The notes under the pieces are model-generated. The model saw nothing but the letters and a program-made list of their open reading frames with translations, made no database searches and was not told the origin of the DNA. From contig QNYZ01000094.1 in the NCBI GenBank assembly GCA_003973265.1, positions 1,804 to 65,803 on the forward strand: 64,000 nucleotides of DNA, given 5' to 3'. How positions within the stretch are numbered: the stretch's first letter is position 1; each line of letters opens with the position of its first letter. Source of the stretch: Deltaproteobacteria bacterium (GTDB lineage: Bacteria > Desulfobacterota > Desulfobacteria > Desulfobacterales > QNYZ01). The translations under genes and the position numbers were made by a program. Of this stretch, positions 1 to 64,000 are shown piece by piece.

Positions 1-421
1 TGGCTACATTCATATACGCGTATTTCAGGGCCGTCATGCCGGAGATGCAGATACCGTGGGTCGACACCGCCTCGCAGGCCGGAATGCCCAGTTCGCCCAG
101 CACCATCAGGGCATGACCCGGAAAGAGCAGGTCGGGAGAAGTTGTGGCGCAGCACAATGTCTCGATGGCGGAGAGTTCAAACCCGGGACAGGGGGTCAGC
201 CGGCGGATGGCCTCAGCGGCCAGTCCGGCATTGGAATGGGTCAACCGCCCGGTAGCCGGGTCAATGGCGTAGTGGCGCTGTTTGATTCCGTTGTTTTTCA
301 GGACGATCCGCTTGGTGCGCGACGGCAGATCGTTGACTTTTCCCAGGATATCTTCGACTTGATCATTTTCAATCGGTTCGTGGGGCAGATAGGCAGCCAC
401 GTCGGTGATATATGCGTTCAT
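1..421 (-). CDS. darB: KAS III (FabH)-like condensing enzyme, DarB-like; N-terminal part only, the gene runs off the window start
   Basis: Not in the ORF track because no stop lies inside the window. My minus-strand translation from the ATG at 421-419 reads MNAYITDVAAYLPHEPIENDQVEDILGKVNDLPSRTKRIVLKNNGIKQRHYAIDPATGRLTHSNAGLAAEAIRRL...STHGICISGMTALKYAYMNVA. This has FabH/KAS-III-like N-terminal layout with a candidate nucleophile Cys in GICISG. The start overlaps the stop of the upstream darA-like gene (ATGA at 418-421). Confidence 0.7.
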   Translation of the reverse strand, partial: MNAYITDVAAYLPHEPIENDQVEDILGKVNDLPSRTKRIVLKNNGIKQRHYAIDPATGRLTHSNAGLAAEAIRRLTPCPGFELSAIETLCCATTSPDLLFPGHALMVLGELGIPACEAVSTHGICISGMTALKYAYMNVA

Positions 422-1362
422 GGTTCCTTTAAGTGGTTGGTTTGAAAATAGTCGGTCAGCGTGTTGATCTTGTCTTTTTTCAATAATCGAATCAGGGCAG
501 TGACACCCGTGGCCAGAGGCGCCAGGATGAAAATGGCGGTCAGCAGGTATCCGATAAAAAGGCGCAATCTTGGCTTGCGGGCCGGGTCTCCCCGCTCTCC
601 CCGGCGGCGGATAAAGGCCGACCAGACGGCGAAGATCTTTTTAATCCGGCTCTCAAAGAGGATAAAGGCCGGTACTACCGGCGTTGCGCCGAGGCGGTTC
701 AGCGCCTGTTGAAGGGCGGTCCAGCGGTCGTTGAGAAGGGCACCTCTGATCGCCGGGGAAAAACGTCGTGCGGCGACGATGTCACCTTCGGTAATGCCCG
801 GATTGGGAAGAATGCCGAGAAAGCGCTTCTTTTTTCCGGTGAGCATCCAGGCGGCGATGGTGATCACCCCGACGAGGTTGGGGGCGCTGTCGGTGAGGAC
901 GATGTTGCCCACCAGCAGGCCGCCGTTAGCCGCAATGCGGCGCTTGACCTTTTCCTGGGCCTGGAGCCACATGTTGCGGCAGCCGATGAGGGTGATTACC
1001 GGCCGGCCGCGCATGACCCGGGCCGCTTCGGGTGATTGCAGAAAGGAAGTAACCGGAATCGACGGCGCCAGGTACCAGACCTGGTAAGCCAGGACAATCA
1101 GGTCGTAGTCGGCATCCGGGTCAAAGGAAACCGGCGCCAGTCGGCACGGCACTTCTTCCAGAGATTCGGGGAAGACGTCGACAAATTCAAGGGCCGTCCA
1201 GGGGAAGGGAAACGGCTCGATCGGCCGCAGCGTTTCGGTGACAACGGAAATCCGCCCGTTTTCGGTTTCATTGACGAGCGGATCGACCAGGGCCGAAACA
1301 ATATCGGCCAGTTGCCCGGATTGAGAAAAGGATACAACCAGAATTTTTTTGATATTTTTCAC
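418..1362 (-). CDS. darA: DarA-like protein (dialkylresorcinol-condensing-enzyme family, flavodoxin-like N-terminus, C-terminal membrane helix)
   Basis: 314-aa ORF. N-terminus MKNIKKILVVSFSQSGQLADIV is flavodoxin-like and matches my recollection of DarA proteins. It sits directly upstream of, and is translationally coupled to, a KAS III-like gene, as in darAB pairs. Confidence 0.6.
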   Translation of the reverse strand: MKNIKKILVVSFSQSGQLADIVSALVDPLVNETENGRISVVTETLRPIEPFPFPWTALEFVDVFPESLEEVPCRLAPVSFDPDADYDLIVLAYQVWYLAPSIPVTSFLQSPEAARVMRGRPVITLIGCRNMWLQAQEKVKRRIAANGGLLVGNIVLTDSAPNLVGVITIAAWMLTGKKKRFLGILPNPGITEGDIVAARRFSPAIRGALLNDRWTALQQALNRLGATPVVPAFILFESRIKKIFAVWSAFIRRRGERGDPARKPRLRLFIGYLLTAIFILAPLATGVTALIRLLKKDKINTLTDYFQTNHLKEP

Positions 1363-1387
1363 GGCTGCGAGGCGCCTTTCTGATTTG

Positions 1388-4300
1388 TCAGGCGGCGCTG
1401 GAACCGCTTTTCAGCCTGTACCAGTCACCGGCGGCCCCGGGTTTGAACGCCTGATAGAGCGCCGGGTCCATGGTGGCTTCGTACCCGAGCAGCCGGGCCA
1501 CGACCGCCTGGTCCGGGCCGACAAAGGTAAAATCTCCAGTCATTTTTCGGGAGGTGACATCTCGGATTTCGAGCACGGCGACCAGTCCGGATTTCGGAAA
1601 TTGCCGGGTATACTGACGATACGAAGCCGTATAGCTGGGCAGGGATACCATGCCCTGTTGTTCGTAGCACCAGACCGAGGCCATTTGGAAGGCCGTATCC
1701 AGGGCCAGGGGATCGGCCAGCCACGTGCTTCTAAGTGGTTCAGTCATCCATTGGTCGGGCCGGGGCGCAGAGCAGATGTCGGCCACCATGCCATTTTCGG
1801 TCAGACCCTGGATCTTTTTGAGGCCACGCAGGTGCTCGCCGTGAAATAAAATGGTTTCGTAAACATCTTCAATGCTGCGGGGGTAGGGCCGGACAGTCAG
1901 TTCCGCGGGAATGGTAAAGTCCGGCGCCGGGTGCAGGTTTTCAGCGAGAATGGCCCGGCCGCGGCAATGGACCACTTCAATACCTTCTTTAACGCCGTCA
2001 TGCAGTTCGACCGGTATTTCAAAGTGGTTGTCCAGGCGGCTGGCTTTGCCGGCCATCAACCGGATTGTTTTGGCACCGTTGTCCAGGCGAATCCCTTTCA
2101 GTATCCGCATATCGTCGATTCCCTGCAGCAGCAGACCGGGATTTTCATGCAGGGCGCCGTGGGCGAACCACTCGGTCATCAATGCAAAGGGGATGACGGG
2201 ATGACCGTCCAGCATGTGGGATTTAAGAACGGGATAACGATGAACGTCGATTTCCCGCCTGAAGGAAAGACTCAGATTCCGGGCCGCGGTGGTCTCAATT
2301 TGCGATGAAGTGTCCATCCGGACGTTCGCCATGGGCGCCGAGATTTCATTGCCGATGGTGACTTCCACGGGGCTTTCCGGCCCGGCGCCCATCTCCCGAA
2401 CCAGGCAGTCGGCACCGGTCTGGGCAGGAATCAGGCTGATGCCGCGCCGGGCAAATAATCGTTTTAAAGCGGGTGAAACCATGCCGCCTTCCCAGGGGCC
2501 CCAGTTGATGGATGAAACATTACAATGGGGGCGCTGGATCGCTTCGGCCTGGGCGATCTTGTTGACGGCTTCATTGGCCATGGCATAATCGGATTGGCCC
2601 GGGTTGCCAAAGCGGGCGCTGACCGAAGAAAACAGGACGATGTTTTTCAATTCATCGTTCCGGGTGGCGGCAAGGAGGTTGAGCAGGCCGCCGGCCTTGG
2701 TAGCGAAGACCTGGTTAAACTCCTGGACGGTTTTATCAAGAATAAAGCTGTCGCGAAGAAGACCGGCGCCATGAATCAGGGCCGTAATCGGGCCCAGATC
2801 CGTTCGGATCTGCCCGATTACCCGGCTTACCCCTTTGGCATCAGTGACATCCACCGGATAGTACCGCGCGGTGATACCAAGGTCGGCCAGTGCTTTCAGG
2901 TGGTGGTAAATCTCACTGTTGGCCATATGGCGCCGGAAAGCCTGTTCCAGTTCGATAGGGGAGGGCGGGGGTGTCTCTGATCCGGGCGCAAATTCGTTGG
3001 CCAGGATGGCTTTTTTTGCCCCTGCGGCATCCGTGGTATCAGGCAGCCATTCCGGTGGCTCTACCGGCTGCGGAGATCGCCCCAGCAGGGCAAATCTTGC
3101 ACCGGTATCGCGGGCCAGCGCCTCAACTGCTGTGGCGGTGATGCCGCGCGCGCCGCCGCTGACCACGACGACATCCCCGGCGGACAGATCTGAGCGGGCA
3201 TTTGAAATATCGGCTGTTTGAAGGGAAAGAATATAATGTTCGTTTTTCGCAAGGTCCGGATGAAGGCCGATTTCCAGGGGCGGCCGGGGCTCGGTTTCGG
3301 TAAGTGCGGTCAAAATGGCCCCGGCGATGGCACAATGATCGTCCCAGCCGGGCGCAGCATCAATGGCCTGGCAGCGAATATCGGGCCATTCCGCGGCGGC
3401 GGTTTTAACCAGACCGGCCAGGGCGCCCTGGATCGGGTGGGGGACACCGGTGCCCAAAAAACCAAAGGCCCCGTCCATGCGGGTGACGGTGCAGAAAAGC
3501 CGGGGCGATTTCGATCCGGTTTTCTGCATCCGTTTTCCGGCAGACCGGGCCAGTAAGAAAACGTTGCGGATCATTTCCACGTCAATGGGCGTGTTGGCCG
3601 GTAAGACGGGGATCAGGCCGCCAATGGGCCCGTCTACCTGTTCCAGGGCCGCAGCGTCGGTCGCAATCACCCGGGCCGGCATGCCCTGCCCGGAAAAGGC
3701 ATCGGCCAGCGCGGTGGATAAACCGGTTCCGTCTTCAGTGATATAGATGGGGTCTTGATTACCTGAATTCGTCCGGCATTGCCCTGAGAATCTGCGGGTT
3801 TTTACCTCGATAACCCGGCGCCGGACCGTGCTGTCCCCCGTATCTTTTTCCGGGGGCCGGGCGTCTGTTTCCGGCGCCGGAAAGGGGGCGTCCTTAGCGG
3901 TTTCACCTGCCGTCAAGTACCTGACAATCTGGCCCAGGGTTTTCAGATCGCCCATATCCTCGGGGGCCACGGACGGCAGTTCCGGCATTTTTTCTTCCAT
4001 GGCGGAAAGGATCTCCACCCGTTTGATGGAGTCGATTCCCAGGTCGGATTCAATGTCCATGTCCAGGTTGAGCATGTCCGCCGGGTATCCGGTCAGTTCG
4101 CTGATGACGTCCATCAGGGTGGATGTAACGGTTCCTGAATCTGCTTCCGGGGACGTTGCGGCTGTATCTGACGGTTGCGCCAGGGGAGATATGGGTTCTG
4201 GCGTGGCAGGAGGATCCACGCAGAGGTGGCCGACAATCTGGCCCAGGGTTTTCAGATCGCCCATATCCTCGGGGGCCACGGACGGCAGTTCCGGCATTTT

Positions 4301-7300
4301 TTCTTCCATGGCGGAAAGGATCTCCACCCGTTTGATGGAATCGATTCCCAGGTCGGATTCAATGTCCATGTCCAGGTTGAGCATGTCCGCCGGGTATCCG
4401 GTTAATTCACTGATCACGTTGAAAAGCGTTTTTGCCACCGCATTGGTATTGGACGATTCACCGGCAGCGGCGTCGGTTTCCGGCAGCGTGGGGGCTAAAG
4501 CCTGCGATGGTGCGGCCGGCTCAACCGGGGGATCCACGGGCACTGACAATGGTAAGGGATCGACCGTTGGGGGCGGTGCAGGCGTCTGTTTCGGGTCGGC
4601 TGCCGGATGATGGACCGCATGATCCACCCTGTTGCGGGTATTCGATGTTGCTTCAATGATGCCGGATGTATGCGCCATGTCCCGGGTTTGGGACATCAAT
4701 GACTGCAGCACCTGGCTGGCGTCGGCCTGGGTTTTCAGAAAAAGTTCATGGGCACTGGCCGTCCGGGCCTGGAGCTCCCGCATCGATTTTAATCCCTCGC
4801 GGATAATCATGGCCGTGTCTGTGAGGCTGTTATCGGCCGGGTTACGGTCGGGCCGGGAGGCATTAACATTGACTGCAGGTGTCGGTGTGATTGGTTTGTC
4901 GCTCATTTCCTGTTCCGTAGGGTCTTGGGGTAAAGGGGTTCCGGCCGGAGCAGACATGGCATCTGACCGTGTCTCTGCCGGTGCCGTCGTCGCTGCTGCG
5001 CCCTGGGATAAATCGCTTCGGGGATTTTTATAATTGGCGCCGCTAATGGGAAACCGCATCAGGGGCGTGCGCTGTTTTCCCGACGGCGGTGGGGATTCCC
5101 ACCGGTCCAGGTCGACCGGGTATCCCAATGCGGCCAGGTGGCAGAGACATCTGGCCAGATCGATCAAACCGAATTTTTTTCCGCTGGATGCATCGACGGC
5201 CAGGGCGGTGAAATCCTGTTTTCTTAAAATCTGCCGGATGAGTCCGGTGAGAACCGTTTTGGGCCCCACCTCGACGAAGGTCCGGATGCCGGTGTCATAT
5301 AAATTCTCTATGTTTGAGACGAAATCGACCGGGTTGATGATCTGGCGGCCCAGAATATCCCGGGCCGTGTCGGCGTCTTCGGGATACGCCGTACCGGTGG
5401 TGTTGGAAAAAACCGGCACCTCCGTCGGTGTCAGGTCGATATCGGACAGCAGCCGGCGAAAGGGTTTCTGGGCCGATGCCACCAGCGGGCTGTGAAACGC
5501 GGCAGCCACCGGCAGAGGGATGGCCCTGAATTTGAGTTCCCTGCATTTTTTTTGAGCGGCTTTGATGGCCGCCGTGCTCCCGGACAGCACGCCCTGGCGG
5601 GGACTGTTGCGGTTGGCCAGAATGACATCGGAATCAAGGGCGGCCACCATGGTATCCAGATCGGCCAGGGCCGCTTTTACGGCCATCATGGTACCGGGAT
5701 CACCGTCGGTGGTGGCACCGGCTTCGGCCATCAGGCGACCCCGGGCAATGGATACCCGGCAAAAGGTCTCGGTATCCATCCAGCCGCCTGCCAGCAGGGC
5801 AACCAGTTCGCCGTAGCTGTGGCCGCACGTGGCCGACGGCACGATGCCGAAGCCGGAAAGGATGCGGTATAAGGCCAGGCTCATCGCGCCGATGGCCGGC
5901 TGGGCGACATCCGTGGGCCGCAGGTGATCTTCTTGGGCTTTCCGGCTTTTTTTATCGTTTACCGGGCAGGGGAAAATGAAATCACTCAAGCGTCCGTTTT
6001 CAAAAACGCGGTTAAACGATTCAAACGCATCCAGCGCTTCGGGAAAAATACACGACAGGTCGCGTCCCATTCCCACGTATTGGCTCCCCTGTCCCGGAAA
6101 AACAAAGGCCAGCTTTCCAGGAGGGTTGCCAATGCCGAGAAAGACGTCGCCGGCGGTTTGAAAGAACGGGTCGGAATCCGTTTCGGCCAATGTCGTGCGA
6201 ATGTCGGACAGGTTGGCTTTTAATCTGGATGGGTCCGGTTCAGACCGATCGACCATGAACAGGAGGCGGTATCGGGCCGACGATTCGAAATCTGTGCGGC
6301 TGTCGGCGGCATCGATGGCCAGTTGCCCGCTATCAGGACCCGGCTCAATTTTTTTGATCCAGTCCGCAATAATTCCGGACAGCGCGTCTGCCGTATCGGC
6401 CGACAGGGTAACGATTTCGACGCTGCCATCCCAGGCCGTTTCCTGTTTCTCGGACTGAAATTCTTCGAGAACCAGATGGAAATTGCTGCCGCCGAATCCA
6501 AAGGCGGACACGCCTCCCCGGCGGGGATGGCCGGGCCGGGAAAGCCAGGGCCGCGTGGTCGTGTTCAGGTAAAACGGGCTCTCTTCAATATGCAGATCGG
6601 GATCGGGGTTGTCGGCCTTAAGGGTCGGTGGAAGGGTTTTATGGTGCAGGGCCAGGGCGGTCTTGATCAGGCCCGCTGTTCCGGCAGCAGCCTTGGTATG
6701 ACCGATCATCGATTTGACGGCACCGAGAGCGCATCGGTTTTGCCGATGATTTTTCCCGTCCCCGGCCCGGGGAAACACCTCGGACAATGTGTCAAATTCC
6801 GTTTGATCGCCCACCCGTGTTCCCGTGCCATGGGCCTCTACCAGGTCCACACTGGCCGGGTCCACACCCGCCAGGTCGTAGGCCATGCGCATCGCCTTGA
6901 CCTGCCCGTCTTTGCGGGGGGCATAGATACTCTGGGAACGGCCGTCACTGGAGGTGCCCACGCCCCGGATAACGGCATAAATCCGATTCTTGTCCCGCCG
7001 GGCGTCTTCCAGCCGTTTCAGGACAACGATCCCGACCCCTTCGCCCAGCACGGTGCCGTCCGCCTCGGCGGAAAACGGCCGGATGTCTCCGGTGGGTGAG
7101 AGAATACGGGTTTTGGCAAAACACATATGCATGAAGATATCGTTGAGCGTATCCACGCCGCCGGTCAGCACCATGTCGGCCCGCCCGGTGGTCAGTTCCA
7201 GCACGGAAAGGTGAATGGCACTCATGGAACTGGCGCAGGCCGCGTCCACCACGCAATTGGTGCCGCCCAGGTCGAGGCGGTTGGAAATCCGGCCGGCCAC

Positions 7301-7876
7301 AACATTACCCAGCAGGCCGGGGAAGGAATTCTCCTGCCAGGATACATACGAAGCGGAGATTCGCTGAACGACCTCATCGACCTTGTCGTCTTCAATGCCC
7401 GACGCCTTCAATGCCCGTCGCCACTTGGGATGATCGAGGCGGGCCCCCAGTGGGATAACCAGCTCCTGGGTGCCGGTAACGCCGAGAATAACACTGGTCC
7501 GCTCCCGGTTAAACGGCTGCCCGTTTTCTCCGTATCCGGCATCTTCAAGTGCCGTTTTGGCGGCAACCAGTCCAAGCAATTGAGACGTGTCCGTTGCCTC
7601 CAGCGTGTTGGGCGGAATTCCGTATTCGGTGGGGTCAAAATCAACGGGAGAGAGGAATCCACCCCTCGTACAATAGATTTTGTCTTCGGCCGCGGGATCG
7701 GCGTCAAAGTAGTCCTTGATCGACCAGTGGGAGTCAGGCACATCGGTGATGGCATCCATCCCGTGGTAGAGCAGGCGCCAGTAGGATTTTAAACCGGGGG
7801 CTTTTGGAAAAAAGCAGCCGATGCCGATAATCGCGACAGGCGTATTAGGAAGCTGATCGGTGGTGCGTGTCTGCAT
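1388..7876 (-). CDS. PfaA-like iterative type I FAS/PKS megasynthase, KS-AT-ACP-ACP-KR-DH
   Basis: 2162-aa ORF. KS motifs VDAACASS, EAHGTGTRVGD, GHTKAAAG. AT motif GHSYGE. Two tandem ACPs, each with LGIDSIKRVEILS. KR Rossmann motif VVVSGGARGITA. C-terminal PKS-type dehydratase with HMLDGHPVIP (HxxxGxxxxP). Confidence 0.93.
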   Translation of the reverse strand: MQTRTTDQLPNTPVAIIGIGCFFPKAPGLKSYWRLLYHGMDAITDVPDSHWSIKDYFDADPAAEDKIYCTRGGFLSPVDFDPTEYGIPPNTLEATDTSQLLGLVAAKTALEDAGYGENGQPFNRERTSVILGVTGTQELVIPLGARLDHPKWRRALKASGIEDDKVDEVVQRISASYVSWQENSFPGLLGNVVAGRISNRLDLGGTNCVVDAACASSMSAIHLSVLELTTGRADMVLTGGVDTLNDIFMHMCFAKTRILSPTGDIRPFSAEADGTVLGEGVGIVVLKRLEDARRDKNRIYAVIRGVGTSSDGRSQSIYAPRKDGQVKAMRMAYDLAGVDPASVDLVEAHGTGTRVGDQTEFDTLSEVFPRAGDGKNHRQNRCALGAVKSMIGHTKAAAGTAGLIKTALALHHKTLPPTLKADNPDPDLHIEESPFYLNTTTRPWLSRPGHPRRGGVSAFGFGGSNFHLVLEEFQSEKQETAWDGSVEIVTLSADTADALSGIIADWIKKIEPGPDSGQLAIDAADSRTDFESSARYRLLFMVDRSEPDPSRLKANLSDIRTTLAETDSDPFFQTAGDVFLGIGNPPGKLAFVFPGQGSQYVGMGRDLSCIFPEALDAFESFNRVFENGRLSDFIFPCPVNDKKSRKAQEDHLRPTDVAQPAIGAMSLALYRILSGFGIVPSATCGHSYGELVALLAGGWMDTETFCRVSIARGRLMAEAGATTDGDPGTMMAVKAALADLDTMVAALDSDVILANRNSPRQGVLSGSTAAIKAAQKKCRELKFRAIPLPVAAAFHSPLVASAQKPFRRLLSDIDLTPTEVPVFSNTTGTAYPEDADTARDILGRQIINPVDFVSNIENLYDTGIRTFVEVGPKTVLTGLIRQILRKQDFTALAVDASSGKKFGLIDLARCLCHLAALGYPVDLDRWESPPPSGKQRTPLMRFPISGANYKNPRSDLSQGAAATTAPAETRSDAMSAPAGTPLPQDPTEQEMSDKPITPTPAVNVNASRPDRNPADNSLTDTAMIIREGLKSMRELQARTASAHELFLKTQADASQVLQSLMSQTRDMAHTSGIIEATSNTRNRVDHAVHHPAADPKQTPAPPPTVDPLPLSVPVDPPVEPAAPSQALAPTLPETDAAAGESSNTNAVAKTLFNVISELTGYPADMLNLDMDIESDLGIDSIKRVEILSAMEEKMPELPSVAPEDMGDLKTLGQIVGHLCVDPPATPEPISPLAQPSDTAATSPEADSGTVTSTLMDVISELTGYPADMLNLDMDIESDLGIDSIKRVEILSAMEEKMPELPSVAPEDMGDLKTLGQIVRYLTAGETAKDAPFPAPETDARPPEKDTGDSTVRRRVIEVKTRRFSGQCRTNSGNQDPIYITEDGTGLSTALADAFSGQGMPARVIATDAAALEQVDGPIGGLIPVLPANTPIDVEMIRNVFLLARSAGKRMQKTGSKSPRLFCTVTRMDGAFGFLGTGVPHPIQGALAGLVKTAAAEWPDIRCQAIDAAPGWDDHCAIAGAILTALTETEPRPPLEIGLHPDLAKNEHYILSLQTADISNARSDLSAGDVVVVSGGARGITATAVEALARDTGARFALLGRSPQPVEPPEWLPDTTDAAGAKKAILANEFAPGSETPPPSPIELEQAFRRHMANSEIYHHLKALADLGITARYYPVDVTDAKGVSRVIGQIRTDLGPITALIHGAGLLRDSFILDKTVQEFNQVFATKAGGLLNLLAATRNDELKNIVLFSSVSARFGNPGQSDYAMANEAVNKIAQAEAIQRPHCNVSSINWGPWEGGMVSPALKRLFARRGISLIPAQTGADCLVREMGAGPESPVEVTIGNEISAPMANVRMDTSSQIETTAARNLSLSFRREIDVHRYPVLKSHMLDGHPVIPFALMTEWFAHGALHENPGLLLQGIDDMRILKGIRLDNGAKTIRLMAGKASRLDNHFEIPVELHDGVKEGIEVVHCRGRAILAENLHPAPDFTIPAELTVRPYPRSIEDVYETILFHGEHLRGLKKIQGLTENGMVADICSAPRPDQWMTEPLRSTWLADPLALDTAFQMASVWCYEQQGMVSLPSYTASYRQYTRQFPKSGLVAVLEIRDVTSRKMTGDFTFVGPDQAVVARLLGYEATMDPALYQAFKPGAAGDWYRLKSGSSAA
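3923..4402. repeat. Tandem direct repeat with a 309-bp period, encoding the two ACP domains of the megasynthase
   Basis: 3923-4093 and 4232-4402 align base for base. I see one mismatch (g at 4031 versus a at 4340). Identity decays over the next roughly 15 nt. Confidence 0.9.
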
Positions 7877-7889
7877 AGGAACGATGCCG

Positions 7890-9641
7890 TTATTCTTTCA
7901 TTAATTGTTGAATTCGGTCCAGGGGCAAGGGCTTGAAATGCCCGGCTTCGGTTGGCAGCGGAATACCCTGGCTGCGAAGTTGCTGACAGCGGTGAATCAC
8001 CGCCGCCCCGAATATAAAATTGTGTGCCACGGTGACAATGTCACGCTGGCCGGTGTCGGCTAAGAACGATCCCCGGGTCCATTCGTTGAATGCGCCCATG
8101 GCCGGCCCGCACCAGATCTGGTAATCGAGCCGGCGGTCGGTTACGCCGGTATTGGCCCAGGTGGATGCCTGGCCCAGGTAGGAACGAAATACCAGGGCCA
8201 TCCGGTGCCGGGGGCTCTTCTGGGCCCGTTGAAGCTGGCCGGGGTCGCGCCGGGCAAAAAATTCACGGGTTAACTGCCATTCGTCGTCGAACGATTTTTT
8301 TAAAAGGTCGGTTTCAATCCAGCGGCGGTCTTCATCGGGGATGTCGCCATAGGTCTCGTAACGGGTATACAGATCGTAAAGTTTGCGTGCCCGCAAGGGG
8401 AACAGGGTGCCCCGCTTCAACACCTGGACCTTGACGCCCAGTTCAAACATGTCGGCGGCCGGCGCCATGACGACATCGGCCTGACGGGTATCGGCCAGCA
8501 TCTTTCGAACCGCTTCGGATGTACCGGATTCGATACAGGCCTGGTTTACAGACCCGGTCAGCACAAATGCCGCTCCCATGGCAAAAGCGGCTGCGGTGGA
8601 AGCCGGGGTGCCGATACCCCCGCCAAGCCCCACACCGGGCGGTCGCGGGTAAGCGTGGTTTCGGCTGATCTCGTCCCGGATCGCCATTATCGTCGGCAGT
8701 AGAGAAAGCGCCGGGCGATTATCCGTATGGCCGCCCGAGTCGGCTTCGGCGGTCAGGTCATCGGCCATGGGGATGCGTCTGGCCAGGTTTGCTTCGTGGT
8801 CGGATATCCGCTTTTGCTGCAGCAGCCTGGTGATGATCTTCTCCGGGGGCGGGCTCAGAAATTTTCGGGCCACCTCTTCCCGGGAGACTTTAGCAATCAC
8901 GTGATTGGGAACCATGATCCGGCCGTCGGCGCCCTGGTGGATACCCTTGATACGATAATATGCCACGGGCAGGGTTACATCCATAAATGCCGACGCGCTG
9001 ATCAACCGAACCTGTCGCTCAAGGTAAAGCTCAACCGTTTTCATCTCAAGGGACGGATCCGCCGGGGAATGGATCAGGTTAAAGCCGAAGGGGAACGGGC
9101 GTCGATCGTGAGATTTTTGCAGGTGGCCAATGGCGTCATCGATTCCGGACAGGGACAGCCCGCCGGCGCCGAAAAAAGCCAGCAATCCGGCCCGCCCGGC
9201 CGCTTCAACCATGGATACAGAGGTGATACCGTTGGCCATGGCACCAACGACATACGCATAACGGATGCCGTGAAAATGACAAAATTCCCGATCACCCAGG
9301 TTCCCGGGTGGAAGCGGAGCTGTATAACCCAGCACCGGGGCTCCCCGTTTTTCTTCGGGAACATTACCCCCAATGATCAGGCTGCCACTCTTGCTGAGTC
9401 CGATGCCGTTATTTTTCCGGATTAAAATAACAGGCTCGTTCAGCCGCAGCAATGCCGCCCTGATGCCTGCCGGATCCGTGTCGAGCGTTGCCCCGTCCCG
9501 AACCTGTCGGATCGGATCCGTATGGTCGTTCAGGCACCACCCGATGGGCGAATATGTGAGGGATGTTGTTTGAGCCATATCGCGGTCTTTTATGAAAACA
9601 GAGCCAAGTGGAAAGGAGTCATTGCTACTGCCACTTGGCAT
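7890..9641 (-). CDS. pfaD: PfaD-family trans-acting enoyl reductase (FMN/nitronate-monooxygenase fold)
   Basis: 583-aa ORF with LTAEADSGGHTDNRP and GGIGTP motifs typical of PfaD/FabK-like enoyl reductases. It lies immediately upstream of the PfaA-like gene with a 13-nt gap. The true start may be the internal Met at 9578. Confidence 0.85.
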   Translation of the reverse strand: MPSGSSNDSFPLGSVFIKDRDMAQTTSLTYSPIGWCLNDHTDPIRQVRDGATLDTDPAGIRAALLRLNEPVILIRKNNGIGLSKSGSLIIGGNVPEEKRGAPVLGYTAPLPPGNLGDREFCHFHGIRYAYVVGAMANGITSVSMVEAAGRAGLLAFFGAGGLSLSGIDDAIGHLQKSHDRRPFPFGFNLIHSPADPSLEMKTVELYLERQVRLISASAFMDVTLPVAYYRIKGIHQGADGRIMVPNHVIAKVSREEVARKFLSPPPEKIITRLLQQKRISDHEANLARRIPMADDLTAEADSGGHTDNRPALSLLPTIMAIRDEISRNHAYPRPPGVGLGGGIGTPASTAAAFAMGAAFVLTGSVNQACIESGTSEAVRKMLADTRQADVVMAPAADMFELGVKVQVLKRGTLFPLRARKLYDLYTRYETYGDIPDEDRRWIETDLLKKSFDDEWQLTREFFARRDPGQLQRAQKSPRHRMALVFRSYLGQASTWANTGVTDRRLDYQIWCGPAMGAFNEWTRGSFLADTGQRDIVTVAHNFIFGAAVIHRCQQLRSQGIPLPTEAGHFKPLPLDRIQQLMKE

Positions 9642-10025
9642 ATTTTGTACGCTAAATTCCTAATACTATATTGGATCAACGGAATATGTCAAGGTTTCAC
9701 CGTAATTCTCGGGCAAATTTAAGGGGTAGTGGTCAAAAAAGTAGAAACAAGATCGGTTTTTCCCCGATGCGGTAGTATAAAAATGACGCAAAAATATTTT
9801 TATATAGTGATGTAATATTATAAAACATAATAAATACAAAAAGATAAATTATGACGCAATATTGATGACGCGACATGAAATAATTACATCTGGAAGTGAT
9901 ATTTGGATAAAAAACGATATTTTATAGAAACTTCGGGCCTCCCTTGACGCCGGCACGCGGAATCACCATATTTATTAAATGACATAAGCGTTGGCTGGCT
10001 GAATCGTTCACCCTTTAAGGAGAAA

Positions 10026-10700
10026 GTGGAGATAATGGAAATTACCAGGAAAATACACGGCTTTATGTGGGAATCTTTCAGGGAGAATAATTGCAATACC
10101 TTCCTGATTGATGGATCTGTCCGGATATTAATCGATCCCGGGCATCTGCACCTTTTCGATCATGTTGAAAAGGGTCTGACATCCATGGGGCTTGAAATGG
10201 ACGATATCGGCATGGCTGTCTGTACCCATGGCCACCCGGATCATCTCGAGGGGATGGCGCTTTTCAAAGATCTCCCGGCCCGGACGGCCATGGGCGAAAC
10301 CGAGTGGCAGTTCTGCCGGGAAATGGCGCCCCGGCTCCACTCTTCACTGGGAATGACCCTCGACGGCCTGGCCCCGGATATTCTGCTGACCGAAGGCGAT
10401 CTGACCATCGGCGATGTGCATTTCAAGGTTTATCACACTCCCGGACACTCGCCCGGATCGATCTGCCTCTACTGGCCGGATGAAAAAGTGCTGATTACCG
10501 GAGATCTTATCTTTAAGGACGGGCTGGGCCGGACCGACCTGCCGGGTGGAAACGGCACCCAGATCAAGGAAAGCATTAAACGCATGGCTTCGCTGGATGT
10601 GGAATGGGTGCTGCCCGGCCATGGCGATATCATCCGCGGCGGTGATGCGGTAAAAGCCAATTTTGATCTGCTGGAACGACAATGGTTTGCTTATGTTTGA
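10026..10700 (+). CDS. MBL-fold metallo-hydrolase
   Basis: 224-aa ORF with the HxHxDH motif (CTHGHPDHLEG) and downstream HTPGHSPGS and PGHG motifs. Confidence 0.85.
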   Translation: MEIMEITRKIHGFMWESFRENNCNTFLIDGSVRILIDPGHLHLFDHVEKGLTSMGLEMDDIGMAVCTHGHPDHLEGMALFKDLPARTAMGETEWQFCREMAPRLHSSLGMTLDGLAPDILLTEGDLTIGDVHFKVYHTPGHSPGSICLYWPDEKVLITGDLIFKDGLGRTDLPGGNGTQIKESIKRMASLDVEWVLPGHGDIIRGGDAVKANFDLLERQWFAYV

Positions 10701-10756
10701 TCTTTTGCGGATGACCTTAATCGCGGGGCATGAGCGCGGATTGATTGAGGGGGCTT

Positions 10757-11296
10757 TTATGAATCCTGAGCGTGAGCGACGCGTTTCTTTCCGGCAGTCA
10801 GCTGAATCCGGAATTGATCGATGAGGGTATTTTGTTCTGACTGCCATTGGGGGTCGATCTCAATATTGAAAATGACCGCTGACCCGGAGATACCGTCGTT
10901 TGATAAATCTGTTTTTAAAGCGTCGATTCGCCGCCGCCGCCCCTGGTTGCGGGCTGTTTCAAATTCGGCCAGAATCGTTTCAAGCATGGATGTATCCAGG
11001 CCGAAATAGTCAGACAGAACCGACAGACAGGCGTTATTGTCGATATTTACCTCGATTCGGCGCAACAGCTCATCGACAATCCGCCCGGAAGTACCATGGC
11101 CGTATTCTGTTTTCAATTCATCCAGTTGGCGGGTCAACTCGGTCTGTTTGATGGCCTGGTCCTGGTATTTCTGTATTAATCCGGCCAGATTATTTTTTAA
11201 TTCCTTCTCGCGCTGGTCCTTTTTTTCTTCTGCATTCAAAGTCATGTTTTTCGTACGCGCCATGACAAGGTCCAGGGTACTTTTTATTTCAGCCAT
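10757..11296 (-). CDS. Hypothetical protein, charged and coiled-coil-rich
   Basis: 179-aa ORF with coding-like composition. It lies downstream of, and co-oriented with, the methyltransferase gene. I recognise no motif. Confidence 0.5.
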   Translation of the reverse strand: MAEIKSTLDLVMARTKNMTLNAEEKKDQREKELKNNLAGLIQKYQDQAIKQTELTRQLDELKTEYGHGTSGRIVDELLRRIEVNIDNNACLSVLSDYFGLDTSMLETILAEFETARNQGRRRRIDALKTDLSNDGISGSAVIFNIEIDPQWQSEQNTLIDQFRIQLTAGKKRVAHAQDS

Positions 11297-11373
11297 GTTT
11301 TCTCATCTTTCGTTGTCTCATGTGTGCGCGGGATTGTCATCGCAGCGGGTGCGGCAAGCCGCCTCGGTTGTCG

Positions 11374-12528
11374 TCAATCTGTCGTAAAAAGGGATTTCTG
11401 GCGCGGACCGGCCGAATCATGCCCGGGAGCGTTCGGTTCCTGATGGTCGATTGCCATGCTGTAGGTGATTTGTAAGATGTTCTCGTCAATTTTCCGGGCC
11501 TTGACGGGGCGGTCCAGGCGCAGGGATTTTTCCTGCGCCGTCATGACCGGAAAGTTGTAATGGGTATTCATGTGCTTGAAATGGTATCCTTTGTCCTGGC
11601 GTTCCTCGACAAAGGCCCGGTGATCTTTCAGCCGCTGGTCGATGCGCGCATTGGCCGCCATGCGGACGGCCGCCGGGTCGGCAAAGACCGTTGGCTTAAA
11701 ATGCCGGTCCATTTCAATGCCGATACTGTTTCGGCAGGCTGCCATGGCCGCCCATGACGTGGTGCCGGTCCCGAGAAACGGGTCAAGGACGGTATCTCCC
11801 TTGGCTGAATACATGTTGATCAGTCGATAGGGGATTTCAAAGGGAAAGGCGGCACTGCGTTTGCGAAGCGCCGGGTCTGTCAGGGCCTGCCGGCTGCCCT
11901 TGATATCAAACCAGACATCGGAAAACCAGGTATTGCGTTCTTCCCAGAAGTAGGCGCTTTCCCTTCGGCCCTGTTTTTCGGCCGGTTGAGTAAATTCACG
12001 CTTGCCGCCTTTTCGGGCGATAAGGATATATTCGTGCTCAAGGGTGACATACGCACCGGCCGGGAGCATCCCCGAGCCCATGAATTTATTGGGGGCATTG
12101 GTCTGCTTGCGCCAGAGGATATCGGGCAGGGGCGTAAATCCCAGTCGGGTTAATGCCGATAAAATGCGGGCATGGTTCGGATACAGTGCAAAATGATCCC
12201 CGATGGTCCGGGTGGCGTCACCGATGTTGATACATGCGAACCGGCCGGGTTTTAAGATGCGCCATACCTCTTTCCATACGTTGTCGAGCAGGAGGTGCAT
12301 GGCTTCAAACGCCGCCATTCCGTTGTTTTTTTTCAATGCCTTATGAATATTGCGGTTCTGTTTTCCGAAAATATCATCCCACATTGCGATCATGGGGTAG
12401 GGGGGCGATGTGACGATCAGGTCGATGCTGTTCGAATCCACCGCAGTCATGCGGGAGGCATCGGCCCAGACGACGCGATGTTTTGTTGCCGCAACGGGGG
12501 CGCAAGGGTTGTTTTTTATGTCAGACAT
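11374..12528 (-). CDS. Site-specific DNA methyltransferase, beta-class (N4-C or N6-A), no cognate nuclease nearby
   Basis: 384-aa ORF. Catalytic motif IV, IVTSPPYPM, is near the N-terminus and the AdoMet motif VLDPFLGTGTT lies in the C-terminal half; this order defines the beta class. It overlaps the cca stop by 13 nt. Confidence 0.85.
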   Translation of the reverse strand: MSDIKNNPCAPVAATKHRVVWADASRMTAVDSNSIDLIVTSPPYPMIAMWDDIFGKQNRNIHKALKKNNGMAAFEAMHLLLDNVWKEVWRILKPGRFACINIGDATRTIGDHFALYPNHARILSALTRLGFTPLPDILWRKQTNAPNKFMGSGMLPAGAYVTLEHEYILIARKGGKREFTQPAEKQGRRESAYFWEERNTWFSDVWFDIKGSRQALTDPALRKRSAAFPFEIPYRLINMYSAKGDTVLDPFLGTGTTSWAAMAACRNSIGIEMDRHFKPTVFADPAAVRMAANARIDQRLKDHRAFVEERQDKGYHFKHMNTHYNFPVMTAQEKSLRLDRPVKARKIDENILQITYSMAIDHQEPNAPGHDSAGPRQKSLFTTD

Positions 12529-13991
12529 CTGTTTTTTTTCTTTGTCGAAATCAGTTTGCCGGCCAGGTCGAGGGCATCCGCATGGTCCTGAATGTCGCCG
12601 TCATCCCAGGCCTGACGGATTTGAGAAAGGATCTCGCCCATATCCGGTCCGGATGATATCCCCAGAGAAATCAGGTCTTTCCCGCGGATCGGGGTTTTGT
12701 CCGGGGACAATCGGGGGAGAATGGTACCATTGAAAGCGGCCAGCGTGGCCCCGGCCCAGTCAAGATAAGCTGTTCGATATGCCGGGCTTGATTGCGGGCC
12801 CCGGGTGGCAAGGACATCTGCCGCGCCATGAATGATCAGGGAGATGGCATCTTCTTTCAGCTTTCGGAAAAGCCGCATCCGGGTAGACGTTTTGACCGAG
12901 GGCATGGCCAGCGACAGGATATGCAGGTGTTCGGCCACCAGGCTGACCAGATATTTACGTTCTGTTTTGGAAAGCCGCAGCCGGCGGGCGATATCGGTAA
13001 CCATGCCGGCACCGGCCTTGTCATGGCCATAAAAGGTGATCCGGCCGGTGGCATCGTTTACTCCGCGGGTTGAGGGCTTGCCCACGTCGTGGAGCAGGGC
13101 GGCGAGTTTCAACAGGGCCTCGCGGTCGTTTTCTGCCAGATGGGCTTCAATTAATTCGGCTGATTGAGCAAACCGGCCGGCCGGGGCGTTTATCATCTCT
13201 TCGCAATAGGCCAGCACGGCCAGGGAATGCGGCCACACATCGAGATGATGATGGGCATTCTGGGGGCAGGTTTTCATGGCCGTAATTTCAGGAAAAACAG
13301 CCGGCAGCAGGGTTAATTTATCCATTAGACGAATAAACGTGCGGCTGTCTTTATCTTGAAAGATCCGCCTGAGCTCCGCCCATATCCGTTCACCGGGAAT
13401 TTTCGAAATCAGAGGCGCGTCCCGGCGAATGAGGGTATCGGTTTCTTTGGACAACATAAATCCAAGTTCGGCACAAAACCGTACGGCCCGCAGCATGCGC
13501 AGCGGGTCATCGGTAAAGGCGTCTGTCCCGGTCACCCGGATGCGTTTTTTTTCGATATCGGAGATTCCACCAAAAGGATCAATGATTTCGTCAGTCGGGC
13601 CATCTTGAAGGACCGGCACGGCCATGGCGTTGATGGTGAAATCCCTTCTGGCCAGGTCCGCCCGGATACTGCCGCCCTGCATTTCCGAAATGTCGATGTG
13701 GTCGTCCGTGTTCGACCGGTTGACGATCCGGTAGCAGGGGACGTCTGGATTTTTCAAAAACCGGACAATCGTCACATTTTCCTCAGCGGCCAGTTTTTCG
13801 GCCACCTGTTGAGCGTTCTGGCAGGCCAGATCGATATCTGTAACCGGGCGGCTCATTTCCCGGTCCCGAACAGCGCCACCGACAAGGTAGAAGGGCGTAG
13901 GGAAGTCTTTCAGGGGAGAAAGCCAGTGCTTTAATCGATCATTGATGGATTCTGACATGATTGATTGTGCCGCCATCAGGAGAAGGTCCAT
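12516..13991 (-). CDS. cca: CCA-adding enzyme / tRNA nucleotidyltransferase with HD domain
   Basis: 491-aa ORF. N-terminal LVGGAVRD motif and DIDLA of the pol-beta nucleotidyltransferase fold. C-terminal HD-type segment LLHDVGK. Confidence 0.85.
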   Translation of the reverse strand: MDLLLMAAQSIMSESINDRLKHWLSPLKDFPTPFYLVGGAVRDREMSRPVTDIDLACQNAQQVAEKLAAEENVTIVRFLKNPDVPCYRIVNRSNTDDHIDISEMQGGSIRADLARRDFTINAMAVPVLQDGPTDEIIDPFGGISDIEKKRIRVTGTDAFTDDPLRMLRAVRFCAELGFMLSKETDTLIRRDAPLISKIPGERIWAELRRIFQDKDSRTFIRLMDKLTLLPAVFPEITAMKTCPQNAHHHLDVWPHSLAVLAYCEEMINAPAGRFAQSAELIEAHLAENDREALLKLAALLHDVGKPSTRGVNDATGRITFYGHDKAGAGMVTDIARRLRLSKTERKYLVSLVAEHLHILSLAMPSVKTSTRMRLFRKLKEDAISLIIHGAADVLATRGPQSSPAYRTAYLDWAGATLAAFNGTILPRLSPDKTPIRGKDLISLGISSGPDMGEILSQIRQAWDDGDIQDHADALDLAGKLISTKKKNRCLT

Positions 13992-14090
13992 TCAAAATGA
14001 TACACGTCTTTAAAAGGTCTATGAATATTGCTTTTTGCCGGGGAAAAACCAAAAAGGCCCCGCATCTGCTGCAGGGCCTGATTAGTCATG

Positions 14091-14167
14091 TGGTCGGGAC
14101 GGCTGGATTTGAACCAGCGACCCCAGCGTCCCGAACGCTGTGCTCTACCAGACTGAGCCACGTCCCG
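14091..14167 (-). tRNA. tRNA-Pro (anticodon CGG)
   Basis: The reverse complement folds as a cloverleaf: CGGGACG TG GCTC AGTCTGGTA GAGC A CAGCG TTCGGGA CGCTG GGGTC GCTGG TTCAAAT CCAGC CGTCCCG A CCA. The CCA end is encoded. Confidence 0.9.
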
Positions 14168-14225
14168 ACAAGAAAACCGAATTTAAGTCATGGTTGAATA
14201 ATTGTCAATATCAATTATGACGAAT

Positions 14226-15521
14226 TCAGCCCTGCCTGAAGGGATGGTTGACAATAATTGTCTGGTTCCGGCCCGGCCCCACGGAGATAATATCCACGGG
14301 TATCCGGGCCAGTTCCTCAATCCGGTTGAGATAGGCCAGCGTGTTGACCGGCAGGTCATCGCGGTTGCGGATATGGGAAATATCTTCCGACCAGCCGGGC
14401 AGGGTTTCGTAAATCGGCTGGCAATCGGCCAGTATACTCAGGTCTGCCGGGAAGTGCGCGATGGTTTCTCCCCGGTATTCGTAACCCGTACAGATATTGA
14501 TGGTATCAAGCCCGCCTAAAATATCCAGCTTGGTAATCGTAAGACCGGTCAGCCCGTTTAAGCGAACGGCGTTCTTCAGGATAACCATATCCAGCCACCC
14601 GCAACGACGTCTCCGGCCGGTAGTGGCACCGAATTCGGCCCCCTTTTTCTGGATGCGATCCCCGATATCGTCAAACAGTTCGGAAGGGAAGGGACCGGCA
14701 CCCACCCGGGTCGTATACGCTTTGGCAATTCCTATAATTCCGGTTAATTGCCCCGGCCCGACTCCGGCACCGCAGCAGGCATTTCCGGACACCACATTGG
14801 AAGAGGTAACAAACGGGTACGTTCCATGGTCAATATCCAGGTGGGTGCCCTGGGCGCCCTCAAAAAGAACCTGCTGCCCGGCGTGAATCCCGTCATCGAT
14901 CAGCACCGACACATTGGCCACGTAAGGGGCCAGGCGTTCGGCAAACCTGCCGTAGGTGGCAATAACGTCTTCGGGATCCAGCGGGTCGGCGCCCAGGTAT
15001 TTTTCGAGGATGAAATTCTTTTCGTCCATAACAGTGATGACTTTTTCCCGGAATCCGGCCGGGTCAATGAGGTCGGCAAAGCGGATTCCGCTTCGCGCGG
15101 CTTTGTCTTCATAGCAGGGGCCGATCCCCCGGCCCGTGGTGCCGATCTTTCCGGCTCCCTTTTTTTTCTCACGGGCCTGATCAAGGGCCTTGTGATACGG
15201 CATGATCAGATGGGCCCGGCTACTGATTTTGATCTTTTCCGGGCGGGTGTCGATCCCTTTTTCCGCCAGATAATCCATTTCGCCGATAAGCACTTCCGGA
15301 TCTACCACCATCCCGTTTCCCAGCAGGCAGGTTTTTCCCTGCAAAATTCCCGAAGGAACCAGATGGCTGATGATCTGCTCTCCCTTGACCACCATGGTAT
15401 GTCCGGCATTGTTGCCGCCTTGAAAACGAACGACAATATTGGCGTCCGCCGCCAGCAAGTCGACTATTTTTCCTTTTCCTTCATCTCCCCACTGGGTACC
15501 GACAATAACGATATTTGCCAC
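14226..15521 (-). CDS. purA: Adenylosuccinate synthase
   Basis: 431-aa ORF beginning [21 protein letters not shown], the canonical PurA P-loop, with GGNNAGHT further on. Confidence 0.97.
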
Positions 15522-15628
15522 ATTAAACTCCTTGGTTTTGATAGATGGTTAAGCGTTTTGCCCCACCCGGGCCCGCACAAAAAATATCACTTTCACCCGT
15601 CAACGGGTTCCTTTTAAATAAAGTGTTG

Positions 15629-16084
15629 TTATCGACGATTTTTGAAAAAATCCTGAATCAAAGTCCGGCATTCATCCCTGCAAACCCCTGCCGTTACGGT
15701 GACAACATGATTAAAGCGGGAATCGGCGCTAAAATTATACAAAGATCCGGCCGCTCCCCATCTGGGATCCGGCGCCCCGTAAACGAGACGGTTGATCCGC
15801 GCATGAATAATCGCTCCCATGCACATCACACAGGGCTCAATGGTAACATATAAGGTGGTGTTCAACAACCGGTAGTTCAGCCGTCTGTGGCCGCCTTCCC
15901 GTAACACCCGGATTTCAGCATGCGCCGTAGGGTCATGGGTGGTGACAACCGCGTTGTGAGCCGTTGAAAGAACCTCCCCGGAGTCGCTGACAAGAATTGC
16001 ACCGACCGGCACTTCACCACCATCCGCGGCTTTTTTGGCTTCATCAATGGCCATGGCCATCAATTTGTCGTCAATTGACCCCAT
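15629..16084 (-). CDS. tadA: tRNA adenosine(34) deaminase
   Basis: 151-aa ORF with the CDA-fold zinc motifs HAE (TAHAEIRVL) and PCVMC. Confidence 0.92.
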   Translation of the reverse strand: MGSIDDKLMAMAIDEAKKAADGGEVPVGAILVSDSGEVLSTAHNAVVTTHDPTAHAEIRVLREGGHRRLNYRLLNTTLYVTIEPCVMCMGAIIHARINRLVYGAPDPRWGAAGSLYNFSADSRFNHVVTVTAGVCRDECRTLIQDFFKNRR

Positions 16085-16254
16085 TGATGAATTATATACC
16101 CCTGACTATTTTGCGGATCAAGAAATAAAATACCTGGCGGGTAAATCGTATTGGAAATATTTGACTGTACGGCCGATTGGATATGAAAAAGAAAAAGGAT
16201 TCTTGACAACCTTTCCGGAAATGTTTAAATACTGCGTCACGATATCTTTCATGT

Positions 16255-16332
16255 GCGCCCGTAGCTCAGCCTGGATAGAGCGCCGGACTACGAATCCGTA
16301 GGTCGCAAGTTCGAATCTTGCCGGGCGCACCA
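16255..16332 (+). tRNA. tRNA-Arg (anticodon ACG)
   Basis: Cloverleaf: GCGCCCG TA GCTC AGCCTGGATA GAGC G CCGGA CTACGAA TCCGT AGGTC GCAAG TTCGAAT CTTGC CGGGCGC A CCA. Confidence 0.92.
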
Positions 16333-16679
16333 ATTCATAAAAACCCTGTCAAGTTTTTTTACTTTTTTCGCTGAATCGTTGCCTTGGACGAAAAAATCCG
16401 GTCTGTATAAACTGTATAAAAAGGTGTATTGTCGGTATGTCGTCGGTTTTGTTGCTGATAACAAGGCCCCTCTCATCGATATTACCAGATCTCGCGGATG
16501 GGCCATGCGGTAATTTTATCATTTTTTGGCCCTGCACCGGTGAAGGGACTATAATTAAACAGGTGTCAGAAAAACAACGCTGAAACGCTTGAAAAGACGT
16601 ATACCTGCGCCGCACGATATCATAGTGTCACCTCAAGATACCTGCATGCAGGCATCCGAACCCGTTTCCTGGGAAATAC

Positions 16680-17271
16680 TCATTTGACCGTCACTGAAAA
16701 AGGTCCATAGCTGCGGGTTGTCCCTGCGGCCTCCTGTTCAATCAGTCGATATTGATAGGTTCCACTCGTAGCCCCGGGATCTGCCAGCTGGTATTCACCA
16801 CCCATGGGCGCATTAATCAGGCCCGGCAGCATATCGTTGTTAATCCGGGTCCATGTCATGTCGCTGTTTCTGCGCTCTACGTAGAAACCTACTGTCCCAC
16901 GTTCTTCCAGCGTATCCCAGTGAAGAACGACCACCCTGCTGTCCTGGTCTGGGTCCAGATACTGCTGCAGGGCCTGGATTATTTCATTGTGGCCAGTTGA
17001 TGAAAGGGATGCTGCTGCAACAGGATCCCATGTTTGCAACATCTTCAAAAGATGCTGATCTCCTTCTTTACCGTTATATGAGCAGAAATCTTCGGCCGCG
17101 CCTCTGGTTACGCAGGCGATCATCCTTTTCCCGGCGCATGACGCTTCGATACATCTTTCCGTACATAAAAACGCGATCCATCCAGCCGTTGAGGATAGCC
17201 GGCATACCAAGCCACCAGATTGGAAAATGAACCACTAACAAATCGCTGTCCAGCAGGCGTTGCGTTTCCAC
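16680..17271 (-). pseudogene. Frameshifted remnant of a flavodoxin-like NAD(P)H quinone oxidoreductase, running into an unrelated beta-sandwich-like tail
   Basis: ORF 17074-17271 encodes only DLLVVHFPIWWLGMPAILNGWMDRVFMYGKMY, a Flavodoxin_2/NQO-type core, with no N-terminal Rossmann part. In another frame, ORF 16680-17210 continues with GKRMIACVTRGAAEDFCSYNGKEGD, which resembles the next segment of that family. It ends in a roughly 90-aa unrelated domain. Confidence 0.5.
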
Positions 17272-17324
17272 TGCTACTTCTGGTCTAAATCCCGGATTCA
17301 GGAATTTGCGGTAACGGTTGTATT

Positions 17325-17945
17325 TTATGCATCTTCCTTGTATTTCACATTATCACAGATCATGTTAACAGCCTGGTCGATGGAATTGTTTCCTGTATCA
17401 ATAACCAGATTATAAAGGTGGACATTGTTCCAGTCTTCTTTAAAATAATGTTTAATGTACTGCATTAACTCGGCTTCTTCTTTTTTGATATACTCTCTGG
17501 CTGATGCTTCATCCATATTTTGTTTTTTCATCACTGCGGCAATCTTTTTTTCTTCTGACTGGATAAATCGAACATGGAGCGTATCGGGTTTATCTTTTAA
17601 TATACACTGGGCGCCCCATCCAAGGATGATGGCATTGCCTTCTTTATATACATCTTCAACAAGTTTTTTAGTTACACTGTAATACTTATCATCGTCAAAG
17701 CAGCCGTATTCATGGTCGACGACTTTCTGAACAATACTGCATGTATATTTATCTACATACCGCATTAACCTGGAGCTGGATGCCTGAGTATACATTTTTG
17801 CATCAGATTTTGATATGTTAAGTTCCTTGGCTATTTGTGCTAAAAGCTTTTTACCAATATATTCATACCCTAATTTTTCCGCGGCTTTTGAGGCGATTTT
17901 TTCGCTGTCTGTTCCCACCCCTTTGCTGATCGTGATAATTGCCAT
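17325..17945 (-). CDS. Cytidylate-kinase-like family protein (AAA/NMP-kinase-like fold)
   Basis: 206-aa ORF. The N-terminus MAIITISKGVGTDSEKIA is a degenerate P-loop typical of the cytidylate kinase-like family. Codon usage is AT-rich relative to neighbouring genes. Confidence 0.6.
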   Translation of the reverse strand: MAIITISKGVGTDSEKIASKAAEKLGYEYIGKKLLAQIAKELNISKSDAKMYTQASSSRLMRYVDKYTCSIVQKVVDHEYGCFDDDKYYSVTKKLVEDVYKEGNAIILGWGAQCILKDKPDTLHVRFIQSEEKKIAAVMKKQNMDEASAREYIKKEEAELMQYIKHYFKEDWNNVHLYNLVIDTGNNSIDQAVNMICDNVKYKEDA

Positions 17946-18265
17946 GTTGAAAGTCCCCCCTGATTAGGATTTAACGGCTTTTTTAAGAAAACGAAAAACA
18001 TAGCCGAGATGAAAGATTATTATTCTGTAAAAGAGAGATTGAGAAAATCATAAGATACTAAAAAATAATGAATCCAACCTGGTTTGTCAAATAATCTAAC
18101 TTTTTAAAGCACTGAAGTTTCGAAATCATAACCAGAAAACATTTAAAAGACCCGCTCAAAATTTGAATTATTTTCTGCGGCGCTACCAACATCCCCCTGT
18201 GAAGGCCCCGGCTTCCCGGGTTGCTGTAATTGACAATTAACCAGATTTCTGATTTTAAATATACC

Positions 18266-19627
18266 ATGAATCCAAATACTGATGAAAAAGATACTTCCAC
18301 TCCTGTTACATCTCCGGGAGTTTTAAAAGCCGTTAAATATACTCAACCGGTTAAAAAATTTATCGCAAAAATTGTTTCCGGAAGTTTTCCCCTGTTTTTT
18401 GCAGCTATTTTGGCCATTGCCTGGGCCAATATCAGCCGCCATACCTACCATGATGTATGGTATACCCATATCTCAATAAGCCTGGGGAAATTTTCTATTT
18501 CAAAACCGCTTGCCCACTGGATTGACGAAGCGCTGATGGCTCTCTTTTTCTTTACTGTGGGCCTTGAAATTAAAAGAGAAGTTATCGTAGGTGAACTGGC
18601 ATCCTTTAAAAAAGCACTTTTGCCGGTAACAGCTGCCGCAGGAGGGATGCTGATACCGGCACTCATTTACGTGGCGATTAATCTGAACTCGGATTCCTTG
18701 TCTGGATGGGGGATCCCCATGGCAACCGACATCGCTTTCTCCCTGGCGGTTTTATCGATCCTGGGAAAGCGGATTCCTTTTGGTATCTATGTTTTTCTTT
18801 CAGCTTTTGCCATTGCGGATGATCTGGGCGCTGTTCTGGTGATTGCCCTTTTTTATACCAAAGCGATCGCATGGAAATATCTTTTGTTAAGCCTGCTTTT
18901 TCTGTTCCTCATGGCAATCTGTAACCTGTTATGGATTCGAGTAACTTTGGTATATGCCGTACTGGGAATCGGTCTCTGGTTTGCCATTCTCGGATCTGGT
19001 ATTCATGCGACTGTGGCCGGTGTATTAACGGCCATGTTTATTCCTGCCAGGGGAAAGTATGATACGCAAACGTTTATAAATAAGGTTCAGCGGTATATCC
19101 ACGAATTTAATTGCCAGGGGGAGTATGAATGCGGATATACGATTTTGCTGAACAAAAACCACCAGAACGCGGTTCACCATATTGACATGGCCTGTGAGGA
19201 AGTAAAAACCCCCTTGCAGAAGCTGGAATGGAATCTCAATCCATGGGTTGCTTATCTTATTCTCCCTTTGTTCGCTTTGGCCAATTCGGGTATTGTTTTT
19301 CGTGATCTCAATTTTGGTGAATCCCTTTCCCATCCAGTTACTTTAGGGGTTCTTCTGGGTTTGATTGTGGGAAAGCCTGTGGGGATCTCTCTGTTTACTT
19401 TTCTATCCGTCAAACTGCTGAAAACAGAACTCTATACAGGGATCACCTGGCAGCACATTCTGGGCGCCAGCATGCTCGGCGGAATCGGGTTTACCATGTC
19501 GATATTTATTACAGGGTTGTCCTTTGAAAACGCTGCCTATACTGAGCTTTCAAAGCTGGGAATTATTTTTGCTTCACTTGTTTCCGGCGGTGTCGGATTT
19601 TTTATCCTTCGCAGCGCAAGTAAATGA
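18266..19627 (+). CDS. nhaA: Na+/H+ antiporter NhaA
   Basis: The ORF track gives 18230-19627 with a TTG start; I prefer the ATG at 18266. NhaA hallmarks are FFFTVGLEIKRE, IPMATDIAF and AIADDLGAV (the paired Asp motif), with a multi-pass membrane profile. Confidence 0.9.
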   Translation: MNPNTDEKDTSTPVTSPGVLKAVKYTQPVKKFIAKIVSGSFPLFFAAILAIAWANISRHTYHDVWYTHISISLGKFSISKPLAHWIDEALMALFFFTVGLEIKREVIVGELASFKKALLPVTAAAGGMLIPALIYVAINLNSDSLSGWGIPMATDIAFSLAVLSILGKRIPFGIYVFLSAFAIADDLGAVLVIALFYTKAIAWKYLLLSLLFLFLMAICNLLWIRVTLVYAVLGIGLWFAILGSGIHATVAGVLTAMFIPARGKYDTQTFINKVQRYIHEFNCQGEYECGYTILLNKNHQNAVHHIDMACEEVKTPLQKLEWNLNPWVAYLILPLFALANSGIVFRDLNFGESLSHPVTLGVLLGLIVGKPVGISLFTFLSVKLLKTELYTGITWQHILGASMLGGIGFTMSIFITGLSFENAAYTELSKLGIIFASLVSGGVGFFILRSASK

Positions 19628-19643
19628 TCCGGACACGTTTGAG

Positions 19644-20519
19644 TCATTTAAAAAAATCGGTAAAGTGATACCACTGGTTCGGATGGCACCGTGCCATGTC
19701 TGCCAGAAGATCTGCGTAGGTCTGGGCGGCCCGGATGATGGCACTATTGCGGCGGGTGCGGTCTTTGGCTTCCACGTTGATGGGCGGGGCGCAGTAGAGA
19801 TGGTAGTGTTCCGGGCCGGTGCGGAGGGAGAAAAAGACGTAAATCGGTTTATGTGACATGAGCGCGAGGATATAGGGGGCCGCTGGCAGTTGAATATCGT
19901 GGCCGAGAAAATCAACGCTCACGGTGCGTTGACCGGGATGCCAGACCCGGTCACCGGTTAAAGAGACGAACTCGCCGGCTTTAAGACGATTGACGCCCTC
20001 GACAATGACAAAGGGTGATGACTGTTTTTCATCTACAGCAATGATGGTGATACCGGTTTCCTGCAGGGCGTCTTTCTGGCGTTTTTCAACCTGTTCCCGG
20101 TGTTTGCGCCCCATGAACAGCAGAATTTTCGCGCCCTCGATTTTTTTCTGCAGAAAATGGGCGGCCATCTCCCAGTTGCCCAGGTGAGACATCAGGATAA
20201 TCCCCCCGGTTTTATTTTCGGCCGCCTTTTGAAGGTAGTTCCATCCCGTGGACGTGTAGGTGATCTGGTCCATATCCAGGTGGCGGTAGCGGTCAAAAAA
20301 TACGGTGGTGAACTGCTGGTACTGGCGAAATGCGGCCCCCAGCGCAGCGACGCGATTTTTTTGGGGAAAGAGCGCCCGGTAGAAGCGGACGCTGCCGGCC
20401 ACCCGTTTGGGGAAAAAGAGAAAATATCCCGTGGCGATAAACCAGCAGAACACCCGAAGCACCCAGGGGCCGCCCCACCGGGTCAGTCGAATGATGGTAT
20501 CGTAAAGCGGGGTGTTCAT
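19644..20519 (-). CDS. Lysophospholipid / lipid A-type acyltransferase (LPLAT, LpxL/HtrB-like; ApeD-like)
   Basis: The ORF track extends to 20720, but the Met at 20519 (MNTPLYDTIIRL...) forms an ATGA overlap with the MMPL stop at 20516-20519. N-terminal TM segment, then an MSHLGNWE motif (HX4D/E-type acyltransferase box). Confidence 0.75.
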   Translation of the reverse strand: MNTPLYDTIIRLTRWGGPWVLRVFCWFIATGYFLFFPKRVAGSVRFYRALFPQKNRVAALGAAFRQYQQFTTVFFDRYRHLDMDQITYTSTGWNYLQKAAENKTGGIILMSHLGNWEMAAHFLQKKIEGAKILLFMGRKHREQVEKRQKDALQETGITIIAVDEKQSSPFVIVEGVNRLKAGEFVSLTGDRVWHPGQRTVSVDFLGHDIQLPAAPYILALMSHKPIYVFFSLRTGPEHYHLYCAPPINVEAKDRTRRNSAIIRAAQTYADLLADMARCHPNQWYHFTDFFK

Positions 20520-23038
20520 CTGGACCTGTCTTTCCGGTGGAAAGTTTTTCTCAACAGCGGCGGTAAAATAGCAAATGTACCCAGCAGCGTATACCCGATC
20601 CCCAGCGAAGTGGCGATGCCAGCGCTTTGCAGCATGCGGTGGTCGGCAAAACACATGGCGCCGAATCCCATCAGGGTGGATGAAGCGGCCAGAAGGATCG
20701 TGAGGCGGACGATCTGGCATTCGGGGCCGGCTTCATCTTTGTAGCGCTGATAGGCGCAAACCATGTATAGGGCATAGTCGATACCCATACCGATGATGAC
20801 GATGGACAGCATCAGGCCGGGGATATCCAGGGCACGACCCATCAGTTTCAATGTTCCCAGGGTACAGATGAAGGAAAAGACCAGGGGCGACAGGGCGATG
20901 GCCATCAGTTTGAGACTGCGGAAAAAGATGAGCAGCAGTAGAACCGCACCGGTGCCGAGGATCAATATCATCCGGACAAAGGTTGATGAAATCAGGCGGC
21001 CGAGGCGGTGGGCGAAAAAAACCGGATCAAAGAGTTTTACTGACTGCAGTTGAACAGTATCCGGTTTTGATCTGTCCGGCTTTGTAAAATCAGCGGTGGA
21101 AAAAGAACGGTGAAACGCTTCGGGGTTGTAGGCAGGGCCTTTTTCAAGGGTCGCCGCCAACATCCATCCCCGCTGGTTCCGGGGAGGCGAGATCCCGGCA
21201 ATCTGGAAAAAATGGTCGGGCAGCGGGGGCGTTTCCGCCCGGGTGGTATCGATCAGGGTAAACAGGTGGGAAAAGAGGGCGTCATTAAACCCGGTTTCCC
21301 CGGCGGCCGTCCGGGCGGCCTGTTTAAAGGCGGCGGTTCTTTCGGGATTCCAGAATTTTCGCCAATTGGCAAACCGGGCGCGGGCCTGTTTTTCTCCCGG
21401 AAAAAGGGCCGAGATGGCCATGGCCGATCGGATCTTTTCTCTTTCAATCATCGGGACCAGTGCTTCGGTCAGTTGATCGGCCCGGTCGCGGAGTGACGAC
21501 AAATCCCCCGCCTCCAGAGTGAGAAAAATACGGCCCGAAAAGTCGCCCCAGGTCTCGGTGATCTTTTTTTCCGCATCCCGGGTGGCCCGGGAAACCGAAT
21601 TGAGGTCACGAAGGTTGATGTCAAAGCGGGGCGTGGCGAATCCGACCAGGGCCGCGCACAGGATCAGGGCGACAATCCATCCGGTTTTCCCCCGGTTCAG
21701 CACCAGGTAATCCCCCAGGGCCCTGAGCGGCAGGCCGCGCGGGCGGGTGACCGGCGGAATGCGTTTAAATACCGCTGGAAAAACTGTGTGGACAAAGACA
21801 AACGAAAATCCCATACCCATGGCGGCGAACAGGCCGATTTCGGAAAGCAGGGGAAATCCGGAAAACACCAGAGAAAGGAAGGCACCGACCGTTGTCATGG
21901 ACGCCAGCAGCCCCACGGCCCAGACTTCCCGGGCCGCCTGCCGCCCAGTGGACGGAATCGGCCGGTCAAGAAAGAGGAGATAGGCGATCCCGTGATCCAC
22001 GGTGATGGAGATAATGGCACCGCCAAACCCGACGCTGAGTAGAGAGATGGTTCGGAAAAAAAGAGAGTAGGTGAACAGCGCCGCCATGGTGCCGAACACC
22101 GCCGGCAACAGGGCCAGCAGACCCAGATATGGCCGGGGAAAGGCAAAGAGAAGTAAGATGATGATTCCCGCCGTAGCCATGATGATGGCGCGTCTCGTAT
22201 CCGCTTTGGCCAGGCGTTCGTTGTCCAGGGCTGCCCGCCACGCGCCGACGGATGTCAGTACAACGCAGTGCGTGCCGTTTAAGCAGGTCTTATTTACCTC
22301 CCGGGAGATGCGGTGGACCAGCGCGTCGGCGTTTCGGGCAAACCGTGTATCCGTCCCCGAACCTTTGGGGACGGCCGTAATCAGCAGATGGTCCCCCGTG
22401 GCTGTCATCAAAAATCCGTCGCGAAAGCGGGCTTTTTTCCCGGGCATCAGACCGGAAAGTTTGGCCAGAACGATATTTCGGAATTCCAGTGGATCCCTGG
22501 CCATCCAGTTGGCCTGGCCCAGCCCCTCCATCTGCTGCAGTTCGTGCAGGTTGGCAGCCAGCCGGCTCCTGATGCTGCCGGGTGTGATCAGCGGTGCCAG
22601 GTGCCGGCTCAGATCGTCTTCGGTCAGCAGCATGGGAAGGTAGTCGGTGATATGTGTCATCAGCAGGGGAAATTCCTGGCGCATGTCGGCCAGCCCCACC
22701 TGTTGAAACAGGCCGGAATCTTCCAGCGCCTGTTCAACCTGATGGCCATATGTGACCAGACGGTTCGGATCGGCAGCGGGCAGGGATAGATCGATGACGA
22801 ACATATCCTGGGCCGGATGTGCGTCGATGACATCCCTGGCCGCTGAGATGACCGGATCGCTGGTCGGGATTGCGCTGATGATATCGGTGTTGAATGTGAG
22901 CCGATAAACGGCCGTGACGGAAAAAAGAACGGAGGCGATGACCGCCGTCAGAATCACCCCCCAGCCGATCCGGTATTTTGTGTCCACGTAATCCGCAGAC
23001 TTTAAATCCGGAGAAAGATTCTGCCGGGCGGGGGTCAT
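20516..23038 (-). CDS. MMPL/RND-type lipid exporter (ApeM-like)
   Basis: The ORF track extends to 23215, but the Met at 23038 (MTPARQNL...) forms an ATGA overlap with the GT2 stop. About 840 aa with two bundles of TM helices separated by large soluble loops, as in MMPL predicted exporters of aryl polyene clusters. Confidence 0.8.
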   Translation of the reverse strand: MTPARQNLSPDLKSADYVDTKYRIGWGVILTAVIASVLFSVTAVYRLTFNTDIISAIPTSDPVISAARDVIDAHPAQDMFVIDLSLPAADPNRLVTYGHQVEQALEDSGLFQQVGLADMRQEFPLLMTHITDYLPMLLTEDDLSRHLAPLITPGSIRSRLAANLHELQQMEGLGQANWMARDPLEFRNIVLAKLSGLMPGKKARFRDGFLMTATGDHLLITAVPKGSGTDTRFARNADALVHRISREVNKTCLNGTHCVVLTSVGAWRAALDNERLAKADTRRAIIMATAGIIILLLFAFPRPYLGLLALLPAVFGTMAALFTYSLFFRTISLLSVGFGGAIISITVDHGIAYLLFLDRPIPSTGRQAAREVWAVGLLASMTTVGAFLSLVFSGFPLLSEIGLFAAMGMGFSFVFVHTVFPAVFKRIPPVTRPRGLPLRALGDYLVLNRGKTGWIVALILCAALVGFATPRFDINLRDLNSVSRATRDAEKKITETWGDFSGRIFLTLEAGDLSSLRDRADQLTEALVPMIEREKIRSAMAISALFPGEKQARARFANWRKFWNPERTAAFKQAARTAAGETGFNDALFSHLFTLIDTTRAETPPLPDHFFQIAGISPPRNQRGWMLAATLEKGPAYNPEAFHRSFSTADFTKPDRSKPDTVQLQSVKLFDPVFFAHRLGRLISSTFVRMILILGTGAVLLLLIFFRSLKLMAIALSPLVFSFICTLGTLKLMGRALDIPGLMLSIVIIGMGIDYALYMVCAYQRYKDEAGPECQIVRLTILLAASSTLMGFGAMCFADHRMLQSAGIATSLGIGYTLLGTFAILPPLLRKTFHRKDRSR

Positions 23039-23784
23039 GGGGCGCTCCGCCGGCGTCGAAAGTTGGGCTGGAAAAGGATCCGCTGAAAAATAAGCCGGGA
23101 AAAGACGACCGTGTTGCGCATAAAATCGACAAAGGGCCGGAAATGAGACACGCGGGCGACTCCGGGCTGATAATGGACCGACACCGGCGCTTCCAGCACG
23201 GGGATCCCGCGCCATCGGGCTTTAACCAGGCTTTCCACTTCGTATTGAAAGCGTCGGGCACGGATATCCAGGTCAAGGGCTTCGGGCAGCGGGTACAGCC
23301 GGAAGCCGCTCTGGGTATCTGATACGCCCGGGCCGCCGGCGAGGCGGACCCAGAAATTGGAAAATTTGCGGCCGTATCGACCGGTCCAGGGGATTTTTCT
23401 GCTGTTCATTCCCAATCGTTTCCCAACGACAATCGGGCGGCTGCCGGGGGGGATGGCACGAACCAGGGAATGGTAATCAGACGGGTGGTGCTGGCCGTCG
23501 GCATCCACGGTAACGGCCCATGCGGATTTCTTTACGGCCACCCGGAACCCGGTTGTCAGCGCCGCGCCCTTACCCCAGTTCTTCACGTGGCGGATAAAGG
23601 TAATATCGATCAGCCTTCTGTCTTTTCTTGGATCAACACGGGCCATTTCGTCGGTGGAACCGTCATCGACCACGATCACGGGAAAGCCCGTTTTTCTGGC
23701 CTTGTCAATGACATCCCAGACCGTGGTATAATGGTTGTAGACCGGGATAACGAAACTGAACCGGTTCGGCAGGGGCAGCGTCAT
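23035..23784 (-). CDS. Family 2 glycosyltransferase (ApeJ-like)
   Basis: 249-aa ORF. FSFVIPVYNH...VIVVDDGSTDE is the GT-A/GT2 signature, with a DADGQH (DxD-type) motif. ATGA overlaps at both ends. Confidence 0.85.
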   Translation of the reverse strand: MTLPLPNRFSFVIPVYNHYTTVWDVIDKARKTGFPVIVVDDGSTDEMARVDPRKDRRLIDITFIRHVKNWGKGAALTTGFRVAVKKSAWAVTVDADGQHHPSDYHSLVRAIPPGSRPIVVGKRLGMNSRKIPWTGRYGRKFSNFWVRLAGGPGVSDTQSGFRLYPLPEALDLDIRARRFQYEVESLVKARWRGIPVLEAPVSVHYQPGVARVSHFRPFVDFMRNTVVFSRLIFQRILFQPNFRRRRSAP

Positions 23785-25541
23785 CGGTCCGCCTGTTCGC
23801 TTAATTCCGGCGCAGTAATAAACGCCAACGCCCAGGTTCCCGGCCCCATGTGGGTACCCGATGTCAGGGATAGCGGCTGAAGCATTATTTCCGCATCGGC
23901 AAACTGCCGGGCTATTTCGGGCAAAACAGTTGATTCGATCCAGTTCCGATTATCGGAATACTCCAGCATGATCGTTAAGGGCGCGCGCGCTGTTGATTCA
24001 GGTGATGCGGTTTTCAGTTGATCGAGGGCAAAGGCCAGCTGGGCCGGGCGGTTTTTCACCACGGCGACTTTCTCGGCGCCCGTGGCCACGGGCCGGATCA
24101 CCGGTTTGAAATGAAGGGCATCGCCGAAAAAGGCACTGGCTTTCGACAATCGTCCCCCGGCCGCCAGGTATTTCAATCGGTCGAGAAACACGTATTCATC
24201 ACATCGGTCAATGGCACGGATGGCAAACTGGATGACCGCACCCGGATCTTTGGTACGGGCGGCAAACCGGGCCACGGTCAGGGAAATCAGCCCCAGACGG
24301 CCGGAAGCGGTCCCCGTATCGATGACAATGAGGCGGCCGTCGGGATCATGCCGGGTCTTCCAGTCCATCACCGCCTGGTAATTGCCCGTGTAGACCGACC
24401 CGACGCAGAGGTAGAGCACACGCCCATAGCGCGCCATGACATTTTGATAGCAGGCGTGCCGCTCGTAATCGGATGCCTGGGATGTGGATGCCGGTTTTCC
24501 GTCGCCAAGGGCCGCATACAGTTTTTGAGGTGGGATCCGTGTTTCCGGCAGGGATTGACCGTTAAAGTTGATATAGCTGTCGAGCAGGGTTATTCCCAGG
24601 CGGCGGGCATCGGAGCGCGTCACCGATCCGGCGGCGTCTGTCATGATGTGGATCGCCGGGGTGGCAGGGCCGGTTTTAAAATCAGCCATCTGGCGGGTTA
24701 TGTTGTCGTCATTCCAGGCGATGACTTCTCCGATGGACGCGGCGGTCTGGCGCCATTTTTCCGGGTCGCGGGTATGCAGGTGGATTTTGGCGTACCCGTC
24801 TTTTGTGACAACCACGGTGCTGTCACCGGCCGATCGGAGTGTTTCCTCCCACTTTAAACCCGAATGCCCCAGCCGGACAACGGTATCCACGCACCAGGTA
24901 TCCTCCGGGGCATCCGAGAAAGAACCGTTCACCTTCAAGAGGCCTTTGAACCGTACAAAAGGAGAGGGTATCGGAACGGCAGGATCGGTCAGGGGGCTGA
25001 AAAATCCTTCAAAAAAAAGATAGATCCCCAGCGCTCCGGCATCCACCACACCGGCCTGTTTCAGCTTTTCCAGGTGATCGGGTGTGTGGCGAACCGTGCG
25101 GGCCAGCGCATCGAGAATCCGCTTTACATCGAGCGGGGATGGCGTTGTCGTCAGCGGTGCCAATGTGGCCGACAAGGTGTCGAATACAGACAGCATGGTA
25201 CCGGGCATGGGGGCATGAACTGCCTGCCGGGCATCGACGGCGGCCTTTTTAACCGTACCGGGCAGCAACATCCAGGTGTCGGCCGCGAGCAGCCCGGATA
25301 GAAACCGGACGGCAATATTGCCCGAATTGCCCCGTGCCGCAAACATCAGCTGGCGCGCCGCTTCCGTGGGGTTTCGTGGGAGCTGTCGCAGCGGCGACAG
25401 ACTTAAAACAAGGTTCCGGCCGGTATCCCCGTCGGCAACGGGATATACGTTGATGTCGTCGAGCAGATCGGCCCACCCGGTCAGGCGTTCCAGCCCGGAG
25501 ATAAAATGATGATGGAAATAGTGATGCCAGTCCGGACTCAT
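23781..25541 (-). CDS. Dak2 domain / DegV domain fusion protein (fatty-acid-kinase-like, FakA N-domain plus FakB-like lipid binder)
   Basis: 586-aa ORF. N-terminal VADGDTGRNL is the Dak2 phosphate-binding motif. The C-terminal half has DegV-like layout, starting IHIMTDAAGSVTRSDARRLGITLLDSYINFNGQS. Confidence 0.75.
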   Translation of the reverse strand: MSPDWHHYFHHHFISGLERLTGWADLLDDINVYPVADGDTGRNLVLSLSPLRQLPRNPTEAARQLMFAARGNSGNIAVRFLSGLLAADTWMLLPGTVKKAAVDARQAVHAPMPGTMLSVFDTLSATLAPLTTTPSPLDVKRILDALARTVRHTPDHLEKLKQAGVVDAGALGIYLFFEGFFSPLTDPAVPIPSPFVRFKGLLKVNGSFSDAPEDTWCVDTVVRLGHSGLKWEETLRSAGDSTVVVTKDGYAKIHLHTRDPEKWRQTAASIGEVIAWNDDNITRQMADFKTGPATPAIHIMTDAAGSVTRSDARRLGITLLDSYINFNGQSLPETRIPPQKLYAALGDGKPASTSQASDYERHACYQNVMARYGRVLYLCVGSVYTGNYQAVMDWKTRHDPDGRLIVIDTGTASGRLGLISLTVARFAARTKDPGAVIQFAIRAIDRCDEYVFLDRLKYLAAGGRLSKASAFFGDALHFKPVIRPVATGAEKVAVVKNRPAQLAFALDQLKTASPESTARAPLTIMLEYSDNRNWIESTVLPEIARQFADAEIMLQPLSLTSGTHMGPGTWALAFITAPELSEQADR

Positions 25542-26008
25542 ACGGTACCGTCCAGGGCATGACGAATGTATTCAGGAATTTCCAGCAGCAGCTCTTTTTC
25601 CGGCATTTGTACGGCCACCTGTTCCCCCCTGGCCGTGGCGCACAAAATGTTATCCGCAATCCGTCTGATTTCAAAATCAATAACGATTTTAATGTGGGCT
25701 TCAATCAGCGATGCCGTGCAGGTAAACTCGTCGCCATATGAGAGTGAGGCGATGTGCTTGCAGTTTGTTCGCGTGATGGGAAGCAAAAGACCGGTTTTTT
25801 TGTACAGACCATACAATTCGATACCAGACTGATGAAAGAGTTCAAAGCGTGCCAGATCAAAGTATTTATAATAGTTCCCATGCCAGACCACCTGCATGGG
25901 GTCCAGATCGTGAAAGGGTACCTGCAGGGTAATCCGACAGGTTTGAATCGGTTGTTTTTTTGCCATGATGCATGATCCCATATTCATTTCCTGTCCGGAT
26001 GGATTCAT
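25538..26008 (-). CDS. 4HBT/YbgC-type hotdog acyl thioesterase
   Basis: 156-aa ORF. ITLQVPFHDLDPMQVVWHGNYYKYFDLAR matches the 4HBT-class catalytic Asp context. It is the first gene of the ATGA-linked operon. Confidence 0.75.
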   Translation of the reverse strand: MNPSGQEMNMGSCIMAKKQPIQTCRITLQVPFHDLDPMQVVWHGNYYKYFDLARFELFHQSGIELYGLYKKTGLLLPITRTNCKHIASLSYGDEFTCTASLIEAHIKIVIDFEIRRIADNILCATARGEQVAVQMPEKELLLEIPEYIRHALDGTV

Positions 26009-26354
26009 AGCCTGATTTAGTGTTTAATTGCAACCGGTGCGTACCCGGGCCGGAGAGAAAGCGCCGTCACTGCACTTGATATGGCCCCGACCTTATTCCT
26101 CCCGGTTTCCCTGGCACGGTCTTACATTTACAGCCAGAGATTCCTTGACGCAATGGCCGTTTTTTATTACACTTGAGTAGATCACGGCCAGACAGCATGC
26201 TGTCTAAACCCCCTTTCTTTTGTACCCGGAAACGGTTACGCAGACCGCCATGCCGGCCAGCCGGTCGGAGCATGCCGGAATGGGCGTTGAATAATCACAT
26301 GGTAACCGGAAATCAGAGGCAGAACAATACATATATGACTACTCAGGAGTGACC

Positions 26355-27059
26355 ATGGTGGATGAAACAGGAACAGCAACCGGTTATTTTTTCAATGCCC
26401 TTTATCAGGCGTACGTCCATCGCAAAACAGGCGTGCTGACAGCAACCAATCAAAAAGAAACCGTGGCCATTTTTATTAAAGAAGGGGTGCTCATCCATGC
26501 CACTGGTTTTCAGGAAAAAATCCTTTTGGGGTATCTGCTGCAAAACAAGGGGCTCATTTCGGAAAAGCAGCTGGCAGAATGCCTGGAACAGTCGATCGCA
26601 GAGAATCAGTCGCTGGGAAAAACCCTGGTGTTAAATGGGTATATCACCATTGATATCCTGACCGCCATGATTCGTAAACAGGCGGTACTCACTGTGGCCG
26701 CTCTGCTGATCTGGCCGGATATCAGATTCGAATTCAGGGAAATGCCTTCCAGCGAGGATGCTATTATACCGGTCCGTATCGACATCCTCGGCACCATCTA
26801 TGAAGCAGTTCGTCGGGTTGAAAAAATATCAATTATTAAAAGATACCTTTGGGACCCGGCCTTCGTATTTGGAAAAGTACCTGTGTCCAATCCGGATGCG
26901 ATCAGGCTGACAGCAGAAGAAGCTGCTGTTTTGGAGCAGGTCAATGGAAACCGGACAATCGCCCGGATTGTTGAAAAGGGTATAATAGGTGAAAATGATG
27001 CTTACCGCTGCCTGATGATCCTGTTTTCCATCGGGAGAATTGAGCTGCTCAATGCCTGA
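26355..27059 (+). CDS. DUF4388 (PatA-N-like) domain protein
   Basis: The ORF track starts at a GTG at 26349. The ATG at 26355 lies 5 nt after AGGAG. The pattern FNALYQAYVHRKTGVLT...IFIKEGVLIHA...LLGYLLQNKGLISEKQL is typical of DUF4388, and a second similar repeat follows. Confidence 0.6.
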   Translation: MVDETGTATGYFFNALYQAYVHRKTGVLTATNQKETVAIFIKEGVLIHATGFQEKILLGYLLQNKGLISEKQLAECLEQSIAENQSLGKTLVLNGYITIDILTAMIRKQAVLTVAALLIWPDIRFEFREMPSSEDAIIPVRIDILGTIYEAVRRVEKISIIKRYLWDPAFVFGKVPVSNPDAIRLTAEEAAVLEQVNGNRTIARIVEKGIIGENDAYRCLMILFSIGRIELLNA

Positions 27060-27131
27060 TGGCGCATCCCTGACCGCTCGTCACAAATACATATGCTTTC
27101 CGCCATTAATTACCGATTACCGGGTAATCGC

Positions 27132-29108
27132 TTAAAACGGTACATTATCTTCGTTGCGCTGCCAGGGGCTGATTTGATCATAATCATCAAATTCGGCCGG
27201 TTCGGAGTCCACATCGCCCGTATCGATCAGTTTTTCGGGCAGGGTTTGAAGGAAATAGACCGGCTCTCCCGACCCGTAGGTGCGCCCGGCGGAGTAGGGC
27301 ATCTGTATTGGCCCGTGGGGGCTGTACGTCCGGGTGATGATTAATTCGTCTTTGGCGCGGGTCATGGCCACATAGAGGGTTCGTCGCTCTTCCTCTTCCT
27401 GGTCCCGCACCCCCATGCTGCGAATATGCGGGTACATGCCCGGTTCCACACGGATGAGATAGCAGACCGGGGCTTCGGTCCCCTTGGCGCTGTGGGCGGT
27501 GGTCAGGGTCACAAGATCGGTTTCTTCCAGACGCCGGGATTCGGTGGTTGAAATCGGGTCGAGGGTGTACGTCTCGATAAACGCGAGCAGGCTGCGATGG
27601 CGCGCGGCCAGGCGGGCCAGCAGGTCGAAATCTTTTTTGCGAACCTTCCAGTTGTCGTACCGGTTTTCCAGGATCGGCTCCAGAAACTGCCCGGTCTGTC
27701 GGATCGTTTCGGCCGGGTTATCCCAGAACTCCTGCACCAGGTTGATCCCGTTGATAATATTCGATCTTCCCTTCAGCCTTATTTTCAAGGCATCAATGGC
27801 ATCATCCATATGGGCGTGGGCCCGCATGTCCCGGATCATTTTGGCGGCCGTCACATCCCCGATTCGGGGCCACATGGTCAGGTATCGCATCCAGGCCAGC
27901 TCGTCATGCTGGCTGGCCGATGCGCGGATCAGGCAGAGGAGATCCTTGACATGGGCCGCCTGGAGCAGGCTGACGCCACCGACAAACCGGTAGGGGATCT
28001 TTTTTTCCACCATGAACGATTCCACGGCCCGGGCGCCGTAACCGGTGCGGGTGATAATCATGTGGTCTTTCCAGGAAGCGCCGGCCTCGTGCCGCTCGAT
28101 CAGGTCGTCGGCGATCCAGCGGGCCTCGTCAAAATCACTGTCGAAATTGAGCAGGCGGGGCGTACTGACCGTCCGGCGATGGGCGTGCAATTGCTTGTTG
28201 TAGCGGATGGGCGAGTCTGCAAGCAGCCAGTTGGACAGGTCCAGTATGCCCTGGGTAGAACGGAAATTTTCTTCCAGACGCAGAACCACCGCATCGGGAA
28301 CCCGGCTGGTAAACGAATGGACGTTTCGAAAATCCGCGCCCCGGAACGCATAAATACTCTGGGCGTCATCGCCCACGCAGAACAGCTGGGCCGGATCGCG
28401 CAGCCCGTCCAGGATCAACCATTGCAGCGGGTTGGTGTCCTGCATCTCATCAACTAAGACATGGTCGTAAAATCGCCGCACCCGTTCACGAACCGATGGA
28501 TCTTCATGGAGCCGCTTGGCAAAAACGAAGAGAATATCATCGTAATCCAGGTACCCGTTTTCCCGTTTACGTTGATCAAATTTGATAGCCGCGGCACAAA
28601 TCCGCTCGACCATTTCCGGTTCGTAATCAGTATAGCGATTCAGGTATTCCGCCATGGGCTGGGTGGTGTTGCGGGCAAAAGAGCAGAGCCGGACCAGCTC
28701 CGATGCCCGGGGAAATTTTTCGCCCTTTTGGCGGAATTCAACCCGGATAAGTTTCATCAGCTGGTTCTGATCGTCGCGGTCGATGACCGTAGTCCCCTCC
28801 AGGCCGAAAAGCGTGGGCATCCGCCGCATGGTATACAGACAGAAGTGATGAAAGGTTCCCGCCATCAGTGCCACGCGGTCCCGGCCAACGATGCTTTTCA
28901 ACCGTTCCGTCATCTCCCGGGCGGCCCGCCGGGTAAAGGTCAGCATCAGTATCCGTTCCGGGTCGACCCCCTGCCGGATTAAATGGGCGGCCCGGGCAAT
29001 AATCGTCCGGGTTTTACCGGTACCGGCTCCAGCCAGTACGAGGACATGTCCCTGATCGTATGTGGCGGCCCGTTCCTGTTCCGTGTTCAGTTCAAGTAAT
29101 TCGGTCAT
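27132..29108 (-). CDS. UvrD/Rep/PcrA-family ATP-dependent DNA helicase
   Basis: 658-aa ORF. Walker A VLAGAGTGKTRT, motif II VDEMQD, and further SF1 helicase motifs (TAHSAKGTE, VAMTRAK). Confidence 0.92.
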   Translation of the reverse strand: MTELLELNTEQERAATYDQGHVLVLAGAGTGKTRTIIARAAHLIRQGVDPERILMLTFTRRAAREMTERLKSIVGRDRVALMAGTFHHFCLYTMRRMPTLFGLEGTTVIDRDDQNQLMKLIRVEFRQKGEKFPRASELVRLCSFARNTTQPMAEYLNRYTDYEPEMVERICAAAIKFDQRKRENGYLDYDDILFVFAKRLHEDPSVRERVRRFYDHVLVDEMQDTNPLQWLILDGLRDPAQLFCVGDDAQSIYAFRGADFRNVHSFTSRVPDAVVLRLEENFRSTQGILDLSNWLLADSPIRYNKQLHAHRRTVSTPRLLNFDSDFDEARWIADDLIERHEAGASWKDHMIITRTGYGARAVESFMVEKKIPYRFVGGVSLLQAAHVKDLLCLIRASASQHDELAWMRYLTMWPRIGDVTAAKMIRDMRAHAHMDDAIDALKIRLKGRSNIINGINLVQEFWDNPAETIRQTGQFLEPILENRYDNWKVRKKDFDLLARLAARHRSLLAFIETYTLDPISTTESRRLEETDLVTLTTAHSAKGTEAPVCYLIRVEPGMYPHIRSMGVRDQEEEERRTLYVAMTRAKDELIITRTYSPHGPIQMPYSAGRTYGSGEPVYFLQTLPEKLIDTGDVDSEPAEFDDYDQISPWQRNEDNVPF

Positions 29109-29304
29109 ATTTATTATTTTGTCCCTGGCCTGCCCGGAATATCAAATTTTTTGAAAGGGGCTTGCCGATGATAGGTTGTTAAACGGCTGGTGCTTTCTGG
29201 CGCAGTTTTATTCGTTCTCTATATTCATGTCAATGATGGCGTCGTGCCGGGCGAAACAAGGCGTGTATGAAAAAGCGGATTGACTAAAGTCTGCTGACGG
29301 ATGT

Positions 29305-29916
29305 CTATTGTTGATCCCGATACCCTGCTATCAGCTCGCGTACGTTTTTTTTATGCGCATAATAGATGATCCCGGCGGTTAAAAGGGTGCCCGCCACCGC
29401 CATGCCATCTGTCCCGCACCGGGCCAGGGTCCCGATGGCCAGCACCATGACCATCATGAAAGATCCGATAAACGGCTGCCGCGTGGCACCGTAGGCCGTC
29501 AACCACAAAATCATGCCGATGCCGCAAGACAGAGGAGAGAGCGCCAAGACAAACCCCAGGTAGTTGGCCACGCCTTTCCCCCCCCGGAACCGGTGAAAGC
29601 AGGGGAGGCGGTTGCCGATAATCAGGCCCAGTCCGATCCAGGGTACCTGGTAAAGCGGCAGAATGCTCAGCGCGACGAAGGCCAGGCTGACGGCTTTTCC
29701 CATTTCCAGGATCAGTACCCCTACCGCCCACCCCAAACCGGCCTGACGGTAGACGTTGGTTGCGCCGGGGTTGCCGCTGAACCGGGCACGGGGATCCTCT
29801 CTGCCCAGGATCCGAAACAGGCCGATGGATACATTGATGGATCCGGCGATGTAGGCCGCGGTGAATAACAGTATAAAACGCATGGGCTTCGGCTCCGGTT
29901 TCAGGCGATAATCCAA
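29305..29916 (-). CDS. plsY: Glycerol-3-phosphate acyltransferase PlsY (acyl-phosphate dependent)
   Basis: 203-aa ORF; the likely start is the Met at 29883. Motifs AYIAGSIN and FSGNPGATNVYR are PlsY signatures, with a multi-pass membrane profile. It is the last gene of the long minus-strand lipid operon. Confidence 0.88.
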   Translation of the reverse strand: MDYRLKPEPKPMRFILLFTAAYIAGSINVSIGLFRILGREDPRARFSGNPGATNVYRQAGLGWAVGVLILEMGKAVSLAFVALSILPLYQVPWIGLGLIIGNRLPCFHRFRGGKGVANYLGFVLALSPLSCGIGMILWLTAYGATRQPFIGSFMMVMVLAIGTLARCGTDGMAVAGTLLTAGIIYYAHKKNVRELIAGYRDQQ

Positions 29917-30773
29917 TCAGGCGGACCGGTGGAGACTCCGCTGATCGGACGCATTTCGACCCCGCTGATTGCTTCAACGATTTCTCCGGAAAGAGATTCA
30001 ATCCGGATATCAAAAGACAACCGGCCGCCGGACGTCTCAAGCGGTTGGACACGGGCAGCGTATTGTTCGTCCGGGGCCGTCGGCTTGAAGATGGTTCGCT
30101 TACGAATCGCAACGGGATAGGCCACGATCCGGGCATACCGCTGGCCCCAGGCACAGGCCACGTGGAAGGCCGCATCAAGCGGGAAGGGCGATCCCAGGAT
30201 GCCGGGAGCCGGGCGCGTGGTTGCCGGGGTGCCGGCCATGCCGGTGGCATGGGTGGGGAACAGGCAGATATGGCCGGTCAGGCTCTGGAATCCCGGCCCG
30301 AAAGGGACCAGTTCACGGTAAAGCCGATCGGCGCTGACTGAAAAGCCCTCCTGGGCCGCATATAATCGCATATCCCCCGGCGGAACCGGCTGCGCCCTGG
30401 AAAGGGCGTTCGGACGCGTGCCGGGTGCGGCGAATACCGCCGATATATGTTCTTTCATCCGGGTGATGGTACCCGATCTGGAGGTAAACCGGGTAGACAG
30501 CGTCCCCCTGGTATCGCCTGTATCGGCCACAGCCTGGATGGTTATCCTGAGATCGACATCGGTGTCGTCCGCCCCGACGGGCAATAATCGCGAAAAGGCA
30601 ATATCCCGCATACGGGTAACATCCGTCTGCGGGCGATGTTTGAGCACCGTGTCAGACAGAATCCGGAGTGCTTCCACCGCAGGCAGCACCGCCTGGTATC
30701 CCAGGCGGTGGTCCCGGATATACGCAGGGATGGTATAGTTAACTGAATCGGTTATCGGGGAAAATTTTTCCAT
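29901..30773 (-). CDS. Stand-alone PKS-type double-hotdog dehydratase (PS-DH-like)
   Basis: 290-aa ORF. N-terminal HRLGYQAVLP (His...Pro of the HxxxGxxxxP box, with the Gly shifted by one position) and C-terminal LDAAFH (DxxxH/Q box). The size fits a double hotdog. Confidence 0.6.
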   Translation of the reverse strand: MEKFSPITDSVNYTIPAYIRDHRLGYQAVLPAVEALRILSDTVLKHRPQTDVTRMRDIAFSRLLPVGADDTDVDLRITIQAVADTGDTRGTLSTRFTSRSGTITRMKEHISAVFAAPGTRPNALSRAQPVPPGDMRLYAAQEGFSVSADRLYRELVPFGPGFQSLTGHICLFPTHATGMAGTPATTRPAPGILGSPFPLDAAFHVACAWGQRYARIVAYPVAIRKRTIFKPTAPDEQYAARVQPLETSGGRLSFDIRIESLSGEIVEAISGVEMRPISGVSTGPPDWIIA

Positions 30774-31231
30774 AATCGGATGGTTTTTTTATCGATGCCC
30801 ACCGGGGTTCCGGTGGTGTTGGTGGCGCAATGCCGGGTGAACCCGTTGCAGATAACCTCCCCGGTTTCCCGATGGGTGATCACATATTCAAATCGCAGGC
30901 GCACCCGTTCCATTTCTGCCGGGCGGGTATGCACAAAAATGGGATCATCATAGTAAAGCGGCGTAAAATAGTTGACGCCCATGGCGATGATCGGATAGAT
31001 AAACCCGCTTTTTTCCACTTCGCGGTACGGGTAACCGGTATCGCGCATGAGAGACGCCCGCCCCAGCTCAAAGTATCGCAGGTAGTTGGCGTGATAGACC
31101 ACCTGGGAACGGTCGGTATCGGCGTAGAGGATGCGATGGGTGCAGCGGTGCCAGAAACGACCGTCGGTCAGGTCCTTGATATAATGCGTATCGGTTTGAT
31201 CTGTTTCCGGTTGAAACGGTTTGGGTTTCAC
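30752..31231 (-). CDS. 4HBT/YbgC-type hotdog thioesterase (ApeK-like)
   Basis: 159-aa ORF. ILYADTDRSQVVYHANYLRYFELGR is the classic YbgC/4HBT active-site context. Confidence 0.8.
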   Translation of the reverse strand: MKPKPFQPETDQTDTHYIKDLTDGRFWHRCTHRILYADTDRSQVVYHANYLRYFELGRASLMRDTGYPYREVEKSGFIYPIIAMGVNYFTPLYYDDPIFVHTRPAEMERVRLRFEYVITHRETGEVICNGFTRHCATNTTGTPVGIDKKTIRLWKNFPR

Positions 31232-31232
31232 G

Positions 31233-32498
31233 TCACATTCCTTTCAAGACCAGGCAGCAGTTGGTACCGCCGAATCCGAATGCATTGGAAAGAACAAATT
31301 CGTGGGCATACCGCCGGGCCGTATGGGGCACCACGTCCACGTCGTCCAGTTCCGGATCGGGAAGATGGTTAATTGTGGGCAGAATCAGGCCGTTTCGCAT
31401 CCCCTCCACGGACAGGGCCGCTTCGATGGCGGCCGACGCCCCCAGAGAATGGCCGAGCTGGGACTTGTTGGAAGACACCGGCAATTTTTCCAGCCGCCGT
31501 CCGAAGATGTCCCGCAGACATTCAACTTCCGTTAAATCACCTTTCCGGGTAGAGGTGCCATGGGCATTAACATAACCGATATCATCCGGCGTTATCCCGG
31601 CATCATCGATGGCTTGCGCAATGGCCCGGATGATCGTTTTTTTATTGGGCAGGGTGAAATGGTAGGCATCGGATGTCCATCCCACGCCGGCTACCTCGGC
31701 CAGCGGCGTCAATCCCCAGGTCTTTACCATCTCTTCGGCCGCCAAAGTCAGGACGCCGCACCCTTCGGACAATACGATCCCCCTGCGATCAATGGAAAAC
31801 GGCCGGCAGGCCTGCCGGGGATCATCCCAGGCCCGGTCTTTGGGGCCGATACTGATGGTGGCCAGCATATTGGCAAATCCCTGGACAATTTCCGGTACCA
31901 GGCAGGTATCCACGCCGCCGGTCAGGGCAAAGTCGCAATCGCCATCCCGGATCATGCGGGCGCCCATGGCAATGGCATGGTTACCCGAGGCGCAGGCCCC
32001 CTGGGGCGAGATGACCGGGCCGGTAAATCCCAGGGCCATCCCGGCTTTTCCGGCCGGCACATTGGCGCAGAGATTGGGCAGCAGGTAGGGGCTGACCTTG
32101 AAAGGTCCCTTGTTGACATAATTGTCCATGGCCACCCGGAAGGCATCGGTGCCGTTCAGGGCCGATCCGATCAGGCAGGCCGTGCGGGGGCCGGTCTCCG
32201 GGGTGATCTCAAGCCCGGAATCTGCCAGGGCCTGCTGGCAGATCGCCATGGTCAGGATGACGAAATCCGCGTTCCAGTTGTAGGCCTCCTTGCGGTCGAC
32301 AAAATCGTAGTCCAGGGGATCCCAGTCCGGAATTTCGCCGACCACGTTGCTGCGGGTCTGGACCTCGCAGCGACTGATTTTTCTAAAACCTGATTCGCCC
32401 CTGACTGCCCGGTCCCAGGTTTTCCGGAAGGTATTTCCCAAAGCCGTGGCCGCGCCGTAACCGACCACGAATACGCGCCTGTTTAATGGTGGTTTCAT
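31233..32498 (-). CDS. Beta-ketoacyl-ACP synthase (FabF/FabB-type KS)
   Basis: 421-aa ORF with the Cys-His-His triad contexts GACASGNHA, NAHGTSTRKGD and LGHSLGASAAIE. Confidence 0.9.
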   Translation of the reverse strand: MKPPLNRRVFVVGYGAATALGNTFRKTWDRAVRGESGFRKISRCEVQTRSNVVGEIPDWDPLDYDFVDRKEAYNWNADFVILTMAICQQALADSGLEITPETGPRTACLIGSALNGTDAFRVAMDNYVNKGPFKVSPYLLPNLCANVPAGKAGMALGFTGPVISPQGACASGNHAIAMGARMIRDGDCDFALTGGVDTCLVPEIVQGFANMLATISIGPKDRAWDDPRQACRPFSIDRRGIVLSEGCGVLTLAAEEMVKTWGLTPLAEVAGVGWTSDAYHFTLPNKKTIIRAIAQAIDDAGITPDDIGYVNAHGTSTRKGDLTEVECLRDIFGRRLEKLPVSSNKSQLGHSLGASAAIEAALSVEGMRNGLILPTINHLPDPELDDVDVVPHTARRYAHEFVLSNAFGFGGTNCCLVLKGM

Positions 32499-32577
32499 GT
32501 ACGTTCAGTCTGTTATGTCTACCTGTAAGCCTGTCAATCCGTATCGGTTGTTTAGCCGGATGGCGGGCAGGTTGCGT

Positions 32578-33831
32578 CTATGCGTTTATTTTCTGAAAGA
32601 CGGCGCAGGAATTACAGCCGCCGAAGCCAAAAGCATTTTTTAACACAAATTCCTGCTCAAGTCGACGGGGACCTTCGGAAACGCAATCGATGGGAAGCGC
32701 GGGGTCTTCGGTGTAGTTGATGGTGGGAATCAGCGTCCGGTTGATCATTCCCATGATGGTAAACACCGATTCAATGGCACTTGATGCGCCCATGGCATGG
32801 CCGATCAGCGATTTATTGGCCGTCACCGGCGGGATCCGGCCAGGGAAATTTTCGGCCAGGGCATCGTATTCCACCCGGTCGCCGACGCGGGTGGAGGCGG
32901 CATGCGCGTTAACGGCGTCGATCTGCCGGGCCTCGATCCGGGCATCGGCGAGGCTTTCCTTGATGCAGCGGCTCACCGTGGCCAGATTGGGCGCCACAAA
33001 ATGATGGGCATCCGAGGTCATGGCATATCCGGCCAGGGCGATTTTCGGATCCAGGCCGTGGGCCCGGGAAAATTCGTGGGAGCAGAGAACGATGGCGGCC
33101 GCACCTTCGGAAATCACGAACCCCCTCCGGTCAACGGAAAAGGGCCGGCTGGCCCGATGGGGTGGCTCGGCTTTCAGGCCGGGTTTGGGATTAAAGGCGC
33201 CGTTCATGGTGAAAAACCCGGCCACGATCGGCTCGACCAGGGCGAAATCAACGGCGCCGCAGATCACGACATCGGCCATCCCCTGCCTGATCAGCATGGC
33301 GCCCGTAATGATCGAGGTCAATCCCGTGGCACAGGCCGTAATGGTCGAGAGAATCGGCCCGGTGGCGCCGGTCAGTATCGAGACCTTGCCGCCCACCATG
33401 TTGATGCATGAATTGGGATTGGTAAACGGATGGGGCAGTTTATGCTCGGCGATCATCCTTCGGTCGGCTGCAAGCACCGCGTCCTGACCGCCCACAGCCG
33501 AGCTGAACGTAATGGCCACCCGGGGTGCCAGGGTTGAATCAATTTCGATGCCACTGTGATTCAAGGCCCGATGCACCGTCAACAGGGCATGTGGGAAAAC
33601 CGGCGATGTCCAGTGGGCCATGGCCCGGGGGGAAAGAAAGGGGTAGGGAGCCGGGTCGAAATCCGGTACCTGTCCGGCGATACGGACGGGAAAATCATCG
33701 GCCAGCGGAAAACGGGTCAGGGGGCCGATCCCGCTTTTCCCTTCAAGCGCCCGCTCCCATTGCGCCGACAATTCGGTTCCCAAAGGGGATACGGTATCGA
33801 ACCCGGCGATAACGGCGGTTTTTGAATTCAT
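32578..33831 (-). CDS. Beta-ketoacyl-ACP synthase (second KS, divergent)
   Basis: 417-aa ORF. TACATGLTS (Cys present), NAHAASTRVGD (HAAST instead of HGTST) and IGHAMGASSAIE. Confidence 0.85.
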   Translation of the reverse strand: MNSKTAVIAGFDTVSPLGTELSAQWERALEGKSGIGPLTRFPLADDFPVRIAGQVPDFDPAPYPFLSPRAMAHWTSPVFPHALLTVHRALNHSGIEIDSTLAPRVAITFSSAVGGQDAVLAADRRMIAEHKLPHPFTNPNSCINMVGGKVSILTGATGPILSTITACATGLTSIITGAMLIRQGMADVVICGAVDFALVEPIVAGFFTMNGAFNPKPGLKAEPPHRASRPFSVDRRGFVISEGAAAIVLCSHEFSRAHGLDPKIALAGYAMTSDAHHFVAPNLATVSRCIKESLADARIEARQIDAVNAHAASTRVGDRVEYDALAENFPGRIPPVTANKSLIGHAMGASSAIESVFTIMGMINRTLIPTINYTEDPALPIDCVSEGPRRLEQEFVLKNAFGFGGCNSCAVFQKINA

Positions 33832-33876
33832 CGGATGTCATTTCACGGCGTCAGGACAGCCGCGGGTCCCTCTGTT

Positions 33877-34875
33877 TTACCAGGGAATGAAGCGATACAG
33901 CTTGGCGAACATCTCGTAGACTTCAATCCAGTTCTGAAAATCCTCAGCCGACCGCATGTGGGCACGTTTGTTGACCATGACCCAGCTCATGTGGGCGGCG
34001 CCGTCTTTGCAGGTGCGGCAGTCCCGGGTTTCCGACGTGCAGCAGCGGTGAGTAGTGGTTAGATCCGAGGCCCAGCGGACAAAGTGAATCAGGCGTTTGG
34101 GCTGCGGATCACGGTTATCGAACGATTCGGTCACCGACGGGCATTCGTTCCAGCCAAATGGGCGGCCGAGCATTTTACCCGTGGTAATGATTTTATGGTA
34201 GTACTTGGAAGAAATGACCGTATCCGGGTAGCGGTCGAGCATATCATCCATTTCCGCCCGGATGTCGATCAGTTCTTCAGGCTGCCAGGAAAAGCCGTCC
34301 ACATCTTCATCATTGGATAAAAGCTGCATGTGAACCTTGACGCCGATATCGCGGATTTTACGAACGATTCCTTCGGTTTTGCCGATCTGCCGGGGGGTAA
34401 TGGTATAGAGGTAATAGGTATACGCATCACCGGCATAATTTTTACTGGAAATGGCAAAGGTATCCCTGCCGCGAAGCTGAATCTCATCTTCTTCGGTTCC
34501 CCACAGGGAAATACCGACCATCAGGTCGGGAAAGCGGTCCCGTGGTACCTTGATCAGGCCGTTGGTGGCGCAAAAGGTGGGGATACGCTGATAAAACGCA
34601 TCGACCCGGTCCAGGCTGAGGCTCGGTTCGCCGCCGATGAGGATGGCCAGGTTGACGCCGCGGGCTTTTTCCTTATCGATAAAGGCTTCCCATCTGGTCA
34701 GGTCTCTTTCCTCGTCGGCGACTTTGTCCTCATCGGAAGAAAAAAAGAAGCACCCCTTGCAGCGCAGGTTGCAACGGTTATTCACATCGTAAATGGAACT
34801 GCGGATATTGAGTTTCGAAATCCGTTTATATCGGTTGTACCAGTCTTCGTTTAATAGGGAACTAATTGTTTTCAT
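33877..34875 (-). CDS. Radical SAM enzyme with a C-terminal Cys-rich (auxiliary-cluster-like) motif
   Basis: 332-aa ORF. CNLRCKGC is the CxxxCxxC motif. C-terminal CCTSETRDCRTC. Paralogous to the next gene. Confidence 0.8.
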   Translation of the reverse strand: MKTISSLLNEDWYNRYKRISKLNIRSSIYDVNNRCNLRCKGCFFFSSDEDKVADEERDLTRWEAFIDKEKARGVNLAILIGGEPSLSLDRVDAFYQRIPTFCATNGLIKVPRDRFPDLMVGISLWGTEEDEIQLRGRDTFAISSKNYAGDAYTYYLYTITPRQIGKTEGIVRKIRDIGVKVHMQLLSNDEDVDGFSWQPEELIDIRAEMDDMLDRYPDTVISSKYYHKIITTGKMLGRPFGWNECPSVTESFDNRDPQPKRLIHFVRWASDLTTTHRCCTSETRDCRTCKDGAAHMSWVMVNKRAHMRSAEDFQNWIEVYEMFAKLYRFIPW

Positions 34876-34923
34876 TTAAAATACTCCAAATAATCAACCT
34901 GTTACGGGTAAGATCCGGGCCTG

Positions 34924-36051
34924 TCAGGCCGGGTTGCGGCCCGGCGGCGGCACAAGATGATGGCAAAGGTTGGTGCCCTTGGAATAATCCGCTACCCAGA
35001 CGGCCAGGTAGGTATCGACATAATCGAGCCAGGCTTTAAAGGTGGCCGAACTGGCGGCATGGCGAAAGAGCCGCGCGGTGACCACGGCGCTTCCGGCAGC
35101 ATAATGCCGGCAATCATCACAATCCGTATCCGGTACGCAGCAGGCGGCCTGGCGGTCCCAGGTCAGATCGGACCGATACTGGCGGAAAGACCGGCCCAGC
35201 CCGATGGTTTTGGAGGGATTCCGGCGGGGATACGAGCAGCCGTACAGGCTATGCAGACCCAGTGTGTGGGTATGGGCAACGGTATTGTACGGCGAGTAAA
35301 TGATATGCCGGGGATAGTCGTTTATCAGGGCCGACATGGTGCTTCGCATATGGGCCAGTGAATCCGGAGTATGCCGCAGATGTCCCTGATAGCCGACTGG
35401 CGCGGAAAAAACGTTAAAGGTCACCTTGAAGTTGTTTTTTACCAGTGTCCGGATTACCTCGCGGCTTTCATCGATATTTTCACGGGTGAATGTGTAGACG
35501 ATTATCGCGCGGGGGTCATCCCGGTAATTCTCCATCTGTTTTTTCAAAAGATCCGCGGCATGTCGAACCCGGCGGCTGGTCTGATCGTTTCCCCATACGG
35601 AAATATGAATTTTGTAACCGACGGATGTGGGAATCGGCTGAACGCCGTTGGTGGCGATGGCGCCCAGCGGAATGACATCTGAACAGACCTGGCAGAGTTC
35701 GGGAACCAGGGAGGGTTCCGCCCCGGCCAGGACCGCGTAGGTAATCCCTCTCTCTTTTTCAGCGGTCATATGCCGGCGCCAGGCATCCGGGTCGGAATTA
35801 TTTTCGGCGTATTGTTTCTCGCCTTCATAAAAATAGCAGCCGTCGCAGCGGATATTGCAACGGCTGGTCATGTCGTAGGTCGATTCTCTCAGGAAAAAAT
35901 ATCGGCGCACCTTTTCCCACCGCTCCCGCACGGCAGGGTCCGATAAAATATCGGAAAATCGGGTGGTTCCGGTTGAAGCGGATGAATCCGGCTTTGACAC
36001 CGGTTTCGACTCGGGGCTCTTTTCCGCCTGGTTGAGGACAAGGGTTTTCAC
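34924..36051 (-). CDS. Radical SAM enzyme with a C-terminal Cys-rich motif (paralog of 33877-34875)
   Basis: 375-aa ORF. CNIRCDGC is the CxxxCxxC motif. C-terminal CCVPDTDCDDC. Confidence 0.8.
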   Translation of the reverse strand: MKTLVLNQAEKSPESKPVSKPDSSASTGTTRFSDILSDPAVRERWEKVRRYFFLRESTYDMTSRCNIRCDGCYFYEGEKQYAENNSDPDAWRRHMTAEKERGITYAVLAGAEPSLVPELCQVCSDVIPLGAIATNGVQPIPTSVGYKIHISVWGNDQTSRRVRHAADLLKKQMENYRDDPRAIIVYTFTRENIDESREVIRTLVKNNFKVTFNVFSAPVGYQGHLRHTPDSLAHMRSTMSALINDYPRHIIYSPYNTVAHTHTLGLHSLYGCSYPRRNPSKTIGLGRSFRQYRSDLTWDRQAACCVPDTDCDDCRHYAAGSAVVTARLFRHAASSATFKAWLDYVDTYLAVWVADYSKGTNLCHHLVPPPGRNPA

Positions 36052-36060
36052 GGGAAACCT

Positions 36061-36324
36061 CTATTTAATTCGCTGCCCGACGTAATCAGCGATCAATCGA
36101 ATCGTCGTCAGTTTCGGGTAGTCATCTTCGTCGATGTGAATGGCATATTCGTCCTGCAATACCAGCGCCACCGTGGCCAGATCCATGCTGTCGATACCGA
36201 TCTCATCAATGAGATCCACGTCCGCGTCAAATGTTTCCGGGGTTACGTCTTCCAGTTTCAGTTCGTTGATCATCACCTCCGCTACGCGTCGGATGATGGC
36301 ATCGCCGTCGATCTTGTTTGTCAT
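36061..36324 (-). CDS. Acyl carrier protein
   Basis: 87-aa ORF with IGIDSMDLATV (DSxD phosphopantetheine Ser context). Confidence 0.88.
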   Translation of the reverse strand: MTNKIDGDAIIRRVAEVMINELKLEDVTPETFDADVDLIDEIGIDSMDLATVALVLQDEYAIHIDEDDYPKLTTIRLIADYVGQRIK

Positions 36325-36357
36325 GCTATGGTCTCCAAGGGTTTCATATTATTGTGT

Positions 36358-36780
36358 TTATATATCTTCGGGCGGCTGCCGCTCCACTGTGAGCCGTCCT
36401 GAACAGGCGAGCTCTCCGCCGGATTCAACCCGAAAGGTGCAGGTTAACGGTGTCCGGTTGCCCGGGCAGATAACGACTTCAAGGGGATCGCCGGGCCGGA
36501 TGATCCGCTTGAAGCGGACCCGGCTGACCTGTTTTAATTGAAACCGTTCGTCTTCCGCCTGGCAGATTGCATCTAACACCATGCTTAATTGCGCAATTCC
36601 GGGCAGGATCGGGTTATCAGGAAAATGTCCGGAAAACCAGAAAGAATCGGATTCTACCGAAACCCTCGCATTAATTTCACCCAGGTTATTCTGCCGCAAA
36701 TCCAGAAACCGATACCATTTTCCCCGGTTAAATAAAAGGGGCGGATGCGAATTTTTGGTCATTTTCTCAGATACTCCCAT
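36358..36780 (-). CDS. FabZ/FabA-like hotdog 3-hydroxyacyl-ACP dehydratase (ApeI-like)
   Basis: 140-aa ORF with FSGHFPDNPILPGIAQLS, the FabZ-type catalytic His context. An alternative start at 36762 gives an ATGA overlap with the upstream radical SAM gene stop. Confidence 0.8.
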   Translation of the reverse strand: MGVSEKMTKNSHPPLLFNRGKWYRFLDLRQNNLGEINARVSVESDSFWFSGHFPDNPILPGIAQLSMVLDAICQAEDERFQLKQVSRVRFKRIIRPGDPLEVVICPGNRTPLTCTFRVESGGELACSGRLTVERQPPEDI

Positions 36781-38117
36781 AGTGGCCCGCTGAATCCCTG
36801 CTGGTACAGTTTTGGCAGAGCGGTTGCCGACAGATCTTCGCCATTGGTGAAGATCCAGTTCCGGTGATGTTCAGCATGTGAATGAATGTGGCGAATGATC
36901 CGATCCGGGGAAATCCCCGGCGGGCGATAGAAAACGGGATCAAGCAGGCTCTGCCCCGGAGAAATCTGTCCCTGTCGGCATGCCAGGTCGTACAGGGGCG
37001 TGTGGGGATAAATCCGCATGCCGCAGAAGATGAAGATGACCGTCTGTTTAAATGCGTCGAGCGCTGTTAACGTCTCTTCAAGACTGTCGATGGTTTCGCC
37101 CGGGCCACCAAGCAGAATATAATGAGCGACGTATAACCCGGCGGCCACGGCCCGTTGGTGGGCAATCTGCACATCTTCTGCCTTAAATGGTTTTCCATAC
37201 GCTTTCAATACCCGGTTGCAGAGCGATTCGGTTCCGAATTCAACATGGGTCAGTCCGGCCTCGGCCAGCAGCCTGAAATATCCCCTGGGGGGGACGATGG
37301 GCGCAAAGAACCCGCCCCAGGGGACATGGATTCCCGAACGGATAAACGCCCGTGCCACTTCGGCGCTGTGTGTCATGTCTGCGTTGAAAGCCGAGTCGGT
37401 GATAAAAAGGTATCTGGCCCCGGCCTCGACGAGGCGGGCGGCCGTGCCGGCGACTTCGGCCGGGGGGATCAACCGCATCCGGCGCCCTTCAATATAGGGA
37501 TAGGTGCAATAGACGCATCGAAAGGGACAGCCCCGCTTGGTCTGCAGGTTCAACATGCCGCCGTGTTCCAGGTAGTACCGGTGATGACCATCGGCTGCAG
37601 TGACCGTCCGCTGGATATTGCCGCTCAAGGGCGGGGGCATCCGGCCTGGTGTGCCGGGGAGAATGACTCCCGGAATCTGACCAGGGATCCGGGCCGGGGC
37701 CGTGCCGGCTTCGATGGCGTCTAACAGCTGCAGCAGCCGTTCCCCTTCACCGATAATGCCGAAATCAGCCTTGAGTTCGGTGAGAATTTCATCGGGAAAG
37801 AGGGTAAATCCACTTCCTCCCAAAACAAGCGGCACATCGGTCAATTGCCGGATATGATGACACAGGTTGCGGTGGTCATTGATGAATGTTTGTGGATTTT
37901 CAATATCCGTATTGTCCACATTGCGCAGAGATACCCCGATCAAGTCCGGTTTGAAAGCACGGATAAGGGTGGATAAATCGTCGTTCGTTGTCAGGTTGAT
38001 GTCGGCAATGCGCACCTCATGCCGATGGGCAATGGCCCCGGCTACATAATCAAGACCCACCGGGTAGACCGGAAAGGGGATGGTCATCGGGTTGGCGGAG
38101 ATGAGCAGGACTTTCAT
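36759..38117 (-). CDS. B12-binding-domain radical SAM enzyme (class B)
   Basis: 452-aa ORF. The N-terminal MKVLLISANP...PVGLDYVAGAI is a Rossmann-like cobalamin-binding domain layout, followed by KRGCPFRCVYCTYP (CxxxCxxC). The start directly abuts the KS-CLF stop (TAG at 38120-38118, ATG at 38117). Confidence 0.8.
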   Translation of the reverse strand: MKVLLISANPMTIPFPVYPVGLDYVAGAIAHRHEVRIADINLTTNDDLSTLIRAFKPDLIGVSLRNVDNTDIENPQTFINDHRNLCHHIRQLTDVPLVLGGSGFTLFPDEILTELKADFGIIGEGERLLQLLDAIEAGTAPARIPGQIPGVILPGTPGRMPPPLSGNIQRTVTAADGHHRYYLEHGGMLNLQTKRGCPFRCVYCTYPYIEGRRMRLIPPAEVAGTAARLVEAGARYLFITDSAFNADMTHSAEVARAFIRSGIHVPWGGFFAPIVPPRGYFRLLAEAGLTHVEFGTESLCNRVLKAYGKPFKAEDVQIAHQRAVAAGLYVAHYILLGGPGETIDSLEETLTALDAFKQTVIFIFCGMRIYPHTPLYDLACRQGQISPGQSLLDPVFYRPPGISPDRIIRHIHSHAEHHRNWIFTNGEDLSATALPKLYQQGFSGPLWEYLRK

Positions 38118-40310
38118 CTATGGGCTCACCAAGATAGCAGAAACAGAGGCTCCCAGTCCGAGAATCAGGATGCCCCGCCCGCCCAGATCAACGGAGCCGG
38201 TCCCGGTCAGGGCGGATGGAACGACCTGATCTTGAACCAGGGTGACGGCCAGGGAGGTGGCCACGGCCGATGCCGTGGCAAATTCCCCGGTAAATGAGCG
38301 GTACGGGATACCGGGTACCTGGCGGTTTATCGCGCTGAAAAATTGCTTAAGTTGCATATTACCTAATGAGTCATAACATTTAGGAATACCATATAATATA
38401 GCGCTGTACTTATCGGAAAGTGAATGCCGGCCATCCAGGGCGGCTGCCAGTCTGGATATGATTTCCGGGTTTTCCCCGTTTTCTTCGGTCCGCGCGTAAA
38501 AAAGAGAGTGAAGGGAGGGCTGCCCGGGCAGTTTTCCATCCTGCAGACAAAATGCCCCGCCCCCGTCCGCCGGCACCCTTGCCAACCGGCAGGATCGATC
38601 AAAAAGCGGTGAATAGTCCGGGTGAAATTCATCGGCACCGATCACGATACACGGCGGGTCACCATCCCGGGCCAGCAGCGACGCGGTGAAGAGTGCCTGC
38701 TCAAATGAATAATCTCCACCGGTCAGGGTCAGATTCGGACCCGTGGCCTTAAAAAAGATCGCGGCCTGTCCGGCCGGGGCATTGTGGACCGAACCGCTGA
38801 AGTCGATGGGGCTGGCAAAGCGCTGGTCAGATTCAAACAACTGGGTCAGAAACCGATGGGTCTCCGTCAATGCGCCCCATCCGGTTCCCAGAAAAACCGA
38901 TTGAGGGCTAGCGGGGGCGGCCTTACGCCGGATCGTTTCGCAAAGCGACAACACCATGCGGGGCATCCGTTTTAACCGGCGAAGCGTTGCGGGCGGCAGA
39001 CCGGCGGAAAGGGCGGCTGAAGAGAGTTGCCCGGCCATGGATTGACCCCGGCGAAAGCATTCTGCGGTCGCATCCGTATTTCCTGCACCGGTCCGGCAGG
39101 CATGGGCCAGGATAGAGAGCGCGCGGGGAAAATGAGCGGTCTTAACAGGGTTTCCACTGCCGATTTGCCCCAGGACGGCGGCGGCGTTGTTTCCGCCAAA
39201 CCCCAGGGAATTGACCAGGGCGCGTCGTACCGGCTGGTGAACCGGCGTTTCAACCGGGCAGAGTGGAAGACGGGTATCCGGCTCAACCAGGCCGGTATTG
39301 GCCGGTACCAGGCCGTGGCGGATGGATAAAGCCGATACGACGGCGCCCACGGCCCCGGCCGCAGCCAGGCTGTGGCCGGTACTTCCCTTAATGGAAGACA
39401 CCGCCGGTATCCGGTGGGAAAACAATCGGTCGATGGCCACAGATTCGGCGGCGTCGTTATCTACCGTGCCGGTGCCGTGAAGGTGGATATAATCGATCGG
39501 GTCCCTGATCCGGCTCATGGATATGCCCGCATCGGTCAGGGCGGCGGACATGGCTGCCAGCGCTCCGTCTCCCCGGGGGTGGGGCGCCGTGGGGTGATAT
39601 GCATCGCAGGAGAGTCCGGCCCCGAGAAGCTCGGCCACGGCATTTTCTGGAACGGTTTGGGATGATTCCAAGAGAAGCATGGCGGCCGCTTCAGCCACCG
39701 CCATGCCATGCCGGTGGCGGTCGAAAGGCCTGGGCCCTGTCGGGTCGATGAGCTGCAGGGCGTTAAAACCATAATACGTCAACCGGCACAGTGCGTCCAC
39801 GCCGCCGGCCAAAACGCGGGTGGCCCTGCCGGAGCGGAGGAGTTCCAGCGCAATTTTAAAGGTTGCCGTCCCAGATGAACAGGCCGTCGAGACGGTCAGT
39901 ACCGGCCCCCGGCAGCCCAGGATGATCGCCAGATGATCGCCCACCGAGCCGGTGGCATGAAAACGATAGGCATCCGGGTCGTCGATTCCGGCCATGAGCC
40001 CTTTCTCCGTATCCGGCATGCCGCCCGTGGTGCTGCCGATAACAATGGCGTCCGGCGGCCGGTTGTGGCCACTGAGCGCTTCTCTGGCGGCGATTAATGC
40101 GAGCTGATGGGTGCGTGGGAGACGGGCATCGCGGCTGATCGGTTCGCCGATCTGTCCCACCGGCAGCGGGGTGCCGTGGAGAACGGGGAAAAGGGAAAGC
40201 GGGCTGATTTTTTTGTCATCGCGGGTGATGGCCGAAAGCGTGGCGGCGCATCCGATACCGAGCGGACTGATGATCCCCATCCCGGTAATATACACTTGCG
40301 GATACTTCAA
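38118..40310 (-). CDS. Fused ketosynthase / chain-length-factor-like protein (KS-CLF)
   Basis: 730-aa ORF with a TTG start overlapping the ACP stop (TTGA at 40307-40310). The N-terminal half is a KS with TACSSGTAT, HLHGTGT and STGHSLAAAG. The C-terminal roughly 300 aa is thiolase-fold-like but has TGGDYSFEQAL where the nucleophile Cys should be. Confidence 0.8.
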   Translation of the reverse strand: MKYPQVYITGMGIISPLGIGCAATLSAITRDDKKISPLSLFPVLHGTPLPVGQIGEPISRDARLPRTHQLALIAAREALSGHNRPPDAIVIGSTTGGMPDTEKGLMAGIDDPDAYRFHATGSVGDHLAIILGCRGPVLTVSTACSSGTATFKIALELLRSGRATRVLAGGVDALCRLTYYGFNALQLIDPTGPRPFDRHRHGMAVAEAAAMLLLESSQTVPENAVAELLGAGLSCDAYHPTAPHPRGDGALAAMSAALTDAGISMSRIRDPIDYIHLHGTGTVDNDAAESVAIDRLFSHRIPAVSSIKGSTGHSLAAAGAVGAVVSALSIRHGLVPANTGLVEPDTRLPLCPVETPVHQPVRRALVNSLGFGGNNAAAVLGQIGSGNPVKTAHFPRALSILAHACRTGAGNTDATAECFRRGQSMAGQLSSAALSAGLPPATLRRLKRMPRMVLSLCETIRRKAAPASPQSVFLGTGWGALTETHRFLTQLFESDQRFASPIDFSGSVHNAPAGQAAIFFKATGPNLTLTGGDYSFEQALFTASLLARDGDPPCIVIGADEFHPDYSPLFDRSCRLARVPADGGGAFCLQDGKLPGQPSLHSLFYARTEENGENPEIISRLAAALDGRHSLSDKYSAILYGIPKCYDSLGNMQLKQFFSAINRQVPGIPYRSFTGEFATASAVATSLAVTLVQDQVVPSALTGTGSVDLGGRGILILGLGASVSAILVSP

Positions 40311-40573
40311 CGCGTCTTTTCCACCCGGTTTTCATTGATAAAACCGGCCAGCGCGCCAAGGGAGGCAAACACTTTTGTGCCCAGTTCCTGATTGTCGATG
40401 AGGACGCCATAATCTTTTTCCACCATCATCACCAGTTCGAGGACATCGATGGAATCAATTCCGAGTTTTCCACCGATCAGCGGCTCGTCAGCGGCGATAT
40501 CATCCGGTGTTACATCCACTAGGTCAAGGGCGTCGATGATTTTGATCTGGAGTTCTTTGATCAGGTTTTCCAT
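40307..40573 (-). CDS. Acyl carrier protein
   Basis: 88-aa ORF with LGIDSIDVLEL. It is the first gene of the minus-strand operon. Confidence 0.88.
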   Translation of the reverse strand: MENLIKELQIKIIDALDLVDVTPDDIAADEPLIGGKLGIDSIDVLELVMMVEKDYGVLIDNQELGTKVFASLGALAGFINENRVEKTR

Positions 40574-40727
40574 ATAAATTCCCTTATTGTCGTTGCCGGC
40601 ATTGCGTTCCGCCTGGCGGAAGTGTCCTTTACAACGCCCGGCAAATCAGGTTATAGATGAATGGATAAACTATGCCAATTTTGCGATTTGGCGTCAACTA
40701 TCAATCTCTTTTTAGCGAAACCTCAAT

Positions 40728-41159
40728 ATGCTGCAAGACGATATCCGCATTGAAGATTTAATCCCTCACCGGGATCGGATGAAACTGGTGGATGAGATCC
40801 TGGCCGTGGATGACACCACCGCCGTTACCCTGTCGGTGGTGTCTGAAAAATGGCCGACAGCCGGAGGAGGCGGTGCGTGCGCGGTGACACTGGTGGAGCT
40901 GGTGGCCCAGACGGCCGGTATCTGTATCGGCTGGCGGGAATTACGAAAACATGGCAATACCAAAGGCGGCAGGGGGTGGCTGGTGGGGATTAAAAAGGCC
41001 GTTTTTATGAAAGACCCGATTCCGCTGGGTGCCAGGGTGGTTACGTCTGCAGAGAAAAAATTCAGTTTCGAGGGGCTGTCCGAGATTACGGGTACCGTTC
41101 GTATCGGGGAGGACCCGATTGCGGACGTCACGCTTCAAGTGGTACAGGAAGAGGATTAA
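40728..41159 (+). CDS. Hotdog-fold dehydratase (ApeP-like)
   Basis: 143-aa ORF. LIPHRDRMKLVDEIL matches the N-terminal signature of aryl polyene cluster dehydratases. Confidence 0.7.
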   Translation: MLQDDIRIEDLIPHRDRMKLVDEILAVDDTTAVTLSVVSEKWPTAGGGGACAVTLVELVAQTAGICIGWRELRKHGNTKGGRGWLVGIKKAVFMKDPIPLGARVVTSAEKKFSFEGLSEITGTVRIGEDPIADVTLQVVQEED

Positions 41160-41207
41160 AAGATAAATTAAACAAATAGTTATATAAAAAACATCAAGGA
41201 GTAGGTT

Positions 41208-41945
41208 ATGGAGCAATCCCATGATATTGAGGTCGCCATCGTCACCGGTGCCAGCGGGGGAATCGGCCGGGCCATTGCGATTGCACTGGCCAAAGCGGGC
41301 TATTATGTGGTCGTCAATTATCGATCCAGTCAAGGTGGTGCCGAAAAAACCCTGGCGCAGATTACGCAGGATGGCGGGCGGGGTGAATTGCAGGGATTTG
41401 ACGTCACCGATGCCGACCAGACCAAGGCGGCCCTGGACGATCTGTTCTCGCGGTACAAGGGGATCGATGTGCTGGTGAACAATGCCGGAATCACCCACGA
41501 CGGGCTGTTTATGATGATGTCCAAAAAAGCCTGGCAGCAGGTTCTGGATACAACCCTGGCCGGGTTCTACAATGTGACCAAGCCGGTGCTGAAAAAGATG
41601 GTTCGCCGCAAAAAAGGGTCCGTGGTCTCGATCTCTTCCATTGCCGGGTTGATCGGAAACCGGGGCCAGGCCAATTATTCGGCGGCCAAGGCCGGTTTGA
41701 TCGGTGCCAGCCGCTCGCTGGCTGCCGAAGTGGCCCGGCTGGGCATCCGGGTCAACGTGGTGGCCCCCGGCCTGATCGATACGGAAATGATCAAGGATGT
41801 GCCCCTGAGCGCGCTGAAAAATATGATTCCCATGGCCCGCATCGGAAAACCGGAAGAGGTGGCCAGCGTGGTCCGTTTTCTCTGCTCGGACGATGCCTCG
41901 TATGTGACCGGCCAGGTGGTTTCCGTTAATGGCGGCATGGCCTGA
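41208..41945 (+). CDS. fabG: 3-oxoacyl-ACP reductase (SDR; ApeQ-like)
   Basis: 245-aa ORF. TGASGGIGRAIA, NNAG, YSAAK (YxxxK), and the C-terminal YVTGQVVSVNGG typical of FabG. Confidence 0.9.
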   Translation: MEQSHDIEVAIVTGASGGIGRAIAIALAKAGYYVVVNYRSSQGGAEKTLAQITQDGGRGELQGFDVTDADQTKAALDDLFSRYKGIDVLVNNAGITHDGLFMMMSKKAWQQVLDTTLAGFYNVTKPVLKKMVRRKKGSVVSISSIAGLIGNRGQANYSAAKAGLIGASRSLAAEVARLGIRVNVVAPGLIDTEMIKDVPLSALKNMIPMARIGKPEEVASVVRFLCSDDASYVTGQVVSVNGGMA

Positions 41946-42606
41946 GCCGGTGAGACCGGGGATCATTATCTGGATCAAACGGATACTTCGCAGCCATCGC
42001 TGTCACCGGGTATTTCCGGGGACGATCCTTGCGCTGCTGGTGCTGATCTGTGCCGGGTGGACAAAGAGCTGGACATCGATCCAGGCCGCGGCTGAAAAAA
42101 TTGAATCGATCCAGGCGGATTTTGTCCAGGAAAAGCACCTTCCGTTTCTGGTGAAACCGCTGGAATCCACGGGGCGGTTCTATTTCAAGCGTCCGGGATC
42201 GGTTCGCTGGGAATACGTCTCACCGTTGAAAAGTATCCTGGTGTCCCATCAGGGAAATACCCGGCGGCTGGTGGAAGAAAACGGGGCATGGATTGAAGAT
42301 GTCGGGGTGAAAATGGCGGGGATGCAGGTGGTCATGACCCAGATCAGCCAATGGATGTCCGGCCGGTTTACCGACAGTACGGATTTTGATGCCAGGATCG
42401 CAGACGATGGCAAAGTGGTGCTGACCCCTGGAAATAAAGCCCTCTCCCGGATGATCCGGCGCATTGAGCTGACGCTTTCCGACCGTCCGGGGGTGGTGGA
42501 TTCGGTGAAGGTGATTGAAGGCGACGATGCCTATACCGTATGGGCCTTTAAAAATATCCAGACCAATAAACCCTTCAAACCCACCCTGTTTACCGTGGTG
42601 CCATGA
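41929..42606 (+). CDS. LolA-like outer-membrane lipoprotein-carrier family protein (ApeL-like)
   Basis: 225-aa ORF with an N-terminal TM/signal segment, then QADFVQEKHLPFLVKPLESTGRFYFKRPGSVRWEY, a LolA-family pattern. ATGA overlap with the next gene at 42603-42606. Confidence 0.65.
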   Translation: MAAWPEPVRPGIIIWIKRILRSHRCHRVFPGTILALLVLICAGWTKSWTSIQAAAEKIESIQADFVQEKHLPFLVKPLESTGRFYFKRPGSVRWEYVSPLKSILVSHQGNTRRLVEENGAWIEDVGVKMAGMQVVMTQISQWMSGRFTDSTDFDARIADDGKVVLTPGNKALSRMIRRIELTLSDRPGVVDSVKVIEGDDAYTVWAFKNIQTNKPFKPTLFTVVP

Positions 42607-43283
42607 GCCGGTTTTCCTGGTTGATCATCTGCCTGTTCTGCCTGGGCGGCTGTACCGGCATACCGCGGATGGTCCCGCTGTATCCGCTTGAAACGATATT
42701 AGAAAAACCGGATTGCCGGCAGCCGTTCGCAAAAAATCAGTGGCAGTTTGTCCACACGATACGCATGGAAACGGGCAGGAAGGCTTCGTTTTTCAGCGGC
42801 GTCATCACGGTTGATCCGGCTGCGGAATCGGTACGCTGCACGCTTCTTACCCTGGAAGGCCTGGTCCTGTTTGATGCCCGCCTGACCAGGGGGAAACCGG
42901 AGGTGATAAAGGCGGTCCCGCCCTTTGACCGACCGGCGCTGGCCACCGGTATATTGACTGATGTCGGGCTGATATTTTTATCCCCCGCCGGGCCGCCTGA
43001 AACCGGCCGGACCGGGAGCGGAGATATTGTCTGCCGGTTCGGCGCACCGCAACAGGGCATCGTGGAAGTCGTTCCCGCCCGTGACCGGTCGGACCGATCC
43101 TGGCAGATCCGGAAGTATGACGAAAACGGCCGGGTGGTCCGCGAAGTGGTGACAGGAACGTCGGGTCGCTGGGAAGGGGCAGAGACCCTTTTTATTCCCG
43201 ATACATTTACCTTGACGGCCACGGGAAGCCGTGGCTATCGTCTGCATTTCCGGTGTCTGTCATCCACACGAATCGGCTTATAA
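42603..43283 (+). CDS. Lipoprotein, DUF3261-like (ApeN-like)
   Basis: 226-aa ORF. Signal peptide with lipobox LGGC (MSRFSWLIICLFCLGGCTG). The position after the LolA-like gene matches the aryl polyene cluster order. The family assignment rests on context. Confidence 0.5.
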   Translation: MSRFSWLIICLFCLGGCTGIPRMVPLYPLETILEKPDCRQPFAKNQWQFVHTIRMETGRKASFFSGVITVDPAAESVRCTLLTLEGLVLFDARLTRGKPEVIKAVPPFDRPALATGILTDVGLIFLSPAGPPETGRTGSGDIVCRFGAPQQGIVEVVPARDRSDRSWQIRKYDENGRVVREVVTGTSGRWEGAETLFIPDTFTLTATGSRGYRLHFRCLSSTRIGL

Positions 43284-43351
43284 GTTAAGCATCGCACCGG
43301 CCTGACAGAGATCGTAAACATAAAGCGGTAAGGAAGGAATCAAGTAACTCA

Positions 43352-44614
43352 ATGAAATTTTATCTGATATATCCCAAGTGGCCCAAACTGACCGGTCAAA
43401 CCGAGTTTCACCTGCCGCCCCACGGCCCGGTGGTATTTGCGGCGGCCCTGCCCGATGATGTGGATATCGAATTTGTCGATGAAAACCTTCAGGAAATTGA
43501 TTTTGACGTCACTGCCGATCTGGTGGGGATTTCCGTCATGTTGACCAGCCAGATCCAGCGCGGCTGGGAAATTGCCGATACGTTTCGGGCCAGAGGGACA
43601 ACCGTGATTTTTGGCGGGATTGCCGCCATGCTTCATGCCGAAGAGACCATGGCCCATGCCGATGCGGTTTTTGTCGGCGAGGCAGAAGGCCGCATGGAAG
43701 CACTGCTTGATGATTTCAATAATAACCGGCTGAAAAAATTATATAATTATCTTGATGATCAGCCGCCCGTGGAACTCATCGGACCGGCCCGCCGGGATAT
43801 TTTAAACCGGGACCTGTATAATTACCGGGGCATTCAGATGGTCGACCTGATGCATGCATCAAGGGGATGCCGGTTTAATTGCTACCCGTGTGCGGTGGCC
43901 TACCTGGGCGGGCGTAAATTTCGGCCGCGCCCCATCGACATCGTGATTGAAGAAATGGCCGGTATTGACAATAACCGGTTATTTATCGTGGACAATTCCC
44001 TGGCGCAGAGTACGAAATGGGAAAAAGAGCTGTTTCGGGCCATGATCCCGTTGAAAAAAAACTGGTGCAGCCATCCCATTGAAGATGATCCCGAAGTCCT
44101 TGACCTGGCGGCCCGGGCCGGGGCCTGGTATGTCTACCAGGCGGTGTTTGACACCTCGGATTTAATCCGGGACCGGATTAAACGCTATCACGATCATGGT
44201 ATTGCCGTGGAAGGTACGATCCTGCTGGGGCTTGACGAACATACCGAAGAGAGCATCAATCGCCTGATTGATTTCCTCCTGGAGGTCGATCTGGATCTGG
44301 CCGAATTTACGATTTTAACGCCCTTTCCCCATACGCGGGCCTTTCGGGATCTTGAAAAGCAGGGCCGGATTTTAACCCATGACTGGAAAAAGTATACGGC
44401 GGATCAGGTGGTGTATCAACCGAGACATATCTCGCCGGACCGGCTCCAGGAGCTGTTTCATCATGCCTGGGATTCTTTTTATAAAGATGAATCTCAGCAC
44501 ATGAAAATGTTCAAGCTCTTTAAGCGGGTCATGGAACGGGAGATGGCCAGCAATACCTATCGGCCGAGACAGCGAAACAAGGCGGACCGGGTTTTTGGCC
44601 GGAAAAAAGCCTGA
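43352..44614 (+). CDS. B12-binding-domain radical SAM enzyme (class B, second copy)
   Basis: 420-aa ORF. N-terminal cobalamin-binding-like domain (MKFYLIYPKW...GISVMLTSQ), then ASRGCRFNCYPC (CxxxCxxC). Confidence 0.78.
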   Translation: MKFYLIYPKWPKLTGQTEFHLPPHGPVVFAAALPDDVDIEFVDENLQEIDFDVTADLVGISVMLTSQIQRGWEIADTFRARGTTVIFGGIAAMLHAEETMAHADAVFVGEAEGRMEALLDDFNNNRLKKLYNYLDDQPPVELIGPARRDILNRDLYNYRGIQMVDLMHASRGCRFNCYPCAVAYLGGRKFRPRPIDIVIEEMAGIDNNRLFIVDNSLAQSTKWEKELFRAMIPLKKNWCSHPIEDDPEVLDLAARAGAWYVYQAVFDTSDLIRDRIKRYHDHGIAVEGTILLGLDEHTEESINRLIDFLLEVDLDLAEFTILTPFPHTRAFRDLEKQGRILTHDWKKYTADQVVYQPRHISPDRLQELFHHAWDSFYKDESQHMKMFKLFKRVMEREMASNTYRPRQRNKADRVFGRKKA

Positions 44615-44652
44615 TGGCGCTGCCGGTCCGGTAAATCGGCTGGCAGTGCGTG

Positions 44653-45378
44653 TTATCTTTCCGGCGGCAGGAATGCAAACACGCGGGTCGGGCTGCCGGA
44701 GCCTTCGGCAACGGGCAGGCCGCCGATGACCAGTGTTGAGCCGGTGGGCGGGAGTTGATCCAGGTTCGCCAGGCACTCCAGTACCATCCCATCCGCATGG
44801 TAGATGGCCATGCTCGCCTTGAATTGTTTGTCGTTGCCCGGATCGACCCCGTGGGTATCGGTACCCATCCCCCGGATCTTACGGGCGTGGATGAGGAAGG
44901 ATACCGCATCCGGGCCAAATCCGGGCCAGTGGCATCGGTTGTGCCCGTCTAGTCCGAGAAAGACCCGGGGCGTTTTCCATTTTTCCTGCCAGCCCGTCAG
45001 GAGGACCGCCATGCTGCCGGGCGGGATCCGGCCGTTTTCTTTTTCCCAGGCGTGGATATCTTCCATGGACAGCCGGTAATCCGCATTTTCGGTCGATATT
45101 TTGCGGAGATCGATGACTGTGGCCGGAATCACCAGTTCTTCGGCACTGAACATCCCGGCACTGCGGGCACCTTTGATAAACGTATTGGGCGTTCCCCAAT
45201 GGGTGCCGCCGTGCTCCCCGATTGAGATACGGCGGGAGAGGTAGCGGTCTTTTTCGTAGGTGGCCCACGTCGTCACTTCAAAGGAAGGGTCCCCCGGCCA
45301 GGCCGGCATGTTCCGGTCAAGGGGATGGGTAAGATCGATCACGCGCCATTGCTTCAAAGAGATCTTGTTGTCTGCCAT
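44653..45378 (-). CDS. Cyclase-family protein (kynurenine formamidase-like)
   Basis: 241-aa ORF. DLTHPL...MPAWPGDP...GEHGGTHWGTP fits the putative-cyclase/arylformamidase metal-site pattern. Confidence 0.75.
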   Translation of the reverse strand: MADNKISLKQWRVIDLTHPLDRNMPAWPGDPSFEVTTWATYEKDRYLSRRISIGEHGGTHWGTPNTFIKGARSAGMFSAEELVIPATVIDLRKISTENADYRLSMEDIHAWEKENGRIPPGSMAVLLTGWQEKWKTPRVFLGLDGHNRCHWPGFGPDAVSFLIHARKIRGMGTDTHGVDPGNDKQFKASMAIYHADGMVLECLANLDQLPPTGSTLVIGGLPVAEGSGSPTRVFAFLPPER

Positions 45379-45544
45379 TGCTTTTGTCCGTGCCTCACCG
45401 GATATCCCGCGTCCCTGCTGCCTCGGGTTCTCTGGCCCTAAAACGGTGGCGTCTGGGTGATATCCGGCAGAGAAACCCTTGTCACCAGCGGAATAAACTC
45501 GTTTTTACGTGTGCGGGCTGTGCGCATGGTGAGGTTTTTAGATG

Positions 45545-45952
45545 TCAGTGATCATTGCCGGCATAAATCCACATGGGCTCTGTCTTGCCGGCTCTTTTAA
45601 ATCCCATGGCCTTGTAAAAATCAACGGCATCAATGTCTGCCGTCAGCATCTGCTGGTGAAAGCCCGCGTATTTGCTCTGCATGGCCGCCATCATTTTTCG
45701 TCCAACACCCTGACCCTGATACCGGGGATCGACCAGCATGTGCGGGTAATAAACAACCAGGTGGCCATCGGAGATTGCATTGGCAATACCGACCAGGGTG
45801 CCCGATATTCGTGCCGTCACCAGGCTGTGCGAGTTTTGCAGGGCGGCCAGAAGCTGTTTTGGCTTCTTTGCCGATGACCACTGATTGGCCTGGTATATGG
45901 CAATGACTTCCTTTTCTTTGATGTGATCGTTCAGACTGATTTGAATCTGCAT
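45545..45952 (-). CDS. GNAT-family N-acetyltransferase
   Basis: 135-aa ORF with the acetyl-CoA pyrophosphate-binding motif YQGQGVGRKMM. Confidence 0.8.
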   Translation of the reverse strand: MQIQISLNDHIKEKEVIAIYQANQWSSAKKPKQLLAALQNSHSLVTARISGTLVGIANAISDGHLVVYYPHMLVDPRYQGQGVGRKMMAAMQSKYAGFHQQMLTADIDAVDFYKAMGFKRAGKTEPMWIYAGNDH

Positions 45953-46246
45953 GGGGAGGTCCGTGAATGTATAATGTTAATGATTACAGTGGATTTAAAT
46001 AGCATAAATTGGCCATGATTCACAGATGTTTCCTGGTAGCGTTGCGGGATAAAAAAGATAGCAGCGGGGCTGGGCGAAATCGCAGGTTTTATCAGTGGTG
46101 AAGATTGACAGGTGGAGATTGACAAATTCGATTTTTCCGGTCATATCGGGAAAGAAAAATGTGGTTTTTGACATGCGCACGGATGATCATACCCGGATGC
46201 CATCTGAATGTGTTTGGCGGCATTCTTTATTTTTACGGAGGTAGCC

Positions 46247-47584
46247 ATGGACAGCCCGGTTCGACGCCACCATTTAAAGACCCTTACCAAAACCGACAGA
46301 GATGCGCTGCTCAACCGCACCGAGAGCAACCTGGGGCGGTATCTGACATCGGTCGGACCGATCATAGATGCGGTAAAAGAATCCGGAGACGAGGCATTGG
46401 TCAGATTTGCCCGCGATTTTGACCAGGTGGAGCTGACAACCGGTTCGATCCGGGCCCGTCCGGAAGACTTTGACGCCGCGTTTTCTTCGATCAATACCGC
46501 CAACCCGGAACTGGTCGATTCCATCCGCTTTGCCGCGGACAGCATCCGCATGTTTCATCAGGCACAGATGCCCGACCCCATGCGGATGAACGAGGTGCGG
46601 CCCGGGGTGTTTTGCGGCGAGAAAATAGCCCCGATTCCGTCGGTGGCCTGTTATGTTCCCCGGGGCAAGGGGTCGTTTCCCAGCGTGGTATTGATGACGA
46701 CGATCCCCGCCGTGGTGGCCGGTGTCAAAAATGTGTGTATCCTCACCCCGCCCGGACCGGATGGGTCCGTCGATGATGCCACGCTGGTGGCGGCCCGTAT
46801 TGCCGGGGTAGAAACCATTTATAAGTGCGGTGGCGCCCAGGCGGTGGCTGCCGCTGCCTTTGGCACTGAAACCATTCCCAGGGCTGATAAAATCGTCGGG
46901 CCCGGCAGCCCCTGGGTGGTGGCAGCCAAACAGGTGCTGGCCGATAAGATCGACCCCGGCCCGCCGGCCGGGCCCAGCGAGTCGATCGTGTTTGCCGATG
47001 AAACGGCCGATGGAAAGCTGGCGGCCCTGGATCTGATCATTGAATCCGAGCACGGCCCGGATTCTTCGGCGTTTCTGGTGACGCCCAGTGCCGAAGTCGC
47101 CGATGAAGCGCAAAAAGCGATCCCCTCGTATTGGGAATTGCTGGGAGAAACGCGCCGATCCTTTTCACAAACTGTCCTGGGAGGCTCCATCGGCGGGATT
47201 GTCCTGGCCGAAAATAATACCGACTGTATCCGTTTTATCAATGATTACGCTCCCGAGCATCTGATGATTCACAGCCTGGAGCCGTTTAGATACCTGGGAG
47301 ACATTCACCATGCCGGTGAAGTCCTGCTTGGCCGGCATACAGCGATTTCACTGGGTAATTACGTCCTCGGTCCCAATGCCGTTTTGCCGACTTCCGGTGC
47401 AGCGCGTATTCATTCGCCCCTGGGCGTACACGATTTTCTCAAGGCAACCGGGATCGGCTACGTCACGTCCGGCGCCTACGACGAGCTGGCCGCTCATGCC
47501 CACAACCTGGCCGTGTACGAAGGGTTTGACGGGCACGCCCTGGCTGTATCTGAGCTGAGAAAGAAGCTTTTATCCGGCGGATAA
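46247..47584 (+). CDS. Histidinol-dehydrogenase-family protein (HisD paralog with non-canonical active-site residues)
   Basis: The ATG at 46247 is preceded by GGAGG; the ORF track starts at 46208. HisD-family blocks are present: GGAQAVAAAAFGTE, DKIVGPGSPWV, AGPSE, SEHGPDS, APEHL, VLPTSG. Canonical SQAEH reads ESEH, and GDY...NHVLPT reads GNY...NAVLPT. Confidence 0.8.
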   Translation: MDSPVRRHHLKTLTKTDRDALLNRTESNLGRYLTSVGPIIDAVKESGDEALVRFARDFDQVELTTGSIRARPEDFDAAFSSINTANPELVDSIRFAADSIRMFHQAQMPDPMRMNEVRPGVFCGEKIAPIPSVACYVPRGKGSFPSVVLMTTIPAVVAGVKNVCILTPPGPDGSVDDATLVAARIAGVETIYKCGGAQAVAAAAFGTETIPRADKIVGPGSPWVVAAKQVLADKIDPGPPAGPSESIVFADETADGKLAALDLIIESEHGPDSSAFLVTPSAEVADEAQKAIPSYWELLGETRRSFSQTVLGGSIGGIVLAENNTDCIRFINDYAPEHLMIHSLEPFRYLGDIHHAGEVLLGRHTAISLGNYVLGPNAVLPTSGAARIHSPLGVHDFLKATGIGYVTSGAYDELAAHAHNLAVYEGFDGHALAVSELRKKLLSGG

Positions 47585-47725
47585 CAACGGTGCGATCGCT
47601 TGACAGGGATACCGGTTAATTTTTAAGTTAGGCGCCCGTGGAAAGTCGGTCAGGGGTCGATTTTTTTTTGCAAGATGAATAAACGAAATGATAACCATTA
47701 AGAGAAAGAGGGCAAACAGAACGCC

Positions 47726-48835
47726 GTGACATCGCCATTACCCGTCGTTGAGCTTCGTGATGTTTCCAAATCATTTGGCAATGTCCGCGCGGTAAAAAAC
47801 GTCAGTTTCACCCTGCCCAGGGGATCGGTATTAACGATTCTCGGCCCCAGTGGCTGCGGGAAAACCACCCTGTTGAGGATGATTGCGGGGTTTGACGCGC
47901 CCACCAGCGGCGAGATCTTTATCCAGGGGCAGCCGGTCTCATCGGTTCCCCCTTATCAACGGTCCATCGGGATGGTCTTTCAGAAACTGGCCCTGTTTCC
48001 CCATATGACGGCCGCGGAAAACATCGCCTATCCCTTGAAAATGCGCCGGTATGACCCGGCCACCATCCCTGGCCGGGTGGAACGGTATCTGCAGATTGTC
48101 CAGCTTTCCGGGATGGGTACACGGCGCATTCATGAGCTTTCCGGCGGTCAGCAGCAGCGGGTGGCCATTGCCCGGGCGCTTTCTTTCAGCCCGGACCTGT
48201 TGCTTCTCGACGAACCGTTGTCGGCGCTGGATAAAAAACTGCGCGAGGAAATGCAGCTGGAATTTCGGCGGATTCAGCAGGAGCTGGCCGTCACCACCAT
48301 TAACGTGACGCATGACCAGCGGGAAGCCCTGGTGATGTCCGATGAAATCATCGTGATGTCGGACGGCGCGGTTCAGCAGGCGGCTGATCCGGTCCGGCTT
48401 TACCGGGAACCGTCCAGCCGGTTTGTGGCCAGCTTTATCGGGCTGACCTCTTTGCTGACCGGCCGGGCAACAAAGATCCAGGCGATGGATGTGGCCATCC
48501 AGGTGGGAAACATGGTTTTGAAAGGCCGGACGGCAGATGAAACCATCCAAAACGGTGCCTGGGTCGAATGTGCCCTTCGTGCCGAACAGGTTCGTATTTT
48601 TCCAGCGGGTAAAGGTTTCGCCGAGTTCGACAATGCCCTGGAAGGGGTGGTTGATCAACAGATATTTGAAGGGGATCGGATGGTCTACCAGGTTCGATGT
48701 CCGGCCCTGGGCGATGCGCCGATCTTTGTCTTTGATCACGATCCGGCCCATCACCAGTTTCACCAGAAAGACGATTCGGTACGTATCGGTTGGAATGCAC
48801 AGGACCTGCTTGTCTATGCGTGTTCTGATGCGTAG
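47726..48835 (+). CDS. ABC transporter ATP-binding protein (PotA/CysA-like, with C-terminal TOBE-like domain)
   Basis: 369-aa ORF with a GTG start. Walker A GPSGCGKTT, signature LSGGQQQR, Walker B LLLLDEP. Confidence 0.92.
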   Translation: MTSPLPVVELRDVSKSFGNVRAVKNVSFTLPRGSVLTILGPSGCGKTTLLRMIAGFDAPTSGEIFIQGQPVSSVPPYQRSIGMVFQKLALFPHMTAAENIAYPLKMRRYDPATIPGRVERYLQIVQLSGMGTRRIHELSGGQQQRVAIARALSFSPDLLLLDEPLSALDKKLREEMQLEFRRIQQELAVTTINVTHDQREALVMSDEIIVMSDGAVQQAADPVRLYREPSSRFVASFIGLTSLLTGRATKIQAMDVAIQVGNMVLKGRTADETIQNGAWVECALRAEQVRIFPAGKGFAEFDNALEGVVDQQIFEGDRMVYQVRCPALGDAPIFVFDHDPAHHQFHQKDDSVRIGWNAQDLLVYACSDA

Positions 48836-48874
48836 GACTGTTTAATGGATTCAATCAGAAAAAGGAGAAGTGGA

Positions 48875-49975
48875 ATGAGAAAGTTTGACAATGTCCCGAA
48901 AATTAACCGGCGCCAGTTTTTAACCGGTACGGCGGCAGTTGTCGGCAGTGCGCTGGTCTGCCCCGGCCTTGTTTTTGCCGATCAGAAAAAACCAAAGGAA
49001 ATAATCGTCCGTGCCTGGGGCGGTGCCTGGGGGGATGCGCTCAAGGCCGGAGTGGCCGACGGGTTCACCGCCGCCACCGGTATCAACGTGCGCATGGATT
49101 TTACCGAAGACAATGAGATCAAACCCAAAATCTGGGCAGCGGTTGATCAGGGACGGATCCCGCCGATTCATGTTAACTGGGACACCACCACCAATGCCAC
49201 CATATCAGCCCTGCGCGGTGTTACCGTTGACCTGAGCGACCTGTCCAACCTGAAAGGCCTGCTGCCGCTGGCCAAACCGATCGGACTGGACGGGTACCCG
49301 CTGGTCAATACCTATGCCTACGTCTATGTCTGCGCGTATCGTCCGGAAGCCTTCCCGGATGGCCCGCCCAAATCGTGGAACGTGCTGATCGATCCCAGGT
49401 TCAAGGGTCGCGTGGCGCTTTATGATGACGGTATCGGATTCAACCCAATCGCGGTGCTCGTGGGCGGTGGAAAACTTGAAGACATTCCCGACCACATGGA
49501 ACCCGGCTACGAGTTTTACCGGAAGCTGAAAAAGAACGAGCCGTTGCTGGGAGAAGATGCCGATTTTACAACCTGGTTCCAGAACGGCGAAATTGACGTG
49601 GCCTGTACAATCAGCGTCAATGCGCGGGCGGCCAAAGAAAAAGGGATCAGCGTCGCCTGGACGGTGCCGGAGGAAGGCTGCAAGGTGGATACCGATGGGT
49701 TGTGGGTGCCCAAGGGGCTGCCGCCCAATGAAGAATACTGGGCCAAACAGTTCGTCAATTTCGCGCTAACCAGGGACGCCCAGAAAAAGTGGTGCAGTAT
49801 GCTCGGGCTGCCGCCGGTCTATCCGGGGATTGAGCCGCCGGCCGACCTGGTAGGCGATATCTCCTACCCGACCAAACCCGAGGATTTCAAAAAACTGATA
49901 CGTATCCCGTCAAAGGTACTTGTCGAAAATCAGCCTAAGTGGTTCGCCAAGTTCAGCGAGATTTTTCAGGGATAG
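48875..49975 (+). CDS. ABC transporter periplasmic substrate-binding protein (family 1, PotD/PotF-like)
   Basis: The ATG at 48875 is preceded by AGGAG; the ORF track starts at 48845. Tat-like signal NRRQFLTGTAAVVGSAL. Size and position fit a solute-binding protein. Confidence 0.8.
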   Translation: MRKFDNVPKINRRQFLTGTAAVVGSALVCPGLVFADQKKPKEIIVRAWGGAWGDALKAGVADGFTAATGINVRMDFTEDNEIKPKIWAAVDQGRIPPIHVNWDTTTNATISALRGVTVDLSDLSNLKGLLPLAKPIGLDGYPLVNTYAYVYVCAYRPEAFPDGPPKSWNVLIDPRFKGRVALYDDGIGFNPIAVLVGGGKLEDIPDHMEPGYEFYRKLKKNEPLLGEDADFTTWFQNGEIDVACTISVNARAAKEKGISVAWTVPEEGCKVDTDGLWVPKGLPPNEEYWAKQFVNFALTRDAQKKWCSMLGLPPVYPGIEPPADLVGDISYPTKPEDFKKLIRIPSKVLVENQPKWFAKFSEIFQG

Positions 49976-49986
49976 CACCTGGGAGC

Positions 49987-50020
49987 GCCCGGCATCGTTT
50001 TTTGGTGCCGGGCCTTTTTT
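49987..50020 (+). terminator. Intrinsic terminator / attenuator hairpin after the binding-protein gene
   Basis: Perfect 8-bp GC-rich stem, GCCCGGCA (49987-49994) with TGCCGGGC (50006-50013), followed by CTTTTTT. Confidence 0.7.
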
Positions 50021-50031
50021 AATGAGACTTT

Positions 50032-50982
50032 ATGTCATCTTCTGATACGCCCTCATTTCAATATCCCCTTTCCTGGCGCATCCTCGACCGTGCCGAGTCG
50101 GTTGCTGGGCTGTGGCCAGGGCGGTGGTCATCCCTGACGGGCTACCTGTTTCTGGTCCCGGCGCTGCTGCTGGTATTTGTGCTGGTCATCGGCCTGGTTT
50201 ATATCTTTGATTACAGCCTGCACGAACTCGACCTTTCCACCTACCGGTTGAAAGATGCCTTCAGCCTCGTCAACTACCAGGCCGCGTTAAAAAGCGTCAC
50301 CTACAGGATAGTGGTGCTGCGGAGCCTGGGCGCATCAGCCATTGTCACTTTGATTACCATGGTACTTGCTTTTCCTTATGCCTATGTGATGGTGAGAACC
50401 CGATCGTCTTTTACCCGCAAGTTTCTGCTGATCAGTCTGTTCCTGCCATTTTTTATCGGCCAGGTTGTTCGCGCATACGGCTGGTTGATCATCCTCGGCA
50501 AAGAAGGGCTTCTCAATACTTTCATCACTTCCCTTGGTCTGCCGCCGGTTAAATTGATATACAACTACCCGGCCGTTATCCTGGGGCTGGTTCAATACAT
50601 GCTGCCCTTTGCTGTGCTGCTGCTTGCCCCGGCCGTGACTTCCATCTCCGAAGATATCGAACTGGCGTCCGAAGGCCTGGGTGCCAACTGGGTTCAGACG
50701 TTTCGACATGTGGTATTGCCCCTGGCCAGGCCGGGCTTGATCGGAGCCGGGGTGGTGGTCTTTACCCTCACGCTGACCGATTTCGCCATGCCGGAAATCC
50801 TCGGTGGCGGTACGACCGACTTTATCGCCAATTCGATCTACGACGGCTTTTTTCAGATTTCCAATCCGGGCCTGGGCGCGGCGCTTTCGATGATTCTTGT
50901 GACCCTGGGAAGTGTGATCGTCACCGTTGTTTTTTTCCTGGCCGGAACCGGTACCCTGGTTTCCACGGAGGGCACGCCATGA
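50032..50982 (+). CDS. ABC transporter permease
   Basis: 316-aa multi-TM ORF of the PotB/PotC-like permease type, in operon context. Confidence 0.85.
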   Translation: MSSSDTPSFQYPLSWRILDRAESVAGLWPGRWSSLTGYLFLVPALLLVFVLVIGLVYIFDYSLHELDLSTYRLKDAFSLVNYQAALKSVTYRIVVLRSLGASAIVTLITMVLAFPYAYVMVRTRSSFTRKFLLISLFLPFFIGQVVRAYGWLIILGKEGLLNTFITSLGLPPVKLIYNYPAVILGLVQYMLPFAVLLLAPAVTSISEDIELASEGLGANWVQTFRHVVLPLARPGLIGAGVVVFTLTLTDFAMPEILGGGTTDFIANSIYDGFFQISNPGLGAALSMILVTLGSVIVTVVFFLAGTGTLVSTEGTP

Positions 50983-51779
50983 CCGGGGCCCGTGGAAAAA
51001 CCATCGTTTTATGGTCCATCGTCTGGTTTAATCTCATCGCGTTGAGTCTGCCGACGATTATTATCCTGGGCGCATCTTTTACTTCCGGCGATATAGTCCG
51101 GTTTCCTCCGGACGGCCTCTCTCTGAAGTGGTATGCCAGACTCTGGCTCCTGGATGATTTCAAAGATGCGTTTTTAAGAACCCTTTACGTTTCCGTCATC
51201 TGCACCATCGTCAGCATCCCCGCCGGGACCCTGGCGGCCCTGGCCCTGACGCGGTACCGGATTCGGTTCAGGACGGCCATCCAGGTTTACCTGCTGCTGC
51301 CGTTCACTATCCCGCTGGTTGTTTCCGGGCTGGGGATGATGATTGTTTTCGGTGAAGTGCGCATCCTGGGGCAGTTATGGCCGGTGGGCATCGGGCTGTG
51401 CTGCATCAACCTTCCCTTTATGATGTGGGCGGTCAGTGCCACGGTAAACGCCCTGGACAACAACCTGGAAAATGCCGCTGCCAATTGCGGTGCCCCTCCT
51501 TTACAGGCCTTTTTAACGGTTACCCTGCCGGCCGTGATGCCGGGCGTTATTACCGGTGCCCTTTTGATGTTTATCCTGGCGTTCAATGAATTTCTTGTCA
51601 GCCTTTTTTTAACGGACGCACGAATTGTCACCCTGCCGGTATCCATTTACAACTCCATCCGCAGTGTGATTACGCCCGATCTGGCGGCGGTCTCCGTGGT
51701 ATATATTGTCATCGCCCTGTTTGCCGTCTGGCTGCTGGACAGGCTGGTGGGGCTGGAATTGTTCTTAAAATCAAAATAG
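50979..51779 (+). CDS. ABC transporter permease
   Basis: 266-aa multi-TM ORF. ATGA overlap with the previous permease gene. Contains the EAA-like loop NNLENAAANCGAPPLQAF. Confidence 0.85.
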   Translation: MTGARGKTIVLWSIVWFNLIALSLPTIIILGASFTSGDIVRFPPDGLSLKWYARLWLLDDFKDAFLRTLYVSVICTIVSIPAGTLAALALTRYRIRFRTAIQVYLLLPFTIPLVVSGLGMMIVFGEVRILGQLWPVGIGLCCINLPFMMWAVSATVNALDNNLENAAANCGAPPLQAFLTVTLPAVMPGVITGALLMFILAFNEFLVSLFLTDARIVTLPVSIYNSIRSVITPDLAAVSVVYIVIALFAVWLLDRLVGLELFLKSK

Positions 51780-51787
51780 CAGGTGAT

Positions 51788-53038
51788 ATGAATAAAATAG
51801 AACTGGTTTTCGGCGATGTCCAGAACAAACAGATCCAGACGTCCAATGATTTCGTCAGTCATATGGTTGAACATATCGCCTGGCGCATGGGGTGTTCTAT
51901 CCATCTTTGCTGGGAAGGTGATGACTGGACGGCACTGGGCCGGATGCTGGGCAGACAGATTCGGTCATTCCCAGCCCTTTCCGATACGGCAGCGGCCCTG
52001 GGCATGATGGATGACGGCAGCTCGGAAGTGCGGTTATCGCCGGATATTTTGGGTGCGGTTGAGATATTTACCGGCACTCAGATTGACAAAGAATGGTTTT
52101 TATCACAGCGATGCGAGCAGCTGGCATCCGGTCATGAACTGGTGCGCTTATTGAAAGGGCTGGCCCGGGGTCTGGGCATGAAGATTGACCTCAAAGTGTG
52201 CAGCTTCGAAGACCCGCATCATACATGGGAAAGTGTTTTTCGCGGCGTTGGTATTGCGTTGAACCGGCTCTTTTCACCGCCGGCTGGTTCGGCTGATTTT
52301 TCTTCTCCGGTAGAGACGGATATTCAATGCGGCGATATTGCGATTGCATCCTGGTCGGGTAACCAGGCTGAAATAATCCGGCATACAGCGGAAACCCGGC
52401 TGGATGTGATGGTTGATTTCACCGGGAACCGGCCGGTTGAATTTCAATATGAAGGGGTTCCCATTGCGCAATATGACGATACTTCCGCATTTGACGGGTT
52501 CCGTGAATTGCTGGAAATATTTTCCGGCACCGCCGGGTTTTCTTTGAAGGTCGGTTTCAGATCAAAAGTGCTCAGTTCAGGTCATGTTCTCCTGGAAGAT
52601 ACAGGGCTGGTCATTGGAAGGGCGCTGCGGGAAATTTTAATGAAACGCATGATGTCCCATGGGATCAATGGCGCCGGAAGCAGTCTTTTGCATCCGATCG
52701 ATTTCAGTCAACAGAAAATCACCGTCGGCGTCAGCGTGGAGGGCCGTAAATTCTGGCGATTTGTGCCGATGAATACCACCATTGACGCCGTTCGAAAAAG
52801 TCTGATAATCGGGCAAACCGTCCTGAACGGTCTGTTTTCCGAAGACCTGGATGATTTCCTGGACGGGTTATCCTGGGGGCTGGGGTGCAGTATTGTCATC
52901 CACATCAAGGAGCTGCCGTCGGCCGAAACAGCCTGGCGCATGGTTTTTGAAAACCTTGGATGGGCAGTGGCCGAGGCCTTTGAAGTCAACCCATATCGCA
53001 AGGGTGTTCCGCCGGGTGTCCGGGCGAATCTAACCTAG
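51788..53038 (+). CDS. Double imidazoleglycerol-phosphate-dehydratase-like (IGPD-fold) protein of unknown function
   Basis: 416-aa ORF, about twice IGPD length. Segments resemble IGPD blocks: FVSHMVEHIAWRMG (compare FLDHMLDQIARHG), EDPHHTWESVFRGVGIAL (compare ENAHHQIEAVFKAFARAL), IRHTAETRLDVMVDFTG (compare RETKETQIKVELNLDG), and SSGHVLLEDTGLVIGRAL (compare DDHHTVEDVGIALGQAL). Confidence 0.55.
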   Translation: MNKIELVFGDVQNKQIQTSNDFVSHMVEHIAWRMGCSIHLCWEGDDWTALGRMLGRQIRSFPALSDTAAALGMMDDGSSEVRLSPDILGAVEIFTGTQIDKEWFLSQRCEQLASGHELVRLLKGLARGLGMKIDLKVCSFEDPHHTWESVFRGVGIALNRLFSPPAGSADFSSPVETDIQCGDIAIASWSGNQAEIIRHTAETRLDVMVDFTGNRPVEFQYEGVPIAQYDDTSAFDGFRELLEIFSGTAGFSLKVGFRSKVLSSGHVLLEDTGLVIGRALREILMKRMMSHGINGAGSSLLHPIDFSQQKITVGVSVEGRKFWRFVPMNTTIDAVRKSLIIGQTVLNGLFSEDLDDFLDGLSWGLGCSIVIHIKELPSAETAWRMVFENLGWAVAEAFEVNPYRKGVPPGVRANLT

Positions 53039-53072
53039 GGGATCAACTTTTCCAACTGAACTGGAGGCCACC

Positions 53073-53852
53073 ATGGAACCGAAAATCGTTTGCCCTGATT
53101 TCAACCTGAAAGGGAAAAAGGCACTGGTGACCGGCGCGTCGCGGGGGATCGGCCGGGCCCTTGCGCTGGGGCTGGTCCATGCGGGTGCGAGGGTCGCGTT
53201 AACGGCGAGAAGAGAAGATGCGCTGATGCAGACGGCCAGGGAGGTGGAAGCAATCGGCGGCACTGCCGTTGTTCAACGCATGGACGTTACCGATACGGAC
53301 GCTATCCGGCAGGGAATCGGGGCTTGTGCCCGGAAGATGGATGGCATCGATATCCTCATTAACAACGCCGGATGCGAAAACGTCCGGGATTCGCTGGAAG
53401 TGACACCCGACCTCTGGGATACCATCGTCGATACCAATCTGAAAGGGGCGTTTTTCTGTGCCCAGGCCGCCGCAAAGGTCATGGAAAAACCGGACGGCGG
53501 CACCATCGTCAATCTCTGCTCGCTGACGTCCAGTGTCGGTGTGCCGACAGCCGTGGCCTACACCAGCAGCAAGAGTGGTCTTTTAGGTATGACCCGGGCC
53601 CTGGCCGCCGAATGGGCCGCCAGGAAAATTCGGGTCAACGCCATTGCGCCTGGCTATTTTCACACGGAAATGACCGATGTGTTTTTTCAGGACGAGGCCT
53701 GGGCGCAGGAAATGAAATCAAAAATTCCCATGAATCGCTTTGGTAACGTACAGGATCTGGTCGGTACAACGGTTTTTCTATGCAGCGCGGCATCCGATTA
53801 CATCACAGGCCAGATGATCACCATCGATGGGGGGTATCTTTCAACGCTGTAG
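53073..53852 (+). CDS. SDR-family oxidoreductase (gluconate-5-dehydrogenase / FabG-like)
   Basis: 259-aa ORF with TGASRGIGRALA, NNAG and YTSSK (YxxxK). Confidence 0.88.
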   Translation: MEPKIVCPDFNLKGKKALVTGASRGIGRALALGLVHAGARVALTARREDALMQTAREVEAIGGTAVVQRMDVTDTDAIRQGIGACARKMDGIDILINNAGCENVRDSLEVTPDLWDTIVDTNLKGAFFCAQAAAKVMEKPDGGTIVNLCSLTSSVGVPTAVAYTSSKSGLLGMTRALAAEWAARKIRVNAIAPGYFHTEMTDVFFQDEAWAQEMKSKIPMNRFGNVQDLVGTTVFLCSAASDYITGQMITIDGGYLSTL

Positions 53853-54098
53853 GTCAGCAAAACCCTTTCTCACGGTTAAGGATATCTGAACGCTGGCGGA
53901 ATAAAGGCGGTTTTTTTGGTAGCAGCGTCAAAATCAACATAACCATTGATTCAGTTGAAATCCGGATGTTTTTACCGGACGTCTGATGCGGGGCCGATGA
54001 TCTATCTGTTTTAACATGGGTATCTTTTCTTAAACTTTACCTGATAAAAATCCTTGAAAAAACAAATCCGAATGGGTATAAGCATAAATTCGCACTAG

Positions 54099-54175
54099 GG
54101 TGGGTGTAGCTCAGTTGGTAGAGCTCCTGGTTGTGGCCCAGGTGGCCGTGGGTTCAAGTCCCATCACTCACCCCA
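54099..54175 (+). tRNA. tRNA-His (anticodon GTG) with encoded G-1
   Basis: G GTGGGTG TA GCTC AGTTGGTA GAGC T CCTGG TTGTGGC CCAGG TGGCC GTGGG TTCAAGT CCCAT CACTCAC C CCA. The extra 5-prime G opposite C73 is the His identity element. Confidence 0.9.
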
Positions 54176-54188
54176 TTTTTTATTCATT

Positions 54189-54265
<77 letters not shown>

Positions 54266-54311
54266 GTTCACTTCGTGTTTTTCCAGTCGGCATGTTCATT
54301 TTTAAACGCCC

Positions 54312-55148
54312 ATGACAAAAACCCTCAGCCTGGGATATTCCACCTGCCCCAACGACACGTTTATTTTTCACGCCATGACCCATGGCCGGGTGGGCGATGA
54401 CGCCTTTGAGTTCCGGCCGGTGCTGGAAGATGTGGAAACACTGAACCAGAAAGCCCGGTTCCGGACCCTGGATGTGACCAAACTCTCCTTTGCCGCCATC
54501 GGGCACCTCACGGAAAGTTATGGTCTGCTTCGAAGCGGTGCGGCGTTGGGGCGCGGTTGCGGGCCGTTGATCGTGGCGCGGTCGGGAAAGGATTTGTTGC
54601 ATCTTGATCGATCGGCCGTGGCGGTTCCCGGTGAGTGGACAACGGCGAGTCTGCTGCTGGGTTTGTATCTCTCCCGCCCACCGGCGGTAACCGCCATGCC
54701 CTTTGACCGGATCATGCCGGCCGTGGCAGGTGGTGAGGTGGACTATGGCGTAATTATCCACGAAGGTCGGTTTACATTCGGGTCTTATGGCCTTACGGAT
54801 CTGCTGGATCTGGGGCAATGGTGGGAAGACGAAACCGGATTGCCGATTCCGTTGGGCGGCATTGCCATTCGCCGGGATCTGGGGCCATCGGTTGCTGCTG
54901 TCGTGGAGAAAATAATTCAAAAGAGCGTTCGATATGCGTTCGACCATCCCGAGGCGTCCCGGAATTATGTCAACGCCCATGCCCGGGAGATGGAAGACAG
55001 GGTTGTCGATCAGCATATCGGGCTGTATGTCAATGAGGATTCAGAACGTATCGGGTTTCAGGGGCAGGCGGCGATTGAGATGCTGTTTAAAAAGGCCCGG
55101 CAGGCGGGAATGATGCCGGAAAGCAGGGCAGACCTGTTTGCCTGCTGA
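54312..55148 (+). CDS. mqnD: 1,4-dihydroxy-6-naphthoate synthase (futalosine pathway)
   Basis: 278-aa ORF. LGYSTCPNDTFIFHAMTHG...DVETLN...DVTKLS is the MqnD N-terminal signature. Confidence 0.85.
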   Translation: MTKTLSLGYSTCPNDTFIFHAMTHGRVGDDAFEFRPVLEDVETLNQKARFRTLDVTKLSFAAIGHLTESYGLLRSGAALGRGCGPLIVARSGKDLLHLDRSAVAVPGEWTTASLLLGLYLSRPPAVTAMPFDRIMPAVAGGEVDYGVIIHEGRFTFGSYGLTDLLDLGQWWEDETGLPIPLGGIAIRRDLGPSVAAVVEKIIQKSVRYAFDHPEASRNYVNAHAREMEDRVVDQHIGLYVNEDSERIGFQGQAAIEMLFKKARQAGMMPESRADLFAC

Positions 55149-55181
55149 AACGGACAGCGCCAGGCGCTGGCAGATAAAAAA

Positions 55182-56078
55182 TTACCCGAAAAACAACAGC
55201 GGCGCCTCATGTTCAATCAGTTTGTATGTATACAGACCGTTAAAAAATGTTTTAAGGGCCTGCCGTTTTTTTTCATCCAGATCGTATTCCATGGCCTGAA
55301 AATAGGCGTTGACCTGATCCCCGGGCAGGTTGAGCTTTCCGGTACCGGTGGTTATAATCCGGTCAAGATTCGCCTGGCCTTCTTTTTGTGACTGCCGGAA
55401 GAGGTCGATGACCCGGGCCACCCGGCTTTCATGGGCATCGGCAAATGTTTTTCGAACGACCCACACTGCAAAGACAATGGGCAGCCCGGAGAGCGCAAAC
55501 CAAACCTCGCCCAGGTCAATTAAATACCGATATTTTTGATTCCACCCGCCTGTCAGGGCACTGTCTCCAATAACCAGCACGGCATCCGGATCATCGTCAA
55601 AGGGCGATATTCCGCCAATACTGCCGGTTCTCATTTGCGGTTGAATCCCCTTGATGGCAAAGATCAGTTTCAACAGCAATACCGCCGTACCCGATTCATC
55701 GGTCAAGATAACCTTTCGACCGTCCAGCTCCTCGATGGGGTAACGGCTGGCAAGCAATACACTCATCACCGGGCCATGGCAGGAAATGGAAAGATCGGGC
55801 AGAATCAGCCATGGATCGGGATCGCGCGGGCCGGTATGATGAACATAGGCTCCGCTGGATACCGGGCTGATGTCCAGCTCTGCTTCGGCCACCATGCGGT
55901 TGAGGGTCGACGGGGCGGCCGGGATGATCTTGAACCAGGATGGCGCCAGACCGTTTTCCAGGCCGAAATAAATGGGATCGACGTTGATATAGCGAATCCG
56001 GCCGACCCGGATGGAATCCGTTGACGGGGCAGCCTTCTGGCCGGGGGAGATTTCCGGCGGTCTATTTCTATTCGACAT
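55182..56078 (-). CDS. mqnA: Chorismate dehydratase (futalosine pathway)
   Basis: 298-aa ORF. VGRIRYINVDPIYFGL...PSTLNRMVAEAELDISPVSS fits the MqnA periplasmic-binding-like fold. Confidence 0.8.
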   Translation of the reverse strand: MSNRNRPPEISPGQKAAPSTDSIRVGRIRYINVDPIYFGLENGLAPSWFKIIPAAPSTLNRMVAEAELDISPVSSGAYVHHTGPRDPDPWLILPDLSISCHGPVMSVLLASRYPIEELDGRKVILTDESGTAVLLLKLIFAIKGIQPQMRTGSIGGISPFDDDPDAVLVIGDSALTGGWNQKYRYLIDLGEVWFALSGLPIVFAVWVVRKTFADAHESRVARVIDLFRQSQKEGQANLDRIITTGTGKLNLPGDQVNAYFQAMEYDLDEKKRQALKTFFNGLYTYKLIEHEAPLLFFG

Positions 56079-56080
56079 GG

Positions 56081-57301
56081 TTAGTTGACCCTTTCAATGG
56101 GATGGTCCGCGGGAGCATGTACGATCTGTTCGATGAGCATTTTCGGCGAGGCGGCGGACAGCGGCAGGTAGAGGCAGCCTGTCCGATAGCCCGGAGCGAT
56201 CCGGCCGCAGGTGTTCTCCATGCCCAGCGCGCGTGCGGCGTTGGTCGTGGCCATGGCGAAAATTGACCGGAGCGACAGGTCCGGAAAGGAGCGGGCGGTA
56301 AAAGCCATTTCGTCAAACATGCTGAGTGAATCACAACTGGCCAGGCTGTCTGTCCCCATGCAAATATTCAGGCCGGCCGCATCCATCCGGTTCAGGTCGG
56401 GGAGCTGCCGGTGGAGTCGTAAATTTGATCGGGGGCAGACAGCCACTGAAGTACCCCGGCGGGCCAGGATTTGAAAATCGTCGGCATCGGCCTGGAGCAC
56501 ATGAACAGCCACTGTTCTTTCATCAAGGATATTGAGCCTGTCCAGATAGTGGACAGGGCTTCTGGCGGACAGGGGCCAGGTGGAGAAATCGATTTTGCGT
56601 GTCTTCAGCAGATCTGCCCAGGGGCCTGTTCCCGTACGGATAAAATCGCTCTCGTCGCCGGATTCGGCCAGGTGAATGGAGAAAGGGCGACTGAGGCGGT
56701 TGGCCGCCTGTTTCAGCGCGATCAGCAGGTCCGGGCCTGTGGTGTGAGGTGCGTGGCCGGCCAGAGATTCCCGGTTTGCGGGCAATTCCGGAAGCGATTC
56801 TTCGTCTGATCGGTTGCCGATATATTCCCGGAACCAGACCCCGTGCAGCCGGGAATCTAAAAATGGCTGGCGGGATATCCCCAGCGTGGAGATTTCCCCC
56901 ACGGCGCCACAACCTGAACGGATCAGTTCGCCGATTCCGTCTGAAATACCGCCGTCGAGTGCCGTTCGGCTCAGGTTTTCCCGCAATTGAATCAGGCGGC
57001 GCACCCAGTCGGCAAAGCCACGGCCGGCGGACAGTTTCCCTTTCAGTGCACCGAGTTCCAGATGGGTGTGGACATTGATCAGGGCCGGGAGTATGACACC
57101 GGGGCCATGATCCACCACGGGATCCCGGCCGGTTTGATGACCGGTTTTGACTGCCGTTATCCGGCCGGCACTGATATGGATCATCGCATTTTGGAGAACG
57201 GTTTTCGGATCCTGAATGATCCAGCCGGCCCGGTGCCAGCGACCCGAAGATGTGTCCGGGGCTTGAATCACGACGCGGAATCCACGGGCCGGTAAAAACA
57301 A
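56081..57301 (-). CDS. Amidohydrolase-superfamily deaminase (candidate aminodeoxyfutalosine deaminase)
   Basis: 406-aa ORF. PALINVHTHLE is the HxH metal motif of COG0402-type amidohydrolases. It sits between mqnC and mqnA. Confidence 0.65.
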   Translation of the reverse strand: MFLPARGFRVVIQAPDTSSGRWHRAGWIIQDPKTVLQNAMIHISAGRITAVKTGHQTGRDPVVDHGPGVILPALINVHTHLELGALKGKLSAGRGFADWVRRLIQLRENLSRTALDGGISDGIGELIRSGCGAVGEISTLGISRQPFLDSRLHGVWFREYIGNRSDEESLPELPANRESLAGHAPHTTGPDLLIALKQAANRLSRPFSIHLAESGDESDFIRTGTGPWADLLKTRKIDFSTWPLSARSPVHYLDRLNILDERTVAVHVLQADADDFQILARRGTSVAVCPRSNLRLHRQLPDLNRMDAAGLNICMGTDSLASCDSLSMFDEMAFTARSFPDLSLRSIFAMATTNAARALGMENTCGRIAPGYRTGCLYLPLSAASPKMLIEQIVHAPADHPIERVN

Positions 57302-58335
57302 TCGCGCTGTTGCGCCATGTATCCGGCATCTTCGATCAAGCGGATCATCTCATCTTTGGGCAGACGGAAATGAATGCCGGCCGCCGCCACGACATTTTCC
57401 TCAATCATGGTGCTGCCCAGATCGTTGGCGCCGAAGGAGAGGGCCACCTGGGCAATTTTTGCGCCCTGGGTCACCCAGGACGCCTGGATATTGGGAATAT
57501 TATCCAGGACGATCCGGCTGACGGCCAGCATACGTAGATATTCGCATGATGTGGCCGGCGAAACGTCGATCTGTGTGTTGTGGGGCTGGAAAGTCCAGGG
57601 GATAAAGGCGGTAAATCCACCGGTCTCATCCTGGAGATCGCGGATTTTCATCAGGTGGTCGATCCGGTCTTCAACGGTTTCCACATGACCGAACATCATC
57701 GTGGCCGTGGTTCGTAATCCTGATTTATGGGCCGTCCGCATGACATCCAGCCATTGAGCCGTCGTGCATTTACGCGGTGATATTTGCCGGCGTATCCGGT
57801 CGACGAGAATTTCGGCACCACCACCGGGGATAGATCCCAATCCCGCTGATTTGAGCCGCTCGATGACCACGGGCAGGGGCAGGTTTTCTTTTGCGGCGAG
57901 GTAGTGAATCTCCGGTGGAGAGAACCCGTGGATATGGATATCAAATGCCTTGATGGATCGGAGCAGGGATTCATAATCAGCGAGCACCATGTCCGGATGC
58001 ATTCCGCCCTGAAGGAGGATCTGGGTGCCGCCCAGATCGAGGGTCTCTTCGATCTTCTGGGCCAGGTCCGCATCGTTCAGCCGGTAGGCCTCCGGGTGAT
58101 CCGGGGGACGGTAAAATGCGCAGAACCGGCAGCCGGTCACGCAGATATTGGAAAAATTGATATTCCGGTCGACGATATATGTGACCCCCGGTTCGGGGTG
58201 CAGACGCCGACGGATGCGATTGGCGAGCCCACCCAGCGTTAACAGGGGCGCGTCGGCCAGAAGGATCCGCGCCTCCCTGCGTCCGATCCGTCGGGCGGTA
58301 TCGATCTTTTCGATAATTGGGCTTAACCGGTTCAT
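57268..58335 (-). CDS. mqnC: Radical SAM cyclic dehypoxanthinyl futalosine synthase
   Basis: 355-aa ORF. YIVDRNINFSNICVTGCRFCAFYR (CxxxCxxC) is CofH/MqnC/MqnE-family layout. MqnC rather than MqnE is judged from the VDRNIN context as I remember it. Confidence 0.7.
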   Translation of the reverse strand: MNRLSPIIEKIDTARRIGRREARILLADAPLLTLGGLANRIRRRLHPEPGVTYIVDRNINFSNICVTGCRFCAFYRPPDHPEAYRLNDADLAQKIEETLDLGGTQILLQGGMHPDMVLADYESLLRSIKAFDIHIHGFSPPEIHYLAAKENLPLPVVIERLKSAGLGSIPGGGAEILVDRIRRQISPRKCTTAQWLDVMRTAHKSGLRTTATMMFGHVETVEDRIDHLMKIRDLQDETGGFTAFIPWTFQPHNTQIDVSPATSCEYLRMLAVSRIVLDNIPNIQASWVTQGAKIAQVALSFGANDLGSTMIEENVVAAAGIHFRLPKDEMIRLIEDAGYMAQQRDCFYRPVDSAS

Positions 58336-59438
58336 GGAAGAGGCGCACTTTCCTTTACCGGATGATAAAAAGAATCACGTTGCACCGGTGTAAAACCGGC
58401 GGTCGTGATCATCCGTGTCATGTCGGACCGGGTCAGGCCCCGGGCCGATCTGGCACCGGCCATGTGGGTGATTTTTTCTTCAATGATCGTTCCGTCCAGA
58501 TCATCGGCTCCGAATGCCAGGGCTACCTGGGCCAGCTTCTCTCCGATCATTACCCAGTAGGCTTTGATATGATCGATGTTGTCCAGAAGCAGTCGGGCTA
58601 CGGCGATGTTTTTAAGATCATCATAGGCCGTGGTGGCCGGAAGGTGGGGTAGCCGGGTATGCGCCGAGTGAAAGGCCAGGGGGATAAAGGCGGAAAACCC
58701 GCCTGTTTCATCCTGCAATTCCCTCAGGGTGAGGAGATGATGTACCCGTTCGGCCAGGGTTTCGATATGGCCGTAAAGCATGGTGGCATTGGTAATAATC
58801 CCGCTTTTGTGGGCGATTTTCATCACGTCGAGCCAGCGCTCGTGATCAATCTTGCGGTGAAACAGTTTTTGATGGACGCGGCGGCTCATCACCTCGGCCC
58901 CGCCGCCGGGCATCATTTCCAGACCGGCGGTTTTCAGCTCGGCTATGGTTTCTTCGTGTGTGCGGCCGGCAATGGCGGCCAGATTATCGATTTCAACAGC
59001 CGTGAACGCCTTGACCGTGACGCCGGGCCGGATAGCCTTGATCGTCTTGATCATATCCAGGTAATAATCAAACGGCAGGGCCGGGTTGATCCCGCCCACG
59101 ACGTGCAGCTCCCGGACCGGCTCGTCAATGCGGGCGGTCAGTTGTTTTTCAATATCGGCAATAGAGAAGGTGTACGCCCCGTCCTCACCGGCATCCCGGG
59201 CAAAGGCGCAGAACTGGCATCGGTTGGCACAGACATTGGTGTAATTCAGGTGCTGATTGTAGACCCAGTAGGCCCTGTCGCCATGACGTCGGCGCCGGTC
59301 TGTATCCGCCAGGTGTCCCAGGCCGATTAAATCGGTCGTTTCGTACAGGGCCATCCCGTCGTCAAAATTCAGTCGCTTTTCGCGCTCAATTTTGCGAAAG
59401 ATCGCTTCCAGCCGTTTATCCGTAAAATAGGACGTCAT
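58332..59438 (-). CDS. mqnE: Radical SAM aminofutalosine synthase
   Basis: The ORF track extends to 59564; I prefer the Met at 59438 (MTSYFTDKRLEAIFRKI...). NQHLNYTNVCANRCQFCAFAR. ATGA overlap with the mqnC start at 58332-58335. Confidence 0.7.
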   Translation of the reverse strand: MTSYFTDKRLEAIFRKIEREKRLNFDDGMALYETTDLIGLGHLADTDRRRRHGDRAYWVYNQHLNYTNVCANRCQFCAFARDAGEDGAYTFSIADIEKQLTARIDEPVRELHVVGGINPALPFDYYLDMIKTIKAIRPGVTVKAFTAVEIDNLAAIAGRTHEETIAELKTAGLEMMPGGGAEVMSRRVHQKLFHRKIDHERWLDVMKIAHKSGIITNATMLYGHIETLAERVHHLLTLRELQDETGGFSAFIPLAFHSAHTRLPHLPATTAYDDLKNIAVARLLLDNIDHIKAYWVMIGEKLAQVALAFGADDLDGTIIEEKITHMAGARSARGLTRSDMTRMITTAGFTPVQRDSFYHPVKESAPLP

Positions 59439-59859
59439 TTTCGATCCCGATCTTTTAATAAATGTCGCGCCTGCCGGTATAAAAGGCAGAAACAACAATT
59501 TTATACCAAAATGGATGTCGGGACCTTTATAGGATATTCGACCTTCGGGTGCAAGAAATAACACGCAACATCATGCCAGAGTGCCGCCATCGGACATTTA
59601 TTATCGTTTCTATGCAATATGGCGATAGTGATGCGGCAACAGTCGCCAGATCACAACAAAAACGCTTGCCTTAACGCAATAACTTTGATATTTTAAATGA
59701 CATCAATCTTTTGGTTTAAACTCAACCTAATGAATGCAATTCATCAGATCGAAGTGCGTGTCGGCTTTATCGGATAGAAATCCTTTAAAACAGGGCTGGA
59801 AAGCCGGGAAATATGCTTTCGGCCATAGGCAATTATTCACTTAGAAGGAGGATGTTTCC

Positions 59860-60843
59860 ATGAAAAAGACATTTGTTTTAAGCGTGGCCGTACTTTTTGG
59901 TTTTGTGATGCTCCTGGGGGCCGCACCGGCTCAGGTGCAGGCCAAAACCACTTTCGTGACAATCGGGACCGGCGGCATTACCGGTGTTTACTATCCGACC
60001 GGCGGTGCCATTGCCAAAATGGTCAACAAGAAACGCAAAGAATACGGTATCCGTGCCACGGTGGAGTCTACCGGGGGGTCCGTATTCAATATCAACGCCG
60101 TAATGGCAGGTGACCTGGAATTCGGCATTGCCCAGTCTGACCGGCAATACCAGGCCACGAAGGGCCTGGCGGACTGGAAGGACAAGGGACCCCAGAAAGA
60201 CCTGCGGGCCGTGTTCTCCATCCACGCCGAAACCGTAGACCTGATTGCCGCTGTTGATGCCAATATCAACAGCATCCAGGACCTGAAAGGCAAACGTGTT
60301 AATATTGGAAATGTGGGGTCGGGATACCGCCAGAATGCCATCGACGCCCTGACGGCCAACGGATTGGACTATAAGAAGGATTTCCATACAGAAAGCCTGA
60401 AGGCCGCGGAAGCTCCCGGCATGATCCAGGACGGCCGTATCGATGCCGCTTTCTACACCGTGGGGCACCCCAGCGGATATTACAAGGAAGCCACGGCGGG
60501 CAAACGCAAGGTTAAATTTATTCCCATTACAAATGTTGACAGCCTGCTTAAAAAATATCCGTATTACGCCAAAGCGGTAACGCTGGTAACAAAATTTTAT
60601 CCTGGCGCGGCCAACACGGAAGACGTCCCCACCTTTGGTGTAAAGGCCACTCTGGTAACCTCTGCGAAGGTGCCCGACAAGGTGGTTTACGCCATTGTAA
60701 AAGAGGTTTTTGAAAATTTCGATACTTTCAAGAAGCTGCATCCGGCTTACACGGGTCTAACCAAACAAAGCATGCTCGAGGGGCTTTCGGCTCCTTTTCA
60801 TCCCGGAGCATTGAAATACTACAAGGAAGTCGGTCTGAAGTAG
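59860..60843 (+). CDS. TAXI-family TRAP transporter solute-binding protein
   Basis: 327-aa ORF with a signal peptide, then TFVTIGTGGITGVYYPTGGAIAK, the TAXI hallmark. Confidence 0.88.
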   Translation: MKKTFVLSVAVLFGFVMLLGAAPAQVQAKTTFVTIGTGGITGVYYPTGGAIAKMVNKKRKEYGIRATVESTGGSVFNINAVMAGDLEFGIAQSDRQYQATKGLADWKDKGPQKDLRAVFSIHAETVDLIAAVDANINSIQDLKGKRVNIGNVGSGYRQNAIDALTANGLDYKKDFHTESLKAAEAPGMIQDGRIDAAFYTVGHPSGYYKEATAGKRKVKFIPITNVDSLLKKYPYYAKAVTLVTKFYPGAANTEDVPTFGVKATLVTSAKVPDKVVYAIVKEVFENFDTFKKLHPAYTGLTKQSMLEGLSAPFHPGALKYYKEVGLK

Positions 60844-60912
60844 CCGTCAGACATCGGTGAAACCAGCCGGGTGGTGAACGATGCTGCCATCCGGTTGGAA
60901 TATTTACTGTCA

Positions 60913-60950
60913 CCCTGAAACCGGTTGCAGTTTCAGGGCTTTTGATTTTG
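60913..60950 (+). terminator. Intrinsic terminator / attenuator hairpin between the TAXI binding-protein and permease genes
   Basis: 9-bp stem, CCCTGAAAC (60913-60921) with GTTTCAGGG (60930-60938), an 8-nt loop, then CTTTTGATTTTG. Confidence 0.65.
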
Positions 60951-61069
60951 TCGAGCGCTGACGTAGAATACCCCCTTTTCGCAGAGACAAAAATCTACGT
61001 TTACCCGGAACCGGGTACGCACGCTTTCCCCTGGCAGGCAGCGCCACTTTCCCCACACAAGGCAAACCC

Positions 61070-63145
61070 ATGAACGATATCAAAACTTCCCAAAAAGATG
61101 AGGGTCTCTTGCTGGCCAAACGCCTGGCGGAAGAGGAAGAGGGTATGGGCAGAAGGCCTATAGGGCCGTCCAAGTGGGTGATTCCAACCATCGGTGTCAT
61201 CTGGAGTTGTTTTCAACTTTCCATCGCCAGCTGGTTGATTCTGGACTCAACTTTTATTCGGGCCATTCACCTGAGCTTTGCCATGCTGATCGTCTTCTTG
61301 AACTACCCCTTTCTCAAGAAGCCTCGCCTTGGCCTTAATTATTTCGCCCAGACCGATCGCATTCCGCTGCTGGATTACGTATTCGCCATTGTGGCCGCCC
61401 TGGCCGCCCTGTACATCGCTATCGACTTCAATGGGCTCACGTCGCGTTACGGCGCGCCCATTTTTCGGGATCTGGTCATCGGGGTCCTTCTGGTGGTGGT
61501 GTTGCTGGAGGCATCCCGGCGCGTTATCGGCCCGGCCCTTTCGATCATTGCGACTTTCTTTATTCTCTATGCGTTTCTGGGGCCATACATGCCGGAAGTC
61601 ATCGAGTTTAAAGGGGTCTCACTCAATCGTTTCGTGGGGCAGATGACCATGAGCACCGAGGGCATATACGGCATTCCGCTGGACGTGTCGGCCACAGTGG
61701 TTTTTCTCTTCGTGCTGTTCGGCGCCATGCTCGACAAGGCTGGCGCCGGTAAGTATTTCATCCAGCTGGCGCTTTCCCTGCTGGGCCGCTTCAAGGGGGG
61801 GCCGGCCAAGGCCGCCGTGCTGGGAAGCGGCATGACCGGACTGGTCAATGGATCAAGCATTGCTAACATCGTTACCACCGGTACCTTCACCATTCCATTA
61901 ATGAAAAAGGTGGGCTATCCGGCCACCAAGGCCGCCGCCGTGGAGGTGGCCGCCAGCACCGACGGCCAGATCGCGCCACCAATCATGGGAGCGGCGGCAT
62001 TCATTATCGCCGAATATGTCAATGTGCCGTACGTGGAGGTTATCAAGGCCGCCGCCGTACCCGCCTTTGCCTCCTATGCGGCCCTGCTGTACATCACGCA
62101 CATCGAGGCTTCCAAGCTAGGCCTCAAAGGAATGCCCAAAAGCCAGCTGCCGCTATTTTTCAAAACACTGATACAAGGTGCCCATTACCTGTTGCCCATC
62201 GCCATGCTGCTTTACGAGCTGATCGTTGTGAGGCACACGCCGCAGAAAGCCGCCTTCAACGCCTGCTGGGTGATGGCGCTTATCATGCTGGCACAGCGTC
62301 CCATACAAGCGTATATGAACAAGAAGCCCCTGCAACCGGCCCTGTGGCAGGGCGTGCAGGACATTTTCGCTGCCCTGGCCGGCGGAGCACGAAACATGGT
62401 GGCCGTGGCACTGGCTACGGCGGCGGCCGGTATCATCGTGGGTGTGGTGGCCATGGGTCTGGGCCAGCTGGTCACCGAGATCATCGATGTGCTCTCTGGC
62501 GGAAATATCTACCTTATGCTGGTGATCACCGCCTTTGCCAGCCTGGTCATCGGCATGGGCCTTCCCACCACGGCTACCTATATCGTCATGGCTTCACTGA
62601 CGGCGCCGGCCATCGTGGAGATTGGCCAGATGAACAATTTTATCGTTCCTCTGATGTCGGCACACCTGTTCTGCTTTTATTTCGGCATCCTGGCCGACGA
62701 TACGCCGCCGGTGGGTCTGGCCGCTTATGCCGCGGCGGCCATCGCCAAGTCGCCGCCCATCGCCACCGGTATACAAGGCTTCATGTATGATATCCGTACG
62801 GCCATTTTACCCTTTATGTTTATTTTCAACAGTGACCTGATTCTGCACAACATCAACAGCTGGCCTCAGGGGCTACTGATCTTTGCCATGGCGTGTATGG
62901 GGAACTTCGCTTTCGCCTCGGCCACTCAAGGATGGTTTATCGCCAAAAATCGTCTGTACGAGGTGCCGCTTTTCCTGTTCGTAACCTTGAACCTGATGCG
63001 GCCGGACATGATTGCGTCCTGGATAGGTCTCCCCCACGATCAGCGTTACTATACTTATATCATCGGGCTGGCCGTTCTGGGGAGCATTTACATGATGCAG
63101 CGGCCGCGGGTTGAAAAAACACCGGAACCTGTACCGGCCGTGTGA
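61070..63145 (+). CDS. TRAP transporter fused permease (TAXI-type 4TM/12TM DctQM fusion)
   Basis: 691-aa highly hydrophobic ORF directly downstream of the TAXI binding protein. The length and TM density fit the fused permease. Confidence 0.88.
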   Translation: MNDIKTSQKDEGLLLAKRLAEEEEGMGRRPIGPSKWVIPTIGVIWSCFQLSIASWLILDSTFIRAIHLSFAMLIVFLNYPFLKKPRLGLNYFAQTDRIPLLDYVFAIVAALAALYIAIDFNGLTSRYGAPIFRDLVIGVLLVVVLLEASRRVIGPALSIIATFFILYAFLGPYMPEVIEFKGVSLNRFVGQMTMSTEGIYGIPLDVSATVVFLFVLFGAMLDKAGAGKYFIQLALSLLGRFKGGPAKAAVLGSGMTGLVNGSSIANIVTTGTFTIPLMKKVGYPATKAAAVEVAASTDGQIAPPIMGAAAFIIAEYVNVPYVEVIKAAAVPAFASYAALLYITHIEASKLGLKGMPKSQLPLFFKTLIQGAHYLLPIAMLLYELIVVRHTPQKAAFNACWVMALIMLAQRPIQAYMNKKPLQPALWQGVQDIFAALAGGARNMVAVALATAAAGIIVGVVAMGLGQLVTEIIDVLSGGNIYLMLVITAFASLVIGMGLPTTATYIVMASLTAPAIVEIGQMNNFIVPLMSAHLFCFYFGILADDTPPVGLAAYAAAAIAKSPPIATGIQGFMYDIRTAILPFMFIFNSDLILHNINSWPQGLLIFAMACMGNFAFASATQGWFIAKNRLYEVPLFLFVTLNLMRPDMIASWIGLPHDQRYYTYIIGLAVLGSIYMMQRPRVEKTPEPVPAV

Positions 63146-63173
63146 TTCAGTGAAATCACAGGAGGATGGATAA

Positions 63174-63665
63174 ATGGAAACGATAAAAACCATCATGGTG
63201 GCACTGGGTTTCAGCCATTATTGTGCAGATCTTTTCAGATATGCCTCACGGCTGGCAGCGAATCTGGATGCGGATCTGCTGGCCGCCAGCGTCATAAACG
63301 CACGGGATGTAACGGCCGTGGGCCGGGTAGTTTCCATGGGTTTTGCGGTGGACGGCGAGCATTATGTGGAAAGTATTCGCAGTGAACGTCTCGAATTATT
63401 GGAGCGTTACGTGCAGGAATCCGGTTTTCCGGCCAACCGGGTTCGGAGCATTATTCGGGTGGGCAACCCTCTGGATGAACTGGTAAAGATGACCATCAGC
63501 GAAGACGTCCAGATGCTGGTCATGGGGGTCAGGGGGAGATCGGACCTGGAACATATTTTCGTTGGATCCATTGCCGAGAAGCTGTTTCGCCGCTCACCGG
63601 TCACCATCGTTTCCTATCGTGATGACACAAGCGCTCGCCGTTTACGAAAACGGATTTCTCTGTAA
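63174..63665 (+). CDS. Universal stress protein (UspA family)
   Basis: 163-aa ORF. MVALGFS...LLVMGVRGRSDLEHIFVGSIAEKLFRRSPVTIV is the Usp ATP-binding G-2x-G-9x-G(S/T) context. Confidence 0.85.
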   Translation: METIKTIMVALGFSHYCADLFRYASRLAANLDADLLAASVINARDVTAVGRVVSMGFAVDGEHYVESIRSERLELLERYVQESGFPANRVRSIIRVGNPLDELVKMTISEDVQMLVMGVRGRSDLEHIFVGSIAEKLFRRSPVTIVSYRDDTSARRLRKRISL

Positions 63666-63790
63666 TTTTTGTGTGAAAAGGAGCGGTGCCGGTCATCTTC
63701 CCACTGACGGGCAGGCCGGTCGCTGCCACAGGCGTTATCCTGTACAGGGGTTAATTTGCGGGGTGGCTGCCGAAAGGGGAAGGGAAGATC

Positions 63791-64000
63791 ATGTTACCTG
63801 GAAAAATTCCATTGACCTGCCTGGCGGTAATGATGCTGCTGCTGGCGGCCACGTCTGGCCTTGCACAGGATCGTTTTACCGACAACGGAGATGGCACCGT
63901 CACCGATCACAAGCTCAATCTGATGTGGTCCAAGACGGATAATAACGGTAACATCGACTGGAAGCAGGCCATGCGCTGGGTTAAATACACCTTTCCCGAT
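63791..64000 (+). CDS. Secreted DUF1566 (Lcl C-terminal-like) domain protein, N-terminal part only
   Basis: Not in the ORF track because it is open at the window end. The ATG at 63791 gives MLPGKIPLTCLAVMMLLLAATSGLAQDRFTDNGDGTVTDHKLNLMWSKTDNNG... This is a signal peptide plus the DNGDGTVTD..LMW pattern characteristic of DUF1566. Confidence 0.6.
   Translation, partial: MLPGKIPLTCLAVMMLLLAATSGLAQDRFTDNGDGTVTDHKLNLMWSKTDNNGNIDWKQAMRWVKYTFPD

Follow-up and report, generated by a model that had tools for sequence, protein, structure and literature searches.

At one end of a 64-kb stretch of DNA from an uncultured bacterium of the sulfate-reducer type (called the window, by which the whole stretch analysed is meant) lie four minus-strand genes, recognised from its open reading frames and their translations, that bring together two enzyme systems: pfaD and a pfaA-like gene, of the kind known from polyunsaturated fatty acid (PUFA) synthases, and a darA-darB pair, of the kind that forms dialkylresorcinols. 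The locus raises the question of whether the synthase supplies acyl chains directly to the ring-forming enzymes or whether two independent lipid systems have come to lie side by side. The reading that we favor, with a probability of about one half, is that pfaDA and darAB form a co-transcribed operon in which DarB is fed from the acyl carrier proteins (ACPs) of the PfaA-like synthase, leading to a dialkylresorcinol lipid. The features of the operon are the following.

9665..9692, minus strand: candidate sigma-70-like promoter, TTGACA-16-TATAGT, 11/12 matches, a consensus match only
7890..9641, minus strand: pfaD, trans-acting FMN-type enoyl reductase, 583 aa, ATG start (TIGR02814 and Pfam)
1388..7876, minus strand: pfaA-like iterative type I synthase, 2162 aa, ATG start, KS-MAT-ACP-ACP-KR-DH (TIGR02813 and Pfam)
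6362..7843, minus strand: KS domain and C-terminal extension, aa 12-505; Cys214 (DAACASS), His349 (HGTGT), His393 (GHTK)
5189..6115, minus strand: malonyl-type acyltransferase domain, aa 588-896; GHSYG with Ser687, AAFHS; fabD model 186.6 bits
3914..4429, minus strand: two tandem ACP domains, motif LGIDSIKRVEIL in each (Ser1180, Ser1283)
2489..3169, minus strand: KR domain, aa 1570-1796; GGARGI NADPH-binding motif, Tyr1764
1469..2254, minus strand: PKS-type dehydratase domain, aa 1875-2136; H1887xxxGxxxxP, D2060xxxQ
418..1362, minus strand: darA, 314 aa, GTG start, putative carboxy-cyclohexanedione aromatase
1..421, minus strand: darB, 5' part, 140 codons, StlD/DarB-family head-to-head condensing ketosynthase (NF005293 and 5GK0 matches)

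The two synthase proteins are readily assigned. The PfaA-like protein scores 1514.6 bits against TIGR02813 (cut-off 1010), with KS, KS_C, AT, two PP-binding, KR and PS-DH domains recognised by Pfam and with domains and motifs intact; its tandem ACPs show up in the DNA as a 188-nt repeat whose two copies are 97% identical and 309 nt apart. PfaD, which carries PfaD_N and FabD_helical_ins domains, scores 596.4 bits against TIGR02814 (cut-off 449.25). Translation may in fact begin at Met22 (nt 9578) and not at 9641, since relatives are 541-571 aa long. The identities given to both proteins in the preliminary description are upheld by these scores and by the active-site motifs, as is its view that the reductive set (KS, MAT, two ACPs, KR and DH, with the ER in trans) is complete.

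It might be supposed that such a pair is the remnant of a PUFA synthase, or part of one, making EPA- or DHA-like lipids or olefin precursors, and that darAB is irrelevant to it. The PGAP-type HMMs indeed supply the names PfaA and PfaD, and the ACPs bear the LGIDSIKRVEIL motif. We nevertheless regard this explanation as highly improbable. Cis double bonds in Pfa synthases need a FabA-type dehydratase/isomerase, and the present synthase has no such route to them: PfaC (KS-CLF-FabA-type DH2), PfaB and PfaE are missing both from the window and from the 8-kb surroundings of five related loci, where neither PfaC nor PfaB was found within that distance of pfaA (L084-L087, L107, L108). When all the remaining non-overlapping ORFs of the 64-kb window, down to a length of 90 aa, were scanned with Pfam, no ACPS/PPTase, no second Acyl_transf_1 domain and no PfaC-like protein came to light, and tblastn with the PPTase of another dar locus (L029) gave no match in the window, in agreement with the absence of PfaB, PfaC and PfaE noted earlier; a PPTase may lie elsewhere in the genome. 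The domains of Pfa synthases are listed in PMC3098273.

The darB gene leaves the window at its edge, which is the sole cause of its truncation. The extension of the contig proposed in the preliminary description could be made with a near-identical contig (L001), on which the gene is complete and encodes 380 aa. Although the fragment in the window covers only 136 of the 378 positions of NF005293, the StlD/DarB family profile, it scores 193 bits, and the full-length L001 orthologue scores 529.9 bits, above the curated cut-off of 450. A phmmer comparison with the StlD structure 5GK0 gives E=4e-118, and the Cys-His-Asn motifs align with those of StlD (GICISG/GACAAG, PHYSS, KGNTGSA); the catalytic Cys125, in GICISG, lies within the window fragment. 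An ordinary FabH can be dismissed as the identity of this KAS III-like protein, since FabH models reach 90 bits or less on the L001 orthologue, against 530 bits for StlD/DarB; the earlier identification as DarB thus stands. The orthologue scores 438.9 bits against the narrow, exception-level model NF053539 (resorcinol_DarB), below its cut-off of 550. By these scores the protein belongs to the StlD/DarB family without being closely orthologous to the characterised DarB from which NF053539 derives.

The assignment of DarA is of a different kind and rests on annotation names and on synteny with darB. The protein, with a flavodoxin/WrbA-like N-terminal domain and a C-terminal helical (probably membrane-associated) region, finds no match in Pfam or NCBIfam, even with the threshold relaxed to E=10, and neither collection contains a DarA profile. 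The profile match proposed earlier as a check was therefore not obtained, but the family itself is well populated: there are more than 2,850 homologues, several of which carry the NCBI name "dialkylresorcinol condensing enzyme DarA", and at almost every one of 80 genome loci genes adjoining darB are 40-62% identical to this darA. That adjacency spans Desulfobacterota, Bacteroidota and other groups. The AlphaFold model (pLDDT 89.5) finds its best PDB matches among WrbA/FMN flavoproteins, a predicted fold that fits an O2-independent dehydrogenation.

The arrangement of the four genes is that of an operon. The gaps of 13 nt between pfaD and the pfaA-like gene (7877-7889) and of 25 nt between the latter and darA (1363-1387), and the 4-nt ATGA overlap of darA and darB at 418-421, agree exactly with the gene order, coordinates and spacing first described. 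GC content is uniform (0.57-0.61) over all four genes. The only near-consensus promoter found in a scan of the operon lies upstream of pfaD, in an AT-rich intergenic region of 385 bp; no promoter-like site for darA was found by the same consensus scan within the 3' end of pfaA. None of the 12 terminator-like matches on the minus strand falls at a gene junction: each lies either inside a coding region or upstream of pfaD. The total of 20 is not clearly above that of shuffled sequences (13.0 +/- 3.9). On L001, which is about 100% identical to the window, the 380-aa darB is the last gene of the operon and a convergent ABC-2 permease gene comes next; at locus L089 the operon likewise ends after darB. 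The same pfaA-darA junction is present in independent assemblies (L001, L082, L083, L087/L090), and the operon is therefore not an assembly artefact. From this arrangement we infer that pfaD, pfaA-like, darA and darB of this uncultured Desulfobacterales-type bacterium are co-transcribed.

A coherent chemistry can be proposed for such an operon. The PfaA-like protein (KS-MAT-ACP2-KR-DH) and the trans-acting PfaD would form a self-sufficient iterative type I synthase of the fatty-acid type, which should build chains on its own two ACPs; these are expected to be saturated because a FabA-type isomerase and a chain-length factor are absent. Each cycle of such a synthase would necessarily pass through 3-oxoacyl-ACP and trans-2-enoyl-ACP intermediates. 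DarB-type ketosynthases join a 3-oxoacyl and a 2-enoyl chain head-to-head, by Michael addition and Claisen cyclisation, to give a carboxy-cyclohexanedione. It is an attractive and plausible idea that the PfaA-bound beta-keto and enoyl intermediates are handed directly to DarB, which would take both from the PfaA ACPs and so double as the chain-release step. DarA, probably a membrane-associated flavoprotein of flavodoxin fold, would then aromatise and decarboxylate the product to a 2,5-dialkylresorcinol, and the convergent ABC-2 transporter might carry the lipid out of the cell. Further processing may come from a type II lipid cluster, described below, that accompanies darAB in other Desulfobacterota. 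A long-chain resorcinol is a plausible product, substrate source, product class and chain lengths all being deduced from gene content.

The distribution of the two gene pairs bears directly on this proposal. Only four related though diverged lineages (window/L001, L082, L083 and L087=L090, with L089 in addition) have the pfaA-darA(-darB) junction, which they retain with gaps of at most about 40 nt; among them the PfaA C-terminal regions are 70-79% and the DarA proteins 78-84% identical. Stand-alone pfaD-pfaA pairs of the same architecture and length occur without darAB across the Desulfobacterales (L084/85, L086, L107 and, in Desulfosarcina alkanivorans, L108). One of these belongs to a close relative, L084/85, which shares the tadA-purA-cca-methylase-MBL neighborhood of the window, yet there EF-G follows pfaA and darAB is missing. 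Conversely, neither PfaD nor a PfaA AT, KR or DH domain was found within 10 kb of darAB at any of the 80 genome loci, nor at other metagenome loci with darAB. Since pfaDA stands alone across the order and darAB has other partners elsewhere, darAB was appended to an existing operon. By these comparisons, pfaD-pfaA is an ancient stand-alone two-gene module of the Desulfobacterales to which darAB was joined in one sub-clade, and the fusion is a real, lineage-restricted new combination of known parts.

The same facts lend weight to the possibility, which we take seriously but consider short of an even chance, that the two pairs are co-located and functionally independent. PfaD and PfaA would then serve the whole order as a fatty acid synthase for membrane lipids, whether secondary or even core; DarAB would draw on FAS II, on beta-oxidation or on the type II KS/ACP cluster at about 30-45 kb, as presumably happens in other Desulfobacterota; and the fusion would be a tolerated rearrangement or, at most, a means of co-regulation. 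Because pfaDA is found by itself elsewhere, unchanged in architecture and length, the synthase has a function of its own and no obvious adaptation to DarAB. Moreover, the downstream ABC-2 permease still adjoins darB, and a pfa-like cluster of Desulfobacterium has been proposed as a possible core FAS (Shulse & Allen, PMC3098273). Against independence, the junction has kept its very short spacers despite 21-30% divergence of the PfaA C-terminal region, the scan of the pfaA 3' end turned up no promoter-like site for darA, and the substrates of DarB are exactly the intermediates of this synthase.

A further complication for the direct supply of DarB from PfaA is that the usual company of darAB in other Desulfobacterota, which comprises an ABC-2 exporter, type II KS/CLF-like genes, an ACP and radical-SAM genes, has homologues in the same window, at about 20-45 kb, including two small ACPs. 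The region in question lies outside the operon:

29901..44614, no strand assigned: probable partner cluster; homologues of its genes flank darAB in other Desulfobacterota

Its genes encode PS-DH-like, YbgC-type thioesterase, two FabF-like KS, two radical-SAM/SPASM-like, ACP and FabA-like proteins, together with a TIGR04072 B12-radical-SAM protein, a KS+CLF-like fusion, an ACP, a hot-dog DH, a FabG-like KR, a LolA-like protein and a B12-binding radical-SAM protein; MMPL-like genes are also counted with it. The two ACPs (36061-36324 and 40307-40573) are the only free-standing ones in the window; between pfaD and the ABC-2 permease, in the window and L001, no small DarC-type ACP was found. The suggestion in the preliminary description that the megasynthase replaces DarC is not sustained, for pfaDA is an old module that stands alone elsewhere, and two small ACPs are at hand in the window. 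The brt and microcarbonin clusters lack DarC as well (PMC6836626), so that its presence is not strictly defining.

It is conceivable that DarAB, instead of yielding a free long-chain dialkylresorcinol, makes a phenolic or cyclohexanedione head that is built into a larger hybrid molecule, a lipid or pigment comparable to flexirubin, arcuflavin or stilbene, with one DarB substrate or an esterified partner coming from this "ladderane-like/aryl-polyene-like" cluster and PfaDA providing at most one alkyl chain. At locus L029 an rSAM-rSAM-KS-KS-thioesterase-DH block, in the same order as in the window, leads straight into darAB; it is 58-80% identical to the window genes at 30.7-36 kb, and its DH is 37% identical to that at 29.9-30.8 kb. 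At other loci darA is accompanied by homologues of the B12-radical-SAM, KR, LolA and DegV/thioesterase genes of the window, whose cluster also holds the ACPs, KS-CLF-like fusion, DH and MMPL-like genes. In Bacteroidota, according to PMC3992019 and PMC3949708, darAB lies inside flexirubin-type clusters, and StlD yields a stilbene from an aryl-polyenoyl substrate (PMC6836626). However, the type II genes of the window are at least 19 kb from darAB, with housekeeping purA, tadA, cca and nhaA between, no aromatic ammonia-lyase or AMP-ligase was detected in the window, and the radical-SAM cluster has no known product. We judge a hybrid lipid unlikely.

Flexirubin/aryl-polyene clusters, and the TIGR04072 "ladderane-like" B12-radical-SAM cassette with which darAB keeps company in other Desulfobacterota, place darAB likewise inside or beside type II KS/ACP/DH/KR/LolA/transporter genes, whereas here darAB is detached from the type II set by about 19 kb or more and the aromatic starter enzymes are not seen. 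The radical-SAM genes of the cassette have no counterpart in flexirubin biosynthesis.

Among characterised systems, the DarABC, StlCD and BrtCD enzymes (Pseudomonas, Chitinophaga, Photorhabdus, and the bartolosides of Synechocystis) share with the present locus the adjacent darA-darB pair, a DarB of the StlD/DarB family and the expected conversion of beta-ketoacyl and 2-enoyl thioesters through a carboxy-CHD to a resorcinol. The present operon differs in lacking a small DarC-type ACP, in having darAB appended to a PfaD/PfaA-type megasynthase, in its anaerobic host, and in a DarB below the NF053539 cut-off. The synthase in turn resembles the Pfa synthases and the secondary lipid synthases of Shulse and Allen (2011), especially Type J, which consists of pfaD and pfaA only: the tandem LGIDSIKRVEIL ACPs are common to both, as is the two-gene ER plus KS-MAT-ACPn-KR(-DH) layout with pfaD immediately upstream. 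Unlike Pfa synthases, it comes without PfaB, PfaC and PfaE and has only two ACPs, and the pair is a widespread, vertically conserved Desulfobacterales module joined to darAB in this sub-clade alone.

A precedent is ArsABCD of Azotobacter vinelandii, where a dedicated type I FAS also shares an operon with resorcinol-forming condensing enzymes; there ArsA delivers C23-C25 acyl chains to those enzymes (PMC4824345), for a phenolic lipid and not for phospholipids. The Ars ring-formers are type III PKSs, which convert one acyl starter and malonyl-CoA to monoalkylresorcinols or pyrones, whereas the ring-former here is a KAS III-like DarB that would join two fatty-acid-derived chains; the window yielded no chalcone-synthase-type (type III PKS, ArsB/ArsC-like) protein. 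Further differences are that ArsA does not belong to the PfaA/PfaD type and that a PPTase gene is part of the ars operon. The present operon may resemble Ars in function, but it falls outside that pathway. In orphan clusters of cyanobacteria (Nostocales/Stigonematales; PMC6836626), too, DarA and DarB are encoded beside type I PKSs and lipid exporters, but those clusters exceed 25 kb and contain modular PKSs, CylC/CylK and DevBCA exporters, whereas the locus described here is compact, its four genes including those for a single iterative PfaA-type synthase and a trans-ER.

The left end of the window carries, on the minus strand, four co-directional genes whose order and junctions, as read from the ORF list and translations, are exactly those of the preliminary description:

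9692-9665, minus strand: candidate sigma-70-type promoter, TTGACA-16-TATAGT, a near-consensus site in the region upstream of pfaD
7890-9641, minus strand: pfaD, 583 aa
1388-7876, minus strand: pfaA-like synthase gene, 2162 aa
418-1362, minus strand: darA, 314 aa, GTG start
1-421, minus strand: partial darB, 140 codons, running off the window edge

Gaps of 13 and 25 nt separate pfaD from pfaA and pfaA from darA, and an ATGA stop/start overlap joins darA to darB. A 385-bp AT-rich intergenic region lies between pfaD and a divergent MBL-fold gene. GC content is uniform (0.57-0.61) over all four genes, and no terminator-like matches fall at their junctions (20 in total versus 13.0 ± 3.9 in shuffles, no clear excess). 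Together with the operon limits and the promoter site, these features make co-transcription of the four genes very likely. Since relatives of PfaD measure 541-571 aa, its true start may be Met22 (position 9578).

The downstream limit comes from L001, a near-identical ENA contig that reaches 1.8 kb beyond the window start. It was located through its DarA (P0001, 99% identical); exact-sequence look-ups with the window DarA (first residue V or M) and with a 100%-identical PfaA (P0121) matched no contig. By tblastn, protein identity between L001 and the window operon is 100% for PfaD, PfaA and DarB and 99% for DarA. In L001 darB ends the operon, and the next gene, convergent and truncated by the contig end, encodes an ABC-2 permease; L089, the probable companion of metagenome contig L090, begins within darA and likewise has no gene after darB. 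Independent assemblies share the pfaA-darA junction, which rules out an assembly chimera. Nor is there support for darAB being a recent horizontal insertion, given the uniform GC content and the fact that the closest DarA and DarB relatives are from other Desulfobacterales.

PfaD and the PfaA-like protein both pass their family models, with 596 bits for TIGR02814 (cut-off 449) and 1515 bits for TIGR02813 (cut-off 1010), respectively. The synthase displays the Pfam domains KS, KS_C, AT, two PP-binding, KR and PS-DH, and all of its catalytic motifs are intact: Cys214/His349/His393 in the KS, GHSYG (Ser687) and AAFHS in the AT, LGIDSIKRVEIL in both ACPs (Ser1180, Ser1283), GGARGI and Tyr1764 in the KR, and H1887xxxGxxxxP and D2060xxxQ in the DH. 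The ACP-coding stretches, 3923-4110 and 4232-4419, form a 188-nt direct repeat of 97% identity, 309 nt apart, which was found by direct-repeat search and missed by Tandem Repeats Finder. Both copies encode one and the same core of about 60 aa, which suggests recent duplication or gene conversion. The reported absence of PfaB, PfaC and PfaE from the window is borne out. A Pfam scan of every other non-overlapping window ORF of at least 90 aa detected no PPTase, further acyltransferase or PfaC-type KS-CLF-DH2, and tblastn with the PPTase, AMP-ligase and BtrH_N/DUF4872 protein of related dar loci gave no match in the window. With these three components not found, canonical PUFA synthesis is effectively excluded.

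The truncated ketosynthase belongs to the StlD/DarB family and not to FabH. The window fragment alone scores 193 bits across one third of NF005293; its full 380-aa orthologue in L001 scores 529.9 bits (cut-off 450), versus at most 90 bits for FabH models. DarB matches the StlD structure (PDB 5GK0) with E = 4e-118, the alignment placing the Cys, His and Asn motifs in register, and falls below the cut-off of the narrow exception model "resorcinol_DarB" (439 versus 550 bits). The 314-aa DarA matched nothing in Pfam or NCBIfam even at E = 10, and its assignment rests instead on homologue names, synteny and structure prediction. Its homologues number more than 2,850, and NCBI names several of them DarA; identity is 50-62% to Desulfobacterales and 40-48% to Bacteroidota proteins, and at almost every one of 80 genome loci the homologue directly adjoins a darB homologue. 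The confident AlphaFold model (pLDDT 89.5, pTM 0.90) has an N-terminal flavodoxin fold, closest in the PDB to WrbA-type FMN quinone oxidoreductases, and a C-terminal helical region; a profile search detects weak flavodoxin-like sequence similarity. The fold would fit a flavin-dependent, oxygen-independent dehydrogenase/aromatase.

Comparison of loci suggests how the two halves came together. Full-length PfaA-like relatives number in the thousands in Desulfobacterales, at about 50% identity, and in all contexts inspected (L086, L107 and L108, the last being the complete genome of Desulfosarcina alkanivorans, AP021874) pfaD lies upstream of pfaA among housekeeping genes, with other pfa genes absent nearby. 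In L084/L085, with a PfaA of 67% identity, the upstream gene order is that of the window (tadA-purA-cca-DNA methylase-MBL-pfaD-pfaA), and an EF-G gene stands after pfaA in place of darAB. By these comparisons pfaD-pfaA is an old stand-alone module. The two-gene arrangement, with a PfaA-like protein of about 2,150-2,250 aa, is very common in Desulfobacterales, with housekeeping genes around it and no pfaB, pfaC, pfaE, thioesterase or PPTase gene nearby.

Conversely, darAB usually resides elsewhere. Among the best 80 of 589 genome loci, none has PfaD or the PfaA AT, KR or DH within 10 kb of darAB; among 19 metagenome loci one does, L090, which is identical to L087 over the compared region. The typical dar locus of other Desulfobacterota continues after darB with an ABC-2 permease and ATPase in convergent orientation, a KS, a KS/CLF-like protein, an ACP and a BtrH_N/DUF4872 protein, a conserved layout that to our knowledge is undescribed. 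It is seen at L009 12212-18003 and at L029 9761-14529, the latter also with an AMP-ligase and an Sfp-type PPTase. Desulfatitalea alkaliphila and Desulfobacter vibrioformis are cultured relatives in which darAB occurs.

The pfaA-darA(-darB) fusion is carried by the window/L001, L082, L083 and L087 lineages, with DarA identities of 78-84%, PfaA C-terminal identities of 70-79%, spacers no longer than about 40 nt, and a retained darA/darB overlap. Judged from the best 80 of 589 genome loci, it appears confined to one sub-clade and conserved within it. The stand-alone habit of pfaDA, the usual placement of darAB elsewhere and the restriction of the fusion to one sub-clade all point to darAB having been appended to a pre-existing pfaDA operon, bringing along the neighboring ABC-2 exporter. 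The preliminary description holds in full as an observation and in part as an interpretation. The earlier idea that the megasynthase had replaced DarC, the small ACP that is the usual partner of DarAB, must therefore be abandoned.

DarB-type enzymes convert a β-ketoacyl thioester and an α,β-unsaturated acyl thioester to a carboxy-cyclohexanedione, which DarA-type proteins aromatize with decarboxylation. By domain set, the PfaA-like protein and PfaD together cover all the activities that a saturating iterative synthase needs, with no isomerizing dehydratase; hence they should make saturated chains, passing through both types of DarB substrate on two ACPs. We propose that DarB intercepts the 3-oxoacyl and 2-enoyl intermediates and so doubles as the chain-release step for a synthase that lacks a thioesterase or PfaB-type off-loading partner; DarA would use flavin in place of O2 to aromatize the product, and export of the resulting lipid would fall to the ABC-2 system. 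The odds on this scheme as a whole seem to us about even. Dedicated chain supply has a precedent in the Azotobacter ars operon, where the type I synthase ArsA supplies C23-C25 chains to resorcinol-forming type III PKSs (PMC4824345).

It is possible, at a probability of roughly 0.3, that the tandem ACPs of PfaA serve as a dedicated dual-substrate scaffold, offering DarB a 3-oxoacyl and a 2-enoyl chain that both come from this one iterative synthase. DarB would then be the release step long sought for the orphan two-gene synthase, and the products would be very-long-chain dialkylresorcinol or cyclohexanedione lipids of the membrane or envelope, made without O2 in sulfate-reducer-type anaerobes. 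A functional link between pfaDA and darAB is plausible, its whole basis being the conserved operon structure and the plausibility of the chemistry. The two pairs might instead be functionally independent, a distinctly possible state of affairs if one still short of probable: each works without the other elsewhere, pfaDA clearly has a function of its own without darAB and shows no architectural adaptation, and habitual darAB partners of other kinds are present in the window.

Those partners belong to a second lipid/polyketide-type cluster:

20516-26008 and 29901-44614, mostly minus strand: second lipid/polyketide-type cluster
36061-36324 and 40307-40573, within that cluster: two free-standing small ACPs

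Homologues of genes at 20-45 kb flank darAB in other Desulfobacterota, namely in L029, L019, L015, L016, L017, L021 and L027. In L029 two radical SAM genes (66% and 80% identity to the window), two KS (65% and 70%), a thioesterase (58%) and a PS-DH (37%) keep the window order and run directly into darAB. L019 and L015 (Desulfobacter) have a KS-KS-thioesterase block; in L016 a B12-binding radical-SAM homologue (73%) adjoins darA, with KR and LolA-like genes also present; L017, L021 and L027 have Dak2-DegV and 4HBT genes. The window's own B12-radical-SAM protein passes TIGR04072 ("lipid biosynthesis B12-binding/radical SAM protein", "ladderane-type"; 386 versus 360 bits). This recurrent company would suit a contribution of DarAB, together with the type II/radical-SAM genes, to a larger flexirubin-like or stilbene-like hybrid lipid or pigment; we consider such a role improbable.

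All parts of the operon belong to known families; PfaA and PfaD are the names assigned by PGAP-style models, and DarA is the name that NCBI gives to homologues of the 314-aa protein. Clusters of pfaD and pfaA alone appear as Type J in a catalogue of 2011 (PMC3098273), a layout that the window shares, whereas the attachment of darAB belongs to its sub-clade. In cyanobacteria, orphan darAB clusters that include type I PKSs have been noted (PMC6836626). Literature searches that combined DarA/DarB and PfaD, dialkylresorcinol and PUFA synthase, or resorcinol/hglE-KS and Desulfobacter-type organisms turned up no account of a PfaD/PfaA-DarAB operon. What is new is the joining of a secondary-lipid synthase to the ring-forming DarAB enzymes, an arrangement restricted to one small clade of uncultured bacteria of the Desulfobacterales type.

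Few orphan "secondary lipid synthase" genes are as common in sulfate-reducing Desulfobacterales as the stand-alone pfaD-pfaA pair, and the scaffold reading, if true, would give the first chemical handle on the product of this ubiquitous module. Fusion to DarAB, with its defined fatty-acid-cycle substrates, makes a compact four-gene system that could reveal both the chain made by the synthase and its release. Real coupling would widen DarAB chemistry to substrates tethered to a megasynthase, a parallel to the hand-over from Azotobacter ArsA to type III PKSs, and would predict resorcinolic lipids, possible biomarkers, in anoxic sediments; if there is no such coupling, the locus is a mere rearrangement joining two known systems.

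Several further features of the window deserve mention. The second cluster comprises an MMPL/HpnN-like transporter, Dak2-DegV, 4HBT thioesterases, a PS-DH-like protein, two FabF-like KS, two radical-SAM/SPASM-like proteins, a FabA-like protein, a KS+CLF-like fusion, a hot-dog DH, a FabG-like KR, a LolA-like protein and a further B12-binding radical SAM. At 40941-41978 (minus) the longest ORF (345 aa, His/Gly-rich, no family match) is probably spurious; on the opposite strand, 41208-41945 (plus) encodes 245 aa with the look of a FabG-type SDR (TGASGGIGRAI, YSAAK), for which 38 related loci have a homologue in the vicinity of darAB. An ORF at 29351-30250 similarly masks the PS-DH-like gene at 29901-30773. 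Upstream of pfaD, 10026-12528 holds the divergent MBL-fold hydrolase, a 179-aa ORF with no family match and an N6/N4 DNA methyltransferase; the hydrolase and methylase are both conserved in L084/L085, the methylase alone in L087. Futalosine-pathway menaquinone genes occupy 54312-59564 (two VitK2_biosynth/MqnA-like, an amidohydrolase, two CofH/MqnC-type radical SAM), and L086 has these mqn genes immediately after pfaA. Finally, GC content drops to 0.44-0.45 at 16001-20000, versus about 0.55 in the rest of the window; this stretch, with a 176-aa ORF without matches, a cytidylate-kinase-like gene (17325-17945) and NhaA (18230-19627), could represent an island or foreign DNA.

Follow-up and report, generated by a model that had tools for sequence, protein, structure and literature searches.

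Five minus-strand genes at positions 19644-25966 of a 64,000-nucleotide window (the whole stretch of DNA analysed here) form one operon, predicted to be a compact transcription unit from four ATGA stop/start overlaps. By their homologies, the five genes are predicted to be the attachment and export module of a neighbouring aryl-polyene-type (APE) cluster. What sets the operon apart is the close pairing of a thioesterase gene with a gene for a single-chain fatty-acid kinase. This pair probably feeds the cluster product into membrane lipid as acyl-phosphate. A description of this thioesterase-kinase variant of lipid anchoring was not found in the literature.

Operon layout and start sites

In transcription order, the genes encode a hotdog (4HBT/YbgC-type), ApeK-like thioesterase (TE1, 25538-25966; Pfam 4HBT_2, E 1.3e-11), a predicted 586-aa single-chain fatty-acid kinase (FAK, 23781-25541; Dak2, FakA-like_M middle domain, and DegV), a GT2 glycosyltransferase corresponding to the first half of ApeJ (23035-23784; Glycos_transf_2), an ApeM-like MMPL/RND-type lipid exporter (20516-23038; MMPL; 840 aa from its ATGA start), and an LpxL/PatA-family acyltransferase (19644-20519; PF03279, Lip_A_acyltrans; 291 aa from its ATGA start). 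The sequence-only reading had assigned all five domains correctly. It had also placed ATGA overlaps at 25541-25538 (TE1/FAK), 23784-23781 (FAK/GT2), 23038-23035 (GT2/MMPL), and 20519-20516 (MMPL/acyltransferase) on the minus strand, exactly where they lie. In each overlap, the upstream ORF ends in frame at the TGA and the next one opens at the ATG, giving ORFs of 586, 249, 840, and 291 codons. Coupling by termination and reinitiation is predicted as probable at all four. The intergenic region upstream of TE1 (25967-26348), shared with a divergent DUF4388 gene, lacks an ORF and presumably holds the operon promoter. Promoter-like matches in this region were no higher than in shuffles, and its fold z-score is 0.32. 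An Rfam search of the surrounding 10 kb returned none inside the region at E<=1; the lone match at that threshold (E 0.98, 25920-25959) falls within TE1, just outside the region.

The MMPL and acyltransferase genes had been proposed to start at the overlaps and not at the longer ORF starts, which is borne out by GC3, conservation, ortholog alignment, and Shine-Dalgarno (SD)-like pairing. The long-ORF extensions (23215-23039 and 20720-20520) fall within stretches that code for the conserved C-terminal ends of GT2 and MMPL. GC3 is 0.46 and 0.51 in the extension frames, compared with 0.72 and 0.70 in the upstream-gene frames and gene averages of 0.66-0.69. The extension peptides match 7 and 2 relatives' loci, whereas the GT2 and MMPL C-termini that they overlap match 56 and 29 (E<1e-3). 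Acyltransferase orthologs align from residue 1, and at 10 of 20 loci their start sits on the stop of the gene before. SD-like pairing favours the short starts, with -5.8 and -4.4 kcal/mol against -3.5 and -3.1 for the long ones, and over the four overlap starts it spans -4.4 to -6.9 kcal/mol, stronger than the coding background (-2.9 +/- 2.6). The TE1 start at 26008, taken from the longest ORF, is probably too far upstream. The N-termini of 14 orthologs, including that of the closest relative, align with an internal ATG at 25966 (MAKKQPIQTC...), which from this alignment is probably the start.

The thioesterase-kinase pair

TE1 is 31% identical to E. coli ApeK (E 9e-20; BLASTP against the CFT073 Ape proteins), and its motif VPFHDLDP...VWHGNY is conserved in an alignment with 14 orthologs. 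As judged from its domains, the 586-aa protein joins a FakA (kinase plus Cys-His-His domains) to a FakB/DegV fatty-acid binder in one chain. The Dak2 and FakA middle domains cover approximately residues 9-291 and the DegV/FakB fatty-acid-binding domain residues 297-576, with NCBIfam matches to YloV and DegV and PDB sequence matches to 7w7h, 7rm7, and 1pzx. Invariant among 16 family members are DGDTG, C217/H254/H256, T353/S357, S382, R464, and H564, and the second set is the counterpart of the FakA Cys240/His282/His284 triad (PMC9136124). In the AlphaFold model (pLDDT 73), the DegV half superposes on the full length of fatty-acid-loaded FakB structures (TM 0.80-0.88).

The kinase shares with FakA/FakB of Firmicutes the Dak2 ATP domain with DGDTG, the middle domain with its Cys-His-His triad, and the DegV/FakB fold with conserved carboxylate-binding Thr/Ser/His and Arg residues. 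However, the Firmicutes system consists of two polypeptides, whereas the window kinase is one, with a FakB-like domain in place of FakA's FakB-docking C-terminal domain. Unlike its Firmicutes counterparts, the window-type kinase is found in Gram-negative anaerobes, inside a specialised-lipid cluster and with a dedicated, tightly linked hotdog thioesterase.

TE1 lies immediately 5' of the kinase gene in 67 of the 75 loci with room for it, and the spacing is -4 to +10 nt in 67/69 relatives, in a count that takes the start nearest the upstream stop and so favours tight spacing. RNA-library contigs from three runs cross this junction in a Smithella relative, where every RNA assembly breaks within the kinase-GT2 spacer. 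Of the four junctions, TE1-kinase alone shows conserved constraint, in keeping with two proteins that act together.

Conservation of the overlaps

Strict translational coupling at every junction, as first suggested, fails as a conserved property: tight spacing throughout the family is confined to the TE1-kinase junction. The all-ATGA pattern is specific to the lineage. Among relatives, -4 overlaps occur at 6/69, 13/58, 4/30, and 10/20 junctions in operon order (ATGA or GTGA at the last), in a tally that takes the start nearest the upstream stop and is biased toward tight spacing. The pattern may thus reflect ordinary operon compaction where 4-nt overlaps are frequent, with expression ratios independent of it, an explanation that we rate a little short of an even chance. 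Such overlaps are found at 4-5 of about 36 other same-strand junctions of the window, at 6/17 junctions of the E. coli ape cluster, and at 3/15 in one related locus (L086). From these rates, the chance of four in a row is roughly 3e-4 to 1.5e-2, which is unusual for a single operon, although some operon in a genome would be expected to show it. Gene order and content are also fluid among relatives on the downstream side of the kinase gene. Compaction accounts less well for a TE1-kinase junction that stays tight whatever its exact form, or for SD-like pairing above the coding background. It also has to accommodate the closest relative (L001; 65-74% amino-acid identity), which retains three of the four ATGA overlaps, including GT2/MMPL and MMPL/acyltransferase, and has a +3 nt gap at FAK/GT2.

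Equivalents of ApeJ and ApeM

Direct comparison with the E. coli CFT073 Ape proteins upheld the aryl-polyene link suggested for the operon. By BLASTP, GT2 is 31% identical to ApeJ residues 8-232 (E 1.6e-26), the acyltransferase is 25.5% identical to ApeJ residues 360-550 (E 8e-15), and the MMPL protein is 23% identical to ApeM (E 2.8e-11). GT2, whose best NCBIfam match is PpgS and whose DDGSTD and DADGQH motifs are conserved, resembles lipid-phosphate HexNAc transferases in sequence. The acyltransferase has the PIM acyltransferase as its best named NCBIfam match and keeps the HX4E motif of the PatA/LpxL family (HX4(E/D) invariant in 27/27 sequences). The MMPL protein matches the HpnN-like NCBIfam model (103 bits), as expected of an HpnN/MmpL-type RND exporter. 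The scores against these named families are far below equivalog cut-offs, so both are family-level relatives only. The window protein lacks the SAM methyltransferase domain that forms the C-terminal part of the MMPL protein in most relatives.

The acyltransferase gene had been listed as an "LPLAT", an accessory gene of APE clusters. Its APE link stands; its identity changes, because it matches the C-terminal half of ApeJ and not the lysophospholipid acyltransferase ApeD. In the CFT073 comparison it gave no match to ApeD, and an ApeD homolog was absent from the whole window. GT2 and the acyltransferase together are a split ApeJ with the MMPL gene between the two halves. In 14 relatives the acyltransferase gene directly follows GT2, the same order as the ApeJ domains. 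With ApeJ split in this way, the "re-acylation" first proposed is better read as sugar O-acylation.

The core cluster and PlsY

The cluster host is an uncultured hydrothermal-vent Desulfobacterota. The core biosynthetic operon (29901-40573, minus strand; Pfam and NCBIfam assignments) encodes, in transcription order, an ACP, a fused KS-CLF, a B12-radical SAM enzyme (TIGR04072), an ApeI-like dehydratase, a second ACP, two radical SAM enzymes, two FabF-like KS, a thioesterase (TE2), and PS-DH, and the same order is found in L086, L088, and L089. BLASTP against CFT073 matched its products to ApeO and ApeC (KS-CLF), ApeI (dehydratase), ApeE (ACP), and ApeK. A divergent operon (40728-44614, plus strand) encodes an ApeP-like dehydratase, an ApeQ-like ketoreductase (41208-41945; 48% identical to ApeQ), a LolA-like carrier (110 bits against flexirubin LolA2), a lipoprotein (42603-43283; lipobox LGGC), and a second B12-radical SAM enzyme.

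The last core-operon gene encodes the acyl-phosphate:glycerol-3-phosphate acyltransferase PlsY (29305-29883, minus strand; Pfam G3P_acyltransf, E 1.3e-33). It was overlooked at first reading, hidden under a longer spurious ORF. Its own ORF reaches 29916, with a probable start at ATG 29883, and the motifs SGNPGATN and GGKGVA are present. PlsY is a user of acyl-phosphate, and its presence in the cluster gives the "activation" step proposed for the operon a likely purpose. PS-DH is followed by PlsY in L062, L086/L087, and L089/L090 as well. In L002, L010, and L026, PlsY is on the same strand downstream of the kinase gene, after GT2, an MMPL-methyltransferase, the acyltransferase, and an ApeD-like gene. 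PlsY is thus part of the cluster in at least seven lineages and in two different gene orders. However, no more than about 8 of about 90 loci showed it within the fetched range, and the majority of relatives would then depend on a PlsY encoded elsewhere. Desulfosarcina ovata has a 55%-identical PlsY in an unrelated context, and the cluster PlsY may be the genome's only, housekeeping PlsY.

The earlier proposal that the operon belongs to the cluster at 29-45 kb is supported by 27 of 29 well-flanked relatives' loci (at least 8 kb on both sides), in which core-cluster genes lie beside the kinase gene. On one Desulfosarcinaceae contig, the operon and the core cluster make up a single contiguous supercluster. 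Desulfosarcina ovata subsp. sediminis has a complete core cluster with the kinase gene absent within 10 kb. The DUF4388 and helicase genes have no counterpart in 80 relatives' loci, and the 3-kb separation in the window is therefore a lineage-specific insertion.

Comparison with aryl polyene and ladderane-type clusters

The window shares with the APE clusters of E. coli CFT073 and Xenorhabdus doucetiae homologs of ApeJ (both halves), ApeK, ApeM, ApeO and ApeC, ApeQ, ApeI, ApeP, and ApeE. The LolA-like and lipoprotein genes stand in the equivalent place, and 4-nt overlaps are frequent in the E. coli cluster too. In the published aryl-polyene lipid structure, a glycerol-phosphate anchor carries GalNAc, and the polyene forms an ester with the 6-OH of this sugar. 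Glycosylation followed by acylation is the role proposed for ApeJ, and export that for ApeM, ApeL, and ApeN (10.1101/2020.12.19.423268; PMC8253772). The genes of the window suggest the same logic of a lipid-phosphate-sugar anchor that is acylated and exported to the outer membrane. In contrast to APE clusters, ApeJ is split into two genes around the MMPL gene, and KS and CLF are fused. A search of the window found no ApeD, ApeH, ApeG, ApeB, or ApeA and no recognisable ApeN. The window adds four radical SAM enzymes, two extra FabF-like KS genes, and PS-DH, along with the FakA-FakB fusion and PlsY, neither of which is in the E. coli ape cluster or reported in the APE literature examined.

Ladderane-type clusters of anammox bacteria and Deltaproteobacteria (Rattray et al., 2009) likewise group several divergent FabF paralogs with ACPs and radical SAM genes, and the 452-aa B12-radical SAM enzyme of the window scores 386 bits against TIGR04072 (cut-off 360 bits). 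However, neither a phytoene-desaturase-like nor a phenylacetyl-CoA-ligase gene turned up when the cluster ORFs were scanned with Pfam, and producers of the window-type cluster are not anammox bacteria. DegV has 0 occurrences in Rattray et al. (2009).

Possible roles of the kinase

Acyl-phosphate made by the kinase could bypass PlsY. It might be used directly by the PatA/LpxL-type acyltransferase, whose gene directly follows the kinase gene in 10 relatives, or be converted by a housekeeping PlsX to acyl-ACP in an "ACP swap" from the dedicated ACP to AcpP. Exchange of FakB-bound acyl-phosphate with PlsX is known in Firmicutes, and PlsY was not found within 10 kb at most loci. Nevertheless, the known PF03279-family enzymes (LpxL, LpxM, and PatA) use thioester donors. 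Together with the PlsY genes embedded in the cluster in several lineages and both gene orders, this makes such a route unlikely.

Slightly less probable still is a role at the start of the pathway, where the kinase would convert a free starter acid (e.g., an aryl acid from an ammonia-lyase) to acyl-phosphate for ACP loading and TE1 would proofread mis-loaded ACP, a function suggested earlier for ApeK (PMC8253772). An aromatic amino acid ammonia-lyase gene (PF00221, E 5e-150) lies directly 5' of TE1-kinase in 29/80 relatives, an RNA-library contig reaches from the 3' end of the lyase gene across TE1 and the kinase gene, and the window lacks an ApeH-type adenylating enzyme. However, the window, L001, and Desulfobacterales-type loci have TE1 and the kinase without the lyase, while 7 of the 29 lyase-bearing loci encode, within the fetched range, an ApeH-like ligase that could load the starter. 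No PlsX-type acyl-phosphate:ACP transacylase was found in any annotated cluster; the partner that recurs in the clusters is PlsY, an enzyme that spends acyl-phosphate on glycerolipid synthesis. The full FakB fold, with its long-chain tunnel, is also retained in the DegV half (PMC9136124). Finally, it is very improbable that the pair serves general fatty-acid salvage or housekeeping and only happens to lie near the cluster: FakAB systems are housekeeping in Firmicutes, but the pair is inside the cluster in 27/29 well-flanked loci across Desulfobacterales, Syntrophales, SAR324, and Spirochaetota and is co-directional and tightly joined with ApeJ-like genes.

Proposed mechanism

We give about an even chance to the reading in which the operon anchors and exports the lipid of an aryl-polyene-type (antiSMASH "ladderane"-type) type II polyketide/fatty-acid cluster and the kinase supplies acyl-phosphate to PlsY. 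Gene content, homologies, and synteny are its basis, and from them we infer the order of the steps and all substrates. TE1 would hydrolyse cluster-made acyl-ACP; E. coli ApeK did not detectably hydrolyse ACP-bound intermediates in vitro, which counts against release by TE1 (PMC8253772). The DegV/FakB domain of the presumably co-translated kinase would take up the free acid, and the FakA-type Dak2 and Cys-His-His domains would phosphorylate it. PlsY would then move the acyl group to sn-1 of glycerol-3-phosphate, starting a phosphatidic-acid-type anchor that bears the special chain. GT2, as the N-terminal half of ApeJ, would place a sugar, probably HexNAc, on the lipid phosphate, and the acyltransferase, as the C-terminal half, would O-acylate that sugar with a second, ACP-bound chain. 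The finished lipid would cross the inner membrane through the ApeM-like MMPL transporter, and the LolA-like protein and lipoprotein would carry it to the outer membrane.

The first half of this route has a precedent in S. pneumoniae and E. faecalis, where TesS/TesE, FakAB, acyl-phosphate, and sn-1 acylation by PlsY form an established PlsX bypass (PMC10449490). All three enzyme types are encoded at the window cluster. An ApeD-like PlsC-type acyltransferase is present in 21 relatives, and there the kinase route would add to, rather than replace, the canonical attachment step.

A predicted single-chain fatty acid kinase

The second gene of the operon at 19644-26008 (minus strand) encodes a 586-residue protein that is predicted to be a fatty acid kinase. 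Residues 9-291 match the ATP-binding and middle domains of FakA (Pfam Dak2 and FakA-like_M; PDB matches 7rm7 and 8vip, E 4e-18), and residues 297-576 constitute a complete DegV/FakB domain (Pfam DegV, E 3.7e-38). Among 16 aligned family members, D37, D39, and T40 of the DGDTG metal site are invariant, as are the DegV motifs TSQAS, GSVYTG, GGR, and HMGPG. C217, H254, and H256 are also invariant in these members and align with CTE...HVH of Streptococcus suis FakA; they are the counterparts of the FakA triad Cys240/His282/His284 (PMC9136124). In the AlphaFold model (pLDDT 73), the C-terminal half superimposes on fatty-acid-loaded FakB structures, covering the full length of the latter, with TM scores of 0.80-0.88 (Foldseek). 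Unlike the Firmicutes system, in which a separate FakB docks onto FakA, the window kinase is one chain. No family corresponding to the C-terminal, FakB-docking domain of FakA is found among the Pfam matches to the kinase, because the FakB-like domain occupies its place and the binding subunit is fused.

The same three-domain architecture is carried by all of the best 120 database matches. At least 553 species-level genomes encode a relative; they belong to Desulfobacterota, SAR324, and Spirochaetota, and the proteins are annotated there only as "DegV family protein."

Operon layout, overlaps, and start sites

Five minus-strand ORFs extend from 26008 to 19644. They are flanked by a convergent NhaA gene (18230-19627) on one side and, on the other, by a divergent DUF4388 gene (26349-27059, plus strand) followed by a UvrD-type helicase gene (27132-29108). 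The sequence-only reading described these ORFs as thioesterase (TE1), Dak2-DegV fusion, GT2 glycosyltransferase, MMPL exporter, and acyltransferase genes, and Pfam agrees (4HBT_2; Dak2, FakA middle, and DegV; Glycos_transf_2; MMPL; Lip_A_acyltrans). It also placed ATGA overlaps at all four junctions. Read on the minus strand, these are present at 25541-25538, 23784-23781, 23038-23035, and 20519-20516. Each time, the upstream gene terminates in frame at the TGA, and the following ORF begins with the ATG.

The longest ORFs for the MMPL and acyltransferase genes begin further upstream, at 23215 and 20720, respectively. That these starts are too long and should be moved to the ATGA sites had been proposed from the overlap pattern, and the correction proves right because five lines of evidence favor the short starts. 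Both extensions fall where the upstream genes encode their conserved C-termini. The extension frames have GC3 values of 0.46 and 0.51, versus 0.72 and 0.70 for the upstream-gene frames. Conservation of the extension peptides is limited to 7 and 2 relatives' loci, whereas the GT2 and MMPL C-termini that they overlap are conserved in 56 and 29. Alignment of acyltransferase orthologs begins at residue 1, and in 10 of 20 loci their start and the preceding stop overlap. Shine-Dalgarno-like pairing is also better at the short starts. For TE1, the start at 26008 is probably 14 codons too long as well: orthologs, that of the closest relative among them, begin where the window has an internal ATG, at 25966 (MAKKQPIQTC...), which is therefore preferred.

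Overlaps of 4 nt are frequent in such DNA. They occur at 4-5 of about 36 other same-strand junctions in the window, at 6 of 17 junctions in the E. coli ape (aryl polyene, APE) cluster, and at 3 of 15 in a relative's core biosynthetic cluster (L086). Thus, four in succession, with a chance of roughly 3e-4 to 1.5e-2, are unusual but not extraordinary. In L001, the nearest distinct relative (65-74% protein identity), three of the ATGA overlaps persist, and 3 nt separate the genes at the remaining junction. Across the 80 relatives' loci fetched around the kinase gene, the all-ATGA pattern is not conserved; -4 overlaps are found in 6/69, 13/58, 4/30, and 10/20 cases for the four junction types in operon order. 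The first junction, by contrast, is conserved: in 67 of 69 loci, the TE1 stop and the kinase start are -4 to +10 nt apart, and the forms seen include TAGCAATG, TGAAATG, TAAATG, TAATG, and ATGA. The overlaps are confirmed as an observation, and the interpretation given with them is supported in part. The genes may be translationally coupled, but the ATGA pattern itself is ordinary lineage-specific compaction.

Gene order 3′ of the kinase gene is fluid among relatives, with the GT2, MMPL, and acyltransferase genes adjacent, kilobases apart, or at the far end of the cluster. The only fixed unit is the TE1-kinase pair, TE1 being upstream in 67 of the 75 loci with room for it.

Transcription and regulatory signals

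The window sequence was found in only four DNA metagenomes, all from hydrothermal vents. The operon of a Smithella relative is present in at least 19 RNA libraries. RNA-library contigs join the 3′ end of an ammonia-lyase gene to TE1 and the kinase (X11, 5618-8401; X12, 5723-8291; X17, 6265-7526) or GT2 to MMPL (X11, 9159-14456), and all Smithella RNA assemblies break within the 267-nt kinase-GT2 spacer. These contigs support expression and co-transcription of the TE1-kinase pair in this relative, bearing in mind that RNA libraries can contain DNA. The Smithella SCADC locus, with one weak RNA run, was left out of the evidence. At the Smithella break (L032:8401-8469), several alternative joints and loose ends suggest strain-variable or repeated sequence.

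No Rfam family matches the operon leader, whether as leader RNA or riboswitch. The sole Rfam match at E ≤ 1 in the surrounding 10 kb (E 0.98, 25920-25959) lies inside TE1, just outside the leader. Shuffled sequence folds at least as stably as the leader, and promoter and terminator scans gave no signal above shuffles.

Relationship to the aryl polyene pathway

Window proteins were compared by BLASTP with those of the ape cluster of E. coli CFT073. The 730-residue KS-CLF is a fusion that matches ApeO at its N-terminus (35%, E 5.5e-52) and ApeC at its C-terminus (28%, E 5.7e-8). The ketoreductase is 48% identical to ApeQ, the dehydratases match ApeI (E 3e-8; Pfam ApeI-like) and ApeP (E 1.8e-5), and an ACP matches ApeE (42%, E 1.6e-17). 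TE1 and a second hotdog thioesterase (TE2) are 31-35% identical to ApeK, and the MMPL protein is 23% identical to ApeM (E 2.8e-11). The LolA-like protein (Pfam LolA, E 5.8e-19) scores 110 bits against the NCBIfam flexirubin LolA2 model, below its 125-bit cut-off, and matches ApeL weakly (E 4.5e-4). The lipoprotein encoded beside it matches neither DUF3261 nor ApeN.

ApeJ is one protein in E. coli, whereas the window encodes its two halves as separate genes. GT2 corresponds to ApeJ residues 8-232 (31%, E 1.6e-26). The acyltransferase had been listed from sequence as an "LPLAT" accessory gene of APE clusters; its link to APE holds, but it matches ApeJ residues 360-550 (25.5%, E 8e-15) and not ApeD. 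The motifs DDGSTD, DADGQH, and HX4(E/D) are common to ApeJ and the window proteins and are invariant in the family. In 14 relatives, the acyltransferase gene directly follows GT2, mirroring the ApeJ domain order.

In Xenorhabdus, the aryl polyene lipid carries its polyene esterified to the 6-OH of GalNAc, and the sugar is phosphate-linked to diacylglycerol (10.1101/2020.12.19.423268). For ApeJ, the proposed role is to attach first the sugar and then the polyene; export of the lipid is proposed to depend on ApeM with ApeL and ApeN (10.1101/2020.12.19.423268; PMC8253772). Among named NCBIfam models, GT2 matches PpgS best, and the acyltransferase matches the PIM sugar acyltransferase best. As sequence-based predictions, these assignments fit the published APE lipid chemistry. 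PpgS is a lipid-phosphate GalNAc transferase. Most relatives (about 28 loci, among them L002, L036, and L044, 16683-19772) encode an MMPL protein with a C-terminal class-I SAM methyltransferase of ~225 residues (VIDIGCGYG; Pfam Methyltransf_11/25), a tail absent from the MMPL proteins of the window and L001. In locus L086, a polysaccharide deacetylase gene (15551-16399) follows the MMPL-methyltransferase gene, which would be consistent with a lipid head group containing an N-acetylhexosamine.

A search of the 64-kb window revealed no homolog of ApeD (at E ≤ 1e-4), ApeH, ApeG, ApeB, ApeA, or ApeN. ApeD-like genes occur in the loci of 21 relatives and an ApeH-like gene in 9. The 64 kb also contain no aromatic ammonia-lyase gene; 29 relatives carry one. 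As the window has neither the lyase nor ApeH, an aryl head group on its product is unproven and may be absent.

Association with the core cluster

The region at 29.3-44.6 kb consists of two divergent operons. The minus-strand core operon encodes an ACP, the fused KS-CLF, a B12-radical SAM protein, the ApeI-like dehydratase, another ACP, two radical SAM proteins, two FabF-like KSs, TE2, and PS-DH. The plus-strand operon encodes the ApeP-like dehydratase, the ketoreductase, LolA, the lipoprotein, and a second B12-radical SAM protein. The core B12-radical SAM protein is an equivalog-level match to NCBIfam TIGR04072, a model of ladderane-type lipid clusters (386.4 bits; cut-off 360). Two further overlaps occur in the core operon: ATGA at 36759-36762 (minus strand), where the B12-radical SAM gene meets an alternative start of the ApeI-like dehydratase gene, and TTGA at 40307-40310 (minus strand), between the ACP and KS-CLF genes. 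The 345-residue ORF at 40941-41978 (minus strand) was rejected as a gene. It is antisense to the ApeQ-like ketoreductase gene (41208-41945, plus strand) and looks conserved in relatives because that opposite strand is conserved.

The sequence-only reading related the kinase operon to this cluster, and the genomic neighborhoods of relatives bear this out. The kinase gene has 8 kb or more on either side in 29 relatives' loci; 27 of these contain at least one core gene, and 26 contain two or more. In a Desulfosarcinaceae contig, the core operon (L086) directly adjoins the kinase locus (L019), and the two form a supercluster of about 35 kb. Desulfosarcina ovata subsp. sediminis has the whole core cluster and no kinase gene within 10 kb. 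Membership of the DUF4388 and UvrD genes in the cluster was ruled out, as neither has a counterpart in any of the 80 relatives' loci, which makes the 3-kb gap in the window an insertion specific to this lineage.

Several neighboring features were also recorded. With 37 bits, the DUF4388 protein falls just short of the 38-bit cut-off of a model for the MshE-related c-di-GMP-binding motif. The cultured D. ovata subsp. sediminis (AP021876) has its complete core cluster in the same gene order as the window. Its PS-DH bears a fused phosphopantetheinyl transferase domain at the place taken by PlsY in the window (L088:17379-18914), and this organism might serve as an experimental host. The window also contains a second lipid system at 1388-9641 (minus strand), where a 2162-residue PfaA-like synthase (KS-AT-ACP-KR-DH) is followed by a PfaD-like enoyl reductase; a PfaC-like gene is found near a related cluster in locus L089.

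A cluster-encoded PlsY

PlsY is a glycerol-3-phosphate acyltransferase that uses acyl-phosphate as donor. A PlsY gene directly follows PS-DH on the minus strand (ORF 29305-29916, probable start ATG 29883; PF02660, E 1.3e-33 across the full model). The protein contains SGNPGATN and H..GGKGVA, and its motif 1 is GSIN versus the usual GSIP. The initial gene inventory was incomplete here: PlsY at 29305-29883 was missed, concealed by the longer ORF at 29351-30250 (minus strand, 299 residues), which has no family match, overlaps PS-DH and PlsY, and is rejected.

PlsY is inside the fetched range in only a minority of relatives. The order PS-DH, PlsY recurs in L062, L086/L087, and L089/L090. Two SAR324 loci and one locus from an unclassified bacterium have PlsY 3′ of the kinase gene on the same strand, in the order kinase, GT2, MMPL-methyltransferase, acyltransferase, ApeD-like, PlsY. 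The window PlsY could be the genome's only copy. In D. ovata, a 55%-identical PlsY sits elsewhere, outside the cluster, and a metagenome scan with PlsY gave two loci in which it lies beside an ApeQ-like ketoreductase and the rest of the cluster is missing.

A candidate route for acyl chain attachment

In Streptococcus pneumoniae and Enterococcus faecalis, PlsX is bypassed by an established route that runs from a thioesterase through FakAB and acyl-phosphate to PlsY (PMC10449490). Homology points to the three parts of this bypass being built into a biosynthetic cluster here. The locus stands out because an apparent anchoring module of aryl polyene type has gained a thioesterase, a single-chain fatty acid kinase, and PlsY. 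No link of DegV, Dak2, Fak, or PlsY to aryl polyene, ladderane, or Desulfobacterota clusters was found in the literature.

From the gene content and homologies observed, we infer an order of steps and their substrates. TE1 would hydrolyze a cluster-made acyl-ACP, and the DegV domain of the kinase would take up the acid, which would then be phosphorylated. PlsY would transfer the acyl group to sn-1 of glycerol-3-phosphate. GT2 may then glycosylate the lipid phosphate, and the acyltransferase may O-acylate the sugar. Finally, the MMPL protein would export the lipid, and LolA and the lipoprotein would carry it onward. The tentative proposal, given somewhat less than an even chance, is that thioesterase, one-chain FakA-FakB, and cluster PlsY form a private acyl-phosphate route in these Gram-negative anaerobes, placing a cluster-made polyene or radical-SAM-modified chain at sn-1 of a glycerol anchor. 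Caveats to this route are the absence of hydrolysis of ACP intermediates by ApeK in vitro (PMC8253772), the small share of relatives with PlsY in range, the possibility that PlsY is the genome's sole copy, the ApeD-like enzyme kept by 21 relatives, and the D. ovata subsp. sediminis core cluster with its lack of a kinase gene within 10 kb.

The main alternative suggested is that the kinase activates a starter acid. An aromatic amino acid ammonia-lyase gene (PF00221, E 5e-150; L044:7963-9516 and 28 other loci from Syntrophales, Smithella, and Spirochaetota) lies directly upstream of TE1 in the 29 relatives that carry it, which speaks for starter activation. However, the window and many other carriers of the kinase lack the lyase, several lyase-bearing loci also hold an ApeH-like ligase, and no PlsX-like enzyme was seen in any annotated cluster. 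Replacement of ApeD by the kinase route, or of ApeH by the kinase, is rejected because 21 and 9 relatives, respectively, hold both genes.

Significance

Few bacterial biosynthetic clusters are as widespread as those of aryl polyene type, yet the attachment of their products to membrane anchors, and the role of ApeK above all, are only partly understood (PMC8253772). Such clusters are mostly called "ladderane" or left with a "DegV family protein," and a spurious ORF hid PlsY in the window. The family described here pairs an ApeK-like thioesterase with a fatty acid kinase and, in several lineages, with PlsY. It thus offers a concrete, testable idea of how a special ACP-bound chain may enter glycerolipid synthesis. 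A natural single-chain FakA-FakB could ease structural and mechanistic study of Fak catalysis. If the proposed acyl-phosphate route is true, this would be the first natural one-polypeptide Fak and the first fatty acid kinase system recruited to secondary lipid biosynthesis.

Follow-up and report, generated by a model that had tools for sequence, protein, structure and literature searches.

Two neighbouring operons in the window (the whole stretch of 64,000 nucleotides that was analysed, which comes from an uncultured bacterium of the sulfate-reducer type) raise the question of how the unusual fatty acid of a specialised-lipid cluster reaches the membrane. An earlier, sequence-only reading proposed that the acid is phosphorylated by a Dak2-DegV fusion protein, transferred to glycerol-3-phosphate by a PlsY encoded at the end of the adjoining operon, and then joined by a second chain. 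Comparative genomics gives such a route good support, and the acid probably enters membrane phospholipid as an acyl-phosphate, by way of the fused kinase and a divergent PlsY. The proposed flow is supported by the catalytic residues, and strongly by co-occurrence across phyla and by the gene neighbourhoods; it needs amending at the PlsY step, where the enzyme is not an ordinary one and its acyl donor is a presumptive one.

The kinase gene (23781..25541, minus strand) encodes 586 aa in three domains, each matched by Pfam: Dak2/FakA_N at residues 34-180 (about 25002-25442; E 2.6e-12), the FakA-like_M middle domain at residues 216-285 (about 24687-24896; E 2.6e-10) and a full-length DegV/FakB domain at residues 297-576 (about 23814-24653; E 3.7e-38). 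The NCBIfam profiles agree, with YloV/FakA covering the protein over about positions 2-310 of the profile only and DegV covering the C-terminal part at full length. The N-terminal Dak2 domain with its DGDTGRNL motif and the C-terminal DegV domain had thus been read correctly, and no ATP-binding residue proved to be missing. The residues of the nucleotide/Mg site (N31, D37, D39, T40, N72 and D167) are invariant among 59 homologues, correspond to N32, D38, D40, T41, N82 and D185 of S. aureus FakA, and are identical in alignments against 7rm7 and 7w7h. The middle-domain residues C217, H254 and H256, also invariant in the 59 homologues, correspond to C240, H282 and H284, and the WCVDTVV and KIHLHTRDP segments around them align with the 7w7h motifs that contain the catalytic Cys240 and His282-x-His284 of FakA_L. 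Because all of the residues shown to be important in S. aureus FakA (PMC9136124) align identically, the kinase appears to be intact. On the DegV side, T353, R464 and H564 are invariant in the same 59 homologues and S382 is conserved in at least 90% of them. The TSQAS, GSVxTGNY, GGRLSK and HMGPGT motifs align with the DegV structure 1pzx, and the carboxylate-site residues Thr61, Ser93, His264 and Arg170 of S. suis FakB2 were mapped onto the fusion by motif position rather than by direct alignment to FakB2.

The fusion lacks the FakA_C docking domain; in its place, the C-terminal 290 aa form a DegV domain of full length, with the essential Arg of the FakB-type site that FakA_C does not have (PMC10848957). 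Catalysis needs just FakA_N and FakA_L, and FakA_C only binds FakB. The AF2 model of the fusion (pLDDT 89.4, pTM 0.91) matches S. suis FakA along the whole chain in Foldseek, with target-normalised TM of 0.80-0.87 for FakB/DegV structures and 0.75 for FakA_N. These features suggest a single-chain fatty acid kinase, in which FakA_N/Dak2 and FakA_L are tethered to a FakB-type DegV domain. The likeness to FakA/FakB of Firmicutes (S. aureus, S. suis; PDB 7RM7, 7W7H, 6W6B, 4X9X) takes in the Dak2 ATP/Mg site, the middle domain with its catalytic Cys and His-x-His, the DegV fold with its Thr/Ser/His/Arg carboxylate site, and the predicted product, an acyl-phosphate of the kind that feeds PlsY. Unlike that two-polypeptide system, the fusion is one chain with the predicted FakB-type domain in place of FakA_C, it occurs in Gram-negative-type anaerobes without PlsX, and its gene directly follows a thioesterase gene in a specialised-lipid operon; presumably it acts on an acid that the cell itself makes and frees from ACP, rather than on a fatty acid scavenged from a host. 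The architecture had seemed unfamiliar on first reading, but it is abundant in databases (more than 3000 matches, the best 120 all with the same three domains) and has been noted in the literature, so that it is uncharacterised rather than new.

The kinase is encoded by the second gene of a five-gene minus-strand operon (Module A), every junction of which, in this window, is a 4-nt ATGA overlap. The first gene encodes TE1, a 4HBT/YbgC-FadM-type hot-dog thioesterase (25538..26008; Pfam 4HBT_2 E 1.3e-11; NCBIfam TIGR00051 matched below its cut-off), whose stop overlaps the kinase start and which immediately precedes the fusion in most related loci compared. The kinase stop overlaps in turn with an ApeJ-like GT2 glycosyltransferase gene (23035..23784), the position of which after the fusion is conserved in related loci and whose best NCBIfam match is the polyprenyl-phospho-GalNAc synthase PpgS. 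The last two genes encode an MMPL/RND-type transporter resembling ApeM/HpnN (20516..23038; 840 aa from a likely ATG start at 23038) and an ApeD-like LPLAT of the Lip_A_acyltrans family (19644..20519; 291 aa from a likely ATG at 20519). The order TE1-Fak-GT2-(MMPL)-LPLAT is kept in every fusion locus examined.

The operon that ends in plsY (Module B) is distinct from the kinase operon and starts at 40573, also on the minus strand. Its genes over 31233..40573, which show synteny with related loci, encode an ACP (40307-40573), a KS-CLF fusion (38118-40310), a B12-radical SAM enzyme (36759-38117), a FabA/ApeI-like dehydratase (36358-36780), a second ACP (36061-36324), two radical SAM enzymes (34924-36051 and 33877-34875) and two KS proteins (32578-33831 and 31233-32498). 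These are followed by TE2, a second YbgC/FadM-type hot-dog thioesterase (30752..31231) that is recognised by Pfam, scores above the TIGR00051 cut-off (84.4 bits) and is conserved in related loci, and by PS-DH, a free-standing PKS-type double hot-dog dehydratase (29901..30773) that directly precedes PlsY in most of those loci. A divergent plus-strand operon with export and tailoring genes (40728..44614) encodes an ApeP-like dehydratase, a FabG-type KR, a LolA-like protein, a 226-aa protein and a B12-radical SAM enzyme.

The divergent PlsY gene is indeed the last of its operon (29305..29883, minus strand). The reading frame is open from a TTG at 29916, but translation more probably begins at an ATG at 29883, which a GGAG ribosome-binding site precedes at a distance of 9 nt; the previously noted overlap with the PS-DH gene exists (16 nt) only from the TTG, the ATG leaving a 17-nt gap. 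The protein scores 116.8 bits against PF02660 (cut-off 24.1) and 88.5 bits against the NCBIfam equivalog TIGR00023, below the cut-off of 137.2. It shares with Aquifex aeolicus PlsY (PDB 5XJ5) the PF02660 fold, motif 1 (SGNxGATN..R), the GGKGV loop, which forms the backbone part of the phosphate hole, and Ser142, His177 and Asn180, and hence the whole G3P clamp. Of the 88 clade members, 87-88 keep each of the phosphate-clamp residues S35, R45, K104 and N180 and of the 2-OH binders S142 and H177. The acyl-donor side differs from the Aquifex enzyme: His92, which contributes one of the side chains of the "phosphate hole" for the acyl-phosphate, is present in 10/10 canonical sequences but replaced by Asn in each of the 88 divergent ones, and Thr41, present in this window's protein, is kept in 74/88 members and varies in the other 14. 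It is because of this uniform replacement of His92 that the acyl donor must be inferred. Among PlsY homologues generally, position 92 is His in 97.8% and Asn in 0.5%, and an H92N mutant of the Aquifex enzyme keeps 6.9% of activity. In sequence phylogenies the divergent proteins form a separate clade, split from canonical PlsY at UFBoot 89-100.

A match to the fusion was found in 45 of 50 genomes with divergent PlsY, compared with 14/61 genomes of the order sample (Fisher p = 5.6e-5). Identity is at least 42% in 43 of the 45 matches, 41 of these over essentially the whole protein and two partial. The two genes lie on the same contig in 25/43 genomes, within 65 kb of each other in 21/43 and within 10 kb in six. 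In five loci Fak-GT2-MMPL-LPLAT-PlsY form a single gene run on one strand; L063, the one annotated locus of the five, reads TE-LolA-x-Fak-GT2-MMPL-LPLAT-PlsC-PlsY. Dozens of genomes, belonging to three or more named groups, carry the pair, and of 80 loci examined (Desulfobacterales, Syntrophales, Spirochaetota) most have divergent PlsY as the closing gene of a KS/radical-SAM operon. The concern that the genome's only plsY might lie here by chance is thus half right: it is the only copy, and its linkage to the KS/radical-SAM operon recurs too widely for chance adjacency. The fusion is commoner than divergent PlsY, since 7 of the 14 fusion genomes of the order sample have canonical PlsY only or no PlsY, and therefore the two need not occur together. 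Here they are encoded in different operons, between which lie two genes that are not assigned to the pathway. These genes, both within the span 23781-29916 first singled out and neither assigned to Module A or Module B, encode a DUF4388/PilZ-like protein (26349-27059, plus strand) and a UvrD/PcrA-like helicase (27132-29108, minus strand); they also occur near the kinase operon of the closest relative, L017, and none of the Module B genes was detected in the L017 stretch compared.

The route can be modelled as follows. TE1 and/or TE2 would hydrolyse the cluster's acyl-ACP, TE1 being translationally coupled to the kinase; the free acid would be captured by the DegV domain, and its carboxylate phosphorylated with ATP by the Dak2 and middle domains. 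Divergent PlsY would then use the acyl-phosphate to acylate sn-glycerol-3-phosphate, and further chains would be added by LPLAT and by a PlsC-type acyltransferase whose gene lies in another part of the genome. GT2 would build a sugar-phosphate head group, and the MMPL and LolA-like proteins would export the lipid. The first steps have a precedent in Firmicutes, where a hot-dog thioesterase and Fak bypass PlsX (PMC13245860): FadM/FabF suppressors of S. aureus plsX mutants follow the same logic, from acyl-ACP to free acid, acyl-phosphate and PlsY. In Firmicutes the bypass serves as a back-up or arises by suppression in the laboratory, whereas here it would be native and operon-encoded.

The gene set resembles the aryl polyene lipid (APEL) cluster ApeA-R (Xenorhabdus doucetiae / E. 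coli CFT073), which makes a glycerol-phosphate-sugar lipid found in the outer membrane. For the late-stage lipid and export genes, this comparison consists of Pfam-level matches to the functions listed in the APEL preprint. Shared components are the hot-dog thioesterase (ApeK-like), GT2 (ApeJ-like), MMPL (ApeM-like), LPLAT (ApeD-like) and LolA-like (ApeL) proteins, ApeI/ApeP-like dehydratases, KR, KS/CLF and two ACPs. The preprint proposes direct chain loading by the cluster's acyltransferases, and neither a kinase nor a PlsY is among the ape genes that it names. Relative to APEL, the present cluster also adds four radical SAM enzymes. Aromatic-starter genes (ammonia lyase, aryl-CoA ligase) were not found in the annotated parts of the window; Lyase_aromatic and AMP-binding genes do occur in related fusion loci.

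A further question is whether the thioesterase, fused Fak and His92Asn PlsY serve bulk phospholipid synthesis, as replacements for PlsX and canonical PlsY that are merely encoded beside the lipid cluster or co-regulated with it. The genome content gives this reading some force. Searches for a second plsY, plsX or fakAB, as the sequence-only reading had suggested, found no other PlsY, no PlsX and no free-standing DegV gene, the fusion holding the sole DegV domain of the genome; besides the fusion, Dak2 occurs only in a DhaK-type Dak1-Dak2 kinase. Canonical PlsY, whose place in this order is a ParAB/LytB/Smr housekeeping block rather than at the end of a KS/radical-SAM operon, is cleanly gone from the syntenic site between LytB/UbiA and Smr on contig C26. 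It is likewise absent from 49/50 genomes that carry divergent PlsY, and the two types are anti-correlated in the order sample (p = 0.0046). PlsX was found in none of 31 genomes of the order, as against 92 of 121 sampled across the phylum, and with PlsX absent the thioesterase and kinase would amount to its ATP-driven functional equivalent. Against a bulk role, the fusion is patchy within the order (the 14/61 genomes above), and 16/61 genomes have no PlsY of either type, so that another GPAT must serve bulk lipids in the lineage; the present genome has three PlsC-family (PF01553-like) genes, and the kinase and PlsY always lie inside specialised-lipid operons (GT2, MMPL and LolA; KS and radical SAM). 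No recognised acyl-phosphate source besides the fusion was found in this genome when PlsX, other Dak2 and other DegV proteins were looked for. Many genomes of the order have canonical PlsY with neither PlsX nor the fusion, which argues that the lineage must have some acyl-phosphate source that has gone unrecognised; that such a source could serve the present genome too counts against the proposed route. A bulk housekeeping role seems rather unlikely, and it is not mutually exclusive with the cluster-specific acyl-phosphate route.

A salvage or detoxification role, in which the kinase re-activates external acids or acids leaked by thioesterase proof-reading and is not an obligatory step of the pathway, is less probable again. 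Thioesterases of the YbgC/FadM type are frequently editing enzymes, Fak of Firmicutes is mainly a salvage enzyme, and the fusion also occurs without divergent PlsY, all of which would fit such a role. However, the ATGA coupling of TE1 to the kinase and the strict conservation of the pair point to a dedicated two-step relay, the fusion accompanies divergent PlsY in nine-tenths of its genomes (the 45/50 above), and PlsX, which could turn a salvaged acyl-phosphate into acyl-ACP, is absent. It is very improbable that there is no kinase-acyltransferase relay at all, with Dak2 phosphorylating a non-carboxylate (e.g. a hydroxyl of a DegV-held lipid, Dak-family kinases being known to act on hydroxyls) or His92Asn PlsY taking another donor, for although the PlsY donor side is remodelled (His92 to Asn, Thr41 variable) beside an intact G3P site and the protein falls short of the equivalog cut-off, the FakA-specific Cys and His-x-His and the FakB Arg, Thr and His are invariant and the Ser nearly so, the phosphate hole keeps its GGKGV loop, and Asn occurs naturally at position 92.

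The acyl-phosphate route through the fused kinase and divergent PlsY thus remains the preferred reading. More tentatively, and with some doubt, the thioesterase, fused Fak and His92Asn PlsY may together be a complete alternative start of phospholipid synthesis that has displaced canonical PlsX/PlsY in many anaerobes; these belong to at least three groups as the records name them (Desulfobacterota, Spirochaetota and SAR324). If that should be true, the product of the cluster would be not a minor pigment lipid but a major phospholipid of the membrane, modified by radical SAM enzymes.

The 586-aa protein encoded on the minus strand at 23781-25541 has three domains in Pfam: Dak2 (residues 34-180, E 2.6e-12), a FakA-like middle domain (residues 216-285, E 2.6e-10) and a full-length DegV domain (residues 297-576, matching profile positions 2-279 of 280, E 3.7e-38). 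The NCBIfam YloV and FakA models match it over only their first ~300 positions and the DegV model matches from end to end, so the protein amounts to a FakA that lacks the C-terminal domain and is linked to a FakB-type domain instead. In Staphylococcus aureus FakA, N32, D38, D40, T41, N82 and D185 are needed for ADP-Mg binding, C240, H282 and H284 of the middle domain are required for catalysis, and the FakA_N and FakA_L domains together are enough to give activity with FakB, the role of FakA_C being confined to FakB binding (PMC9136124). The residues at all of these positions are identical in the kinase (phmmer alignments to 7rm7 and 7w7h), and no substitution occurs at its N31, D37, D39, T40, N72, D167, C217, H254 or H256 across 59 aligned homologues of 41-75% identity. 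In FakB the carboxylate is contacted by Thr61, Ser93 and His264, and Arg170, which is missing from FakA_C, is also needed (PMC10848957). All of the FakB-site motifs (TSQAS, GSVxTGNY, GGRLSK and HMGPGT) are found in the DegV domain of the kinase, where the 59-homologue alignment shows no variation at T353, R464 or H564 and almost none at S382.

An AlphaFold2 model generated from the same alignment was confident (mean pLDDT 89.4, pTM 0.91), and in Foldseek its entire chain matched S. suis FakA. The C-terminal half of the model matched fatty-acid-loaded DegV/FakB structures (target-normalised TM 0.80-0.87), and its N-terminal part matched FakA_N at 0.75. The sequence-only reading had placed Dak2 and DegV on one polypeptide, and the domain models, the conserved ATP-site residues and the predicted fold all agree with that placement. 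We conclude that the protein is a putative single-chain fatty acid kinase in which docking would be replaced by tethering. The same reading did not recognise the architecture from any characterised enzyme. More than 3000 database proteins match the fusion, and Dak2-DegV fusions were reported in 2006, according to a preprint; the architecture is thus not new, only uncharacterised. The best 120 of these matches all have the same three domains in ~572 aa, and their named sources are Desulfobacterales, Syntrophales, Thermodesulfobacteriota, "Deltaproteobacteria" or plain "bacterium".

The kinase shares its operon with TE1 (25538-26008), GT2 (23035-23784), MMPL (20516-23038) and LPLAT (19644-20519), and all four junctions of the series TE1-kinase-GT2-MMPL-LPLAT are ATGA overlaps. 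A TE1-Fak-GT2-(MMPL)-LPLAT module surrounds the fusion in every locus examined, often with a KS after it. In Syntrophales the module is found within aryl-polyene-like clusters that also contain aromatic ammonia lyase, AMP ligase, KR, LolA and B12-radical SAM genes; in one Syntrophales cluster of the aryl-polyene-like type (L019:14076-17204), a single 1042-aa protein combines the module's MMPL/RND transporter with a SAM methyltransferase domain. In the window, the kinase operon is distinct from the operon that contains PlsY, and the two genes in between (26349-29108), which we place in neither module, encode a DUF4388/PilZ-like protein and a UvrD/PcrA-like helicase. An MshE-like motif for c-di-GMP binding is present in the DUF4388 protein, and homologues of both genes are found close to the kinase operon of the closest relative (L017), accompanied by GGDEF/HD-GYP-type genes; these neighbours hint at c-di-GMP control of the module.

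The second operon runs on the minus strand through ACP (40307-40573), a KS-CLF fusion (38118-40310), B12-radical SAM (36759-38117), a FabA/ApeI-like dehydratase (36358-36780), a second ACP (36061-36324), two radical SAM genes (34924-36051 and 33877-34875), two KS genes (32578-33831 and 31233-32498), the thioesterase TE2 (30752-31231) and PS-DH (29901-30773), and ends in PlsY (29305-29916; PF02660, 116.8 bits). The terminal position of plsY, as originally described, therefore stands; its overlap with PS-DH holds only if translation begins at a TTG. An alternative ATG at 29883, with GGAG 9 nt upstream, leaves a 17-nt spacer to PS-DH and is the more plausible start.

PlsY proteins across the window's order fall into two PF02660 score classes, canonical (150-181 bits) and divergent (114-124 bits), and the PlsY of the window is in the latter. 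A maximum-likelihood tree also separates the two classes (UFBoot 89-100). In an alignment with Aquifex PlsY (5XJ5), members of the divergent class retain the G3P phosphate clamp (S35, R45, K104 and N180), the 2-OH binders S142 and H177, and the GGKGV loop. The position of His92 is occupied by Asn in 88/88 divergent proteins versus His in 10/10 canonical proteins of the same order. Position 92 is His in 97.8% and Asn in 0.5% of 7288 PlsY homologues, and an H92N mutant keeps 6.9% of its activity (PMC5700162). Thr41 is kept in 74/88 divergent proteins and is replaced by Val, Phe or Met in 13/88. This residue touches the acyl-phosphate carbonyl in Aquifex PlsY; within the divergent clade, variation is seen on the donor side of the pocket and none on the G3P side. 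Because the donor site is remodelled, it is not certain that acyl-phosphate is the acyl donor. A pattern scan with one genome per species yielded at least 569 relatives of the divergent PlsY. The best 80 of these (41-61% identity) are from Desulfobacterales (among them Desulfosarcina widdelii PP31, represented by a complete genome), Syntrophales/Smithella, Spirochaetota/Leptospirales and SAR324, and most of the 80 have the gene order KS-KS-TE2-PSDH-PlsY seen in the window. The divergent PlsY thus forms a clade of its own that is linked to the KS/radical-SAM operon. Among canonical PlsY matches, those at G024:C12:3330-3869 and G034:C18:60012-60554 are part of 698-aa and 736-aa open frames, which are possibly PlsY fusion proteins.

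The strongest evidence that the kinase feeds this PlsY, as the sequence-only reading had proposed, is the co-occurrence and neighbourhood of the two genes. Within the order sample, the fusion is present in 7/8 genomes with divergent PlsY versus 7/53 others (Fisher p = 5.6e-5), and divergent PlsY is missing from 7/14 fusion genomes. Among 50 genomes reached via divergent-PlsY loci, 45 had a fusion match: 43 at 42% identity or higher (41 essentially whole-protein, and two, in G186 and G193, partial) and two at only 27-28%. The kinase and the divergent PlsY share a contig in 25 of the 43 genomes, at a distance of at most 65 kb in 21, 30 kb in 15 and 10 kb in 6. The modules are separated by 3.3 kb in the window, ~12 kb in G020 and 67 kb in G004. 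Five loci carry Fak-GT2-MMPL-LPLAT-PlsY on one strand, one labelled SAR324 (L089) and four from unclassified "bacterium" MAGs (L063, L073, L078 and L099). The full order at L063 is thioesterase, LolA, unknown, Fak fusion, GT2, MMPL, LPLAT, PlsC-type acyltransferase, PlsY, AMP ligase and B12-radical SAM, which places kinase, PlsY and PlsC within a single same-strand gene run.

The divergent PlsY may also serve bulk lipids, since it is the only PlsY of the window's genome. By the sequence-only reading, a sole copy that was adjacent merely by chance would have spoken against the proposal; the gene is indeed the only copy, but its position is conserved rather than accidental. Canonical PlsY was not found in 49/50 divergent-PlsY genomes. 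In relatives, canonical plsY lies in a setting of ParA-ParB-NYN-DUF3842-LytB/UbiA-[PlsY]-Smr, and in the window's genome this block is intact on another contig (C26:2239-7200) with 7 nt between LytB/UbiA and Smr and no plsY. This shows a genuine loss of the canonical gene, and a gap in the 87%-complete assembly can be rejected as the cause. The LytB/IspH plus UbiA prenyltransferase protein of this block (581 aa; L042:4691-6436 and C26:5211-6935 in the window's genome) is a conserved neighbour of canonical plsY in several of the order's genomes.

PlsX was likewise not found in the window's genome, nor (PF02504) in any of 31 genomes of its order, with 21 of the 31 at 90% completeness or more; its presence in 92/121 genomes sampled across the phylum indicates that the loss in this order is real. 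It was also not found in 45/50 divergent-PlsY genomes. A loss specific to carriers is rejected: the whole order of the window and a whole spirochaete order with carriers (0/41 over the cut-off) lack PlsX, making the loss a lineage background rather than a specific correlate. The fusion is too patchy, with a near-full-length copy in 14/61 genomes of the order, to be an order-wide housekeeping substitute for PlsX. Canonical PlsY is present in 37/61, most without the fusion; the many relatives with canonical PlsY and neither PlsX nor fusion imply that another acyl-phosphate source exists in the lineage. A conserved neighbour of canonical plsY was considered for this role, and only the housekeeping genes of its usual block were seen. 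The fusion supplies the only DegV domain of the window's genome, and a second FakA is rejected because the sole other Dak2 protein (C40:27430-29054, cut by the contig end) is a Dak1-Dak2 (DhaK-type) dihydroxyacetone kinase by Pfam and its SGGGSGHEP motif.

Returning to the proposed flow from kinase to PlsY, its observed basis is domain content, residue conservation, fold, operon structure, co-occurrence and neighbourhood. The acid made by the cluster would be freed from ACP by TE1 and/or TE2, taken up by the DegV domain and converted to acyl-phosphate by the kinase, and the divergent PlsY would then acylate G3P. Further chains could be added by LPLAT and a PlsC-type enzyme, the head group would be built by GT2, and MMPL with LolA would export the lipid. 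A thioesterase plus Fak has been found experimentally to stand in for PlsX in plsX mutants of Firmicutes (PMC13245860). Elsewhere in the window's genome, C1:86649-92002 encodes ACP, KS, a PlsC-type acyltransferase (HX4D motif NHVSYFD), a B12-binding radical SAM and a FAD-type oxidoreductase, and the ACP-KS-PlsC-like-B12-radical-SAM part adjoins the kinase operon in the same order in L021.

At the level of Pfam domains, the other members of the kinase module have counterparts among the late ape genes of Xenorhabdus/E. coli, with ApeK presumably the thioesterase, ApeJ the GT2, ApeM the RND transporter, ApeD the acyltransferase and ApeL the LolA-like protein. The ape product is a polyene-bearing glycerol-phosphate-GalNAc lipid; the genes named for that pathway include neither the kinase nor PlsY (bioRxiv 10.1101/2020.12.19.423268). 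Whereas Fak to PlsY is a housekeeping or scavenging route in Gram-positive bacteria, a one-piece enzyme is found here in a specialised-lipid cluster of PlsX-less, Gram-negative-type anaerobes. Among the papers listed in our literature search, none linked DegV to aryl polyene or ladderane-type clusters, and none described a PlsY or a fatty acid kinase as part of a KS/radical-SAM biosynthetic cluster; a 2009 comparison of ladderane-like clusters leaves PlsY, DegV and acyltransferases unmentioned.

Fak-to-PlsY chemistry thus seems to have been re-packaged, as a single chain plus a private PlsY clade, in a new setting, the specialised-lipid gene cluster. We found no description of the glycerol-backbone loading step of such clusters in the literature searched; if true, the proposal would show how carrier-bound aryl-polyene-like or "ladderane-like" products get onto a glycerol backbone. 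The idea is testable, since both genes are present in records attributed to cultured species, the complete D. widdelii PP31 genome and a MAG assigned to Desulfosudis oleivorans. A natural single-chain Fak would be a compact enzyme for mechanistic and structural work, and fused Fak together with His92Asn PlsY could serve as a genome-mining marker for such lipids.
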